Shown here piece by piece: positions 1 through 64,000 of a DNA stretch of 64,000 nt. Positions within the stretch are counted from its first letter, which is position 1, and every line of letters starts with the position of its first letter. A program made the translations under genes and the position numbers. The notes under the pieces were generated by a model. That model did no database searches and was not told where the DNA came from. It saw only the letters and a list, made by a program, of their open reading frames with translations. Source of the stretch: Convolutriloba macropyga (lineage: Eukaryota); NCBI RefSeq assembly GCF_964194025.1, contig NC_134476.1, positions 5,270,001-5,334,000 of the forward strand, given 5' to 3'.

Positions 1-1260
1 CATTAACTGGTGCATTAAGATGTACTGCGCCAAACCAATTCTGCTTTCTGAGAAGTTCGTACTTCTCAGATTTGCGGCAGACTTTTGAACCTTGCGTTAA
101 AACTCAAAAATTTCGAATAATAGCTTTTATTTGCAGTGAAACAGCTGGAGCTTTGTTAGCTATGGATAGATGTAAATATTTGAAATTTGATGCAGTTTTG
201 CCTGTAGCAAAATTAGAGCTTTCTTGATTTGAAAGAAAAAAATCCTGATATTGTGTCGAGTAGCATGGGCAATCTTCGTTACATTTGTGTAAAAATTTAG
301 AGATTGTTTCGAATCTAGACAGACTAGATACATCATCAAAGTTATCTTGAAAAGCAATTTGTGTACAAGTGGGCTTTATGTTTATGACCACTATTGGTTT
401 CGTTGTTTGTTAATGTTTCAAAAAAGTTTTGTTTTTTTTAAACTTTATCGTTCGGGCCTGTGATTGTCCCACGTTGAAAATTCGACAGTGATCATTTGGT
501 TCCCAAATGAATGTCGCTTCAATTGGGTGGTTTGGGGGACAGTACGCCATTTCAATGTTACATTTGCTTCGTGCGTATTTTCAACAAATGTTTTCTGACT
601 GTAAGTCATAAGTAAGTGTGATATTATTTAGTTGTAGCGACTGTCCTAGTAGTTGCATATGATATTCGTAAGTGAGGTTAACACCAGGACAATTTGACCA
701 CTGTTTTTCCGTTGCGTTGGGAAACCAATTTTGGTCTCCAGGCTTATAAACAAAATTCTCTGTTAGAAAGAAAACGTGTGATATATATATCAAGTCAAAA
801 GCTCCATTGTTTTGCTTCAATGTTAGATTGCCAGCTTGGATCATTGAGTAGATCGAGCTGTATTAACTGTGGTTCATAGTAATATTAGTATTCAAGACCA
901 ATCCCCGCAAGTTCTCTACGATTGTCAATTTCTGTTGCAAAGAAAAGTATTTCAATTTGTTAAAAACCAATTGTCATGATCAAACTTATGACCACTTTTA
1001 TTGGCGATTCTGTGGCAAACGCTTTCTTTGTTGCTGCCTTTTGCAAATTGGGCAAATGCACATATCTAAATTGCTCTAATTTGAGAAAATATGGCAACTT
1101 GTGTATGTGGAATTTGGAGGTCTGTGGACTTGAATTCAGATTCACCAAACTTATTGATCTTATAGTGCTGCGTATTTGTGATATGTTATGGAGAGCACTC
1201 ATAGTGTTACGTTTAGATCTGGTATACCAGATTTGGGAGTTGATATCTTCTGTTTATCAA
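1..1260 (-). pseudogene. Decayed envelope glycoprotein relic, homologous to the env of the LTR element at 35110-37033
   Basis: Reading through the stop at 581 gives CNIEMAYCPPNHPIEATFIWEPNDHC, with the same C-x6-C-x11-W-x5-C spacing as CTFSEGGCQSTSTDPHAYTWEKQDSC at ~36215-36290. N-glycosylation sequons (NLT, NAT, NIT). Multiple stops and frameshifts. Runs off the left edge; right boundary approximate. Confidence 0.6.
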
Positions 1261-4200
1261 TAGTTTTTGGTTGTTTTAGATGTAGTGGCAGTGAATAGGA
1301 TAAATCAGTCAATGAAGATTAAATTTTTAGAGTATAAAGTGTCAGATAATTCTGAGTGTGTATTATAAAAGACAGAGTAACCTGCCGTGTTTTAAGTGTA
1401 TAGATCAATTTTATTGTGGTTCTCTTCGCAGACAAATGTGGAAGAGTTAGCTCTTTACTCTAAAGATAAATTGAGCGGCTGCTTCATGATGAAAATTCAG
1501 CTGGTCCTGTTCTACAACAATTTCAGCTGAGAATGTTATTTTAGACTGCCTGATCAAATCATGTGCTCTTTGTCTCTGTACTGGGGTAATTTACCATGAT
1601 TGTTGGTTTTGCGCAATTATATGATTGTTCTCCGTTATTATGATCGCCGAATAGGGCCGGTTGGGGGCAACAAATTTTCGATCAAGATTTAATGTTAGGG
1701 TGGTGTAGGTTCTTGTTCTCTCGTTGTTTGCCAATATACACACTGATGAGAATGCTGGTTAGCGGAAGAGTTCTTGTACACTGGTGTCACACGTGTTGAT
1801 AAGGTGCTCGTACGCAGGCACATGGATTTGAATTTTTAGCTGTATTCACTTGATCGCTTCACTGACATGAAAGGTGGGTGGCACGAGAGTCGTTTCTCGA
1901 AATTGAGAAGGGTGGATTAACGTAAGACGTTCGCTTGGCTGAAATCCGCGTTGGCTGAACAGAATCTTTGACAAGCTAATGGCATAATAAGAAACTAAAT
2001 TTATTACCCATAGACCTTGTACGCAAGCTCGCAAAAACTCAACATTTTCGTGCTGGTTAACTAAAAATTCCTTTATTTAAAACAGTATCAAGTATCAACG
2101 TGATATGGATACCAAATATAATAAGCTGTTTAATGTCATTGTCTGCCTCTGCTACGCGCGAAATCCGGTCACTAGATCTTACCAAACCATTCGGGCAACT
2201 GGCGATTGGTCTGGTTCAAGTCTTTTTCAGAGTCAAGGATTTAGATGCCACGAGGAGTTCTTCTGTTACAGGTTGAGAAATCAGATGAGTAGAAATGGGC
2301 GTGCTTCCGGTGAACACCGAGGACACAAGCGGAGGCGATCAGCGTTATTTGTTGTAGTCGTAAATATTGCTAGAAAGGCTGGTTTCCTGCATTTCAACCA
2401 ACTTTCAATCTATTTCATCATTTTGAAAAAGTCATTTTAAACCGCAGTTTCCTTGTATTACTCGTATTTAAAAGCATGTTTTTTCGTACGTAACTCTAAT
2501 TTCTGAGCTTTTATTTGCACTTTTTTGGAACATTTGATCTCACGTCGCACATTTGGCTCATTTTTAACAGATAGATGCAAACTCCTGGTTAAGATCCATC
2601 TGTTCTGAAGTTGCCGCTGAAAATCGAATCTACCTATCAATTTTAGTTTGTGTTAATGTGCAGAAAAATCAACGAGCATCCACTTTGATTCCCTTTAGCT
2701 TAAATATTTGCATCAGTCTTCTAAGATATTTTACCAGATCATAGCAATAATTTATACTCCAAAGTCCAGTTCAATTTCTTTGCACCCCTCAAACCAGCAG
2801 TCAGCGTTACAAGCATGTTTTCTTTTATTTATGCGGATAAATTTATCCAATGTTTAGTGACGAAACTTTCGTATCAAGTCCCACGGAACGCTGAGACACA
2901 ATCATGGCACGCGAGTCATGAACAAATAACTATTACCAATATCATTAGTTGCATTTTTAAATGATAAAAATCGGGTGGCATGATGGTGCGAAAAAGCGTG
3001 GCGCCGACGATATCAACTTCTGCGCAAATCAATTCAACCAAAAGATCAAAATGAATTAAAGCCTGTATTAATTTGGGCACAGTTTGAAAACAAGAATAAA
3101 GATTTGAAGATGAGTGAATTAGTTATGCACTCTTCACCAAAGGTCAGATTATGGTATAGCAACCTTTTTTGTGTTGGTAACTTTTTTGTTTAATAACGGC
3201 TTGTTATCCGTTATTTTTATATAAAAGATCATAGAAACGAAATATTTTTCTGGTAATATTAATCTGGTATATCTTGCAAAATAAACATTTTTCGGATCTA
3301 TTCTTGTCTCTTGCAAACAATTTTTCCAATTTAGCAAGTCATTATGTACAAAAACAGCACGTGTTTCTGGGACATACAAACTAAATGTCCACCAAGCGCT
3401 GGGGGGGGGGGGGGGGGGTGGTGACGCGGGTGCAAATTAGATCCCAGTTTTCTGGCGAAATTTTTCAAATCATTCGTTCTCGCCTGCAGAGCATCTTAAA
3501 ATATTCTGGATCTATTCTGTTTCCCCCCAGTGTTTTTTATGACCCCAGATACAAATTATATGTTGTTATATAGCACGTTACTATGTAAGAAAATGGCACG
3601 TGTGCTTGAGGGTGATAAAATATTTATACTAACTAAGCTCGGGGGGGGGGGGGGGGCAAAACAATAGATCCAATATTCTGAAACAATATATTTTTGTAGA
3701 TCTAAATAGGGAAATTCACAAGCACAATGTTGATACATTGTTATCTGTTGTAACAAAACGTTTGAGGCCCTGTGTTTACTCGGTCACTCAACCCCACCAC
3801 TCACCCAGCCTCCTCCCCGTTCCCCCCCCCCCCCCCCCCCCTCCCCCGACCATTCCGGAATTTTTATCTTGTAAGATCTTATGACTTACCAACATTTTTA
3901 GCGCTTAAGATCTTAATATTTGTTAAACGGGATCTTTTCTCTTCCGTTTGTGAACCCCCCCCCCCCCCGCAAACAGAAAAACTAGGCCTTACATGGTAAA
4001 AAGTGGGTCCATTTTGGTCCATTTTTATAGAGTAAGATACATATCAGTTACAAGATAAAAACTGAAGTTTTCCGAATTATGATCGGAAAGATCTCAGAAC
4101 AAATTTATCAGAACATTTAAGATCTTATAACAACTCATTAGATAAACAAAAGTATTTCTAAACTTTGTATCTTATTAAGATCTTATGAGCACATCCTATG

Positions 4201-4546
4201 ATGCTTCTGCTTATAAGTTAGTCATAGTGTCATCTTTTAGAATATTCAAATCTTCTCCATTTAAGCTTAGGAGGTCCAAAAATTAAATCAATGTGACATC
4301 TTCACCTCAAAATATACTGTTCTTGAACAATATTTAAATAAAATCATTGATCTATAAAGTTAAATTAAGTTATCAAGTTAAAAAATAAAATTGTTAAGAT
4401 TGTTCCATTGTCGCCATATCCCACAATGTAAGGCCCTTTTGAAACGTAGTATGATAAGTGTAGTGGAATCAAAGAGGTACATTATTCAATTTGATACCTT
4501 TTTAGCGACGGGCACTCATTAAATATAAACCGACTAATGTCAGAAG

Positions 4547-4882
4547 AATTGCTCTTGAACGACAGGCGGGGGAAGACTATTTGCCCAAGCCGGGATTCGA
4601 GCCATTACCCTCCCGGTCCCTAACCAAATGCATTGCCCACTCGGCTTTCAAGCCATTCTTGTTGATATGCTGTAACCGATTTCATATTAGCAACAAGCTT
4701 TACTTCGGAGTGAGAGCACTAGAGATCACTCAAAATGAAGAACGAAAGCGTGAAAAAGTCACTTTCACTTGAGAAGTCAAAGAATGTTCTAGAAAAAAGC
4801 GCAAAATGGTCAAGCAAAAAATTTGCATAAAAAAGACCAACACGTTCGCAATAATTGCTATGAACTGCATTCAAGAGCAATT
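4547..4882. mobile_element. MITE-like element with 13-bp TIRs and a tRNA-like (Pol III box A/B) interior
   Basis: AATTGCTCTTGAA (4547-4559) / TTCAAGAGCAATT (4870-4882). Right-end module is shared with copies near 30100, 52400, 57400 and 58700. Minus strand 4583-4650 has AGCCGAGTGG (A-box-like) and GGCTCGAATCCC (B-box-like). Confidence 0.6.
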
Positions 4883-5152
4883 AATCACTCGATATACGGA
4901 AGACTGCAAAATCAACAAATAAACCTAAATTTTCAAACTTTCCAATTTCTCACCTGTTAACCTTGCTATCTGAAAACACAGTCATTAGGTATAAACTAAA
5001 CTAAGAAATATTTCTGATCAGTCAACGATATCATAGAATTAATAACCCCTTCAATGGACAAGGCTCTATTTTCTCATTCCTGTTACATCAGGCTTAAATT
5101 GTTCATCAGTTATTCAAATCGATTTTACGCCATTATTTAAATCTGTTCTATT

Positions 5153-5214
5153 AGTAGTATAGTCGGTGCAGATGTGGGGGGTAGGTTCGGAGACGCTCCT
5201 GATTGGCTGAAATT
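5153..5214 (+). repeat. Left terminal inverted repeat (62 bp)
   Basis: AGTAGTATAGTCGGTGCAGATGTGGGGGGTAGGTTCGGAGACGCTCCTGATTGGCTGAAATT; 61/62 match to the reverse complement of 23816-23877. Confidence 0.97.
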
Positions 5215-5320
5215 CTACCAATCCCAGTACAAGGTTTTAGAAAATATTATTCTTTAAGTGAACTAATTTTATTATTGATATAATTATTGCGCGCGTGTGT
5301 GTTAATTAAACGAACTTTGT

Positions 5321-5503
5321 TTAAACAAAAGAAATCATATGAGAGTTTCGTGAGTATATTTAATTACTCTGAAGGTGTTAAAATTTTATTTAAAGTAATA
5401 ACAAAAGAGTATGGGTTAAACAAAAGAAATTGAATTAGTGTTCCTCGAGTGGACTTAATTACTCTGAAGGTGTTAAAATTTTATTTAAAGTAATAACAAA
5501 AGA
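5321..5503. repeat. Left subterminal direct repeat, 2 x ~95 bp
   Basis: TTAATTACTCTGAAGGTGTTAAAATTTTATTTAAAGTAATAACAAAAGA occurs at ~5360 and ~5455. Confidence 0.85.
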
Positions 5504-5710
5504 AGGAGTATAATTTCGCTCAGATTATGTTTGAAACAGAAATGGGGTTAGATGAATAAAACAAAGAGTGATATGAAATGTTCGAAACCGAGTAAGCTAG
5601 TTGCAGATGTTTTATGATAGATTGTACGATATTTTTGTTTGGTACGGATAGATTCATTGTGTCACTTTTAAACCCTGAATACAGTTAAACCCAAATTTTA
5701 AATTTGCAAA

Positions 5711-6124
5711 ATGAGAACTTTTCACGAAAGCGTGAACGATTTGGAGGAGTGTCACTGTGAGATCTGTGCACCTTATGGTGTTTGGTTGTGGCTCCCCCTG
5801 TTGGAACGATGGTGGTTCAACCCAGCAGTGGGGAGTGTGCTCCATCCAAGAGTGGATATAGAGGAGGGGACAGTGGTTGAGCGTCGGGAGTCAGCCGCCG
5901 ACCCTCCTCCCAACAACTCACCAGCCACCAGAGACGAAGCTGTTAGCCCTCCACCATCCGACCCACCAACCAGCTCTCCTCAACAACTTCTTCGGATAGT
6001 GGTTCGGGCTTTGGCACCCGTTTCTCAACCGAGAAGAGGTCGCCAAAGGAGAAGCCGCTATCTGAAGAGGAGGCAAGCTCGGACAGTTGCTCGGAGACTA
6101 ATCCGTCAACTGTTCCGAGCGTGA
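5711..6124 (+). CDS. Polinton left-end protein, 137 aa (CxCxxC N-terminus, Pro/Ser linker, Arg-rich C-terminus); function unknown
   Basis: ATG-initiated, GC-rich ORF in AT-rich flanks. AATAAA overlaps the stop (6124-6129). Confidence 0.7.
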   Translation: MRTFHESVNDLEECHCEICAPYGVWLWLPLLERWWFNPAVGSVLHPRVDIEEGTVVERRESAADPPPNNSPATRDEAVSPPPSDPPTSSPQQLLRIVVRALAPVSQPRRGRQRRSRYLKRRQARTVARRLIRQLFRA

Positions 6125-6225
6125 ATAAACTGTATATATGTATATTTTTATATATATATTTTTCATCAGTAATAATTTACGTTATTGATGTCTTTTTATT
6201 TTAGCGAGAGAGAAAGAGATATAGT

Positions 6226-7885
6226 TTAGACATTGAATCTGGAAATGAGTGTTTGAGTTCATATAATACAAGCATGATTCCGGGCTGTTTTTTAAATGAT
6301 TTTGGGGGTAAAAATTGATGAAAAATTGTGCAAAAATTAGACATTGAATCTGGAAATGAGCGTTTGAGTGCATATAATACAAGCATGATTCCGGGGTGTT
6401 TTCTAAGTGATTTTCTGGGTAAAAATTGATGAAAAATCATGTATAAACTAGACATTGAATCTGGAAATGAGTTTTTAACCACATATAATTCAAGCATGAT
6501 TCCGGACTGTTTTTTAAATGATTTTGGGGGTAAAAATTGATGAAAAATTGTGCAAAAATTAGACATTGAATCTGGAAATGAGCGTTTGAGTGTATATAAT
6601 ACAAGCATGATTCCGGGGTGTTTTCTAAGTGATTTTCTGGGTAAAAATTGATGAAAAATCATGTATAAACTAGACATTGAATCTGGAAATGAGCTTTTGA
6701 CTACATATAATTCAAGCATGATTCCGGAGTGTTTTCTAAGTGATTTTCTGGGTAAAAATTGATGAAAAATTGTGCAAAAATTAGACATTGAATCTGAAAA
6801 TGATTATTTGACCACACATAATTCAAGCTTGATTCCGGGGTGTTTTCTAAGTGATTTTCTGGGTAAAAATTGATGAAAAATTGTGCAAAATTTAGACATT
6901 GGATCTGGAAATCAACGTTTGAGTGCATATAACACAAGCATGATTCCGGGGTGTTTTCTGAGTGATTTTCTGGGTAAAAATTGATGAAAAATCATGTATA
7001 AACTAGACATTGAATCTGGAAATGAGCTTTTGACTACATATAATTCAAGCATGATTCCGAGGTGTTTTCTGAGTGATTTTCTGGTTAAAAATTGATGAAA
7101 AATTGTGCAAAAATTAGATATTGTATCTGAAAATGATTAGTTGAGTGCATATAATACAAGCATGATTCTGGGGTGTTTTTTAAATGATTTTTTGGGTAGG
7201 AATTGATGAAAAATCACGTAAAAATTAGATATTGAATCTGGAAATGAGCGTTTGAGTGCATATAATACAAGCATGATTCCGGGGTGTTTTCTAAGTGATT
7301 TTCTGGGTAAAATTGATGAAAAATCATGGAAAAATTAGATATTGAATCTGGAAATGAGCGTTTGCGTGCATATGATACAAGCATGATTCCGGGGTGTTTC
7401 CTAAGTGATTTTCTGGGTAAAAATTGATGAAAAATCATGTATAAACTAGACATTGAATCTGGAAATGAGTTTTTAACCACATATAATTCAAGCATGATTC
7501 CGGACTGTTTTTTAAATGATTTTGGGGGTAAAAATTGATGAAAAATTGTGCAAAAATTAGACATTGAATCTGGAAATGAGTGTTTGAGTTCATATAATAC
7601 AAGCATGATTCCGGGCTGTTTTTTAAATGATTTTGGGGGTAAAAATTGATGAAAAATCATGAAAAAATTGGACACTGAATCTGGAATTGAGCGTTTGACC
7701 ACATATAATTCAACCATGATTCCGGGGTGTTTTCTAAGTGATTTTCTGGGTAAAAATTGATGAAAAATTGTGCAAAAATTAGACATTGAATCTTGAAATG
7801 AGTTTTTGAGTGCATGTAGTACAAGCATGATTGCGGAGTGATTTTGTAAGTAATTTTTGGGGTTAAAAAATGAAAAAAAAAAAGA
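6226..7885. repeat. Tandem array of 15 x 111-bp units inside the Polinton
   Basis: A CATTGAATCT-type anchor recurs at 6231, 6342, 6453, 6564, 6675, 6786, 6897, 7008, 7119, 7230, 7340, 7451, 7562, 7673 and 7784 (one unit is 110 bp). Confidence 0.97.
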
Positions 7886-7889
7886 TTTA

Positions 7890-7967
7890 TAAAAAATTCC
7901 ATAACTGGCAAAGAAACATCTTGAGACTGGCCTCAAGGTGTTTCTTTGCCAGTTATGGAATTTTTTA
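7890..7967. repeat. Palindrome/hairpin, 36-bp stem with 6-nt loop
   Basis: TAAAAAATTCCATAACTGGCAAAGAAACATCTTGAG-ACTGGC-CTCAAGGTGTTTCTTTGCCAGTTATGGAATTTTTTA; one mismatch (T:G). Confidence 0.95.
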
Positions 7968-8132
7968 AATTAACTTCGTTTTACCCAATCTGAGAGAACC
8001 GTTTAATCTTCCGAGCTAGATTGTGCTTAACTAGAGTGCTACGCCTCAGCGTGAACAGTGCACTTGATCTCTGATGACTTAAAAAGAAAACTTCAGAAAT
8101 TATTTTAATTCAAATGTTACGAAAATAAGAAA

Positions 8133-11100
8133 TCAAATATCCAACGGTTCAGTGTGTATTCCATCATCTTTCACTTTTCGTTTGGGGTAGAAGTAAGACA
8201 ATCCATTCTTTTTTAGTTCGTAAGTGCACACTTTACTTTTACCAATGAAACGAAAGCCACGATTTACTGTCTCGATTTCAGTTTGGTGTAGCAGAACATT
8301 CAAATACTTCTCCATTGGGGTATCATTCAACAAAGTGTTTTTGTTTATTCCTTTGCTACTAATCTTTACTTTTCCTGAGGTCTCATCTAAACAACAATAT
8401 GTTTTTGAACACAGAGCCACCATTTCTGTGCAGCGAAACTCTTCTTTGAACAGTCCAGGGGTTCTCTGATCAAAGTGGTTGTGTTCCGGACAGCATTCTC
8501 GAGGGAAAAAGTTGTATTGTCCATCAGCTTCAAAGTCAGGGCGACAATCTGCTAAATGTAGCGAAGTCCACGCATCTTCTCTATCAGATCTGATTATTTC
8601 GGGAATTGTTCTCTCAGAAATAGCTAAATATAGACTGTCAGTGTCGGTCTCGATAAATTCATATTTGGAAGGGTCACAAAAGTTGTCGAAAAATTCATAC
8701 ACAAGTTGTAGCATTGTTAATTTGGCGTATTGGAGAATAAAAAAACCTACAATTATAGGTTCCTTGTGCACAACTTGACATTTCTTCAATTCTACTTCAT
8801 AAATCTGTCTAGGAAGTTCGTTCAATTTCTGAAAGAATCGATTATTGATCAGTTTGTCGACTGCGGTTCCTAGGACGTATTTTGTTCGACTATGACGACT
8901 CCTATCCATAATTTGATACCCGTACGCACTATTGCCAATAAGTTTCATAGTTTCCGCAATCACTGTCGAGTTTTTGTTCTTGTCTCCTTCACGCCGAGCA
9001 GTAACAACCGATTGCACAAAAGAGTTAAAACACTTAACTGGTGTGTACTGTAGAAAGAAGTGAATCTTCTTCAAAATGAGTCCATGTTTTAAATAGAATA
9101 GAAGCAATGGAGTAATGAGAGGTCCGCGCTGTAATTTCATGCTTGAAATTAACATACGTCTTGGTTGGGTCATGATTTTCTTTTCCATTGCAAAATTGAG
9201 CATATGATCACCAACATCATCCAAGGATACGTTACAGTTTTTAAAAATAGGAGGAAACTTTGAGAACTTCTCTTTCAAATGATCCGGTACTTGGACCTCA
9301 CAATCCACTACACCAAAAAAATGTTCCCTCAAAATCTTGTTAACTAATTGATCTTCTCGCATGGAAGTAACATATGGAAAATTTTCGGACATAAATTTTT
9401 TCGCACCATTCCTGTTTTCGCGAACCCATGTCCACCAGGTACAATCCCAAATCTCCTCAATTTGATATCCTAAGTTTCTGATGTAGTCGCGTCGATACTC
9501 AGTCCTTTCACGTCTCTTCAATCCTTTTTCAATATCTTCAAGTAAAAGATTCTTCCGTTCTTGACATGTACAAAAGTGATAAAAGCATCCCATTGCCTCA
9601 AAAACTGTATTGCAGTGCGCACAGTAACCATCAACTGCAAAACGTCCAATTTTTTTCTGCTTAGCACTTGTGAATTGTGTCTGTATTGTACACTCTGGCC
9701 TACTCTTTTGAATGAATTGTAAAACTATCTGTTCGAAATAACTCCGTTTGTCACGTCGAGGGTGAAAAGGTTCGTTTGCTCACAATATTCCCATTTGACG
9801 TATACACCCGACGGCATCTGTTGCGTCATAGCATAAGGGTATAGCTGACTCGCATCAATACCAACAATAGCTCTACACAGGTTGTCAGTGTTCTCCAGAA
9901 AAGTTTCCCCCACTTTGGCATAACGGTTAAAAATAATGCTGGGTCCACCAGTTAACCACTCTCTTATGTAGTCATCATAAAAACTATCTTCCTTTGAAAA
10001 AGGAAAAAACTTAGTTGACGTGGAGTTGTGAAGTATTCGATTTGCTAGACTAGGGAGTGTTAAACCTAGTTTAAGCATGTCAATGTTAATGTTATGATAA
10101 AATGATTTCATCTTTATCATAGCTGTTAATGTTGGTTGTACATCTTTGTTATTGTACCAACGTAGGAAATCAAGAAAAGATGTCATGTTTTGTTCTCTCC
10201 AAATAAATTGTAACTTCTCATAGTTTTCTTCTTTGGTTAGAGGAACTGATGTTAACTTGAGTTTCTTCAAAACCTCATGTTCACTCTTCCCACACCGCAG
10301 TTCTCGTTCAAACTCTCTGAAATCGCTTTCAAGAACATTACAATTCTTCAATTTACTGTAAAAAGAATCGATGGGAGGAAGGTGGTTTAAACTCAACTTA
10401 TCAACATTGTCGAACCACTCATAAGGGAAAAATCCTTGACTCTTCACAACCATAGGCTTTGAGGAATTTGTCAAGACTAGTTGTTCCTCCCAAGAAATTC
10501 AAAATATCAAGAAATTGAATACCAAGACATTTGAAGCCTAGAAATTGATTACATTTCTGGACGACAGAAGGAGTGCACTGATACTCTCGCAAAAGAATAT
10601 CTATCAGGTACTCTTTGATTAGATTTAGATCGTAGCGAGAACTGTTAAAACCAAAAACTGGTAAAGTTTCAACGTAATCTTTTAAATCGTCCCTTAGTTT
10701 GCTCAAAGTTCTTTGTTCATAACGTAATGTTTTCAGTTCATGATCTTCTTCCTCCTCTTCAGCGGTATCTTCAGCTTCAGCCATTGAGTTCAAAAAATTC
10801 GATGTTTCACTTAAATCCTCTCCGTCATTCTCTGATGGAAGACGATTTTTCAAATCTTGATATCGTTTTTCGAGAACGTCAAACTGTGTTCGGAAGAGGT
10901 TACGATAGTGAATTGAACTTTCATTTGATAATCCAACCAGAGTTGTTAAAAACGAGCGTACGAGTTCGAAGGGATCCGAGTTGTACAAGAAAACTGTTTC
11001 CTGTAGAAGGTTGGAAGCTATTGAAACACTAACAGGAACATGGCGACCAATCCATTTCGTTCTCTCAGTGTCACAGAGTTGATCATCTTTAACCGTTATC

Positions 11101-12491
11101 GACTCAAAATCAAAAACAGCTAAATTTTGAAATATTTTATGCTCTGCTTCAACTTCTATACCCACATCCTGTAAACGTTCAAAAATTGTTGAATCAAGTT
11201 GATAGGGTCCCGAAGGATAAACATGCTTGATGTTTTCTTTGCAGTTAGGAACATGTTTTAAAAGAATTTTTGTTCGACTGAAGAAATGATCACAAGTCAA
11301 ACATCTGAACCTTTTCAGAACTGTATCGATATCGTCCGTCCAACAGATGTGATCATCATACTGTAAGAGAGAGATTGTTTGCTGATAAGTATGTGCTGAC
11401 CTCCTACTGAGTTGTCCACAGAGCGTTCCGGATTCATCGTAGCATATTTCAAACAGTTGTATATTACACTTCACTAGATTTTCAACTATTGATATCTCAT
11501 TGGAACAGACACCAGGGAAATTGAAAAGGTCTTGATTGGTTAAATTTATGAAAGATTCGAAGAGTTTGAAGGTTTCTGTTGCTAAATTTTGGGAACCAGA
11601 CAACTCGAAAGCAACAGCACGGAAAAGACATAAGTTATCATGGTATGGTTTCCTGTTACAGTCTCGAAGTAAACACTTGATTCCTTTGTGTCTTAGGAGC
11701 GATTCAGGTAAGTGGATTTGACTACAAGCCAACGGTACATCAATTAAAAGATAAACGAAGAATGATACATTAGTGACGGAATGGAAAATCCACTTCGTAT
11801 CTGGTCGTCTTGATATCAAACTCTCCAAAATTTCGCTTCTATCAATTTCATTTTGAATAACAGCTATATCAGAGAAGTTCGATAACAATAACGGAGTGGG
11901 GAATATGGTGTTGTTATCAGCAGGGTAAAAATACTTGAATGCATCCTCTTCGTGTACGTTTTGTAGCACGGACCCAAAGGCTAGGTTAACTTTTGCGGAG
12001 CATGAGAGTTCATTGTAGATAAGTTCAACTTTTTCTTTCAACACATTAGTATCGATCTCTTTGATTCTAAAATTATAAATTTTTTTACGAATCAATTCCG
12101 TTTTACTGTCACGTAAAAAATGTTGAAGACTTCTCATTTCCTCCATAAGTTTGGGATTGTTATCAAATTCGGACAAGTCAACAGGATCCAGATTCTCTGA
12201 TCTCATAGTTATCTTATGAGTTTCTGAAATGTGTTTGCGAAGTTGATAAAACGTGCTGTACGTATTCGTACAATTGGTACAACTGAAAATATTTCGGTCT
12301 CTGGAGGATTTGTTCTTGTTCGTGACATGTATTCGCACATGAGTTAGTAGTCTTACTTTCGTTTTGAAGGAGGAAGGACAGGACGAACATTTGAAAGGGT
12401 GATTATGAGTATCAAGGTGTCTTTTCAAGTTTTTCAGAAGAATCCGCTTCCCACACTGCTCACAGTTTTTCGTTTCCAAACTTTTGACCAT
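8133..12491 (-). CDS. Protein-primed family B DNA polymerase (~1450 aa if repaired), split into three ORFs by indels at ~10437 and ~9760
   Basis: Three N-terminal C2H2 fingers; OTU-like DNLCLFRAV...YDDHICW; ExoI VFDFES; ExoII GFNSSRYD; GFFPYEW; ExoIII YNNKDV; motif A IDASQLYP; Vsr-like VDGYCAHCNTVFEAMGCFYH; motif B KLIGNSAYG; motif C TDTDSL. Confidence 0.95.
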
Positions 12492-12493
12492 GA

Positions 12494-13126
12494 CTATTTT
12501 TTGATAGTAAAAGAAAGATGGTTAGACTGAAACGTTCTCTGACCTTTGGAAATAGAACAAAATAATTGTAGAAATTCACTTCCAAGTTCTGATTGTAAAA
12601 TCTTTGACAGGTCACACAAAAAGGAGATAGGAATGACTTCAGTTGAACCAGTAAGATGATTGGATGTGTTCCAGGATAAAAGATATCTACTTTGCTTCTG
12701 GTAAAATTTAAAACGCTTACGGAGAAGTCTTTTCTTAGCAACACTCGGTCTTTTCAAAGCTATAAACGGTAAACTTCGATGAAATTCTGAGGCTTCAGTT
12801 AACTTTTGGAACAGTTGTCCACTCTGTTTGAGTACGTTTCTGAAATAGTAATGGTAAGCCGTAAACAAACAATCAACTGTCTGATATCTAAATTCTATAA
12901 GATCAAATTTTTCTGGTGAAAAGATAGAGTTTGAGCGATCGTACAAAAGTGTGTGGAAGTTACAGTTCTTGTTTTTACATGAAGATGATGAATGAGAAGA
13001 TAATGAGAACTGTTCAAATCTTTCGAGAAAGATAGGACTAGGTTTTAGACCTGTGCAGAGAAGAACACATCTATCACTGAAAGTAAGGAAAAACGGTGGG
13101 AACAACTCAGAGTGTCCACAAGCCAT
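12494..13126 (-). CDS. Polinton hypothetical protein, 210 aa, Cys/His-containing with a basic patch
   Basis: Long ATG ORF whose stop lies 2 bp before the pPolB ATG; KRPSVAKKRLLRKR is NLS-like. Confidence 0.75.
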   Translation of the reverse strand: MACGHSELFPPFFLTFSDRCVLLCTGLKPSPIFLERFEQFSLSSHSSSSCKNKNCNFHTLLYDRSNSIFSPEKFDLIEFRYQTVDCLFTAYHYYFRNVLKQSGQLFQKLTEASEFHRSLPFIALKRPSVAKKRLLRKRFKFYQKQSRYLLSWNTSNHLTGSTEVIPISFLCDLSKILQSELGSEFLQLFCSISKGQRTFQSNHLSFTIKK

Positions 13127-13490
13127 AATCGTAATTTACTCCGAACATTTCAACTCTTGTTTTCTTTTTTTTTACATTAAATTTCCTTTTAAGGATACAA
13201 TAGATTAAAAGGGTCATAAATTGTTGTTTACATCTAATGACGGTATGAATAAAAATAGGATGATGTCATGACCTGATAGATTATTGGTTAACGAGGAAGA
13301 AGATATGATATTATAATGACGCAACCGACTCTGATAACCAATCAGTAATTAGTTCATAGCATCATTCTATTTTTATCATCCAATCAGAATAAACACGAAG
13401 TAGTTCTTCAATCTTTCACTCGAATCTCATTCTTATTTGTTTTCCTTGGATACTGGTGATAAAAATTGAGACAAATTAATTATTTCCATA
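13127..13490. promoter_or_regulatory. Putative bidirectional promoter between the replication and accessory gene blocks
   Basis: Lies between divergent ORFs. ATTGG at 13283, CCAAT at 13338 and 13380, ATF/CEBP-like TGACGCAA at 13317. Confidence 0.55.
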
Positions 13491-14177
13491 ATGAGTGAAC
13501 AGGGAAATGATATTTCAACAAAAAATTTGGAGAGCAAATCGATGTTGGAAAAATATCGGGAGGTTGGATTTCTACAAGATGCTTATGAATCTGACTATTT
13601 TGCTGATTTCATTGCTTATCCTAATAGAGTTTTCCGACTTTCATTACCTAAATCAGTCGATGGAAACAATCTACCCACTAATTGGATTCATCTAAAACTT
13701 TATCGTCTGACGACCGAAAAAATGATGTTACATCAGATCATGTTCCTCTCTATCTTTGAGGTACAAAAACTTGTTTACAACCTCCCAGGAATAATGCGTT
13801 TTGCTGAAGAATCGTTCCGAAGGAATCCAAACAACATTTCACAGGAGGGAAACGCAGTGGTAGATTACGGATTTCTAACACCAGAGCAGGATGCTGAGTA
13901 CTGTGATCAGTATTGGGATGTCTTGGAGACTGCTAGGCGAAAACTACGAGTGTCAACAGTTTGGTACGAAAAACAAGACTTCTCCAGGACATACTTCCAA
14001 ATCAAACTTTTTACGAGAAAGTCGGTTGATGCTGAATTCGTGAAGAAGGGTTGTGTCATCATTCGAGTGGGAGAAATGCAAAAAATGATTGACCATTCAG
14101 ATGCAATGATTGAGCAGATGGCGCGTGAATCTTTCCGAAGAACCTCAACATCAATGTTAAACAACAAAAAAGAATAA
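13491..14177 (+). CDS. 228-aa protein with an internal duplication; putative tandem PC4-like ssDNA-binding domains
   Basis: Both halves end in ESFRR and show a beta-strand then helix pattern resembling PC4. AATAAA overlaps the stop. The CDS is well supported; the fold is inferred. Confidence 0.6.
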   Translation: MSEQGNDISTKNLESKSMLEKYREVGFLQDAYESDYFADFIAYPNRVFRLSLPKSVDGNNLPTNWIHLKLYRLTTEKMMLHQIMFLSIFEVQKLVYNLPGIMRFAEESFRRNPNNISQEGNAVVDYGFLTPEQDAEYCDQYWDVLETARRKLRVSTVWYEKQDFSRTYFQIKLFTRKSVDAEFVKKGCVIIRVGEMQKMIDHSDAMIEQMARESFRRTSTSMLNNKKE

Positions 14178-14280
14178 AACTATGTGAACTCATATTAATT
14201 TGTCATTGTTGATGCTAATGATTTTGTGTACAAAAAAAAATAAAAAATTCATTCCAAAAAATTCTTTCATTTATTGTAGT

Positions 14281-14673
14281 ATGATTAACATTGGAGAAAA
14301 TCGTAGAATAATTTTAAAAACTTTAGAGAAAAAATCTGTAACTTTTTTCTATTTAAGAGTTTTTGAGCTAGCAAACCATCGAAAAACTCTACAACTAACA
14401 TTTTTGGAAGCTAAAAATCTCCCAGCAGAGTTACAAAATCTCACGAAATTATCGTTCTCAAACGGACGAAGGCTGATTGAGTTAAATAAACTCAACAAAG
14501 ATCAGTATAAACTCATAGTTTATCAGTACAAGAAAGATCATTTCGAAATTCGTCAAATTGTTATTTTAACAGAGAGTGAGTATAAGAATTTGTACAAATA
14601 CATCCAATCTCATCAAATTCCTGAGGAAGACACCTTCAGTCCCGAAATTGATTTAGATACATCTATCAGATGA
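14281..14673 (+). CDS. 130-aa protein; putative tandem PC4-like domains
   Basis: MINIGENRRIILKTLEKKSVTFFYLRVF...LQLTFLEAKNL resembles PC4 [25 protein letters not shown]...ISLNPEQWSQL. ATGA overlap with the next gene. Start at 14281 is my choice. Confidence 0.6.
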   Translation: MINIGENRRIILKTLEKKSVTFFYLRVFELANHRKTLQLTFLEAKNLPAELQNLTKLSFSNGRRLIELNKLNKDQYKLIVYQYKKDHFEIRQIVILTESEYKNLYKYIQSHQIPEEDTFSPEIDLDTSIR

Positions 14674-15080
14674 ATCTCGAAACAATTTTCAACAACAAAC
14701 GAATACTGAGTTGTGACTATAGCGAGTTAGACATAGGTCAACGCAAGCTTTATTTTCTTGCAACTTGTCTTTCAATAAAAGCAGATGTTGATATTCATCA
14801 AGTGAACGAATTATGTCCCTATGGAGGATTGATCGGTGTTGGGAATTCACAGCTCGAAAAAATTTTTGGAGGATCAAAAATTTTGAGAATGCATGCTATG
14901 ATTCACGACGCATGTGGTTTTATGAAATTTAATTATGGTGAAGGACCCGGTTACTGTTATATGATTCCGAATGCTCCTGACTGGATGAATAAGTGTGTAC
15001 TTGGTCACGTGACAGGAGTCCTGTACTGTCTATACTTGAAAACATTTCAGAACTGTTCATTCAACAAAATTGATATTTGA
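14670..15080 (+). CDS. Phospholipase A2-like protein, 136 aa
   Basis: YGGLIGVGN (Ca-loop-like) followed by HAMIHDA (His-Asp dyad), as in viral PLA2 domains. Confidence 0.65.
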   Translation: MNLETIFNNKRILSCDYSELDIGQRKLYFLATCLSIKADVDIHQVNELCPYGGLIGVGNSQLEKIFGGSKILRMHAMIHDACGFMKFNYGEGPGYCYMIPNAPDWMNKCVLGHVTGVLYCLYLKTFQNCSFNKIDI

Positions 15081-15771
15081 TAATTGGTCGAACCGAAAAA
15101 AAAAGAATCTGGTAGTAGTTGTTGATGTGGAACTATTCCCCAACGGTATCGTCAAAGAAATTGGGATGTATAGAAATGGTACAATTATTGGACTCTCTTT
15201 TTGCGCCCCCTTTCCGTACGAAGATCTTGAAAAATGGGAGAAACGACAAACCAAATGGTTAACCAAGAACCTTCACAAGATTGACTGGTCATCGGGTGAA
15301 ATACCTTACGACTACTTACCTTATGTTATAGATCTAATTCGAGAACCTCAGATAATTGAAGAGAAACAACTTGATGGTGAATTATGGTGGAGTAAATTGA
15401 AATACATTTCACTGATTGAAAAGGAAGATTCGTTTCCAACTGGTGAAATAAAATTACAGCGTGAGAAAAGTACAGCCAACGATATTAGTGGGAAATTGAT
15501 ATACTTTGCGAAAGGACTCCAGAAGTGTACTCTTCTATCATCAATTTTTCACGAAGATTTTGTTGATTTGGATACTATACTTTGTCCGACAGCTGAAGAA
15601 CTACATGAACAATACATGAACACTGAAAAAATCTCAGAGTGTGCACAATACCCAGTGGAGCATGGAGGAAATTTTACAAAACATTGCGCTCAGAAAAAAG
15701 TTCACTTATTTGGTATTTGGCTTCAAAAACAGCAAGAGTATGAAAACTTTGTAAACTGTCTTGTCAATTGA
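15070..15771 (+). CDS. DnaQ/DEDD-fold nuclease-like protein with Maelstrom-like Zn ligands; start codon unresolved
   Basis: VVVDVE...VKEIG, WLTKNLHKIDWSSG, YFAKG, DLDTILCP, C...H...HCA. No in-frame ATG before the DxE motif (the ORF track uses TTG). Confidence 0.65.
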   Translation: MIFDNWSNRKKKNLVVVVDVELFPNGIVKEIGMYRNGTIIGLSFCAPFPYEDLEKWEKRQTKWLTKNLHKIDWSSGEIPYDYLPYVIDLIREPQIIEEKQLDGELWWSKLKYISLIEKEDSFPTGEIKLQREKSTANDISGKLIYFAKGLQKCTLLSSIFHEDFVDLDTILCPTAEELHEQYMNTEKISECAQYPVEHGGNFTKHCAQKKVHLFGIWLQKQQEYENFVNCLVN

Positions 15772-15838
15772 TTGTGTTCTGTAACTGAGTCATTAAATTG
15801 AATTCAATTCTTTAAAACAGTTCGTTTTTACAACAGGA

Positions 15839-16141
15839 ATGATGAAAAAAGATTTAGAAACAAATAACGGAAAAGATGAGGTTGATGGGTTTACGGGTGG
15901 TTTAACTCAAGATATTGTTTTTGATCATACAAACCAAGAAAGGAAACCTTGGACAATTTGTGGTAAAAACTGTTCCAGATCGTTTCTAGTCTTTATGTAC
16001 CAGTGCTTATTGATTCTGATTCTTACTACGATGAGTATTATTCGGATAACATTGGCTGAAACGTGTGAGGAAACGACCATTTGGGTGGCTGTACTGACAA
16101 GTTCTGTTGGCTACATGCTTCCATCTCCTCGTCCGACATAG
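15839..16141 (+). CDS. Small two-transmembrane protein, 100 aa
   Basis: Two hydrophobic helices (FLVFMYQCLLILILTTMSII; IWVAVLTSSVGYMLPSP), a pattern I recognise from Polinton small membrane proteins. Confidence 0.75.
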   Translation: MMKKDLETNNGKDEVDGFTGGLTQDIVFDHTNQERKPWTICGKNCSRSFLVFMYQCLLILILTTMSIIRITLAETCEETTIWVAVLTSSVGYMLPSPRPT

Positions 16142-16210
16142 GGAAAAAATTTTGGAGTAAGTAATTGTATTGATCTTGAGAGGTTTTATATCAAATAATT
16201 GGTGCCTGAC

Positions 16211-16360
16211 CGCGAGCGCCGGATTTAATTTCGTAACGCGTCGTCGGTTTTAAATTAAAGACGCGTCGGCGGTTTTAAATTAAAGACGCGTCGGCGGTTT
16301 TAAATTAAAGACGCGTCGGCGGTATTAAATTAACTACGCGGCGACGGTTTTAATTCAACA
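16211..16360. repeat. 6 x 25-bp tandem repeat upstream of the ATPase/structural block
   Basis: Consensus ACGCGTCGGCGGTTTTAAATTAAAG, at 16236, 16261, 16286, 16311 and 16336, plus a degenerate copy at 16211. Confidence 0.93.
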
Positions 16361-16475
16361 ACGCAACGCAAGAAATTTTTTTGATCAATTCTCAAGAAGT
16401 CATTTGTTGATTTGATAACAAAAAGATTAGTTACTCCTCAAAAGAAGAAAAACCGTTGACCAAAAAGTTGAAAAT

Positions 16476-17228
16476 ATGAATAAAATTATCTCAACCGATG
16501 AAAGAGTTTTTATGGCATTAGTTGGTCCCAGTGGCTGTGGGAAAAGTTACCTGATTTACGAAATGTTGAAAAATAAAACGTTTTATCCAAAGTTTGATAA
16601 GATAATCTATTTTTACAAATACTATCAGAATCTTTACGATCGAATGTTGACTGATTTAGATAATATCGAATTCATTGAAACACCTGATTTCGAGCTGATT
16701 GAAAATTTACCAAACGATGGAACGAACTATCTGATAATTTTTGACGATTCCTGTGAAGAGATTTCAAAGTCTAAAGAATTTAATCAATTAGCAACAGCAG
16801 GAAGACATAGAAAGCTTAACTGTCTCTACATAAAACATAACCTATACCATAAAAACTCTGGAGGTAGGGATGCAGAGCTTCAAAACACACATATCGTTCT
16901 GTTTAAATCTCCTCGAGATGTGCAACAGATTGGAGTCTTGGGAAAACAGTTAGGTTTAGGTAAGCAATTAGTGTACTGGTACAATGACGCAACAGCAAAA
17001 CCATACGGACATCTAATGATTGATCTCTCTCCGCGAACTCCAGATATATTACGTTTCAGCACAAATTCCACATCATTTCCATCTTTATTCTTCCTACCAA
17101 ACAGTAAGGCTCGCACAACAGAGATTGATGATAACCGTGCAGAACTTCTATATGCTAAAGCTCTTTCTAGAATTCAAGCCGAACCTCCAAAAAATTGTCC
17201 TCCAGAATTGTTCCAAGGAATTTATTAG
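16476..17228 (+). CDS. Genome-packaging ATPase (FtsK/HerA, A32-like)
   Basis: Walker A GPSGCGKS, Walker B LIIFDD, AGRH motif, HIVLFKSPRD. Confidence 0.95.
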   Translation: MNKIISTDERVFMALVGPSGCGKSYLIYEMLKNKTFYPKFDKIIYFYKYYQNLYDRMLTDLDNIEFIETPDFELIENLPNDGTNYLIIFDDSCEEISKSKEFNQLATAGRHRKLNCLYIKHNLYHKNSGGRDAELQNTHIVLFKSPRDVQQIGVLGKQLGLGKQLVYWYNDATAKPYGHLMIDLSPRTPDILRFSTNSTSFPSLFFLPNSKARTTEIDDNRAELLYAKALSRIQAEPPKNCPPELFQGIY

Positions 17229-17481
17229 ATTCCTCTGTGAATGTACCAAAAATTTAGTCTTAGGCAAATTTGAAAACATCAAAAAATCACAGGTGAAAAA
17301 ATTTGAGGGTTGTTTGAAAAGAATACTATCCAAAAACACATCACAGAAGGAACGTCGTTTCTTGTTATCCTCAAATCGCGGACTACAACTTATAAATTTT
17401 CTAGGACAGTTCGTGATTTCCAAGTTCTCATCAAACTTCAACTCGGATGGGAACAGAAAAATTGATAAACAATTCGACTAA
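17152..17481 (+). CDS. Conserved small Polinton protein downstream of the ATPase (~109 aa, amphipathic C-terminus)
   Basis: FLCECTKNLVLG motif and position overlapping the ATPase 3' end. Start at ATG 17152 is my choice. Confidence 0.75.
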   Translation: MLKLFLEFKPNLQKIVLQNCSKEFIRFLCECTKNLVLGKFENIKKSQVKKFEGCLKRILSKNTSQKERRFLLSSNRGLQLINFLGQFVISKFSSNFNSDGNRKIDKQFD

Positions 17482-18052
17482 AAAGTTTGTTTTGATACCA
17501 CAACAACTGTGGGATAGATATAGTTCATTAGAAGTTACAAATAAAAACGTGCAACTTGATACTACTAAAACAGTGAGTTCAACCGAAGAACAAACACCCA
17601 CCAATTCAATATTCGTGAAACAAAAAGAAGAGAAGATTGAAAAATCTATTCCTCAAACGCAGAAAGTTGAATTGGAAGGAACCGAAGACCAAAAGTTGGA
17701 GGAAACTGTTAATGGTGAAAAAACCGAACAACTGAAGAAATTTTTCATGCTGAAAATAAAAACAAACGGATACAAAAAGAAAATATTACAGGAATTGTTC
17801 AAATCAGACGCAATCAAATTCTCCAACGATTTAACAATCATAGCCAATAACGTTGACACAAATATTCCTGTTCTCTCATTCATTGACACCATTCGTAGCT
17901 CAAAGAAACGAGCGTTTACGGACCTACATCAATTAGTACTAAATACAGTAAACATCCCTTCCCAACTTATAGTTAACCCCAATGCCATCAAAAACAAACA
18001 AATTAAAAAGTCGGACCAAGAGAAAATTGGATGGGTACCTTTCACTTTCTGA
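17447..18052 (+). CDS. Conserved Polinton protein preceding the integrase, 201 aa
   Basis: N-terminal KKFVLIP motif, C-terminal W, syntenic position; overlaps both neighbours. Confidence 0.75.
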   Translation: MGTEKLINNSTKKFVLIPQQLWDRYSSLEVTNKNVQLDTTKTVSSTEEQTPTNSIFVKQKEEKIEKSIPQTQKVELEGTEDQKLEETVNGEKTEQLKKFFMLKIKTNGYKKKILQELFKSDAIKFSNDLTIIANNVDTNIPVLSFIDTIRSSKKRAFTDLHQLVLNTVNIPSQLIVNPNAIKNKQIKKSDQEKIGWVPFTF

Positions 18053-18974
18053 CAGGATGAAGTTGACTAAGCTATATCGCAAAGGAGAAAGTGCCTACGG
18101 TTCTATAAAAAATCTCGTTAGAGTGAGTGGAATTCCAGAAAGATTGGTAAAACAGTTTCTTCATTCCAAAGCATCCTATACAAAACATCGACAAGCAAAG
18201 CGTAAACATGATCGATTACCGGTGAGATGTCGTTTTATTAATGAAATTTGGTGTATGGACTTGGCACAGGTTGACAAACTTGCAGACAGTAATGGAGTAA
18301 TAAAGTATTTAATGCTAATTGTGGATGTATTCTCTCGATTTGTTCGTGTCGGTACAATGCGAAACAAAAGCGCAGAGACAGCTAAAGCTTGTTTCATCAA
18401 CCTTTGTTCAGAAAAAAATGATCTCATTTTCCCTCGGAAACTTTGGATAGACTCAGGAAAAGAGTTTTTGGCAGACTTTAAGAACTTTTGTGAGGATGCG
18501 GGTATTCGAGTATATAGTACTCACACAGAAAAGAAAGCATTGTTTGCTGAGAGGTACATTCAGTCCTTCAAAAATATTTTGTACCGTTTCCTTGAGGAAC
18601 GTAAAACCACTCACTACAAAAAACATCTTCAAGAGTTTGTGAACAATATGAACAGCCGAGTCAACAACACAACAGGTCTTGCGCCCAAAGATGTTAGGAA
18701 TCACCACTACTTACAAGTTCTTCATTCCAGTCGACAGCAAATGAAGATTCCGAAGCTAAGAAAACCGAAATTACAACCGGGTGATAAAGTTCGCTTAGCT
18801 TATGCAGAAAAAAGTTTTCGCAAAGGGTACAAAGCACAGTTCAGCGACGATGTGTACGAAATTGTTCGAATAACAACTATCAAACCTGTCGTGACTTACC
18901 AAGTTAAAGATGAGACAGGAGAAACCTTAAAAGGTCGGTACTACGAACAAGAACTACAAAAAACAATCATTTGA
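17982..18974 (+). CDS. Retroviral-like DDE integrase (Polinton c-integrase)
   Basis: WCMD, VDVFSR, WIDSGKEF, AERYI; C-terminal GDKVRL...FRKGY...YYEQELQ. Confidence 0.96.
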   Translation: MPSKTNKLKSRTKRKLDGYLSLSDRMKLTKLYRKGESAYGSIKNLVRVSGIPERLVKQFLHSKASYTKHRQAKRKHDRLPVRCRFINEIWCMDLAQVDKLADSNGVIKYLMLIVDVFSRFVRVGTMRNKSAETAKACFINLCSEKNDLIFPRKLWIDSGKEFLADFKNFCEDAGIRVYSTHTEKKALFAERYIQSFKNILYRFLEERKTTHYKKHLQEFVNNMNSRVNNTTGLAPKDVRNHHYLQVLHSSRQQMKIPKLRKPKLQPGDKVRLAYAEKSFRKGYKAQFSDDVYEIVRITTIKPVVTYQVKDETGETLKGRYYEQELQKTII

Positions 18975-18976
18975 TT

Positions 18977-19816
18977 ATGGACTATCATATTGTTGAGTTG
19001 CTATCCAATGCTTCTGATAAAATTTATCCAGATAATACACTTTCATGCTTCACAGTATTTTTACCCGAACAGTTAAACTTTGAGGGTGAGTGGGAAGTAG
19101 CGCTACTAGAAATTTTGCACCCATCAGCGTACAACAACATTTCCGAGGGTAAATTTTGGTATGTTGATTCAAAATCCGATTCTAGAGATGAGACGCAAAC
19201 TAACCCTGACACAGGTCTAAGCATTAAGCTAGACCCTATTTACATTGCTCCAGGTCTTTATATGTCCTTAGCAGAAATTCTTCTTGCAATGAATGATGCT
19301 CTGGGGAAGATAAGACCGAAAGAGAAAGTTAACATCAAGTGGAGTTTGGATAATGTTTCAAGCAAAGTAAAAATAACTCTTCCCTCAGAAAACTCCCAGT
19401 TGATTGTTGCAAACCAAGACTTAGCATCAATCTTAGGTTTCAAATCCAACTTCTGGCTATACACAAAAGGTCCACATATCAGTCAGTACCCGATTGATAT
19501 CCTCAGAATTCATTCTGTAATGGTTTACACAGACATTGTAGAGTACAGCATAATTGGAGATACCAAAGCTCCTATACTCCGAACTTTTCCTTTCAACCAA
19601 AAAGTTCAACACGGGAATATATCGGTTACTAAATTCATGAGCTACACTTCGTTTCAAAATCTTCATTTCCGTAAACTGTTAAAAAACTCGTTTCAGACAA
19701 TCAAAATAGAACTTCGATCACAAACTGGAGAGTTAATCCCTTTCGTTGATAGGGGTCTAACTAGTTTAGTTCTTCTCTTTCGCAAAAAGCAATCACTTTC
19801 AGTTAATCACCCCTAA
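18977..19816 (+). CDS. Minor capsid protein (penton)
   Basis: LLSNASDKIYPDNTLSCFTVFLP...WEVALLEI, VYTDIVE...IGDTKAPILR; typical Polinton penton motifs. Confidence 0.9.
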   Translation: MDYHIVELLSNASDKIYPDNTLSCFTVFLPEQLNFEGEWEVALLEILHPSAYNNISEGKFWYVDSKSDSRDETQTNPDTGLSIKLDPIYIAPGLYMSLAEILLAMNDALGKIRPKEKVNIKWSLDNVSSKVKITLPSENSQLIVANQDLASILGFKSNFWLYTKGPHISQYPIDILRIHSVMVYTDIVEYSIIGDTKAPILRTFPFNQKVQHGNISVTKFMSYTSFQNLHFRKLLKNSFQTIKIELRSQTGELIPFVDRGLTSLVLLFRKKQSLSVNHP

Positions 19817-19819
19817 CAA

Positions 19820-20167
19820 ATGGCAGGCTATAATTCTTTACCATACTTTAGCGGAGTACCTCGTCAAAGAGGACGTGGTCTGGGTGCTTTTGCTGGTACA
19901 GTGGCTCGTTCCGCTTTCCCAATACTGAAAAAATATTTTGTACCCGCAGCCAAAAGAATTGGAAAAGATCTAATTGAAGCCGCGATACCTCAAATCGATG
20001 AAGTGATGTCAGGTCGTAGTAATATTAAAAAAGCTGCAAAGCGTACAGCTACTGCAACTCTTAAGAAACAGTTGGGAGCAGGACCTCCACGGAAAAAGTC
20101 TAAACTGAAGAAATCGAAAGCTCCGCGAAAGAAAAAGAAAAAAAATCACTTCAAAAAAATCACGTAA
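19820..20167 (+). CDS. Basic virion core protein with protease-cleavage-like Gly motifs; may extend to 20207
   Basis: QRGRGLG and QLGAG motifs, Lys/Arg-rich tail. A 1-nt shift in the A run near 20140 would end it KSRKQTSRQDYLKHLP* just before the hexon ATG. Confidence 0.85.
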   Translation: MAGYNSLPYFSGVPRQRGRGLGAFAGTVARSAFPILKKYFVPAAKRIGKDLIEAAIPQIDEVMSGRSNIKKAAKRTATATLKKQLGAGPPRKKSKLKKSKAPRKKKKKNHFKKIT

Positions 20168-20215
20168 GCAAACCAGTCGTCAAGATTACTTGAAACATTT
20201 ACCTTAAACAAAACG

Positions 20216-21457
20216 ATGATTCCAAATTCTGTACAACCAGACTGCTTAGATATCTTTGAGGAAATATCTATTCTGAACTCTATTACAAGATGTGACGAAC
20301 AAAAAATTTACCCAATAAATTCTCTCAATGAATCCAGTATTGACTTTTCATTTGTAACTGACAGAAATGTTTTCACCGACCTTCGAAAAGTTGACATGTA
20401 TCTGAAAGTTAAACTTGTCAAAGATGGGAGACCTGTCACCGCGGAGGATGATGTTTGCTTAGTTAACAACTCCATGCACTCTTTGTTCTCAAACTGTGAA
20501 GTAACATTTAACACAGATCAAGTTTACACCACAAACGGTCTCTACGCGCATAAAGCCTTCATGTCTAACGAATTCTCGGGTACACAGGGAACAAAAGAAT
20601 CTATCAGTTGTTGTCAGGGCTATAGCTACGAACAGTCACCCGGCGATTTTGAACACGAACCAGCAATCGTGAAAAGAAAGAAGGACAATCTAGAGGAAAT
20701 GGAGTTTTATGGTGAATTACCAATCGAAATTTTTAACTGTAAAGGGCTTCTTCTACCTAACGTTACAGTTCATATTAAATTAATCAGATCGCGACCCCAG
20801 TTCTATTTAATGTCATCAAAATCAGAAAATATTCATGCAGTTATAACGAATACCTATCTCAAAATAAGAACCTTGACAGTCGACGAAGGTAGTTTTCAAA
20901 TTATTCGTAAAAAACTTGTAGAAACTCCAGCCAGGTTTAATGCTTTGGAACTTAAACCCAGAACTTTTATCATTCCAGCGGGTCAAAACCAATTTATACA
21001 TGAAAACATTTTCAACAACGCTCCAATTCGAACACTCGCCATTGCGATGAACACAAATAGTGCTTTCACCGGTGATAAAAGTGGAAATCCTTTCCATTAT
21101 CAAAAATTTGGTTTACGAGAAATCAAAATATCGAGAGGGAATCAAGTTGTTGTGCACATGGATACTAGTAGAAATTGTGTTCCATACATTACAACAATGA
21201 GAGCTTTAAAATTCTACCAAGACGGTCCTAACATTAAAATTAATGACTACGAAAACCATTTTTGTTTGGTTTTTGATCTAACCTCTACACAACAATCAGA
21301 ACTGATGATTCACTATCCTGATGTCATTTCAGCAAGCTTGAGACTTGAGCTATACTTCAGAGAAAATTTAACGAACACTATCGAAGTAATAGTCGCTGGT
21401 GAACAGTTGTCATCTATTTTCATTGACAAAAACGGAAAAGTAACGAAAAATGGATAA
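20216..21457 (+). CDS. Major capsid protein (hexon, double jelly-roll), 413 aa
   Basis: VNNSMHSLFSN, LLLPNV...LIRS, AFTGDKSGNPFHYQKF, LVFDLT; lies between core and protease genes. Confidence 0.92.
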   Translation: MIPNSVQPDCLDIFEEISILNSITRCDEQKIYPINSLNESSIDFSFVTDRNVFTDLRKVDMYLKVKLVKDGRPVTAEDDVCLVNNSMHSLFSNCEVTFNTDQVYTTNGLYAHKAFMSNEFSGTQGTKESISCCQGYSYEQSPGDFEHEPAIVKRKKDNLEEMEFYGELPIEIFNCKGLLLPNVTVHIKLIRSRPQFYLMSSKSENIHAVITNTYLKIRTLTVDEGSFQIIRKKLVETPARFNALELKPRTFIIPAGQNQFIHENIFNNAPIRTLAIAMNTNSAFTGDKSGNPFHYQKFGLREIKISRGNQVVVHMDTSRNCVPYITTMRALKFYQDGPNIKINDYENHFCLVFDLTSTQQSELMIHYPDVISASLRLELYFRENLTNTIEVIVAGEQLSSIFIDKNGKVTKNG

Positions 21458-21848
21458 CACACAAATAGAAACAATAGTAGCACTTATTCCTGTTCTGAAA
21501 TATAAGTTTATGGGTTGCTACCCTTCGAACTTATTACCGAACGACATACCGGAAAACTCTTTCTACATTGTTAACACTGATGTGTCGAATGGTAGAGGGA
21601 TTCACTGGATTCTATTAGCCCGAAAAAACAGTTGCTATTACTATGGAGACTCTCTTGGAAGAGACATCAATCACTATGCAAACATTAAGTTCACCAGAAA
21701 AACTCGTAAACTGATCGCTTCCAAACTTCAAACTGATAGTATTTGTGCACTATATTCAATTTACTTTGCCTATGTACTGTTTAATAATTTGTCCTTGTTC
21801 AATGTTGACGATGCTTTTATAATGAGATTTTTTGCTGAATATTTATAA
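21450..21848 (+). CDS. Adenain-like cysteine maturation protease
   Basis: IVNTD...GIHW (His), GDSLG (Asp), LQTDSICALY (Gln/Cys). Confidence 0.92.
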   Translation: MDNTQIETIVALIPVLKYKFMGCYPSNLLPNDIPENSFYIVNTDVSNGRGIHWILLARKNSCYYYGDSLGRDINHYANIKFTRKTRKLIASKLQTDSICALYSIYFAYVLFNNLSLFNVDDAFIMRFFAEYL

Positions 21849-21914
21849 TTCATTTTTTTATAATCAACAACTTTTTCAATCTTGTACAAACATAACAGTT
21901 GTAGTTTCAATTAT

Positions 21915-22580
21915 TCAAAAGGTAGTTGCATGCTCATCATCCGAGTCATCAAAAAGTCTTCCTCTTCTAGCTTTTTTCACTATCGGTACCCAGTATTCAC
22001 ATTCATCATCTGTTTCCTGATCTTCGTCAACTCTCCAAAACCTTTTTGATGAAACGTCTTGGAAGCGAACCATCTTTTTGGGTGCTCGCGTTACAGACGA
22101 TGACGATGAAGTTTCATTCTCGTCCATTCTCGGTGTACTCACGTCTCCGTTATCATTTTCCGTTCGCGGTCCCAGACCCCATAACAACCTCACATCAACC
22201 TCATCACGAAGAGAACCTAACTGGTTCTCATACATTGGCATTTTGGAAAGTTGATATGCAGCAAACTCCTCTCTAACACCCTCACTCAACATATCTGAAC
22301 CAATGGGGAGATTTCCCAAAGATAAATTGATAACCGATCTCTCCGTTCGATAAAACCAGGGATCAACTTGTGTGTAGGGAAGCTCTATCATCGTCTCACT
22401 CCTACTACTGTTCACTTCAGTGAAGTTCTCCATTACAATACGAGGAATAACAACCTTTCCAATTATTACCCAAGTGTTGTCCACTAATTTTTCATGTACA
22501 ATAAACACATCATCAGGATTCTCGTTGATAAGATAAACGTATCGCTCAAACTCACCCTTTTTCACAATTTTTACTTCCAT
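21915..22580 (-). CDS. Polinton right-end protein, 221 aa, acidic disordered C-terminus with an RVxF-type motif; 5' end probably spliced
   Basis: Long ORF convergent with the protease; KKMVRF. Candidate GT-AG intron 22674-22583 ends 2 nt before the ATG. Confidence 0.75.
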   Translation of the reverse strand: MEVKIVKKGEFERYVYLINENPDDVFIVHEKLVDNTWVIIGKVVIPRIVMENFTEVNSSRSETMIELPYTQVDPWFYRTERSVINLSLGNLPIGSDMLSEGVREEFAAYQLSKMPMYENQLGSLRDEVDVRLLWGLGPRTENDNGDVSTPRMDENETSSSSSVTRAPKKMVRFQDVSSKRFWRVDEDQETDDECEYWVPIVKKARRGRLFDDSDDEHATTF

Positions 22581-23274
22581 TTCTAAAAAAAAAGAGATCA
22601 GTTTTTCTCCTATCGAAACAAGAGTTCATACACAAAAAAAAATCATCATCAAACGAAAACTTCATAACACTAACCTGATATCCTGCTGTTGTTTTTGCAC
22701 AATGTAGCTGATAAGAAGCCATAAAGAAATCCCTCAATAGAAGCTCTGAACACAGTTAAATGAAGGAGTAAAGTTGAAGTTGAGAAATGTAACTCCGAAA
22801 AAAACCTGAAATTTTCAAAGGTTATCAACTATTACACACAAAAAAAATTTTGTAATTGTAATAAGAATAAATTTACCAGGATGATCGAGTTTTGTTCCAA
22901 GTTCTTTACTTTAATCGCAGAAGAGATTCAATCAAACAATTATCTGAAAGAAAAATAGGACCATAATATATGGAGGAAAAAAATTATTTAATTATTCTCT
23001 TAGATAGTGGAACATATTCGACACAAACTTTTTCTGTAACAGGCAACAATTTAATTTGTTTTTAAATTGGAAATTGTCACCTATTTACAATTTGAGTTTG
23101 CATAAATTTTTATGACAAGTCAAGAATTAACAAAACAACAAAACTAGAATAATTTTAACTGAGCAGAATAAAATCGAAGGTGAAAAATATTTTTTGAGTA
23201 ACTCAATAAACATACAATCAGAAACAACAGATAATCAAACGCTTCCTCCAAACCCCCAATTTTTGAAAATGATT

Positions 23275-23758
23275 TAAATTTCAAAAACAAAAACTCAAGA
23301 TGTGACATAATTACTCCTGGAGATAATTAGAGTAATTAAAAACCCACGCCAATTAATTTCACATTTTAATATGACCTAAAATTTCAAAACCAAAATTCAA
23401 GATGTCACATAATTACTCCTCAGATAATTAGAGTAATTAAAAACCCACGCCAATTAATTTCACATTTTAATATGACCTAAAATTTCAAAACCAAAATTCA
23501 AGATGTCACATAATTACCCCTCAGATAATTAGGGTAATTAAAAACCCACGCCAATTAATTTCACATTTTAATATGACCTGAAATTTGTAAACCAAAATTC
23601 AAGATGTCACATAATTACCTCTCAGATAATTAGGGTAATTAAAAACCCACGCCAATTAATTTCACATTTTAATATGACCTGAAATTTGTAAACAAAAATT
23701 CAACCTGTCACATAATTACCCCTCACATAATTACAGCAATTAATTACCCACGCCAATT
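23275..23758. repeat. Right subterminal tandem array, 5 x 101 bp
   Basis: ACCCACGCC recurs at 23342, 23443, 23544, 23645 and 23746. Confidence 0.95.
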
Positions 23759-23815
23759 CTATTGTTCTCAAGTAAACACTTAATAACTACACAAAAATTG
23801 ATATTTTCCCCTCAA

Positions 23816-23877
23816 AATTTCAACCAATCAGGAGCGTCTCCGAACCTACCCCCCACATCTGCACCGACTATACTACT
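23816..23877 (-). repeat. Right terminal inverted repeat (62 bp)
   Basis: Reverse complement of 5153-5214 with one mismatch; followed by the TSD TCTATT. Confidence 0.97.
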
Positions 23878-24096
23878 TCTATTCGACGTAACAATTCATC
23901 AGTTATACCGATTTTCAATCATAAAGGAACAGAAAAGCAGAAATACATCAATTATTAAAAATCTGAACCGTTTGGGATAAATAGAAACTTAAATCAATGG
24001 TAATCTAAGTACTTAACAATTTTGCCGATTTGAAAAAAAAAAAGAGGATAAGCCTTGTCCACAAATAATCAATAATTAAAAAGAGAATATCGGCAA

Positions 24097-27000
24097 TCAA
24101 TATTGTTTTTCAAACATCTTTGCAACTCCTGGACTGTTCGCAGGAGGTACTTCGAGGCCTCCTTTTGATTCAAAGAATGTGTAGCCCAGCACTATCTCTT
24201 TCACGTTTTTACACCTGAAAATACAAAACAGAATAATTCATAGAAACAAACTGCTCGCTCCGCTTTAGATTGATAAAAGTAAACAAACATTTTTAAATCA
24301 TGCGTTCCTTTTATTAGGCAGAAAAATAGCCAAAAAATTAGAAGGAATTTGCCGAGATTAAAAACACACGAGTTAGAGTGACAGATATAAGTTATCATGC
24401 TTTGCCAAAGTCCAGGAGCAGCAGTGAATGTATAATGTTAATATAAGTTTTGAATTATTAAACTTATTAAATCGAATATTAATAATTTGAATTTTGGACA
24501 TTTATACGCTTATGACCGCCTCTCCGTTATAGGCTCTTCGTTATAAAGATATATCACTAGAAGTTTGAACAATTTTAGAAAAGCTATAAAATTTTTTGAC
24601 ACTTGTCCTAGTTAGTAAGAGATTTTGATTCCAAAAACTTACTCTGCCACTTTTCGAAAAAAAAAACAAAAAGTAAGTGGTTTAACATCGCTCAAGAGAA
24701 CAGCACCATAATGAAAACGACTCCTGCGATTAACGCTCTCAGCTTCATTGCAACTCGACCAAAGAAAAACAACATACGTACTAAAAGAAGACATTGCTCT
24801 CGAAAGACAGGCGGGGCAGTTTAAGTCAGAGGGGGTTGTAGCCTATACAAATGTTAATGGTTGCACAAAATTCCGACCAAGGAGGGGTTTCCACCAATAA
24901 TTTTGTGAGAAATAGTGCAAGTTGGGCAAAAAATGAAATACATTAATTATCTAAAAGGAAAGGCAAACATCCGTCCGTAGCCATCTGTGACTTATGGAGG
25001 AAAGTGTAAGCTCAATAGAGGGAAAGGGAGTAGAAACGGGGTGCATTAGGTTAAAAGGCGCCTCTTTTTGATTTTATGTCTGTCTTCTGAACACCTTCGG
25101 TTCTTTGCACAATTAAAGACTAGCAAAGCTCTAAAAGAACCGCAGAGCGCCATTTGGGCTGTACCTGTTTATGCCGAAACATCTAAGGCTCAGAAAAAAG
25201 TCGGCAGAACAAGAAAAATTGCACAAAAAACATCACCCGTAAAATACCGGAACCACTCGAAGAGTCGCGCAATATATACTTAAAACAAATCTTAACTCAA
25301 TCAGAATATAAAAGAAGAAATTTAAAACAACCAAAAAATAATTGCTAATAGATAACAATTAAACTTTTTAAAATGCGGTTCTTTCAAGCGCTGGTGATGA
25401 GCTACCCACCAATATAATCCAGATCAAATGCTTCACCATTATTTCCGATTAAAAACGGTATTTGAATAACCGTTCAAACTAACCTATAATCGGAAATAAT
25501 ATCCGGATCAATATAGAAAAACACTGGCATGTCCACAGATTCATTTGGTTCCAGTCGCTGGTCATCAAAACAGAAACACTGGATTTTATTGAAGTAGGGA
25601 GCAGCCTCGAATGGGATTATGTTGTAAGTTGAAACACCAACAATGGGTCTGTCTGTGGGGTTCGTTGCTGTGAAAAAAGCTAGCGCCGTCTCACCTGAAC
25701 AAACTCAATTTCCAGTTCTTGTTTCCGGATTACTTTAATTCGTCTATAAATCACATGAAATAAACAAATTTTTAATCGAAAATTACATTTCCATCTATAA
25801 CATCGAAATATAGCTTGCTATAATACTGATGATTAAAATACTGAAAATTGATTTACTATCAAACGACTAACGACGGGTTTAAAGGCTAAAGACTTTGGTA
25901 ATATAAGGCTTAAGTTGAGACCAGTAGAGCTATAAGAGAGATGCTCAGTGACTTAATTCCCTCAGGGAATAACCGTTTTATCCCATTTTCAGGACGCAAA
26001 GTTGAACCATAGCTGGCAAATTGCCAGAAAATAGCCGCAATAGATTCGTAGACCGGCAGTCTTAAAAAACAGTAAAAAAGACAGACCAAAAAAACTCGTC
26101 TTTTCATTGAAGGCTGATCTGTTAGATTTTGATTAAAAATCTGTATAAGTTATTGCTGCCTCTATTAGCTGATCTCAAATAACCTTCATTTAGAGTGACA
26201 CACACCCATTTGACCTTGTCTCTTTGAATTAAAGTAAATAAAAGTCAATTTCAAAGTGAGGAAGTCATTTTTGAGAGTGAGGTAAGTCAAGTGTGACCAA
26301 AAATTTAATCACGCGAATGAACAAAAAAACTCGCTCCACTAAGAGCGAAAAATGACGTCACGCATGCAATCCAGTTGAAATTGCATGAACGAATTAACAA
26401 AAAGTGGCTGTGACGTCATATGGTCGTAACAAAAATCATGACGACGAAATAAAAAAACATAGCAGGACAAGTCCTGACGTACAATTCAAAGAATTTTCAT
26501 TGACTAAACAGAAAACTAGACCTAGAAAGGACTATGAGCGAATTGAGAAAACCATTTTTAAAAAAAATTAGATAAAAAAAACAAAATCAATGTCAAAATG
26601 CCGCATGTGAACCAAAAAACCACTAGCGAAAAATGAAAATTTTATTCAAACAAAAAACTAGGTCTAGAATGAGCTGTGGATTGGGAAAACCATTTAGAAA
26701 AAATTGCGATTCAAAAAATCGAAAAAACAGTAAAAATCAGAGTGCAATTGCCGCATGTGAACAAAAAACCACTACCAAGAAACCGAATTTTTGTTAAAAC
26801 ACCGTTTTCTCACTCTACTTTAAAATTAGAGCGAAAAAAATTCACGCCGCAAAACCGCTCGCTTTTTCGCTCCATTTCCTGTTTCGGCGTGACCAAAATC
26901 ACTACTCCAATTTGACTTCAAAAATCATGAAAATGTGTGAATAGATCTTAAAAAAATATAGCCGGAAGAATTCCGGAAACGACTCGAAGGATCAAATTGT

Positions 27001-29718
27001 CCATACTTATGACTTAATAAATAGAACAACTATTGTGATCCCTGAATTTCCACAAATGCCATAAAAAATAAGGAAGAATAGAAACGGCATTCGAAAACAA
27101 ATTGAACAAAAAAACTAGAAAAACTAGCAATGAAAAGTTCGCAAAACAATGGGCAAGTCATAATAGGCTAGGAAACTTCTCAGATTTAAAAAAAGAGAAA
27201 AACTCCCAAAAATAAGAAAAATGGTTTAAAATTTCTCATTTTTTCTACCAAAATTCCCAAGAAAAAAATAATTGATACCAAGAGAACCTTAGTCAATTGG
27301 TAACCAAAACTATCTTAAGTAACAAGCTTCTATTCGATTCCCACTGAAAGCATTAAAACAAAAAAACAGGCAAAAAACCAATAAATTTTGTCTAAAAATC
27401 AGCAAAACTGATCAAACTCCTCCAAATTAGCAGTTAACTCAAATTAACTACTTGAACACTTCAATTCCTATCAAAACAAGCCTAAAACTAATACAATATC
27501 ATGATCAAACTTCATAACTATCAAAACTGCATTTGAAAGCCGCACGTGAAAAAAAATCGCTCGCTTGGAGAAAATTTTTCAGACATCAGTTTCTCGCTCT
27601 GTCAAAAAAGCGGAATGAACAAAAACCACTCCCTTTTCGCTCGACTCTTCAGATTTTTTCAGCGCCAAAATCACTCCAAATTTTTTCACGCGTTTCATTT
27701 CCTGCTTCAAAATTCACTTCAACTAAAGTGATTAAAAAAAGGACTTCTCCAATACTCCTCTTCGAGTCGTAAAAAAAGACAGCGCCCCAATACAATTCAA
27801 ATTCTTTGAATTGTAAAAAAAAAACAAGAGACGGCCAATAATAGCCCCAGCTATCGCTGTGCGGCTATTAAAGATCTTAGACGAAAAATCAATCATGCAA
27901 AACTTCTTTTTGAGAGTAAATGCTTAGTCGTTCGACCAAAGACAATAAAATTCACAAACAAAAGAAATTAGACTTCAATTCTTTTAGCAATTTTGCATGT
28001 GACAAGCTTGTCATATGCAAAATTGATAAAAAAGATTAGAAATCTAATTTCATTTAATTGTGAATTTTATTGTCATTTTGATCGAACCAACTGTAGAGTA
28101 TACTATGACTCAAAGAAAATGAGTTTTTGCTGAACAATTTGTTTAAGCTAGAGCATTTCTGATCTCATAAGCAGTTATCGTCGCCGATACGATATAGCAA
28201 CTGTTAAGTCATCTAGTATTCTTTTATAAAGTCTTTTTTTAGAAAAATGTCCGGGTCTTGGCTTAACTCGCTAAAAATAATACTAACAGGGTTTTGCAGA
28301 AGGGGAAGGCGAAGTCTGAAGATAGTATGAAAAGTAGTTAAACCTGGATACACTTTGACGGACTCCTGTTGTGGTCTGAAATCCCAATTTAGCCTCGAAT
28401 CCTTAGCCGAGTGGAACTTGACAGTGATCTCCCCATACTCTTTGACTGGGTCTATTGTAGCCAGCTTCTCTGCTTTTTCATCTCGCAAATGCACGCTTAG
28501 CTCTCCCCCGAGGTTGGTCGCTTGACAGAACGCCTGTCAACGAGTAACAACATCCTAACCAAGCAGCTCTCAAATGATTACAAAGGCTTGTTTAAAATAA
28601 GAAACGGTTTGGTAACTTGAATTCAGAAACGAGGCGATAAAGTTGGAGCAAACCCAAAATATGATTTGCCACATAAGAAGCTTAAAGGTATTGTCATCAT
28701 TTTTTTTTTGCATAAATAGGCCAACTCGGATTCCAAATTTGTAACCCCCCCCCCCCCAAAAAAAAACCAAAAAAAACTTAAATGACTGGAAGTTGACTGG
28801 CAACATTGCAGTGTTTCGTTGAAAACTCTAGCAAGCAACACTCGTGCAAGTTTTCAAATGCTAAAATTCAGCATTGTCAGATAATAGTGTGCCATAACTT
28901 TATCATATAATGTGACAATTTTTAAAAAATTGCAGGTTTTGTGTTTCGAGTATAGGTTACGTAACTTGTCAGTCATTCACAAAATCTGGCATTCGTAGAA
29001 AACCACGTAGCCGTTCGAGATGAGTTAGAAATTCGGAATAACTAACAAAGTTTGTGTTTGAAGACAGATCACGTGGCTCAAGTTTTACACCTCAAAATTC
29101 AGACTTCGATCTCGAATTCGAATGGCTAGCCTACTTTCGCTAAATGCCAGATTTTCTCAAAGCCCTCATCAGAGTTACGCAACCTATATAAGACAATGAA
29201 TTATCTTGAAACATTCTACACTAAAGCACGATTATGTGATAACCTATTTGATTTAGACTAAGAGAAAACCAAAGTTGAGATCTAAATAAACTCTTAAAGC
29301 GTACCTTGTAAAGCGGCGCTGATGCATACGCCACTCCGATAAACAGGAAAAATCCGGCTGTAAAATAGAGCGCGTAATTTCTATTGGCCCTCTTCACCTT
29401 CTCGTTATCTGTCGTTATGCCTCGCAAGTCCGAATGCTTGTCAACTTTTGTCGCCAGGAACCTCGTCGCATTTGGAAAAAAATGATGTCCGATTAAATCA
29501 AGTTTTGCTCCAGATAAAAGTTTTGGTTTTCTGCTGAGCAACGACTCTTGAAAATATTTAACACTCGAAAATTGACGACATTGAATATAGCTTCTAGGAA
29601 GAAACGTTTCTATGGAATTTAAAGCAATGCCAAAATGGAAAGAAAGTCTTGATTTTCGGAGAAGAAATTTCGAAGTTTTAGGTGCCAAATAATTGCAGAG
29701 GTTTGTTAAGTAAAGCAT
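24097..29718 (-). CDS. COX11: Cytochrome c oxidase copper chaperone COX11; exons 29718-29305, 28533-28344, 25694-25484, 24214-24097
   Basis: Mitochondrial-presequence-like N-terminus, TM then YASAPLYK|AFCQ, WDFRPQQ, GETALAFF, YFNKIQCFCF (Cu-binding CFC), VDMPVFFYIDP, LGYTFF. All introns are GT-AG and phase-consistent. Confidence 0.95.
27895..28130. repeat. Fold-back palindrome (MITE-like) in COX11 intron 2
   Basis: Centred on GACAAGCTTGTC (~28005); arms include GACAATAAAATTCACAA / TTGTGAATTTTATTGTC. Outer limits approximate. Confidence 0.75.
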
Positions 29719-30300
29719 CGCATTACCAAACAGAAGCTTTACATGTAATTTCTGAAACCAGGAAAGTTAGAATGAAAGAGCAGCATTAGAAGTAGATAAA
29801 TTAGGAAAAATTATGCTACGAAAAATTAAGATAATAAAATTGAAAAATCTTGACAATCTTAAGAGAAAATCTTCACAATCTACACCAGTAAAAACGAAAT
29901 TAAGTCAACTCTCAATACAAGTGAAATAAAACCATCATAGAAATAAAACCAATTAAATTTTATATACATGCGAATTGAAGCTAAAGCATCAAAATGAGAT
30001 TCAACAATTCCACACACACTAAGATAAACAGTTTCGGTTAATCCCATATATAGAGACTAGTAAGGCTCTAAGATAGCTGCTCAGCCACTTAATGCCCTCC
30101 GTCGCATTAAAAAAGACCAAAGGATTAATATAATTGTTACAAACTTGTTTTGAGAGCAATAAAATATAGCGAAGATCAAGAGGGGGGACGGGGGGTCAAG
30201 AAAGCCATCAAACGATACGCTTTACCATATTGAACTCTTTTGTTTTTTCGTACTAACTTTTCGTTTTTTCAAGTCAGATGGCATTTGAAATTAAATCATT

Positions 30301-33300
30301 TTGTCAACCAAATTAGAAAGTTTTTCCCGATATGTAGTATTGATATCAATTAGCCTAATTGTTGTAAAAAACTTGTTAAATAGTTTCATATTTGCAATAA
30401 TGATGACAAATGGATACCAAAGCATTCACAGCCAAGCGTATCAAACTATTCCTCCTCTGAGTTATCTGGGAAGAACTCCGGTTGCAAAAGCGTCCAGGAG
30501 AGGCTGTACGGAATTTAGTCCTGTAGCCGAAAACCCCGACGCTATCCTAGAAGCTATCATTAAAAATGGCATTAGAAATGCCATTACCGACATCGCGGCC
30601 CAAATGCAACAACAACTTGAAGCATCAACTGCACGTGCTGTCCAAGATTCCATGGCGACTTTTAAACAACAAGTCAAAACAGATTGTCCACCAGGAAAAT
30701 AGATGCTACTTGAAAACCCTGTCGGAAAGTGATGTGCACGAGTCGTACAACAGGCGAGATAATGTAAAAATTTTCAATCTCAAAATGTCCGAGGACAAAG
30801 AGTACAATGAGACTATTGAAAAAGTACTGGAAGTCATTGATCAAATCGAAGCAGTTGTTAAGGCTTCGGACATTTCAATTGCTCACCACCTGCCTGGAAA
30901 ACGCAATCCAATGATTGTCAAGTTCAATTGAAGGGTGGCAAAACTGGACCTTCTTAAGATCAAAAAGATACTGACAGAGGTGGACGACATGAAGTATATA
31001 AGTGTGGTCGAGATCACCAGACCCAGATTGAACTTCTTGAACATTATGCAAACTGACAACCGCATCAGAAGTGACTAGGTGCGTGAAGGAGCACTGCACC
31101 ACATGTGGAACAACACTCCAGTTCACAAAATTTTCGGGTTGTATGAAGGTGGCTCAGTGCTTAAGTACCTCCTCTTTGACGTCCTTGCCTGTTTCAAAGG
31201 TGTTTTTCCCCAAACAAAAACTCACAAGTCTCTTGAACCCCTCCACAAAACCCTACCCTCCCGTGATCAACCCTCTACATCTCAACCCACCGAGTTAATA
31301 TCTGTTTTGCATTTAAACATCCGCTCAATCAAGAACAATCTGCTGGAATTGGAAACTTTTATATGTGGACTTGAATCACTTTTCAAATCATATGCCTTAC
31401 GGATACACTTAGACGATGATGCTCATACTTTTAATTTTCTTTAGGCTGTTTACTCCAACATTGAGGTAAAAAATCGTGACAAATTTGGCGGAGGGGTGAT
31501 GATTCAAGTCCATGAGATTGTGACGATAAATAAAACCTTGCAAATTCCATTCGAGGAGGCAATATGTGTTGAAATTAACAGCCAATCATACACATTTAAA
31601 ATCTTGGTGATTTACAACAAACCTAGAACTAACAAAAACCAGTTCATTGAGTTACTTGATGAATATCCGCAAGGTAATACATCTGCCACAAACCCTTTTA
31701 TAATATGCGGGAATTTTCACATCAATACAAAACCTCAGAAATTGATTAGCAAACTACGTCGATAACAAATGCAAACGGCTTCAGTCTGTTCGATAGAGAG
31801 ACTTGTCATTCATCAACCTGCTTAAATCACTTCATCTACCAATATATTCCTTCATTTACATCAAATATCCTGTTCCATGAAAACATCGCAGACCATTATC
31901 CTATTCTAGCTAGTTAGTCGGCCAACGACCTCGATCACTGACGCTCAGTGTAAATTGCGAAATACAAAAACTATTCAAGATGAATCTCTGAGACAGCTCT
32001 TCCTGCAGGAACACCTATGTCTCAGGGAAGTTGAAATATTAAGTAGTAGTGATCCAAGCAGTGCTTTTGAAATCTATAACTCGAGTTTTATTAAGGTCTT
32101 TGATAAGTTTGCCCCAATGCAAAATGAAAAGGAAATCAAATCAAAATAACAAACCTAAATGGTGGACAAATTCCTTGAAAAACTTAAAACCAAACGTAAC
32201 AAAGCTCATAAAAATGGAAAAGTAACCCCAATAACCAAGATTATCTGGCGAATTTCAAAATCAGCTAAAAATTTTGAAAACGCATACAAAAAAACCAAAA
32301 AAATCTTACTATGCAGAGAAGTTTAATTCTTGCATTGGTGATTCACGACAAAATTCTCATTTACCTAATGAAATCAGTGGCAGAAGTTCGCGCTCAAAAA
32401 GATTCCTATTCTATCCTCTAGTTAAGAAGTGAACCAGTCATCCTCTCTCGTTGACGTGGCAGAAAAGTTCCATCAAAAATTCGTAAATGTACCTAAAACT
32501 ATTCGTCATTCGATCAATAACGTGCCTCCTATTCCCATTCCAGACAATGACAAGTCTTTATATTTATACTAGGTCTCAAAGTTTGAAGTTGAAGAGCTCA
32601 TTGAAAGCTTAGCTCACAAAACATCATCTGGTGATGATGGCTGAAGTAATACAAGAACTAAATTATCAGCCTCTGTTACGGTTCGCTTCATGACACACCT
32701 TATTGAATGTTCCTTCATACATGGACTCTTCCCCGAATCGCTCAAGAATGCAGAGATACTTCCTCTGCACAAAGAGAGCAGTAAGTTAGAAGAAAAAACT
32801 ACCGCCCTATTTCACTTTTAAATGTATGCAGTAAAATCTTTTAATGAGCTATGTATACAAGGTTATACAACTTTTTTGAGCGATTCGGTCTCGTCTCACC
32901 CTGTCATTTCGGCTTCGGAAACAAGCATAGCGCCATCGATGCTTTAGTTGAGTTAACGGAGAAAGTAAGCGAAAACAGGAATAATAAGAACATAAAAGGC
33001 TTCTTTTTGGATCTACGGAAGGCGTTTGATACACTTGATCACACAATTTTACTTTATAAATTAGAAAAATACGGAATCAGAGGTAAGGTTTTGTGTTGGT
33101 TGAAATCTTATCTTGGGAGCCGAATGCAAAGAGTCGAAATCAATTGCATGTCCTCGCAATGGTTAAAAGTACAACATGCAATACCACAAGGGTCTATACT
33201 AGGCCCCCTGCTTTTTCATATCTACATAAATGACCTACCAATCCATTGTAAACAAGCTCAAGTCCCCCTTTTTGCAGATGATACAAACCTTACGTTTTCT

Positions 33301-33678
33301 AATAACTCCTGAGAGGATGTGCAAAGAAATTGATAAAGTTAAACACTGGCTAGATGCTAATAAACTTTGTTTGAATGTTAAAAAGACCATTCAAATGAAC
33401 TTGAACTCAAGCGAAAATAGGTTTGATATTGATAACAAGTAAATTTCCATTGCGCTCGTATGTAAAAATCTCGGCAATTGAATTGATTTCAAAATTTCCT
33501 TTGTCTCTCATTTATCGGTGCTGAAATCGAGACTCTCGAAACAATGTGGTATTATTTCAAAACCTAGGCATTATGCCCCGCGTAACAAGCTCATTAATTA
33601 TTATAAAACGAATGTTATATTATCCAATATGCCAAACTAGTCTATGAGTGCATTAGCTATAGCAACCTGTTGCCCATT
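30301..33678 (+). mobile_element. Decayed CR1/L2-group LINE, 5' part (ORF1, APE endonuclease, RT)
   Basis: ORF1 ESYNRRDNVKI...ISIAHHL; APE LHLNIRSI, DHYPI; RT LDLRKAFDTLDH, PQGSILGPLLF, FADDT. Many stops and frameshifts; 5' boundary approximate. Confidence 0.9.
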
Positions 33679-34401
33679 ATACTAGAGGGTATGGGGGTGC
33701 GAGGTTTATCTTAAACTTCTGGCTCGAGAGTCGTACTCCAAGTATACGCTATCTTCTTAAACCTGATAGGTCTCATAAAAATATTTAATGATCTAAGTAA
33801 GTAAAGTTGACTAACTACTCTTGTTATAAGATTTATATGAGCTTTATAGAAATTTAACATAGATAAAATTACAGCTCAAGTTGTATTTAAATTTAAATTT
33901 ACAATTAAATTTAAATTTAAATTTAAAATTACAGCTCGAGTTTAAATTTAAAGTTATAAAAGTTAACTTATAAAGAGAAGGTCGGAAAAGTTAGTACAAA
34001 CTTTACTAACCTGAAGTTATTATCAGTTACTATTTATCTCTTCTTGAACAAAGTTCTGATTTGGATAATATCTCTAACTATTCTTTTATCGTAATAGTTG
34101 AGAAAAGGGTTTGGCAATTTCACTTTGAATTACTTTAAATTCGAAATTGCTTTCTCAAGTTGGAGATATTAAATTCTCAGTGTCTCTGAGTTATTAATTC
34201 TTAACTTCTCAAATGTTGTACTTTTTGCTTTGGTGTATATAGTTTTTATGACGGGATAATTCCTTTGCTGTTAGCTACACGGTAAAATGTCCATTGGACA
34301 TTTTACACAATGTGAATGGTTCAGCTAATTGCGTCATTAATTTTGAAATGATGTAATTTGAATACTTAGCTATGTAAGAATTAACTTGTACTTCAGTACA
34401 T
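33679..34401 (-). repeat. 3' LTR
   Basis: Direct repeat of 44699-45390, with substitutions and indels. Confidence 0.93.
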
Positions 34402-35109
34402 CCCGACCTGGTCTAAATGTAAATTTAGGTATAAATTTAAAGGTTTACAGTTACCGATGAAATAAGTTTTTTTCTCCCCGGCGAAAAATTCTCGTTGCCT
34501 CGAAGGTCGCCATGTCGGTAGTCTCTTAATTCTCAGCAGGCTTTCGTTGCGCTGCTGGAGCTGATAATTCTTATAACGCTCTTTGAGATAGATTTGTTCG
34601 AGATTTCGAATATAGCTGTTCTCTGAGCTTTCTAAGCTTGCAGTTAATAATTGAAACGGCACGGAGAGGACTTGTTTGTCTATACCTAAAATCTTTGCTC
34701 TGTGGGTCATTATTTTTGGATTATAGGATACCAGTTTGTAGAGATTAGCATGGTTTTGCAGTTTGTAATTGAGGGAAGTGTCGTACTTGGGGTGTCCTTT
34801 GAAGTTAGGACTTGAGACTAGTTCCTCGGTTTTAATTTGCCTCCTAATTTAGTCGTGTACCGTAAGGGGTTTTGGTAGAATTGCTGCTACTGGTGGTTGA
34901 AATTGCGAGGGTCCTGATTGTGGCTGTTGTTGAGGTTGCTCTGATGGTTGTTGAATATTTTGTTGCTCGTGTAATTGCTGTTCCTCGGTTATCAATAAGT
35001 ATAGTTCTATGATGTCGATCGGAACTTTCGATGGAGGCTGATCGATGGAGAAGAAGGTCGTTGTCGTCTAGTGCTATGTCTTAAAAAAATTATAAGTCTT
35101 TTATAGGTG

Positions 35110-37033
35110 TAATTAGTTACATATAATTACACTGGAGAGGTGCGGAAATCATCATTGTTAGATTGATTTTTTCTCTCTTGTCTAATTAAAAGTAGCTGAT
35201 AGTATTACTTTTCCAAAACTCACTGAGGCTCCTGTAATTTTATGTATTTGTAGCGCGCGTATGATGCAAACTACAATGTCAATTATAAATTTGACAAAGA
35301 AGAATATAGCGAAAGTACTTCCGCATTGCTCTAAGTAATAAGGTACTCGGTCGAAGGCCTTTATATACCGGTTATGTAAGAACTCTGACGAGATTAGAGT
35401 CTAAATATATTGTCTTTGTAGTGCAGTAGTTGCTATAATCACTAGGCTGGCTTTTGCTACGTTGAATTTTAACTAATTTTATTATTACAAATAATTTATT
35501 ATTTTCAATATCTAGTTGAAAAAGATTCTTTTGCTTGTTGTTACATGGTTGTTGTTTAGCAGTAGTAAAAGTTTGCCTGTAAAACGGATCGATAAATCTG
35601 AATTTTATTTTATATAACAAAGGTATTCTATCATAACAAGTATCCATTACTTTTAATGGCGAATAAAATTTCTGACACTGATAGAACCAGGCTACATTGC
35701 CATTTGTCTCAAGAAACATAGATCTGTTATTAGTTACCAGAAAACCAGCCAGTTTAGGGCTGAGACGCGAATAAGCAAGATAAGTATTTTTCAGTGAATG
35801 TTCTTGTTCACAAATTTGCTGTATAGTATTTATTTCAGTGAGTTGTGGCTTTCGGAAATTAGTGTACTGATAGTAGTCGAATTTAGTATGTAAGTGCGCC
35901 TCATAATCTATCTCTGTTCTTGATATATTAAGCGAAATTAGTGAATTGTTCGGGACTTTAGAAATTCTACTCACAGTAGGTAGAGGTTCGAGTGCCTCTC
36001 CTATATTCATATTGAATCCGCCTGAAAATTCAACGTATAGTTTGTCGTATGGTGAGGGATAAACTATTTTATTGCTATTCCATAGCGATTGAGATTTATT
36101 TTACACTTGAAATAGAAAGCTTTGTTCTTTCTCTGATTCTCTAGAGATGTAATAATTATCTCCTATTTTTATCATTTTGCCTTCAAATTGTTCTCCTATA
36201 GCGAACAAGCAACTATCTTGTTTCTCCCAAGTGTAAGCATGGGGGTCGGTTGAAGTGCTTTGACAACCGCCTTCTGAAAATGTGCAAGGCAGGGGAATAT
36301 TTTGACAGTTATTTACTGATCCTCACAGCAGGTTAATATTTAAAGTTGTATCCTGCATATACGTTTCAAACGTATCGTGAATTATCCAGCCAGAATCGTC
36401 ACAGTCATTTGGATTTTCCCCAATAATTGGACCGGAACTTTTAATGTAAGTTGTCCTTACATTTAATTTAATCGGAACTTCTTTTCCGTTAATATTTAAC
36501 TTATTAGTTAATCTAGCCTGCCTAAACAGATCTGGGTTAAATCTACGTGTGTGGTGATTTTACGTTTTGCATCAATCCCACTAGCGTCGAATACGCAGCA
36601 ATACCACCTAATGCTTTGGTGGCTTGCTCTACACATAGTGGTTTCTAGTTTGCCTCTAAAGAAACGGTTGAAAATTTGTCCTTTGACGTTTGAAATTTCA
36701 ACATTTTGCGGTTCAAATTTACAAGGAGCGACTTTGTTTAGTGAGTCCATAAGTGAATAATCGTAGTGAGCAACTTTTAATGATGTTGCAGTTTTTGCAT
36801 AAGGATTGGTGAGCGGATTTTAAATCTGAGGCTAAGTTTGAGCTAAGAATATTGAGATTTTCACAATTTGCACGGGACATAGATAAAATCAAAGTTATGC
36901 TCACAAAAAATTTTGTGATATTATCTATATGTTTATTTCTACATAGCAGAAACAGAAATATAAGAAGACTAACCTCATTGAAATTCCTTCTTGGATTTTC
37001 GGTTTTTATTACCTCTCCCTCCTCGGGGAACAA
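35110..37033 (-). pseudogene. Envelope glycoprotein, chuvirus-G/class III fusogen-like, disrupted
   Basis: Hydrophobic leader, Cys-rich ectodomain (QQICEQE...SPKLAGFL...GNVAWFYQC...CYDRIPL...FIDP), TM segment FAIFFFVKFIIDIVVCII near 35260-35320. Confidence 0.75.
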
Positions 37034-38298
37034 GAGGAACAGAGATTCAATTTCAGTATTCCTTTGTGAAAATGAATTCTAGAGTGAATGTGGTTTGGAG
37101 TGTGGATAAAAGATTCAGAAGAATGAATCGATTTAATTTAGTTGACACTTTATAGTGTTCTCAATAGCAATTTGTCCTTTCGCATGGATGGCAAAACACT
37201 GGTCTCTGATTGGTTAATTATTCCAACGTCATTTTGGATGGGAGGATTTTTGAATTTTGATTCAAGTATTTAAATGGAAATATTGAGTGCGGGTTACTAT
37301 TCGTCCAACTGTTGAAATATTCCATTCTGATTGGACAGAGCGAAAAAAAATTCACTGTTGGGAATATATTTCTATTTCTCTATAAATAGAGAAATTTTCT
37401 GAGTGTAATACTAGTCTAAATCTAATAATAATGTACAAAACTGTATTAAACCTGTTTAAAGAGACGAATTACTTTGCCTAAGTGCGCTTAGATTTGGAAT
37501 TACATGCCAGAGAGATGAGATTAATCCTCTCTTAGCAATATATATCTACTCAAATTGTCCTCTCTGAAGAGGAGTTTTATTCGCTGCAAGTTGCGCAGGA
37601 ACATTGTATAAAAAATAAAGAGAAAAATATAAGACATGCTAATATATGTCCTGCTACTATGCAGTATCTAAAAGGTTGGTTGGGGGAAGAGGTAAACTTC
37701 CTAATTTACAGTTCCGCAGGAATAGTATAAATAACAAAGAGAGAAATATAATAAGACATGCTAATATGTCCTCCTACTGTGCAGTATCTAAAATGTTGGT
37801 TAGGGGAAGAGGTAAACTTCCTAATTTATAATTATTTTTGGAAATATCGTGGGGTATAAATCTTTTTTTGAATTTTAATTCTAGCGTAAGCTAACAGCAC
37901 CGAACCCGGAGTGCCATGAAGCAATGATGAACTATGTATATGAGCTTTGGCGGGTGTGGTGGACCCCTGAGACAGCAAGAGCTGCCCAGAAACTATATGG
38001 TTTGGCTGCTCTCCTGGGATGTGGGCTTCTCTCTAGAGACTTGACTCTAACCCGAGAATTCATTAAACTAATTAAAGTTGCCAGGGCTCGATTATTATAA
38101 TTTTTGTGATTTTGGTTTTAAATATTTTTATAAATTGAATATTTTATTTTTGTAGTTTTTGGATATTTAAAAAAAATTGCATAAATGAATTATTTCTTTT
38201 GAACTTTGGGAATAAAATCTGATAGAATTGTATTCCCATAGCGTTTAGGTTCAGTCTGTGTTCTCTGCGGTCTGACATCAGAATATGTTTGGTGAAGA

Positions 38299-39800
38299 TT
38301 AGGTTTCGTTTTTACTGGGTGGGGGTTGAACTAATGATACGGCTAAATGTATGAGAATTGGATGTAGTACTTTGTGAACTACTTTGGGGGGTAAACAAAT
38401 TTCTGATATGTAGTATACTTTCACTATCGTTTCTATTTGTTTTGTATGGGCAGTTAGGCGCACTCCGGCACGTGCTAACAGTAGTTGAGTATTCAACTGG
38501 TTGCGGTGATGTTGTTCAGCCTGATTATTTGCGTTGTTAAAAATAGGCCACGGCATATATTCCGGGTTATCAATTGTTTGGTGATTAAATCTGTTTATTG
38601 AGTACTGGCTGAACCTATCATAGTAGGCCTTTGAATCATCATAGTTAGTACTATAGTCCTCTAACTTGTCTATTTCTTGTTCTTTAGGAGAGTATTCTAC
38701 TAAATGATTTCTCTGCACTACTTTCTTTTGTTCAGTCGAGTCGTGAACAATTTCAAATGTGTTAGTAATTTGTTTAGTAACAGTATAGGGTCCAGAGCGT
38801 AACTCTAGTAGCTTTTTGGATTTCAATAATCCTTTAGCTTGATTTTCTAGTAATACTTTAGGACCGATTTTGATCGGTTTACCCAATTCAAAACTGTTCC
38901 TATACTCGGGTGCTTTATTTGTAATTTGCCGACAGCGAGTACATGTTTTACTATATATATTTTTGAATTCGTTCTCGCGTTGTAATATAGTACTAGACAA
39001 TCGATTTTGTAGCTTATCTACTTTTCATTTCTACAGGAATTTTCACAGTGAGTATGTAATGGAAGGTCTGTACAATACTCTGAAATCCAATTCCTTCTAT
39101 TATCACGTAGTAAGCCAAGCTTGAGGAAATTGGAATTTGCGGTTTAATACCGAATACTATCTCGTACGGAGTATATCCTGTACTGTAGTTTATAGCAGTA
39201 TTATGCGCAAAAGCAAATTTATTTGTAAGACTAGCCCAGTTAGATCCGGTGTCGTTAATAAAGCTGCGCAAATAATTTGCTTTTCAACCTTGACGTTTGT
39301 CCAAGGTGAGTATGAAGTCCGCGGTTTTAATGTACTTCCAAATTCGTGCGTCCAGTGCACAAAATCATTACTCAAAAAGGCAGTACCGTTGTCATGTACT
39401 ATTTGCTGGGGAATTACGAACCGTGTAATGTATTTTTCTATTAATTTAACAGTTTCTGGTGCATCAGCGGTTCTTGATGGACATACATGTATAAAGCTGG
39501 AGAAACTATCTACTATGAGTAGACCAAAATTTCTTTTGGTTGCTACCAGGCCTAAGTGGGCTTTTGTGGTCTATGTGTATAGTATGAAATGGGGTTGTGT
39601 CTAATTCTCCGCACTGTTCTAAGGGTGCTTCGTTCAGATCATGTCTTTTTGGTTTATTTTTGGCAATCTAAGCAGTTATGAACCAGCATTGTAATCCATT
39701 AGTACATTCCGGGCCAAAAAATGAATCTACTAATATTGTTAAATGTGCATGTGTCTCCACGATGCCCACTGAGCGGATTATTGTGTGCTAACTCAAAGCA
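38299..39800 (-). pseudogene. Gypsy integrase, disrupted
   Basis: AHNNPLSGH zinc-finger start, DNGTAF, YSPWTN.KVE, TGYTPYEIVFG, GPYTV (GPY/F). Confidence 0.88.
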
Positions 39801-40649
39801 TTCCATAAATATTGATAGTGGAACACATATTTTTGGATCGTATAAACCGTTCTCGTCTGGTTTATTGTAACATAGTAAGTCATACTGTTCCTCAAGTAGT
39901 AGAAGGTTAAATATTTTTGGATGCGCGTAGTCCTTTACAATGCTTAATTTTACTTGCGCTCGGCAGTTCTTTACCTGCCTTTAGCCATTGGCGAACGGTT
40001 GCTAAAACCAGATCATTTATTTGTTCGCGCAGGATTGTATCTGTGTCTAGTTGAGCTTGTTTAGTGAACTCTGTTAATTTTGGTAGTAAGTCTTTACAAG
40101 ATACTTTAACTACTTCTGTATGCAGAGTTGTCGGTTCTAAAATGTCACATTTCTGCGTACGTTGCTTGTATTCCTCCTTCGCTTGTTCTGGTTCTTGTAT
40201 TAAAGACATCTACATTTCCTTTTTGAAATTCTAACAAGACTTCATCATAAAGACCGTCGTCTATTGCATGTACCTCTTCGGGTAATTCTTCGTATGTGTG
40301 ATCGTTAAGCCTTTCTGTAGATACATATTCGGAAGACATCTTTCTGATTTGATTTATTTGTCGTCCATATCTGAACGAGTCTGCAATGTTGTATATTGCA
40401 CTGCATGTCTGTTCTATGTCATCGCTTGCGTCGTTATTACTAAAGTCTTCGTCGGTTATATTTACTAATTTCTTTTTTTTGTCCGGGTATAAGTGCAATT
40501 ACCGGATAAATAGTATTTGGTGGTGCATTCTTTTCGTCACAGTGTAGTACCGAAGAGTTTATCGGTTTGTAGTCCGATGTGCAGAAGAGAATGTCCTTTG
40601 GGACTGTTTTATGTTCAATTTGAAACTTTCTTGCTTCTTCTTGTGGAAC

Positions 40650-41950
40650 TTGTCTACTAAGTAAGTCGGGGAAAGCAAGGTTTTTACCTTCAGTGTATAC
40701 GATCTTTACATTCTGAAATTAAGTGAGCACGACTTGGTACTTAAAGAATCTATGTAATAGTTATCCGCGCCGAGACCATAGAAATATAGGACTCTGATCA
40801 CAAAATAAGTATATTGGGTAGGGGGAGCCTATAATATACAACTCGTATGTTTGTAATGCATATATTATTCCGCGCAACTCTCTGTGCTGTGGGGACATCT
40901 TTCGTTCCGTTTTACTATATACTCGTGAATTTTCAGAAACAATTCGTTTGCCTTCGGGAAACTTGTATTAATATACTACCAGTCCCTTAATAAGAAGAAT
41001 CAGCGAGTATATGAAAGGGGTACTTTGGGTTAGGAGTAGCAACGGAAATATCGTGTGCAAATTTTGCTTTTAATTTATCGATTACTTGCTGGTGGCTATT
41101 CAGCCATTCGAAATTTGTTTCATTCTTGACTAAATTTTATAGTGGTTTTGCGTCAATATGATAATTTATAACATAATTTGCATAAAATCCCACTGCCTCT
41201 AATACGCTGAGGACGTCGGTTTTTGATTCTGGTGTTTCTCAAGTTTTGTATATCGGCAATGCGGGAGGTGATTGGGCTAAGTCCCTTTTGATATTGCATG
41301 CCTGAAAATTTTAATTTTCATAGGAATTTTATTTCATCCGGCGCAGCTTTTAAATTTGCTTTACGTAGTAGTGCATGATATTCACGTACTGCTGTAAACA
41401 TTTCTTGTTTATCTTGTGCTTGTAGTAGTGTACCGTCAATATACTTAATAGCTTACTTTTTCTTTAAGTGGTCCAAATGCATAACGCATAAGTTCGTTAA
41501 AAAAGTCTGGAAGGGGCTTAAGCCGTAGAATCCGACTTGAAATGCATATTGACGACCGCCTACAAAAAAACTAGTTAATTTCTGGGTTTCTTCTGTAAGT
41601 GGTTCTTGATGATAAGCGCACGACAAGTCACTACTTGTAAAATATGATCCATTTACTCGAGTCATCAAACTTGTAGTGGCTCGAGCGGCCAGGTAGAGTT
41701 ACTTGTATCTGTAATCGAATTGAGATAGCGAGCATCAATTACAAGTTTTACATAATCGTTCTTAGGCATTATAATAATTTGGTCTACAGACAGCTATTTA
41801 AATCGTCGTGCTCATTTAGCTCGCGTATTCGGCTTGTATTAATTCGTCCATTAATGCTTCAACTTCTCATGCAAATGTAGGGGGACTTTTCTGGGACGTT
41901 GCCTTTTAAATTCGCAATCCCTTTTAAAAGGTATATGAAGTCTCTGCTTT
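40650..41950 (-). pseudogene. Gypsy reverse transcriptase and RNase H, disrupted
   Basis: LVIDARYLN, FTSSDLSCAYHQ, YIDG (degenerate YxDD), RELRGIIYAL. Boundaries approximate. Confidence 0.85.
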
Positions 41951-42351
41951 ATACGCCCGATACCATATTTGTGATGGGAGTATACATACTCATCATCTAG
42001 CAGGATTTGTAATAGTTCTCTGAATTCATCATCCGTTAAATCACTGCGTGTGAAATCGAACATTTTAAGATACTGGATATAGTGCGCGTAGTTTTTACTT
42101 GCATCTTTTGGTCGTGTATTGAGTCCTTCTTGAACAACTTTACGAATAATGAAGTGATTTTGCTCAGTTGTTCTGAACTTGGGGAATTGTTCAATATTAG
42201 CGGGTTTGCATAACGTCTTTGCATCATTTGAGAAGTCAGTTGCTATTTCAGTATCGTTTTTACATTTGTCTACAATTTCATCACCAACCATTCCAAATAT
42301 CTCTTCGATGCTTTCATTTGTGTATTGTGTAGAGGACGGTATTTGGTTGAT

Positions 42352-42723
42352 TTACGCTTTACTCACATAAACATATACTATAATTCCCGAAGAATTAAAT
42401 ACATTGTATAGCAATGCAGATATCTCAGACCAGTCCACTTTGTCTAATCCGCATGCGATTTTTGGCATAGCTATACATCTAATGTTCTGCATTAGAAGCA
42501 CATTGCGAAGTTCAAATAGTGCAGTTGTAATACTTTCAATTGTCGGTTTACTATTATATTTTTCTTTAGTTATTAGACTAAAGATTTGGTGTCCGAGGCT
42601 AGGAGCAATGTACTGTAATACATTTTGGTTTATAGTATTTCCGTCACGATCGTTAACTTCTACTTGCCACTTACAAGGTTCTTTCAAGTTGGGAAACTTT
42701 TTACACAACATGACTGCAAAGCC
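42352..42723 (-). pseudogene. TARG1/OARD1-type macrodomain (ADP-ribose glycohydrolase-like) within Gypsy pol; N-terminus lost
   Basis: IFSLITKEKYNSKPT...IAMPKIACGLDKVDWSEISALLYNVF matches the OARD1/TARG1 pattern IYYLITKK...KPT...LSMPRIGCGLDRLQW...VF. Confidence 0.88.
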
Positions 42724-42998
42724 TTGTATAATCAAGATCAACCTACTTGTATAAACACCAAAATACTGAATACTGTTTTAACTGTATTTTTGTGCGGTAG
42801 AAAAGAAGTGCCTTTTGGGTAACATAAATCAGTATTTTGGTGTTTATACAAGTAGATTGATCTTGCTTGTATACAAATTGGTTGACTCAGAATTATCGCC
42901 TCTACTTCTGATAATTGTGGGTACTGTTATTCGTTATTCAACGTTCCATAACTGATTACTCCTGCGTGTTCTTTTAATTCTAGAGCAGGAATATCGAA

Positions 42999-44625
42999 CT
43001 ACAGAGCTTTAAAGAAAATATGACAGAAATCAACACCGACCAGGCTAGATGTTCCTTCCTGTGTAACCCGTACCTTATAGTTGGCTTCAATCTTTCTGTC
43101 TGTGTCAAAGTATGCGGTTACTGTAGTATGGCCTAGCATGCGAATATGGGATCCATTATAGGATTTTGTTATTTTTATTGCGGTGAATATCCTTATGCCA
43201 GGATTGAGTTTTTGCATTTCTAAAAATGTAGGGTAATTTATTATTGTACATGTCGAGCCTGGGTCGATTAGATACTCAAATTTCCTAATTACTTAATTAC
43301 TCAATTAATTACTTTTATTTATGTCTCCGATGGTGAAATAACACATATTTAATTAAATCCTAGATTTTGGATTATTATTTGTACTAACTTTCATAGTAAC
43401 CACTACTTGATGCTTGGAGTGTGCGATTGGGGGGATAGGAGCGTTGATAATTTTGATGTTCACGTTCATAATATTGTCTCGCTTCAGTTTCATGCGGACC
43501 AAATTGGTTGTTTTGGGGAAATTTTTGTTCATAGGATCTAATATTATTATTTATATAGTGTTTATTTCCATATCTGCGGTTGTCATGTCCACTATTAGTA
43601 TTATTTGGACGATTTTGGTTATTGAAATACGGCTTCCTGTTAGGTTGTTCCTTCACTATTGTTTTTTCTTTCTCCTTAGTAAGTTCTCTTTTCATTTTTC
43701 AAATCATTCATCAATCCTGCGTTTAGAGCAGTTAGAAAGGGAATGTCCATGATTACGTCAATAGTTACAAAAGCGTGTGTTATTCGGTCGGCCTTTTACG
43801 TTGGGGTCTTTAAGGGGCTTGGAGTTAATAGCTCTAACTTCGTTATTTCTAATTAGGCTAGTCAGTTCTTTGATTTGTGCTTCAAGGCTACTAATTTTAT
43901 CATTTGTTTGTTTGACTGTGCCGTCCGTGCTAACAGTAAATGTTAAGTCTTTAGTTATTAAGTGGTTTTGTATTTCGTCCCATGTTTTATCCGGATTTTC
44001 TATCCTATATTCATGCGCTTTGCGTTTAAGTGAGGGGGGTTGTAAACCTCTTATAGCAAAGTCAATATACTTTTGCTCCCTTTGTCTCTGCTGCACTGTT
44101 CTTTCAGTGGCAATTTGGCCAGGATCAGTTAATCGTGCGGATATTTTTTCAGGCCATCCTCAATCAACAGCATGCTTAATTCGGTGGAAATAATTTTTAA
44201 TTAGTTGCACCTTCAAACTCAAGTCGATATTTGAACTGCTCACGGCTATCTGTGAACCGATTTATGAAATCTCATTTCATTTGATCAAGAGTTCTTGTGG
44301 GGTTACTAGCATTGAACCACTCTAATGCGGTTTCTGCCAGTAAGGATCCAAATAGCGCTCTGCGTCTATTTTGGTGATTTGCTAATGCGGCAGCATCTGT
44401 AGGTAACGTTGTACCCAAAGAGAAGTTTATTTTTTGTTCTACCGAACTCAAAAATTCATTTGCGTTTTGTCTGGGTCATTTCCCGAGAATGTAACAAGTG
44501 GCATATTCGGATGAGAGAGAGGGGTATTAGTAAGTGTTCATACTATTGTAGCGGTACCGTTTGTTCCAGTACCAGTGCCACCAGTACCGGTGCAACTTCC
44601 TGTTCCTCCGCCTTAGGGCGTTAAC
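42999..44625 (-). pseudogene. Gypsy gag and aspartic protease, disrupted
   Basis: CCHC-like FCNY*RNHGHSLSNC near 43740; YLIDPGSTC (degenerate DT/SG) near 43260; LVGVDF. Confidence 0.8.
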
Positions 44626-44682
44626 TTGGTTTATTTTAAGTGATTACAGTTTTCAGAAGATAGAATATTTATGCGAGCCTAG

Positions 44683-44694
44683 CTGGTCGCACCA
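44683..44694 (-). promoter_or_regulatory. Primer-binding site
   Basis: TGGTGCGACCAG a few bp inside the 5' LTR; the TGG is complementary to tRNA CCA. Confidence 0.8.
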
Positions 44695-44698
44695 TTTT

Positions 44699-45390
44699 AT
44701 ACTAGAGGGTATGGGGGTGCGAGGTTTATCTTAAACTTCTGACTCGATGGTCGTATCTTCTTAAACCTGATAAGTCTCATAAAAGTAATTAATGATCTAA
44801 GTCAGTAAATTTGACTAACTCTCTATTGATAAGATTTATATTAGCTTTATAGAAATTTAACATAGGCAAAATTACAGCTCCAGTTGTATGGTTAAAAGAG
44901 TTTAAACTCAAGGTTATAAAAGTTAACTTATAAAAAAGGAGAAGGTCGGAAAAGTTAGTAAAAACTTTACTAACTTGAAGTATTATCAGGAACTATTTAT
45001 CTCTTCTTGAATAAGTTCTGATTTGGATAATATCTCTAACTATTCCTTTATCGTAATAGTTGAGAAAAGGGTTTGGCAATTCCACTTTGAAATACTTTTA
45101 TTTTGAGACTACTTTCTCAATTTGAAGACATTAAATTCTCAGTCACTCTGAGTTATTAATTCTTAATTTCTCAAACGTACTTTTTGCTTTGGTGTATATA
45201 GTTTTTATAACGGGATAGTTCCATTGCTGTTAGCCAGACGGTAAAATTTCCATTGGACATTTTACATAATGTGAATGGTTCAGCTAATTGCGTAATTCTA
45301 TTTTTAGAATGATGTAATTTGAATACTTATCTTAGTTAAGCTAAGTATTCTATATTCCAAATGTAAGAATTAACTTGTACTTCAGTACAT
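44699..45390 (-). repeat. 5' LTR
   Basis: Direct repeat of 33679-34401; adjacent to the PBS. Confidence 0.93.
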
Positions 45391-45827
45391 CATTTACATA
45401 CAAAAGAAAGGACTTAAACTCATTTATTTCAAAAAAAAGTCCGACAGTGCTTATGACATCTTTGTTAAAAAATAATATACTTAACATCTACCAGCTTCAT
45501 ATATACGAGTTATTGAAGCTAGTTTTTAAGTCATTGAGTGGATTACATCGTGAAAGTTACCTTAATTCTATGTTCTCGTATTCGCCAACAAGACCTACGC
45601 GAAGTGCATCAAAAACATTACTAATGGAAGCATCTTGTAAACGAATGATTGAAAAACGATCATTTAAACCCAGAGTTTCGAAGCTCTTTAATGCATTGAG
45701 GAAAGCCGATGTTCTTCCCTACAATATTATTGGATCAAATGTAAAAGTTACGAAAAGTTTTTATCATAAATTTAAGGATACAGTTTTGGTTAAAAACGAT
45801 GATATAGTGAAACACATCTTTGAATAA
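45391..45827 (+). mobile_element. 3' part of the interrupted LINE (ORF2 C-terminus)
   Basis: NILNIYQLHIYELLKLVFKS parallels KILTVFELHVYELLKFVLKS of the LINE at 53222. Confidence 0.88.
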
Positions 45828-46470
45828 TTTTTCTGGGAAATCCTATAAAACAACCCCTTGGATAAATGCTATCAGACACCTACTTTGGAAATCGGATTTT
45901 TGTGACAAAAATAAGCTCTCAATTCCTTCTAGATTCCGAGTTATCGCAATTTCTAAAAATTTTTGAATTTTTCTCGCTAAAATTGCTTCTAAACAACTTA
46001 CATTTTTATACCGAAAAACTTTGGAGGCCAATTTTATGCCTCCAGTAGGTTTAATGAGGTTTAATTATGTAACTTTTGACGACTGTAGCAAAAGCATTTT
46101 CTAAGTTTTCGGTTTCTTTAAGTCCATTTCGTCAATAACGATGATATAGTGAAATACATCTTGAATAATTTTTCTAGGAAATCCTAAAAAATTACCCCTT
46201 GGATAAATGCTATCAAACATCTACTTTGGGAATGGGATTTTTGTGAAAAAATATGAGCTCTCAATTCCTTCCAGTTTCAAAGTTATCACAATTTTTCAAA
46301 ACTTTTGAATTTTTCCCGCTAAAATTGCTTCTGAAAAATTTTTAAACCGAAAAATTTCGGAGGCCTATTTTATGCCTCCAATAGGTTTAACTAAGTTCAA
46401 TTAGGCCGCTATTAAATTTTGACGACTGTAGCAAAAACAATTTTTAAGTTTTCATTTTTTTAAAGTCCAT
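45796..46470. repeat. Tandem duplication, 2 x ~341 bp
   Basis: AACGATGATATAGTGAAA...AAGTCCATTTC at ~45796 and ~46137. Confidence 0.85.
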
Positions 46471-46730
46471 TTCCTCATTTTTCTATGTTTTTGTTATAGG
46501 AACTTCTTTATTAAAATAGTCCTTCTGCCTAGTTTACAGAGTCTCTAAGGGCAGGGCGCGTGGGACTAAATACCCCGTTGCCTGTCCACTTTAATCATGT
46601 TTGTACGAGTCAATGTTTACGTTTATTTTTTGTACTTGTTGTAACTTATTTGGTACTTGATCAGAGAATTAAATTCTTTCTTTCTTTCTTTAGTGGAATT
46701 ATTTTCACATTAAATTTATGTACAAAACAG

Positions 46731-49700
46731 CTAAATTCTAGAATTTCTCATTCTCGACGTGATTTCATCCTCGTCATCTTTGCTGTTCCGATCAGTCGTT
46801 TGCACTTTAGGGCCACCCATTGAAACATGTGCATCTGATTTGAGTCCTGATACGCCTTTAATTTCGTCCCATTTCAACTGTTGATCATTTTGACTGACAC
46901 GTTTAACTTTTCTCGCTCGTCCTGTCATATTTTGCCGGTACTGAACCATTCTGTTAAAGTCTATAATGTACACATAGCCACTGATCATAACTTCAAACTG
47001 GCCCAGTTCTGCCAAACTGTTCACGTTTTCGTCTCGACTCAATTGGGCAAATGAAGTTTTGGGTTTCTGATGGGACGTAGCAGGTTGATGCAGTAAACTG
47101 GGCTGAGATTTGATACTTTGGTAGGTTGTGTGGAACTTTTCCAGTTCTCTACTGGTTCGCTCATCGTATTCCCACCAACCTGAAAAGGTAAACCAAAAAG
47201 TGTATGCATTTCAAGGTTTTAAACGAGAACACCAAAACAACTGAGCATATAGAGATATAGAGTTGTTTATTCCGGACTGAGAGAATTGCGCGGGTTGTAC
47301 ATTACACGACTCTTGCAACTTTCCATGCAGCTTATATGCAGTTTGCTTTTTTGAACAAGTACATTTGATTTATCCGGGTTACCAGTGATCCGGGTTAATT
47401 GTTCCGACCCCCACTTTAGTGGGGAGGGGGGAACTATATACTCAAATGTTTTTTTCGTTCAGTAAATTTTGGCCGATCGATATATTCATCGCAGAGAGTT
47501 GAGACTGGTATCATTAGAAAGCTCGTCCAGCGTAGAATCTGGAATTAGAAAGATTTTTTTAATTTTCGTTTTTGACAGGGAGTAATCGATGTTTAAAGAT
47601 TTGTGAACATTCGAGTTTTTATTCACATTTTATGTAATTTTTGCTAAAACTCGGCTCAATTTTGCTAATATAATTTAAAATAAGTTAAAATTTTTAACGC
47701 TAGAGTGTTATTGTTACCGTTAGTAGAAGAGCGTTGCTGAACTGTTTGGAGATTTTTTTGGCTGGAAATTTTGATAACATTTTTGAAATTCAGACATTTT
47801 TCATCAAACAATGCACAAAATATGCTTTTTTGAACCACTTTGTTTAAGTTTGCCAAAATTGGAGAACTGAAATCCGGCGCCCTAGAAAAGTCATGTGGAA
47901 TTAAAATTTTGCCGTTTTTTCAAAATTTAAATCGATAATTATACGAAATGCATCATACATTTTTTTATTTTTGAAATATTTCCCGTAACAATTTGTCTCG
48001 TTCGCAAACATTTGAAACTCATGGGTGGTCTTTTGGACGCGTGCCATAATCAAGGATAGGTTTGGTATCATCAAGGATTCTTACAAGTTTTTTTAATTTT
48101 TATTTTGGTGCTGCCCTTTCAAAGCAATTTTGTTTTTATTGTTTTTTAATGCTGATTACTGACAAAAAAATTTCAAATCACGGCTCAATTAATGGCAACT
48201 CTCAATTACGTAAAAATGATGCCAACTGTAGATATAGTATGTTTTCAGAGAACAATGGTTTTATGGCTTTGAAGAAGATATTTAGTGAATTTTAATTGAA
48301 TTCTCATGTCTTGCATTCAATTATTACTCTTCGCAGTCTGAGTACTGGGTCGAGCTGAAAAAATCCAAATGGCTTCTTCGAGAGGTGTAGGTGAACCTCT
48401 ACAATGCATTCATTTGTTATCAAATGCCTTATGACACTGAATATATTTGTTTTAAGAAAATTTCAGTGATTTTTTGAACTTGTCAATTAATCATCTTATT
48501 TCTGTCAACTTTTACCTTAATTTCAGTAAATAGAGGTCAAAAATTCTCTCATAAAAGATACAAACTAATCTTTGCGGATCTTTTTTCATAATTTCAGCTT
48601 CTTGGTTTTGGTACTACATTTCGTACAAAACTGATTTTTGTGCATAATTGCCCATTTTTGCTGTTCTTTTTGTTTCTTTGTTAATTGTCACATTACTTAA
48701 CAATCAAACTAAAAAAGAGTCGCAAAAATTGTAACTGAATATACTTATTGTTTTCAAAGCCAATGATTTTAAGGGCTGCTACACCGTTCTCTTGCAGAAA
48801 TCTGTATAGTATTTTATATTTTGCCCTGTATTTGTTAATTTTTGTTGCATGCCAAATTTTGGACAATGAAAGAACTCAATGGCCAATAGACACGAATTAT
48901 TAAATGAACTTAATAACTGATATCAGTATATAACTAATGGTTTTATTGACTTTCAGATTAATTTTTTTCAGAAAAAATGAAAGAAATCTTTAACTTATCC
49001 ATTTTTGTTCTGATTTTCGTCTTTTTGTATTTTACAATTTTGTATCCACTTCGTTATTTAGCGTCATTATTAGGAGATCTTGTTTTTGTTTGTTGAATCA
49101 AACGATATAATTTTTCTTTTCGTTAAACGTTTTGACTGATGTCTTTGGGATTAGACGATTTGTTTAGGAAGAATAATGTCAGATTTAGATACTTTTCCAT
49201 TTTTGTAGTTTTTTTTGTTGTCATTTTGAGATAGTCGTTTTACAAAAAGACTATGATGTTCAAAGGAGACGCAAGTAAAGATTTAATTTTCTCGGTGTTA
49301 ATATTTTATAAATGTAATGGCTTCAACACGATGGTTTCGTAAAGTTGTTTGTGAAATTTCTTAGCTCTGCCTGTATTTAAAGTTATTTTATAGTCTTATG
49401 AGTTGGTCTCACTAATAACAGGCGCAATTACTTTTCGAGGAAGTTGCAAAATGAACTGTCTACTCATTAAGTCAAAACTGAGCTTATGTTGGCCATGAAT
49501 TTTGAAAACTCGCTTTTAAAAAAGACAATGAATTTCTGAGCTTTGCCAATCTTATTTCTGTTAACTTGTAGCTTAGTATTTCTATAGACAAGTCACATCC
49601 TTGACCTATTGAAATAAAATTTCCTCTTTATAACCGTTTTGTTTTCCTCGAATGGTTTCTGTCACAACGAGTTTTCATAAAATATTAGTGGTTTTTGTAT

Positions 49701-51544
49701 AATCGCGCATTTTTGTAGGTTTATGTTTTCTTTTCACATTATCACAATTATGGGCGGTTCTCTGGCCATTTGAAAAAAAAACCAATTAAGAATTGTTAAT
49801 GTCATTAATGAGCAGCTCATTGATTTCAGTTGATGCATTATAGTTCAAATCAGTTTGACATTAATTCTTTTCAGAGAAAGCAACGTTTTATTAAACTTTG
49901 CTCTTGCTCAATTCTTGACTTGTTACCAAGTCGCATTGAGGAAAAGTCCCAATTTTTTTCTAATGAAGTACATGTTAATCTTCTTTAGTATATGTTTTAT
50001 CTGATGCTATTTTGATATAGATATTAATGGTTTTAAAAAACTGGACAACGAGTTTTGGTCGTAATTAATATTTGTAATTATTTGATTTTATCACCGTCTT
50101 TTCTGGTAGTCATATTAATGACAGGTCTCATCGGCCCTCTAAGGTAGATTGTTTTATTCATTTAGTAATTTGCTGAACGATATGTAATTGTTTTAAATCT
50201 CCTCCTTTTGGTAGAAAATTAAGTGAAAAATGTAGATGAGCGGGGTCGGAACTTTAGGTGCGAACGCACATTATCGAGCCTCCTTATTCAATTTTTTTTT
50301 CAGTCAAATCAGATATTAATTTCGATATACAATTTGTTGATATTTGCTCCGTGAGCTATCATATTTGAAAACAAATCTTACAGCCTCCGATATTTCTTTT
50401 CAGTGGAATAAATTAAACTTTTGTAATAGATGCTGTTTAACATTTCTTTGAAGTTTGTCAAAAAGTTTATTAATCTCACTTTAATTTGAGTGTAAACACT
50501 CAACTTTTGTAAACAGGAGAAAATCAAGGACTAAGCCAATAGAGCCCTATCAGGTTTTACCACCCCCTTTGACATAAATTTATATTTCATGGGCGCGAGT
50601 AGACGTGTTAATCACAAGTCAATTATATCAATCAGCAGGTTAAACACGTGACACAAACCCATCCAAATAAACAAAAAGAACCCAAGCTATTTTTCTTCAA
50701 ACATTTTTACCCCCTTATTTCTAAAAGAGTTGATACATCGTGAAAACTTCGAACGGCGCCACAAGATTTCTCTGTCACAATTGTTGACCAGGTTAAAAAA
50801 AAGGCGTTAGACGTCGTCCATTCTAGCTAGTTGGAAACTGTCTTACCTCTATAGCCCGAATAGTACCACTCAATTTAATTCTATACACACATCGAAATCC
50901 TCTAATTTCGTCCTCTAATTTCTCCCAACGTTTTAAGCCCGGGGTCGTTATAGCACTGATACTTCGGCAAAACTACGAATGAAAACCTAAGGGTTTCTCG
51001 GGTCGCAATATGACAAACGTTAACCCGAGAAGTGGTGGGCTTTAAACATAGCAATTTCTCCATAGTTGAAAAGTGTCTCACCTCTATAGCCCGAGTAGTA
51101 CCACTTAGCTGACTCTTCGATGCCACTAACGCTATTTGAACGACCCTGGTCAAAACCACAACGCCCGTAACTATGCTGCATACTCGTCCCACTTTTACTG
51201 AAACTTTGCTGCGGGTATTTGGGCTTAACAGGGGATAAATTTGAGGGAAATTCCAGATCGAGCAAAGCTTCTGGTTGAGTTAGAATTGTTTGCGATATTT
51301 GAGATCGACACATTGCGCATTTTCCAGTTCGCAAGGCCACGCCTTTGATGCATAAAAAGCAGAATTTGTGTTCACATGAGGGTAATCGGACGGGTAGGAC
51401 AAACGCCTCCAGACAAATTGGGCATTTTGATTCGTCCGGAAGAGTCGGAGATTCGGTGCCAGATATGCCACTTTCTGCTGACATTTTTTTGCAAATTAGC
51501 ACTGCATCAGTATCATTATTTTGATCTGTAAAATTTGTATTCAT
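46731..51544 (-). CDS. RNF146: RING-WWE poly(ADP-ribose)-dependent E3 ubiquitin ligase; exons 51544-51082 and 47179-46731
   Basis: RING CPICL...CEHKFCFLCIKG...CAMCR; WWE KWYYSGYRG|WWEYDERTSRELE...YVYIIDFNRMVQYR...RKVKR; phase-1 GT-AG intron. Confidence 0.93.
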
Positions 51545-52124
51545 CCTTAACTTTTAAAATAATGCGAACTCCTTCCTTTCACTAAATTGAGAACTAAAAA
51601 TAACATGTCCCCCACCCCCCCCCCCCCGACACACAGCAACCCCTCATAACAAACAACACGTACAAACACACACATAGGCGCGACTAAAAAGTTCTTTCAA
51701 ACTTAATTCGAGAACAATCAAGCACCTAAGTCGTCGTCAGAAATCAGAAAAACTTCCGAAACAGAGAATTCAAAAATATTATACAGAAAATAGCAAAAAA
51801 GAAGAGTATTCGGATCAAGCCGAAACTGCGCTAATTTGAATATTCGTGAAACAGACCTCGAAAATTGAGACCAAATATTCAAGGCATAGTGTATCATCAA
51901 GAAACTTGAAAATAAAATCAGTAGATACGAAAAATAAAGACAAAAAATAACTCCGTGAAACCGATAAAACTTCTTTAAAAAGGAAAGAATAAAACACATA
52001 CATAATGACCAAAATTGGTTGGCAGTTCAATGTCACCCTTTGAAATATTAGATTGATCAATGTTTCAACAGCTAACAAATGTGTCAAAAGCCAAAAGATA
52101 AACATAACCGACTAACGTCAGGTG

Positions 52125-52433
52125 AATTGCTCTCAAACGACCAGCGAGCGGTTGACTTCCGTAGTATCCAGCTGCACATTAGGTATGCTAGCATTAGGTG
52201 GGGGGGGGGGGGGGGGGGTGAGCGGAGTGGGAGGTCAAGCTATGGGGGTCGGGTTGGGAGGGCTAGACGAGAGGGGGGTTCAAATCACCAAGGGTACGAG
52301 GGTGGACAGGGGGGATATGCGTTTCGTTGAAACGCATATTTAGAGACTAGCACGGCGTAAGGCATTCGGACTAGTTATCGCATAAAGAACACAGGACTAA
52401 TATATTTGCTACAAACTTCGTTGGAGAGCAATT
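52125..52433. mobile_element. MITE-like element (AATTGCTCTC-type TIR), G-rich interior
   Basis: AATTGCTCTCAAACGA ... TCGTTGGAGAGCAATT. Confidence 0.65.
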
Positions 52434-52749
52434 AATAAGGCTGTGTCTTCCTTTCAAAACATACAATTAAAGATTCCAGTGAACATTGAAAAAAAACGAA
52501 GCCATAAACTAATCTGAAAACTGTTCAACGGCATATTTCAACAAAGTTCCATGCGACAAAATTGCACCACTGCCATAATTTCTTTTGATTCTTTTGTTTT
52601 TGAGTTGGCACAAATTTTGAATACTTTATTTTAAACAATGTTTGTAAATACGAAAGCTTTTAAATATTAGAGAGAGAGAGAGAGTTAATTTATCCTTGCT
52701 TGTATAGTATAAATACAGAACAGCATAGATTTAGTAGAAAAAAAACAAC

Positions 52750-55700
52750 ATAGTATTATTTATCTTCAAGCAAGGAAAGGACACGCAACGAGGTCGTTTG
52801 ACCTACTTCACAGCGTGCCCAGATGTATACAACATAGATGATAAACTTATTAACATTTTTCAAAAATTTTTTTTTTCTTTTTCATTTCTTAACAATGATT
52901 CAAAAACGTAACACAGAACTCAAAAGGTAACTTTGAACAATTCACTACTGGATGCCCTCTTCTATGGCAAATTTTTGCATGCACAAGCGAACATCCAGAC
53001 TTCGCCAACTTTGAAAAAAAGAAGAGAAAAATAAGTTCTTTATATAAAAAAGACTCGAATTGAAGAAACATTGTTAAAAACTATCTTTAGAATTTAGAAA
53101 AATCAAATTTTGACAGCCAAAAACGAATCGCGGTGCCTTCTACGAAGGCACCGCCACAATTTTTGCGTAGATTTTTGTTATTTTGTAAAGAAAGCATCTA
53201 GAATTACAGGGTTCTGGAAATTTAGCAGAAAAACACTTTTCGAATGAGTTCCTCATTTCCAAGAATATAAGATTCTTTTAAATTATGATAGGTCATTGAT
53301 ATTTGGCTATAGGTTGAGCTCCCGATAGAGTCATGCAAGAGTCCTTGAATTTTCAAAACATTGAATAACGTTGAAGCCCGACGACTTATCGAATTTTGCT
53401 CCAATTTAGATCTGCATAACGGCACTTTTAGTAACATGTGTTTTGCTCGTCTTGTCGTTAAAAAATGTCTTTCAAACTGAAACATACTGTTTAGATAGTC
53501 TTCGGCATGGAAACTGTTAATCGATTTTAAAACAAACTTAAGCAGCTCATATACATGTAATTCAAAAACTGTTAGAATTTTGTTTGCACAGAATAGATCT
53601 TCGCTTTGATCGAACCGACTCTTAAAATAAATTAATTTAAGAATTTTCTTCTGTAGCAGATGAATTGGAGCTAAAGACGTGAAGCTAGAGCATCCATACA
53701 CCAAAATTCCATATTGTATGATAGGACATATGATACTCTTGTAATATTCTATTAACTGGTACCTTGGAGCGAAGTGTCTTAATTTTGATATTATACCACA
53801 TTGCCTACTAAGTTTTCCTATGACAAGATCTATATGAGAGCTAAACAACAACTTTGAATCAACTATTATGCCTAAATATTTACATGATGGTTCCAATTTA
53901 ATTTCTTCTGATGCGATGTGGAATCGCTCACTGGAAGCACTTGTTTTTAAATTTAATTGAACCGTTTTTAGCATATTGAGCTTAAGTTTATTTGCATTTA
54001 ACCAAGCGGCTACACTATCTAAGTCATCTTGGATAGCTATTCTTGAGCAACCTAAACTGCAAAGGTTGGTGTCGTCAGCAAAAAGATGGACACTAAGTTG
54101 ATTACACACTCTTGGTAAATCGTTTATATAAATTAAAAACAACAGTGGTCCAAGTATGGAGCCCTGAGGGACACCACAAGTTATATTTAACGAAGTTGAA
54201 GTCACACCGGCCAAGAAAACTCTCTGAGTTCTATTAGATAAATAGCTTTTACACCATTCTAGGCGCTTATGACGAATACCATAACTTTCAAGCTTACGGA
54301 GCAATATTTGATGATCTAGTGTATCAAATGCCTTCTGTAGATCCAGAAAAAAGTTGACAACTTTGAATTGGCTTACTCTTATTCTTTCAGTTAATTTTGC
54401 CAATGCATCTATGGTGGAATGCTTTTTGCGAAAACCAAATTGCTTGCGATAGAGAAGATTAAAATGTTCCAGGTATTCGTAAATTCTAGAGAACATTGCC
54501 CGCTCGTATATTTTACTCCAAACATTTAACAGAGAAATTGGCCTATAATTGTTCTCTTATAGTCTTGATCCCTCTTTATGCAATGGAATGACTTTTGCTT
54601 TTTTGAGCTCAGTGGGAAAAACTCCTTCACGAAATGATTGATTAATTAACAATGTGAGGTATTTCGTGACAACAGATTTTGTTGTCTTCACTACAATATT
54701 ACTAATCTCATCTTCACCGGATGAAGATTTGTCCGGAAGTGAATCAATAATTGCACTTATCTCAGTATCAGAAACTGGATATACTCTCAATGTCATATTA
54801 ACATCAGTCAGGGGTGTGACTGCCTCGGAAGGAATACTGCGCTGAATATTTTTGCCAATACTAGCAAAAAACTCATTAAATTTCTCAGCTACTTGAAGAT
54901 TAGATGAGTTAGGTGCAGTATCCGACATGCACGAGGAAAGCTTTGGAACTGCATTATTTACCAAATGTTTTCCTGACAGCTCATTTAAAAGTTTAAATGT
55001 TTGTCTTGAGTCTCCGATACATTTTTCGAACATGTTTCGATAATAAACCTTTTTCGCCGTTTTAATACTTTTTTCCAATTGAAGTCTAATATCTGTAAAC
55101 TTCTTGCGCAGAGAGCCATTTGACTTGTCTGCTTTCCATTTCCTGTGAATAAGATTCCGCTGCGTACGTATATTTTTTATTTTGTTGTCGAACCATTTAG
55201 GTGTAGAATTTCGATTGTGCGGGGTGATACGTTTTAGTGGAGCGTACTGCTCAGTAACGGTTAGAAAAATGTGATGAAGGCACTAAAGCATGAATTTGCA
55301 CAACTACTGTGTGCTGAAAAAACATTACAAAGTTCGTGACTCAAGGCAGATAAGTAATTTTCAACAATACTGCAGTTACGAAGAAATGATGTATCCCTTA
55401 CAATTTTGCTTTCCAGGTCATTTGCTTTCACTGTCCACTTCAACGTAACAGGAAAATGGTCTGAAAAGCTTTGATTTTCAAGTATGTGAACATCCCCTAT
55501 CAAATTTTGAAAAATGAAGTGGTCTACGCAAGTTGCTGATTTTTCTGTAACACGGGTGGGTTTATTGGGTGTTATAAAAAAAACCATTTGAATGAATGGC
55601 GTTTTTATATTTTTTCGTGAGCAAATTTTGTTTCATCGTATCAATGTTAATATCCCCACATATTACAGTTGGCAAGCATTTGGAATTTAAATTTCCCAAA

Positions 55701-56520
55701 ACTTCTTCTACTAAGTCCACAAAATCAAGTTTATTTGCTCTTGGTTTGTTGTATATTACCACTAGCCGGAACTCGTATCCTTGTTTTTCTATGGTCGCAA
55801 ATAAAGACTCCTCGATCACGCAATCCAGTTCTTTTTGAATAGAGCAGTTAGCTGTTAGTTGAATCATAATGCCACCGCCTTTTGAGTCACGAACTTTTGA
55901 AGCTACATTTTGGTAACCAGTTACCAGTAGTGATTTTGGGTCGTCGTTTTTAGATAGCCAAGTTTCAGTCAAGCAAAGAATATCAGGTGGAGACTCAAGA
56001 CTATGTACAAGTGCTTCCAGGTCCTCTATATGTTTTTTTAAGGAGCGAACGTTTAAATTTAGAATAGTAAGTGAACAAGAATTTGAAGTTTTAGATTTAG
56101 GTGAAGTCACTGCACGAGGAGGTGGGAAAAATATTGCTATGGGATGGTTGGAAACATTTAACAAAGTCTGAAAAATTATAATTCAGGTTCCTGGCTGCTT
56201 CAAGCAGATCAAACACTCTGTACACTCTTTTGTTTTCTTTCCATAGGTAAAAAATCGTGCCCTCCTTTGTCCAGGCTGATTCAACCCTAGGATCTCTTTT
56301 CATCATTGCCAGAAACTTTGCTCTAGCAGGTGATATGTCTTCGAAGATTTTTACATTACTTCTAACTTCCGACAACTTCTTTTTGTTTCGGAGTATCTGC
56401 GTTTTCACCAACCGTCTAGCAAAACGGGCAATAATCACGCGTTCACCCGCTTTCCTGCCTGGGAGTCTATGTGCCGTTGAGATGTCCCTTTCGTCGACTT
56501 CCACTCCAATTATAAACTGA
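52750..56520 (-). mobile_element. CR1/L2-group LINE, 5'-truncated, lightly disrupted
   Basis: ORF1 tail (ISTAHRL...IFEDIS), APE (LNVRSL, LTETWL, GDIN, SDHFP), RT (LDLQKAFD, PQGSILGP, FADDT), 3' UTR stem-loops. Outer limits approximate. Confidence 0.92.
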
Positions 56521-56971
56521 TAAATTTAAATGCCTAAAGAGAAACGCTGGCGTAGAATATTAATCAGTTGTAGATTTCCAAATTGAGAAAAACGGGCTAA
56601 TGGGGCAATGAAATGAATAAAATCAGCAATTATCTCTCAATTCTTATTCGCAAAATTGATAATTGAAAAAACTGTCCGCCACACTATAGCTTTAAAAAAC
56701 AACCATACTATGGATTTCCGAGTCTTTTACCCAAAATATTAACTATCGTATTGGCGTGATGCTGTCCAAAAATTTGAAGCATTTAGCTGGATTACCATTC
56801 CATCTTAGAATCACGTGTTGATTAAACGAGAAAAAAACAGCAAAACTTTGAGGTACAATTTGAAGATTTTACCGTTGCTTTTTAAAATTAAACAAGTAAT
56901 GAGTCTTCTGATATCGCTTTTAAAAATGTAACTGAAGTGTATAAGATATAAATACAACCGAAAAACGGCCA

Positions 56972-57457
56972 AATTGCTGTCAAACGATCGGCGAGCGGTT
57001 GGCTTAATTGAAGGGGCGTGCGTGAGGTGAGCAGAGCGGTGGGGGGGACAGTGAGGGGGGCAACGGTGGGAGGGGGTCTCTGGCTGCGCGGGGCCCTAGC
57101 AGGACTGAACGATGTGCACGGATGGGGGAGTGAAGAGATGGTGGGGCTGATGTGGAGGGGGGTGGGGCTGACTTTTTGGGGGTGAGGCTGATATGGGCGG
57201 GGAGGGGTTCAACCTCAAAGAACCGCCCTTCACATCATAAGTACAAGTCTCCAAAACAGTTTATTTGAATCGAAAACTTGGAAACTAGTGAGCTGAAAGG
57301 CTCTAAAAGAACCTAATGCACGCTGGGCGCTACCTGTTTATACCGTTTTTGAGGACGAAAAGTCAACTGGGTCCGACGAAACTCGGTCACGCAAAAAATT
57401 GCATAAAAAGATCAACAGGACGATTATAATTGCTACAAACTTCGTTTGAGAGCAACT
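56972..57457. mobile_element. MITE-like element, same family as 52125-52433
   Basis: AATTGCTGTCAAACGATCGGCGAGCGGTTG ... TGCTACAAACTTCGTTTGAGAGCAACT. Confidence 0.65.
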
Positions 57458-59956
57458 AATCAGGTATATTCTTTAAAAAACTTTCAAGAATTTGAAAAAA
57501 AAATGTAAATTTTATCTAAAAATGGCTAATACTCGAGTCATTAAAAAATTAATAACCATTCCATTAACTCTAGAAAATATGAAGCAGCTTATTTTCAAAC
57601 CTCGAAAGAGGTCCCTGGGCCCCTGGTGCCAAAAACTTTTAAAAATTATTTTAAAACTTTAAAAATTGCAAATATTTTTTTTATTATTCTTAGAAACACA
57701 TTGCATTGAAATTAATAAAAAAGCGAAATCATGAAAACAATGAAATCTTGACAAATTATAAGAACTGAAAGGCAGAAAAAAAACCACAATTATGTTCATT
57801 ATCTTGATATCACAAAATTAAATTGAAATAAAATATAGTACAACAAAAAGTAAATTTTAATGTTTGGCCTCAGCAAACAACCAAATTTATTGCACCATGT
57901 TCTTATCAAAATAAAACTCAAAATAAAACAAAAAGGAGTCCCAAACAATGAAAAATTTTGCCGCAAAAGTAAAAACGTTCAAAAAGTTTTTCTATCTCAT
58001 TGAAAATCAAACGCTTAACGTTACACAACAATTGAACTATTAATAAGTTCAATTGTTAACCCTGAAGAGTACATGCAACGCTTAATCCAATCAACCCAAG
58101 CAAAGAAAAAATTGAAACTGAAAATTGCTTATATTCGTGAATAAAAATCTTCAAAAAATTCCATTTGATCTAGAAACCAAGCTTTAAACTATTATCAAAC
58201 CCTAGAGGAGGTTCCCTGCCTCCTGAGGCTGGAGAAACCTAAAAAAAATGGCAAAAAATTTTAAAAACATTTAAAAAAAAATGTGAAAATTAGTATAAAT
58301 TTGAGTGTTTTTGTGTAGAATACCAAACCTTTTTGTGTAGCTCTTTATAAGGTCATAAAAAGCACTTATGTCTTGCAAAAGAGCTTTAACAACTTTAGCC
58401 AGACTCAAAAAACCGCAAAAAAGACAAAAATCAAAAAACCGCAAAAAACACGAAAAATTGCAACATTTTGAGCACAAAAACTCCTCAAAAAGGCCTTTTA
58501 GCCCTAAACTATGGCCTCCCCGGTAACTTCATCACACTAAGTACTTGAAGGACTACTAAACGCGGCTAGGGGCCTCTAATGAAACCTAATGCCCGGTGGG
58601 CTCTAACTGTTTATCCCGTTTTAAAGGACGAAAAGTCAAGTGGGTCAGAAGAAAAATCGTTCAAGCGAAAAATCGCATAAAAAAAGCCCAACAGGACTAT
58701 TATAATTGCAACAAACTTCGTTTGAGAGCAATTAATCAGGTAAATTCTTTAAAAACGAAAAAAATAACGGAAAATTTATCAGCAGGGACTGCTTTTGCAA
58801 TATATTTATTTTATTAATAGACTATTATTAAACTCTTCTCTCCCAAATAGTACCACAAAAGATATAATAAGGGCCACATGTTTACCCGACAATGCAGATA
58901 AATCGAGGAAATATTAGAGCTCATTTTGGGAATCTTCTCTTTAGCCATCGCGACTGACAAGAAAAAGTAATAGCCTAAAAATGGCCATTATCAGAGTTTT
59001 GAGAAACTGCTATCAAACTTTTGCACAACTTCCTCCGTCTGTCCTTAAGACACCAAACATTTGTGGAAAAAGTAACCAGATAATGTTATTTGATCTAGTT
59101 ATTTGAGATAGTTAATGTTATCTGAAGTAGAAGATGACGTCACTAGCCCAAAAAGCGTTCAAATAGAATTATACATCTACAGAGTATTCTTTTTCGTATC
59201 AGATGATGGTCATCGCAAAATCTACGAAAAAGTGCAACTGGGCTAAAAAATCTTAATTTCATTTAAAGGTGCTCGCCCTATTTAAACGACACTGAATGCA
59301 GCCGTGGAATGCCCAAGCCTTTATCATCAAATTACTTGATATATTTTGCATGTAAAAACTTAAAATTTTCTTTTGAAGTCAACTAGGCGGGGCAGTTACA
59401 TCGATCGACGGCAGCCCATCAGACATTTGCATATTTATAGATGTCATTCTTTTCCGATTCACTTGATCAAATGCGATTCCAGGCCACGCAGATAATCGTG
59501 AGTCTGCCCCTTTTAAAAATATTCATGGAAAACAGTCTTAGGAATCTCTCGACGGAGAGATTGTAAATTCAACTAAAATCTGTAATACTTACAATTGTTA
59601 AAATAGCTTTAAAATAGCTTTAAATTGATATTATTTTCGCTTTGTCAACTGCAAGTTTTATGGCTCCCACATTAAGCATTTTAAAAATGATCGTCATCAC
59701 TCAATTGAATCAAATGAAAATTTTCAGACACAAAAATTGAAGTACTGTCTATAAAAAAATATATTTATTCGAGAACAATTATTAAGTCCTTAAATGAGAG
59801 GCTGAGAACGTGTTTGAAATAAAAGAAAGAATTAAGAATCTCAATTAGGTTTCGAGATACCGAAATATACCATTAATACAATTCATTATTAGACTCTGAT
59901 TAGTAAAACATGACAATTTACAAGACCCACAAAAACCAAACTATAAACAATAAATC

Positions 59957-62900
59957 TCAAACAATAACTAATCCTCCGACTATATCCAAAAACTTTTCCA
60001 GTCTATTTTTGAAAATGGTTCCCGTCCGTTTCGAGCTTCCTTTCGTGTTCGTATTGCAAATTGGGGCTGTCAGATTAACAAAAGCTGCGACTACTTTTTC
60101 GTGTATGTTTTCATCTGTAATTACTAAATTGGTCAAAACGGCTTCGAAAATTTCGTTCACATCGTTTGGCAAAAGCGTGATCAAATGTAACAAAGCTTCC
60201 GAGCTTGCTTCGATATTATCATTTGATATGGAATGGTTAATCAAACTTCTGAAAATAGTTCTGATAAAATGTTTGCAAGTATTTATTATAACCGATTTCT
60301 CGTGGTCATTACTATTTTGACTAGCTGACATTGTAACAGCGTATTGGGCTAATGAAGAAATTGATTTCAAGGCTTGATTTGCTTCCGAAGAAGTCCCGTA
60401 CAGCAACGCATTATCGATTGATGAAAACACGATTTCGTAAACCGATTCGTTCATAACTTTCAGCGCTTTCTCGGAATAAAACTCAAAAAGAGTCGCAATA
60501 AGATCAAAGTAAACATCGGATATTTTGGGCACTTTCAAGAAATCGTTATTCAGTGTCGGAGCAATTATGTTTAACGAGCTGAAGGCCGCTTTTGCAGAAT
60601 CTATAGAAACAAATGTTCCGAATACATCAATGCTTTCAATTGAAGCAATGTTTAAAACTATCCCTAGGACAGTTTCAAGCCAAACGAATATCGAATCATC
60701 TTCATTTGATTTTGAGCTGATTTTGATTTTTAGTAACCCTTGGGCTACAAAAGTTTGCAAGTAGTTATAACAAACATCTAATAAACATTCTAGCTGTTTT
60801 GCTTTTAACGAAGGCAAAGCAATCGAGGTCAAGTCATACAGACAATAAAGCTGGCAAGTGACAATTTCTTCATTGTAAAGGTTCGACGACAAAATGTTAC
60901 TAAAGCTTGCAATAATTTTGGATGTCATTTCGAATATCAATTCTGTATTTTCTGGATGACAGGCTTTGATCGACCCTCGCGTCAACTCAAGAATAAGGTT
61001 CAGTTCTCGAATGATTACAGCGCTATGATTCGATTTCTTTAGTTCATTATTGCGTAACACACAAACGTCAAAATTATGAACCAAAAGATTTTTCAGCAAC
61101 AATTCTGTCATTTCAGGACTTTTCATAACTGCGATCATTAAACTTTGCATTAACGTCTGGCAGCAATCTGCAGATAAATTATTCCAAAACTGGTCGTGCT
61201 TTGTAATTAACTCGATAATTTCGTTCATTGCCGGGCATTTTAAAACGGCTTCGCGATTGTGCTGGACTAAATTTAGCAATAAATTTAGGGTTTCTTGGAC
61301 TACGTTTGCTTCTGAATTATATTTCAGGATGTTAAGCAAAACTTTGCTCAACAAGGTTTCAACTAACCATTGACCTCCGCCACTTTCTTGACCGAAAATT
61401 GTTTTCATGCTAGTGCTGACCTCGATGGTCAAAGCGTCGTTTCTGTACAAAATATAACTTTCGCAAAGACGACTTAGAAACACCAAACAGTCCGAAGATA
61501 ATTCTGGCGACAACATTGAAGGCATATCCGCATGCAAAAATCGGTTCTCTAAATTGATGTAATTAAAGACTGAAGCTATAATTTGAACAATTGGATCTAT
61601 AACAATGTTTTCGGTTTTCACAACTGTTGCATAATCGATAAACATATTATGCAACAATGAAGCATCTTGTGTAACCGAATCTTGAGCGCGTAATGACAAA
61701 TCAAGTACCTCATAGGGTACCGTCGGAGTTTCTCCAAGAGTTTCGTCAGCTAAGAGGTGGGAAGTTATCAAAACAACCCAGTGAAGATCTTCAAAGATCT
61801 TATCAATCCCCGAGTGATTTTTGTCAACAGTTAAACAATGGAAGAGCTGGGCCACAGAATGGTCCATGAGAGAGGTTACTAAAGGCACTGTTTTATCGAG
61901 GCAATTTCGCCCGACAGTAGCGATAGCATTCAACTGGTCAGCAAAAAGAGTTCGATCATTTTCTTCTGTTTCTTCAATTTCGGTTTCATCACACTCTTTT
62001 CGTAAACCCTCAGGCTCGCCAATATGACACTGCGCATAGAATGAAAACAATTCAAAACAAAGTTCTTGAACTTTGGGCAAAAATTGTCCAAAATTGTTAT
62101 CTGTCAAATGAACAGCCCAGCTATTAAGTAACAATTGAAAAGCATCTCGAAACACGTGATCATCGTTATTTGATTCCTCGGTTGTCAAATATTGACAAAA
62201 CTTAACTGACAATCGGTTAAAATCTTGGAAAAAAGAGAGCATTGTATTTTCGGGGAGGCTTGTCCAAATATCTTTACCGAAGCACACGCTTAGTTTGTTT
62301 ATAACTGATGCGACTTCAAATGGATGTTCATAACATAGTTTGTCATTTTTCGTCAACTGAGAGTTTGTAAATGATATGAATTTGGACAAATAATCGACTT
62401 GCTCTTGTTTTTGAGTGAAAATATTGCCACTCAAAGACGCCAGAAGCATAATTGAATGCAACCATGGCTTATATAAAGATTCACTATAGGGCAGTTTGCT
62501 TCCCAATTGTATCAGGAAATCAACAGAGTCAGATTCAAGGAAAATTGTTTTCCATTCAAGTCCCGGTCTCAGAATTTCTGATGCCTCAGTTAACTGATTA
62601 CGATTTGGAAATAAAAAATTCCAACTCAAAATACGCTCTATGAGCTCAAAAGAACGTTTTGCAAAAACGGTCAACTCTGAAGTGTTCACGTCGCTCATCA
62701 AGTTTCCATATATGCTCTGCATTTGTTTAATCAGAGTATGCAGAAGCGAAGGCAGATCTTTACTTTGAAATTCAATTTTTGATAATTTCATGGACTGAGA
62801 GGACACTTGGAGCTGCGAATTATAAACTGAACCAAATTCTGCAATCAAGGAATCCGCTAAATTAAATGCCAATAATCGCAAGGCTCTGCTGTCTGTCCTC

Positions 62901-63325
62901 AGAAGCTCAAAAATACTGTCAAAAAGTTTCGATTTCCCCCACGGGTCACCAGCTATAGTAGATCGTTTAACGATAACAGATATGGCACTACACAACTGCT
63001 GCGTGACATAGTTAGGCATAGCAGCATTTCTATGATTAGAAACAGCGAACTGAATAACTAATTCTAGCCACTCATGAACTTGCTGGACAGCTAAACTAGT
63101 CCAATGAGCAACAATAGCTTCTTTCAGAATGTTGAAAGTATAGAACAAAACGGGACTTGTCTTCAGGCTTGCATCATTTGATATCAAAACTCCTCGGCAA
63201 AAATCCAGAACAATCGTCTGCTTCTTAAGCTGCACTATGACACTTTCGGCCGACTTTCGTTCATCTTCATTCGCAGTTCCCTCTGAGAGAACTTTAGATG
63301 CCCAAACGAACGATTGTACAGACAT
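59957..63325 (-). CDS. XPO4: Exportin-4 (importin-beta family), uninterrupted CDS; the ORF extends to 63412 but ATG 63325 follows a splice acceptor
   Basis: ILRPGLEW, EETEENDRTLFADQL, FEDLHWVVLITSHLLADETLGETP, LSPEL match exportin-4 as I recall it; helical HEAT-like composition. Confidence 0.88.
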   Translation of the reverse strand: MSVQSFVWASKVLSEGTANEDERKSAESVIVQLKKQTIVLDFCRGVLISNDASLKTSPVLFYTFNILKEAIVAHWTSLAVQQVHEWLELVIQFAVSNHRNAAMPNYVTQQLCSAISVIVKRSTIAGDPWGKSKLFDSIFELLRTDSRALRLLAFNLADSLIAEFGSVYNSQLQVSSQSMKLSKIEFQSKDLPSLLHTLIKQMQSIYGNLMSDVNTSELTVFAKRSFELIERILSWNFLFPNRNQLTEASEILRPGLEWKTIFLESDSVDFLIQLGSKLPYSESLYKPWLHSIMLLASLSGNIFTQKQEQVDYLSKFISFTNSQLTKNDKLCYEHPFEVASVINKLSVCFGKDIWTSLPENTMLSFFQDFNRLSVKFCQYLTTEESNNDDHVFRDAFQLLLNSWAVHLTDNNFGQFLPKVQELCFELFSFYAQCHIGEPEGLRKECDETEIEETEENDRTLFADQLNAIATVGRNCLDKTVPLVTSLMDHSVAQLFHCLTVDKNHSGIDKIFEDLHWVVLITSHLLADETLGETPTVPYEVLDLSLRAQDSVTQDASLLHNMFIDYATVVKTENIVIDPIVQIIASVFNYINLENRFLHADMPSMLSPELSSDCLVFLSRLCESYILYRNDALTIEVSTSMKTIFGQESGGGQWLVETLLSKVLLNILKYNSEANVVQETLNLLLNLVQHNREAVLKCPAMNEIIELITKHDQFWNNLSADCCQTLMQSLMIAVMKSPEMTELLLKNLLVHNFDVCVLRNNELKKSNHSAVIIRELNLILELTRGSIKACHPENTELIFEMTSKIIASFSNILSSNLYNEEIVTCQLYCLYDLTSIALPSLKAKQLECLLDVCYNYLQTFVAQGLLKIKISSKSNEDDSIFVWLETVLGIVLNIASIESIDVFGTFVSIDSAKAAFSSLNIIAPTLNNDFLKVPKISDVYFDLIATLFEFYSEKALKVMNESVYEIVFSSIDNALLYGTSSEANQALKSISSLAQYAVTMSASQNSNDHEKSVIINTCKHFIRTIFRSLINHSISNDNIEASSEALLHLITLLPNDVNEIFEAVLTNLVITDENIHEKVVAAFVNLTAPICNTNTKGSSKRTGTIFKNRLEKFLDIVGGLVIV

Positions 63326-63465
63326 TTGAATCTGAAAAAGAGCAGGATAGATCACAAGTCGATACCAACTAAGAAAGAAATCTCGAAACTGTATCGGAAA
63401 CTCTACATACAATTAAGACGAATCTAACTCCTGCACATGGACTCATGCGAAGATAAGGAAATTGT

Positions 63466-63595
63466 GGGTCTTTCCCATTATAGCCCCCCCCCCATGAAAT
63501 TATAGCCCCCCATTATGGTATAATAACCATGATTGGGGGCTATAGGTTATCTGACCACTAAGCTGGGGGAGGGGGGGCTATAATGGGAAAGACCC
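63466..63595. mobile_element. 130-bp MITE with ~25-bp TIRs and an 8-bp TSD (Merlin- or hAT-like)
   Basis: GGGTCTTTCCCATTATAGCCCCCCC ... GGGGGGGCTATAATGGGAAAGACCC, flanked by GAAATTGT / GAAATTGC. Confidence 0.85.
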
Positions 63596-64000
63596 GAAAT
63601 TGCAATCTCTCATCGAAGATCAAAAGGACAGCAGACACAAAATCAACAGGGTGCAGACCCCCGGGACCCATCTCCGAAGCCTAAACTAGCACTGTAGAAA
63701 ACGGGGGTACGGCACTACTACGAAATATCAGAACAGTGTCTTTAAAATCACCTCAAAAACGCATTACCTTAAAATTCCAGCAATATGCTAGGCTCTAGAA
63801 GCCGCGTCAAAAAAATGAAAAATTATTGTTATACTAATCAAGTGTCTAGCCTCCCCTCTGGTGCAACAACGCTAAAAGTATTATCAAACTCAGTTGGACG
63901 TTCATTGCCGCAGCAGCCTCTCAGACAGATAATTGCACTGGTTAGGAGTGCGAAACGTATCTTCGTCGGAATGCGTTATTGCGTCCGTGTGTGTCGTGTT

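What the first reader, a model, noticed from the sequence alone, without database searches (positions are those of the whole stretch)
6226..7967. 15 x 111-bp array abutting a 36-bp-stem palindrome inside the Polinton: origin- or tether-like module
Seen: a 1.66-kb array (about 9% of the element) between two convergent genes, ending directly at a near-perfect dyad. Known: repeat-family-plus-dyad layouts act as origin, enhancer or episome-tethering sites in other DNA viruses (EBV oriP, baculovirus hrs), whereas Polintons are thought to replicate from their termini. Inference: a cis-acting module for episome maintenance, packaging, insulation or small-RNA production that the standard Polinton model does not explain.
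Basis: partly seen in the sequence, partly recalled or inferred. Interest (0 to 1): 0.72.

Follow-up and report, generated by a model that had tools for sequence, protein, structure and literature searches.

The report
Variable repeat array inside Polinton
One family of virus-like jumping elements (Polintons) in an animal genome carries a non-coding 111-base repeat whose copy number changes quickly, next to a hairpin that was only recently perfected; it is likely a tolerated spacer between two facing genes rather than a replication origin or tether.

Summary
Observation confirmed: 15 x 111 bp (6226-7880) and a 36-bp-arm dyad (7890-7967) inside an 18.7-kb Polinton. Both belong to the element: exact unit and dyad motifs occur at the same 6 loci, all copies of this family, and 5 of 5 checked have their own 6-bp target duplication. 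It is not a host satellite. It is not oriP- or hr-like either: the unit is not palindromic and shares no sequence with the dyad. Unit number runs 13-21 among copies over 99% identical, 3-10 in older ones. The outer stem is recent: three older copies share an unpaired state and one young copy is intermediate, as arm-to-arm template switching predicts. Array and dyad are no better conserved than neighbouring spacer, are non-coding, and lie beyond both genes' poly(A) hexamers. Other Polinton families here lack this module but have unrelated arrays. Closest analogue: fowl adenovirus TR2. No RNA data. The scan had no sequence look-alike, only notes on other Polinton hairpins and arrays.

The parts
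5153..23877 (.). Polinton/Maverick element, 18,725 bp, AGTAGT...ACTACT ends, 6-bp target-site duplication
   Evidence: 62-bp terminal inverted repeats; flanks; rve integrase and A32-type ATPase by Pfam
5711..6124 (+). 137-aa accessory ORF with Arg-rich tail; AATAAA at 6124 overlapping its stop
   Evidence: ORF; dN/dS 0.23 and 0.51-0.55 against older copies; hexamer; no Pfam or PHROG family
6226..7880 (.). 15 x 111-bp non-coding minisatellite with phased A-tracts; unit number varies between copies
7899..7957 (.). Older core of the dyad (about 18-25 paired positions in older copies)
   Evidence: 12-bp arm motif at 6 of 6 intact loci; alignment A2; significance per copy
7890..7967 (.). Full 36-bp-arm dyad, present in 3 of the 4 youngest copies only
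8029..8066 (.). 38-bp block between dyad and polymerase stop; the best-conserved non-coding stretch here (picked after the fact), role unknown
   Evidence: 37/38 and 36/38 in older copies; Fisher p 0.014 against spacers
8002..8109 (-). Two ATTAAA hexamers (8104, 8002) behind the polymerase stop, before the dyad
   Evidence: an ATTAAA close behind the stop also in L030, L035, L056
8133..12491 (-). Polymerase gene, split into three ORFs in this copy; read as protein-primed family B polymerase
   Evidence: ORFs; homologues with frames of about 1,440-1,485 aa elsewhere in the genome; label rests on recalled family-B motifs and context, since Pfam, PHROGs and PDB gave no hit for the catalytic part

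Best explanation
The array and dyad are an inherited, non-coding, length-variable stretch of one Polinton family, lying between the 3' ends of two facing genes, and they likely act only as a tolerated spacer where the two transcripts run out. Shown: the module travels with independently inserted copies; unit number changes by block duplication and loss while the end units stay fixed; the outer part of the stem is recent and nearly every recent change lies in one arm and makes it match the other; both genes have ordinary poly(A) hexamers before the module. Inferred: unequal recombination or polymerase slippage drives the array, and fold-back template switching perfects the hairpin, both favoured by the long single strand displaced in protein-primed replication (mechanism recalled, not tested here); the older 18-25-bp core may help stop read-through but nothing here shows that it must.
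For: 44 exact unit matches and 12 strand matches of the dyad motif fall at the same 6 loci, reversed-pattern controls 0; all lie at the same place in copies of this element; 5 of 5 checked have distinct 6-bp target duplications. Anchors: 15, 21, 16 plus a hybrid, 13 in copies 99.2-99.7% identical; 10 and 3 in copies about 92% and 87% identical. Units 1, 2 are identical in the four young copies, inner blocks are duplicated. L030, L035 and L056 share a 2-nt gap and unpaired outer right arm; L021 is intermediate; the left arm is unchanged. Dyad core against spacers: 92/102 vs 204/238, p 0.29; in L056 37/53 vs 77/109, p 1.0. No synonymous excess in any of 6 frames, p 0.15-0.97. AATAAA at 6124 (+), ATTAAA at 8104 and 8002 (-). 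Of 40 stretches from or beside Polinton copies screened only L056 (a distant member of this family) hit the unit; 0 of 6 whole family-C elements hit unit or dyad. Other families hold unrelated arrays of 21, 29, 111-128 and 137-142 bp. The same loci show large tandem duplications. Fowl adenovirus TR2 runs 0-13 copies of 135 bp (PMC10987918, passages and Table 3). Template switching can create and keep perfect stems (PMC8794818, abstract).
Against: The layout last unit-dyad-polymerase survives to 68% identity and no integrated copy of this family with both array and dyad cleanly absent was found (L038 lost the dyad in a deletion that also took the polymerase end). Five stem pairs change on both sides, 1 of 500 shuffles, though relatedness, alignment register in L056 and template switching itself can give this. 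A-tracts in the unit are phased at 10-11 bp, p 0.007. Family B has a 14-15-bp-arm dyad about 160 bp behind its polymerase stop, between convergent genes (p 0.05, 0.09, 0.63), and family C has arms kept at 12-13/13 while spacer and flanks are about 60-75% alike: some Polinton dyads may be selected. Only 8 loci in one genome were compared; old copies mix lineage change with decay after insertion.
Confidence: 0.55

Rival explanations
1. The dyad is a working RNA hairpin: a shared 3'-end or termination signal for the two convergent units (Mimivirus/Sputnik hairpin style) or the precursor of a small RNA.
For: Sits in the convergent gap; core significant in 4 of 5 family copies tested, p <=0.01; 5 double-sided changes; positionally similar dyad in family B at 127 strand matches; hairpin poly(A) signals at 16 Sputnik genes (PMC6723459, passage).
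Against: Both genes have canonical hexamers before it; the element's other convergent junction has no dyad (score 7, p 1.0); the most distant copy is weak (RNA z -2.1; DNA z 0.0; p 1.0); no dyad behind the polymerase in 7 regions of families C, D, E, F; Rfam hits all far below gathering score (best 47 vs 86 bits); no shared Pol III A/B box pair, 1 of 10 strands vs 23 of 200 shuffles, and no 11-mer target elsewhere in the element.
Confidence: 0.17
2. The array is a protein-binding or length-adjusting element: an enhancer, a packaging signal like adenovirus A-repeats (recalled), or stuffer that keeps the genome near capsid size.
For: 84 of 111 columns are at least 90% invariant among 41 distinct units, with phased A-tracts; subterminal arrays recur in families B, C and D; Maverick length varies only about 10% around 17 kb (PMC8097293, passage).
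Against: Homogeneity is what concerted evolution gives anyway; last-unit identity equals spacer identity (71/82, 69/82, 53/75); unit 10-mers are not enriched elsewhere in the element (65 vs 117 +/- 18); copy number spans 3-21; no similarity to other families' units (p >= 0.05).
Confidence: 0.17
3. An oriP/hr-like internal origin plus tether for an episomal form.
For: Layout resemblance only (repeat family beside a dyad); EBV FR also blocks transcription and replication forks (PMC2654434, abstract and passages).
Against: In oriP both parts are clusters of sites for one protein; here unit and dyad share no sequence and the unit is not palindromic. The element has its own termini, integrase and target duplications. 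Most Polintons in the genome lack the module.
Confidence: 0.05
4. A host satellite, MITE or Helitron fragment that landed in the element.
For: Repeat-plus-hairpin is a Helitron/Helentron-derivative layout (recalled).
Against: All 47 DNA matches (7 loci) and 44 motif matches lie in copies of this element; colinear in a copy 68% identical. Caveat: the genome search skips very common words and an extinct donor would not be seen.
Confidence: 0.03
5. The 111-bp (37-codon) array encodes a repeat protein on the minus strand.
For: Minus-strand ORFs of 195 and 204 aa; AATAAA on the minus strand at 6195.
Against: No synonymous excess; 13 of 41 and 26 of 41 units have a stop in the two most open frames; longest open stretch falls to 47 codons in L035; 109-110-bp units break frame.
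Confidence: 0.02

Closest known systems
Fowl adenovirus D tandem repeat TR2 (135 bp, 0-13 copies; PMC10987918, passages and Table 3)
   Same: Variable-number array of 110-135-bp units in a linear virus of the same PRD1-adenovirus lineage (lineage per PMC8097293, passage); copy number differs between close relatives; function unsettled in the passages read.
   Different: No sequence link tested or claimed; TR2 can be wholly absent, whereas no intact copy here lacks the array; no adjoining dyad mentioned in the passages read; this element integrates.
Quasipalindromes perfected by template switching (PMC8794818, abstract; PMC8604942, search listing)
   Same: Several changes in one arm all restore pairing; intermediate state seen in a close copy.
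   Different: Here it is in a mobile element, and whether it happened during element replication or in the chromosome is not known.
EBV oriP (FR plus DS; PMC2654434, abstract and passages) and baculovirus hrs (recalled)
   Same: Repeat family next to a dyad; 15-20 units.
   Different: Unit is 111 bp and not palindromic, shares no site with the dyad, one locus only, no known initiator or tether protein identified, element integrates and has terminal repeats.
Mimivirus/Sputnik hairpin polyadenylation signal (PMC6723459, passage)
   Same: Long AT-rich hairpin downstream of a gene, in a convergent gap.
   Different: Only one such hairpin in 18.7 kb; genes have AATAAA/ATTAAA hexamers; animal Polintons are presumed (recalled) to use host polymerase II.

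Membership tests
Polinton/Maverick (host element) | Terminal inverted repeats with (AGT)2//(ACT)2 ends and 6-bp target duplication | tested here: met
   definition in PMC8097293 passages
Polinton/Maverick (host element) | rve integrase and packaging ATPase | tested here: met
   PF00665 E 1.3e-10, PF04665 E 3.7e-6
Polinton/Maverick (host element) | Protein-primed family B polymerase, capsids, protease | tested here: inconclusive
   No Pfam, PHROG or PDB hit; labels rest on recalled motifs, size and gene order
EBV oriP-like (FR + DS) | Repeat and dyad hold the same protein-binding site | tested here: not met
   Local alignment of unit to dyad no better than shuffles, p 0.53-0.89
EBV oriP-like (FR + DS) | Palindromic site in each unit (recalled for FR) | tested here: not met
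   Unit fold z -0.4 to +1.9; longest perfect stem 5 bp
EBV oriP-like (FR + DS) | Element-encoded binding protein; episome replication and retention in cis | not testable with these tools
   Several ORFs have no family; needs binding and plasmid assays
Baculovirus hr | Several dispersed loci of palindromic repeats (recalled) | tested here: not met
   One array, one dyad in the element; unit not palindromic
Hairpin-rule poly(A) signal | Hairpins at most gene ends | tested here: not met
   One inverted repeat of score >=12 in 18.7 kb; none at the second convergent junction
Hairpin-rule poly(A) signal | Transcripts end inside the hairpin | not testable with these tools
   No RNA holder listed
miRNA precursor | Known family or conserved arm; processed small RNA | tested here: inconclusive
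   8 Rfam hits, all below gathering; arm identity no higher than spacer; no Pol III box pair; no small-RNA data
Host satellite or MITE | Copies outside the element | tested here: not met
   0 of 44 motif matches and 0 of 7 loci outside this Polinton family

The most novel reading that the evidence does not exclude
Polintons carry a family-specific, turnover-prone cis module at the point where opposing transcription units meet: a protein-bound, bent repeat array plus a hairpin that together block read-through and double-stranded RNA (hiding the element from host silencing) or yield an element-encoded small RNA; unrelated dyads and arrays at comparable places in other families of this genome would be convergent versions of it.
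Probability: 0.15. Interest if true: 0.7.

Novelty: new variant of a known kind. Interest (0 to 1): 0.3.

Why it matters
Non-coding cis elements of Polintons other than their termini are barely described in the papers searched. This family gives a natural series (3 to 21 units; weak, intermediate and perfect hairpin) that shows how such elements arise and change, and warns that a long perfect dyad in these elements can be a recent copying product rather than a sign of function. If the module did prove to be a transcription barrier or small-RNA source, it would be a first regulatory element of that kind for animal Polintons as far as these searches reach.

Tried and rejected
Relatives outside this genome: polymerase query found none in viral or metagenome contigs (2 and 25 pattern stretches, none confirmed); unit motif 0 in both. 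RNA: no RNA holder listed. Variation of the dyad among other individuals was not obtained. Family D units first looked palindromic (z -5.9 against dinucleotide shuffles) but not against shuffles that keep homopolymer runs (z -0.1 to +1.1): rejected. A general rule 'dyad at every convergence' was rejected: family B marginal, none in 7 other post-polymerase regions, and a 16-bp-arm dyad in family C lies 5' of a gene. My first reading that family C elements share this element's working termini was dropped: the shared 62-300 bp lies inside a longer terminal repeat. Coding array, Pol III hairpin gene and arm targets: rejected. Polymerase dN/dS across broken copies is unreliable and is not used as selection evidence. 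GC skew shows no origin-type switch that array and gene strand do not explain. Literature: 10 searches; those pairing polinton/maverick with tandem repeat, satellite DNA, subterminal, palindrome, hairpin listed no description of an internal array-plus-dyad in the rows shown; word searches in PMC8097293 and PMC8502044 found no palindrome or hairpin. No supplements were read; Kapitonov and Jurka 2006, Pritham 2007 and Repbase entries were not seen and may describe such repeats.

Full report
Observation. Tandem Repeats Finder gives 6226-7880, period 111, 14.9 copies, 85% matches. The inverted repeat has arms 7890-7925 and 7932-7967, one mismatch, 6-nt loop, folds at z -12.3 and is the only inverted repeat of score 12 or more in the element (0.15 expected). 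The element spans 5153-23877 with 62-bp terminal repeats, AGTAGT/ACTACT ends and a 6-bp target duplication, an rve integrase and an A32-type ATPase. The polymerase, capsid and protease labels are mine, from recalled motifs, size and gene order; Pfam, PHROGs and PDB gave no hit for them.

It belongs to the element. Two units used as query matched 47 places at 7 loci; all 7 sit beside this family's polymerase. An exact unit motif matched 44 times and a dyad motif 12 times (both strands), at the same 6 loci, with 0 for reversed controls. Five of five copies checked have their own 6-bp target duplication. The seventh locus (L038, about 77% identical) keeps 2-3 worn units and has lost dyad and polymerase end in one deletion. 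An eighth (L056) is colinear over last unit, dyad and polymerase at 68% identity. The search skips very common words, so a highly diverged host family cannot be wholly excluded, but the host-satellite reading has no support.

The array is a fast VNTR. Four copies 99.2-99.7% identical carry 15, 21, 16 plus a hybrid, and 13 anchored units; copies about 92% and 87% identical carry 10 and 3. The first two units are identical in all four young copies and inner blocks are duplicated. Among 41 distinct units (one of 42 dropped as misaligned) there is no synonymous excess in any of six frames (p 0.15-0.97) and 13 or 26 of 41 have stops in the two most open frames, so the 37-codon period is not a gene. 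The unit does not fold, its longest perfect stem is 5 bp, it shares nothing with the dyad, the terminal repeat or the conserved block, and its 10-mers are not enriched elsewhere in the element. Its A-tracts are phased at 10-11 bp (p 0.007 against run-preserving shuffles), which suggests bent DNA but is common in satellites (recalled). Whether unit changes happened during element replication or after insertion is not known; the same loci also hold tandem duplications of 1.4 to 9 kb.

The 36-bp stem is recent. In the alignment of seven copies the full stem is in the window, L026 and L027. L030, L035 and L056, three separate insertions, share a 2-nt gap and an unpaired outer right arm, so that state is older and not independent decay; L021, over 99% identical to the window, is intermediate. 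The left arm is essentially unchanged and all but one of the derived right-arm changes restore pairing. That is the pattern expected from arm-to-arm template switching (PMC8794818, abstract). The older core is significant in the window, L021, L030 and L035 (p <= 0.01) but not in L056 (RNA z -2.1; DNA z 0.0). Five pairs change on both sides (1 of 500 shuffles), which counts for a maintained stem but is also what template switching produces, and some depend on alignment register in L056. Core identity does not exceed spacer identity (p 0.29 and 1.0); the best-kept non-coding piece is a 38-bp block at 8029-8066 (p 0.014, chosen after the fact).

Position. The 137-aa ORF looks real (dN/dS 0.23-0.55) and has AATAAA at its stop; the polymerase has ATTAAA at 8104 and 8002. 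Both point into the gap and precede the module, so array and dyad probably lie in the read-through zone of both genes. No RNA holder was listed, Rfam hits are all below gathering score, and no shared Pol III box pair or internal target exists.

Other families. The polymerase query scored 88 of 4,461 candidates; 84 of the 88 are 55-63% identical and belong to other families. Among 40 stretches screened, only L056 hit the unit; 0 of 6 whole family-C elements hit unit or dyad. They have their own arrays: 111-128-bp units inside the terminal repeats in 4 of 5 family-B end pairs, 21-bp units in the fifth, 29-bp units in 3 of 3 family-C pairs, and 137-142-bp units just behind the polymerase at two family-D loci; none resembles the 111-bp unit beyond p 0.05. 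Dyads also recur: family B has 14-15-bp arms 42-43 nt apart, about 160 bp behind the polymerase stop and before a convergent gene, marginal against run-preserving shuffles (p 0.05, 0.09, 0.63); family C has 13-14-bp arms beginning AATAAA behind the protease gene, arms 12-13/13 identical where spacer is about 62% (p 0.01, 0.03). Seven other post-polymerase regions and the window's second convergent junction have none, and another family-C dyad lies 5' of a gene. Arrays and dyads are thus common and family-specific in these elements; a shared function is possible but not shown.

Comparison. In oriP both parts are clusters of sites for one protein (PMC2654434, abstract and passages); that is not met. 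Hairpin poly(A) signals mark 16 Sputnik genes (PMC6723459, passage); here there is one hairpin and ordinary hexamers. Terminal palindromes are reported for protist virophages and PLVs (10.64898/2026.07.28.741278, passages); this one is internal. The nearest analogue is fowl adenovirus TR2, 135 bp in 0-13 copies (PMC10987918, passages and Table 3). Maverick size is constrained to about 10% around 17 kb (PMC8097293, passage), which keeps a stuffer role open. Word searches of PMC8097293, PMC8502044, PMC6431247, PMC12220804 and PMC12166591 (passages only) found no internal array or dyad in Polintons; supplements, the founding 2006-2007 papers and Repbase were not seen.

Verdict. Real, heritable and family-specific; most likely a tolerated variable spacer with a recently perfected hairpin (0.55), with a working RNA hairpin (0.17) or protein-binding or stuffer array (0.17) as live rivals and an oriP-like module unlikely (0.05). 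Interest 0.3.

Noticed in passing
L053:5831-5904, L063:3313-3387, L065:3470-3543; also L096, L099, L100, L103, L105: Family-C Polintons carry a tRNA-Met (CAT) gene just inside the terminal repeat next to the protease gene (5 of 6 whole elements); it looks like an initiator tRNA (recalled features).
   Followed up: partly
window 23570-23877; L096-L107, L050, L063: This family's terminus (AGTAGT end, 62-71 bp, plus 101-bp units) is embedded at 92-98% identity inside the longer 29-bp-array terminal repeats of family-C elements, at both ends in 6 of 6 fetched; flanks there are inverted, not direct, repeats. Suggests nested or exchanged termini between families.
   Followed up: partly
L063:3584-3664, L065:3745-3823, L074:6737-6817: Dyad with 13-14-bp arms that begin with AATAAA on either strand, arms conserved while the 51-55-nt spacer diverges: candidate two-way poly(A) or protein-binding dyad.
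   Followed up: partly
L040:663-735 and 127 strand matches genome-wide: Family-B dyad (14-15-bp arms, 42-43-nt spacer) between convergent polymerase and protease genes; marginal against run-preserving shuffles.
   Followed up: partly
L035 and L078 (G000:C5:70.323-70.339 Mb): The left 1.4 kb of an old copy (terminus plus 137-aa ORF) is repeated head to tail at least 10 times.
   Followed up: no
L023/L077, L032, L069, L087: Large internal tandem duplications (about 9 kb; 3 x about 3 kb) and inverted duplications of polymerase regions in several copies.
   Followed up: no
window 23276-23758, 5321-5503, 16236-16353: Other arrays in this element: 101 bp x 4.8 next to the right terminus, 95 bp x 1.9 at the left, 25 bp x 4.7 upstream of the ATPase; they hold CCAAT- and E2F-like words (recalled motifs) and are better promoter candidates than the 111-bp array.
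   Followed up: no
window 8029-8066: 38-bp non-coding block more conserved than its flanks and about as conserved as polymerase coding sequence; unexplained.
   Followed up: partly
window 42727-42871, 27938-28077, 63451-63610: Host-side inverted repeats with 43-51-bp arms and 43-74-nt spacers, MITE-like; an RVT_1 ORF at 53222-54496 and an exportin-7-like ORF at 59957-63325.
   Followed up: no

Follow-up and report, generated by a model that had tools for sequence, protein, structure and literature searches.

A dead Ty3/gypsy element in Convolutriloba macropyga with a gB-type env, a TARG1-like macrodomain and a conserved accessory gene behind env

The window, a 64,000-nucleotide stretch of Convolutriloba macropyga DNA (NC_134476.1, positions 5,270,001 to 5,334,000), holds one dead copy of a Ty3/gypsy element that has spread recently and that carries an env of gB type and a TARG1-like domain. 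On the minus strand, its parts follow in the order LTR-PBS-gag-PR-macro-RT-RH-IN-spacer-env-ORF4-LTR (tblastn map and Pfam), confirming the order from LTR to LTR proposed in an earlier note on this DNA. The features, by position in the window, are:

32848..33673, plus strand: decayed non-LTR (LINE) reverse transcriptase, the insertion target of the element (RVT_1, E 6e-20)
33674..33677, no strand: target-site duplication (TSD), left copy CCAT; right copy TCAT at 45390-45393; young copies have exact 4-bp TSDs
33678..34400, minus strand: 3' LTR, 723 bp
34401..34408, minus strand: purine-rich tract adjoining the 3' LTR
34477..35080, minus strand: ORF4, predicted to be exon 2 of an accessory protein with an SH3/Tudor-like barrel, a long helix and an acidic tail; interrupted by one stop and one frameshift
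35127..37070, minus strand: env, class III gB/chuvirus-G-type glycoprotein, broken (Pfam, structure search, tblastn); a predicted splice donor at 36968-36976 closes a short first exon
37118..37334, minus strand: predicted internal env promoter, with CCAAT boxes (37327-37334 and 37206-37213), TATA-like (37146-37155) and initiator-like (37118-37126) elements
38193..39926, minus strand: integrase (H2C2, core, p58_C/SH3_Tf2-like tail) and pol tail, broken
40646..41949, minus strand: Ty3/gypsy-type reverse transcriptase with RNase H, broken; ends approximate
42355..42777, minus strand: TARG1/OARD1-like macrodomain, C-terminal two thirds kept (Pfam; PDB match of a relative)
42750..43409, minus strand: pol start with protease (DPG motif), then a deletion of about 120 codons
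43429..44570, minus strand: gag with frameshifts and stops (tblastn with a young relative, 70-88% identity)
44683..44694, minus strand: primer binding site, complementary to the 3' end of host tRNA-Met(CAT)
44698..45389, minus strand: 5' LTR, 692 bp, TGTACT...AGTATA on the minus strand

The two LTRs (33678-34400 and 44698-45389) differ at 52 of 658 aligned sites, a divergence of 7.9% (K2P 0.084) with 11 gaps, in agreement with the roughly 5-10% plus indels that had been estimated by eye. The 4-bp TSD (CCAT/TCAT) carries one mismatch. The element placed earlier at 33679..45390 is real, with each end one base off the measured 33678-45389; read by eye, the LINE reverse transcriptase seems to resume after 45393. 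This copy is dead, with many frameshifts and stops and deletions in pol and env; its env has no start codon and its ORF4 acceptor is out of phase. Relatives of the element have spread recently, with LTR pairs 98.8-100% identical in 14 of the 20 elements examined, one at 95% and five without a pair.

The pol domain order PR-RT-RH-IN is that of Ty3/gypsy elements (Metaviridae), as are the LTRs, the tRNA primer site and the short TSD, and the best PDB match of RT-RH is Ty3 (195 bits). BEL/Pao membership is ruled out, in line with the Gypsy assignment of the earlier note: none of three pol proteins contains a BEL Pfam family at E 0.5, and pol scores at most 0.3 bits against BEL loci of the same genome (10 listed of 14 open stretches). 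The RT tree comprises 15 rows without named references, 24 of 32 database matches having been left out because they lack the anchor motif. A dUTPase-like assignment for the stretch after the protease was dropped, with no Pfam or PDB match.

Unlike human TARG1/OARD1, the macrodomain here is embedded in Pol, between protease and RT. The window fragment alone gives a weak Pfam match (E 0.0046), while the corresponding region of a relative matches human TARG1/OARD1 (PDB 4J5R, 4J5Q) with E 8e-19 over 135 residues. The ITK and GLD motifs are kept in families A and C and in the window copy; they are altered relative to TARG1/OARD1 in family B, and families E and F have no macrodomain. The Lys and Asp motifs of TARG1/OARD1 have a catalytic role, and by its sequence the domain would likely strip ADP-ribose marks.

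The env fragment at 35375-36100 matches PF24664 (Monjiviricetes_fusion) with E 5.6e-9, and env of open-frame relatives does so with E 1e-31 to 1e-36. In Foldseek searches with a low-confidence model (pLDDT 59, TM 0.2-0.35), all PDB matches listed are herpes gB and the top viral match is chuvirus G (E 4e-31). The gene is under purifying selection (dN/dS 0.11-0.35). An F-type env as in insect errantiviruses (baculovirus/paramyxovirus F-like) is rejected, env being PF24664 and matching class III fusogens, so the chuvirus-G/gB-like assignment of the earlier note stands. Its view of a gB-type env in Ty3/gypsy as new does not, because elements with the architecture gag-pol-env(gB) have already been described: the available portion of PMC13524379 (Chary and Hayashi) reports gB-type env beside gypsy pol across metazoans and argues that the association is ancient and widespread. 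The present element resembles these HSV/gB-type 'ancient errantiviruses' in its LTR-gag-pol-env order, Ty3/gypsy pol, gB/chuvirus-like env, many near-identical copies and tRNA primer site. The main text of PMC13524379 contains none of the terms 'macro', 'accessory' or 'splic', and its available portion mentions neither a post-env ORF nor an internal promoter. BEL/Pao elements with a chuvirus glycoprotein (PMC7642597, in its available portion) share the env class; unlike theirs, Pol here is not BEL/Pao. A gB-type env alone is ordinary by now, and interest centres on ORF4.

A conserved accessory gene is present behind env. The 72-aa and 151-aa open stretches of the window are two pieces of this single gene, ORF4, and the frame running into the LTR is a frameshift tail; the extra 3' ORF noticed earlier is a genuine gene under purifying selection, with a different extent (about 34477-35080). 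Over the full ORF, dN/dS is 0.04-0.26 in all nine within-family pairs, and homologues are 33-41% identical across families. The env-acceptor-ORF4 layout recurs in three of four metagenome contigs of another host, the fourth having acceptor and ORF4. On a near-identical env backbone, ORF4 types are deeply diverged (dS about 2 vs 0.05). As side observations, a coiled-coil-like stretch occurs in the next ORF of the other host, which also matches TRAF/MATH weakly (E 1.3e-4, short of the cut-off), and other env families in this genome have unrelated 3' ORFs.

ORF4 is likely made from spliced RNA, because in young genomic relatives strong purifying selection extends upstream of any Met, behind a phase-0 acceptor: in the first 25 codons past the acceptor, pN is 0.07-0.10 vs pS 0.69-1.03. 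The AG acceptor is in phase 0 in 26 of 28 family-A copies and is often itself an in-frame TAG. Directly ahead of the env hydrophobic stretch, families A, B and C have a predicted phase-0 donor, GTAAAT/GTAAGT; env codons 1-27 close with a donor matching the ORF4 acceptor. Against this reading, the donor GT doubles as a Val codon of env, families B and C have rival donors in the leader or LTR, and in family B a Met occupies ORF4 codon 10, an early ATG that families A and C lack. The spliced env mRNA expected earlier gives way, on these sequence signals, to a predicted internal env promoter and a probably spliced ORF4. Read-through from env was rejected because ORF4 sits in another frame or behind further stops, and a gag-derived first exon was rejected since, in five family-A copies with the correct frame, neither leader nor gag has a phase-0 donor scoring at least 8. 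Among the 15 listed of 36 joints that four runs of unknown kind gave on one stretch, there was no env-to-ORF4 GT..AG joint, which has no bearing on expression. Spliced genomic copies were absent from 24 loci checked and not apparent in 40 + 40 first-exon matches compared by position; env-less genomic copies are plain deletions.

The predicted ORF4 fold (pLDDT 88) consists of an acidic tail, an SH3/Tudor-like barrel and a long helix. DNA binding by ORF4 remains a prediction because the barrel has generic matches only (best Z 6.4, rmsd 2.0, 54 aligned; all Z below 8), with many families tied, many of them Tudor, chromo-barrel, PWWP and BAH, and KOW/NusG also among them. Foldseek with the barrel returned nothing at E 0.001, ORF4 had no Pfam match and no usable Atlas match, no fused form occurred among 14 longer matches, and two distant ORF4 homologues had no match in G000 at E 1e-8. 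The conserved acidic-hydrophobic tail holds 12 D/E and 0-2 K/R per 45 residues in families A and B. Related barrels keep an invariant Y, W, W, of which both tryptophans are lost in families A-C. The dimer prediction scored 0.37, against 0.49 for the control.

Ahead of env, a TATA element and an initiator spaced 28-30 nt apart occur in families A, B, D and E; among 5000 shuffles, this configuration arose 9 times for A, 4 times for B and never for E. Family C has ORF4 and no TATA-initiator pair within 450 nt of env, where three other ORFs lie. In two subfamilies the promoter ahead of env and the LTR have a private palindrome in common, and private dyads are common to U3 and the internal promoter in three (0 of 300 controls for A1, B1 and B2); the dyad sharing fails in A2, A3 and E (53, 50 and 300 of 300 controls), 6-mer sharing fails in A3, B1, B2 and E, and the window copy lacks the shared-motif signal. 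Between whole LTR and spacer, shared 9-12-mers are at chance level. The three ORF4 types of family A, as much as 23% apart in DNA, retain much the same motif. In 27 copies, promoter type tracks ORF4 type (Mantel 0.71, 0 of 3000) and is unlinked to the intervening env (Mantel -0.02, 0.05). The linkage of promoter and ORF4 might also have arisen if one env swept through older lineages.

We tentatively favour ORF4 as a foamy-virus-Tas-like transactivator, spliced from an internal promoter and acting as a DNA-binding activator of the two promoters of the element. Gag-pol would come from the LTR transcript by a -1 frameshift, while the internal TATA promoter would drive an RNA whose unspliced form serves as the Env message and which, when env codons 1-27 are joined to the acceptor behind the env stop, would encode ORF4. 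In both U3 and the internal promoter, the protein would then bind the palindromes private to its family and activate transcription through its acidic tail.

ORF4 might instead be a chromatin reader or anti-silencing factor whose barrel binds modified histones or a host silencing protein, the palindromes being read by host factors. The many Tudor, chromo-barrel, PWWP and BAH matches, the invariant Y, W, W of related barrels and the divergence of ORF4 on near-identical env, which fits host conflict, are consistent with such a role, and anti-silencing proteins of transposable elements are known (VANC; PMC12859917, in its available portion). However, families A-C do not conserve the two tryptophans, every Z score is low, and chromatin reading alone gives no account of family-private motifs in both promoters; we regard it as rather unlikely. 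A Rev/Rec/CERV-like RNA regulator, exporting or stabilising unspliced genomic and env RNA, is less probable again. Unspliced RNA must be controlled in an element that removes env by splicing, some of the fold matches are KOW/NusG barrels, and the common env start resembles HERV-K Rec. CERV is itself a spliced export factor encoded by a gypsy-type element, but its domains as described differ (PMC10309623), the acidic-hydrophobic tail better suits activation, and the linkage to the promoter region would be left unexplained.

ORF4 could also be a real protein that takes no part in gene control, for instance a component of the particle or a decoy in signalling, with the promoter signals as by-products of lineage history. 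The coiled-coil-like, weakly TRAF/MATH-matching ORF of the other host and the unrelated 3' ORFs of other env families point that way; the combination of acidic tail, basic helix and barrel and the dyad sharing in three subfamilies make it improbable. A chance open frame, which the lack of an early ATG in families A and C and of a Pfam match might suggest, is scarcely credible: it is refuted by the purifying selection, and the homologues across families, the confident fold and the like placement in another host also argue against it.

The favoured transactivator has analogues elsewhere. Foamy virus Tas activates the LTR and an internal promoter, and HERV-K Rec and HTLV Tax begin with a short exon where env starts. 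All three viruses are Retroviridae, and no link to ORF4 was found in sequence or fold; in foamy viruses the internal promoter drives tas/bet, whereas the promoter predicted here precedes env. Like ORF4, Tas/Bel1 is encoded by an accessory gene between env and the 3' LTR (compare PMC13220597). Single parts also have precedents among gypsy-type elements. Oikopleura Tor3b and Tor4b have an internal env promoter, placed in the pol-env spacer of Tor4b by 5'RACE and here predicted; their description, in its available portion, includes no spliced gene behind env (PMC4402516). In C. elegans Cer1, CERV is likewise a regulatory protein made from spliced RNA with a start common to a structural gene, but unlike ORF4 it begins together with Gag, differs in its domains and functions in RNA export (PMC10309623); ORF4 is located behind env and would use the env start.

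More broadly, it is possible, though doubtful, that an invertebrate Ty3/gypsy lineage independently evolved a complex-retrovirus control circuit, in which an alternatively spliced RNA from an internal env promoter would yield a self-specific transactivator of a new protein family, reading private palindromes in the LTR and internal promoter and transmitted with them as a unit through exchanges of env and pol. Surveys of gag-pol-env elements overlook conserved genes without their own ATG. Should ORF4 prove to be a spliced transactivator, Metaviridae would have acquired viral-style self-control of transcription on their own, by way of a small DNA-binding barrel of a new kind, and the family would offer natural protein-site pairs (A vs B) accessible to straightforward reporter and binding experiments.

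The identity of the element is firm. The gene order proposed in the earlier note, running from gag through protease, macrodomain, RT-RH, integrase and env to a 3′ ORF, was borne out by a tblastn map against young relatives, which also reveals many frameshifts and stops and three large deletions. Between its LTRs of 692 and 723 bp there are 11 gaps, and 52 of 658 compared sites mismatch; CCAT/TCAT flanks the pair. The insertion host, a decayed LINE, encloses the element. The primer site corresponds to host tRNA genes at their 3′ ends (a pattern search gave 94 matches, its control 0), with a tRNA-Met(CAT) call in three of four genes, at two loci, and the tRNA-Met-like gene lies in long tandem clusters of the host genome G000 (G000:C1:77.67-77.77 Mb and C4:55.03-55.13 Mb). 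The WWE domain listed below is a poly(ADP-ribose)-binding module.

45389 to 33678, minus strand: the element
37644-37833: 120-bp tandem duplication in its pol-env spacer
46731-47210, minus strand: WWE-domain host exon (E 3e-11), 1.3 kb away from the element
6089-7941: tandem array of 111-bp units
23220-23825: tandem array of 101-bp units

Assignment to Ty3/gypsy and not BEL/Pao stands: Pol contains RVT_1, RT_RNaseH, Integrase_H2C2, rve and Integrase_p58_C, no BEL Pfam family was found in it, its best solved-structure match is Ty3, and BEL loci from its own genome give the RT-RH region no more than 0.3 bits. The env, likened earlier to chuvirus G and gB, matches PF24664 above cut-off; its structure model is weak (pLDDT 59), the PDB matches listed for this model are all herpesvirus gB (best E 9e-12), and among viral proteins it matches chu-, xinmo- and related glycoproteins best (E 4e-31). 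The macrodomain matches TARG1/OARD1 and is present in families A, B and C of env-carrying relatives and in 9 of 32 database pol proteins, while families E and F lack it; fish ERVs also carry macro domains (PMC4977317). The headline of the earlier note, a Gypsy element with such an env, is already known, since Chary and Hayashi (PMC13524379) describe 1512 Ty3/gypsy elements with env, the gB type being as common as the F type, and regard the env capture as ancient. The terms ‘macro’, ‘accessory’ and ‘splic’ are absent from the main text of that article, and the literature searched gave no account of the layout seen here.

Of 2158 candidates in G000, 150 gave a scored match to the window env fragment, and these fall into tiers of ~80%, 50% and 46% identity corresponding to families A, B and C; more distant env families E, F and G are also present. 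The earlier note had advised a search for intact copies; nine of the first 29 further loci have a 782-codon env frame that is open. LTR pairs are 98.8-100% identical in 14 of 20 elements examined and 95% in one, the other five giving no pair within the stretches taken, and in young copies the 4-bp TSDs are exact and the gag and pol frames overlap.

ORF4, 3′ of the env stop in families A, B, C and E, is firmly a real gene, as the earlier note's extra 3′ ORF was suspected to be. Its dN/dS is 0.04-0.26 in all nine within-family pairs (all three between-family pairs are saturated), and the conserved part is 33-41% identical between A and B or C. The first Met falls at codon 36, 74, 83 or 107, or is missing, and the 25 codons upstream of any Met are strongly conserved at the protein level. 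A phase-0 AG after a T-rich tract lies immediately 5′ of ORF4 in 26 of 28 family-A copies, where it often forms an in-frame stop, and likewise in families B and C. Together, the conserved pre-Met codons and this AG make it very likely that ORF4 expression would need an upstream exon. A candidate phase-0 donor ends env codon 27 (A), 28 (B) or 17 (C), just ahead of a hydrophobic stretch; we are less sure of this site because its GT doubles as a Val codon and rival donors exist in families B and C. In family E, ORF4 has its own ATG and the env donor segment is missing. Judged from these signals, splicing of ORF4 is likely. Among published elements, CERV is a spliced regulator (PMC10309623), and rotifer elements carry extra ORFs (PMC5408684).

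Other reading frames and rearranged copies were also observed. Small ORFs of a different kind follow env, again after T-rich AG sites, in families F and G (L051, L056-L062). In the pol-env interval, family C has three ORFs of 104-112 codons in tandem (L043:7644-8596, L045:7690-8648, L044:5092-5938) and, 3′ of ORF4, further ORFs, with no Pfam match for these extra ORFs; in another host, the ORF that comes after ORF4 contains a stretch resembling a coiled coil and matches TRAF/MATH weakly (L083:1434-2462, L084:773-1024). Env-less young family-B deletion derivatives (L107, L109) keep ORF4 open, one with gag fused in frame to the env tail. A pol-less element passes directly from gag to env between 99% identical LTRs (L056, L076, L077; G000:C13:3.13-3.15 Mb), and units repeated in tandem, each made up of an LTR, a primer-site stub, an env tail and ORF4 (L103, L104; G000:C6:70.40 and 70.60 Mb), have a joint that recurs in three of four sequencing runs.

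The 450 nt upstream of the env ATG contain no acceptor-like site in seven of eight elements. A TATA box and initiator-like motif 28-30 nt apart, downstream of CCAAT boxes, form a predicted internal promoter in A, B, D and E, a pair not seen upstream of env in C, F, F2 or G; of 5000 shuffled sequences, 9 (A), 4 (B) and 0 (E) match the layout. Env of Tor3b/4b is expressed from an internal promoter (PMC4402516). Motifs chosen by eye recur between this region and U3: within the element, the family-B dyad GGGA-N6/7-TCCC is restricted to U3, with four copies, and the internal promoter, with two; for GGACGG/CCGTCC of subfamily A1 the counts in these two regions are four and two. In unbiased comparisons of the two regions, the dyad test was significant in A1, B1 and B2 and not in A2, A3 or E, and the 6-mer test in A1 and A2 only, with no signal in the window copy.

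Promoter and ORF4 also vary together. In family A, ORF4 falls into three types that differ by as much as 23%, in copies whose env differs by 1-6%; ORF4 type 1 and promoter type 1 comprise the same 11 copies, and the agreement is less clean for types 2 and 3. Across 27 family-A copies, the window copy and one deleted copy being left out, promoter and ORF4 distances correlate at 0.71 (0 of 3000 permutations), and promoter and env distances do not correlate; these copies are related by descent, and the correlation does not count independent events. A sweep of env would give the same promoter-ORF4 linkage.

A profile search with ORF4 found 41 proteins, and a homologous env lies upstream of a distant ORF4 group in three of four metagenome contigs, which shows that this arrangement also exists outside the host genome. 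The conserved part is predicted to fold as a helix, a four-strand barrel and a long helix (pLDDT 88). In structure comparison the barrel resembles SH3, Tudor, KOW and chromo barrels only generically, and the rival roles are those of a chromatin reader, an RNA regulator or others; families A, B and E share an acidic, hydrophobic N-terminus that C lacks. As the best single model, tentative at somewhat less than an even chance, the sequences suggest that ORF4 may serve these elements as an activator.
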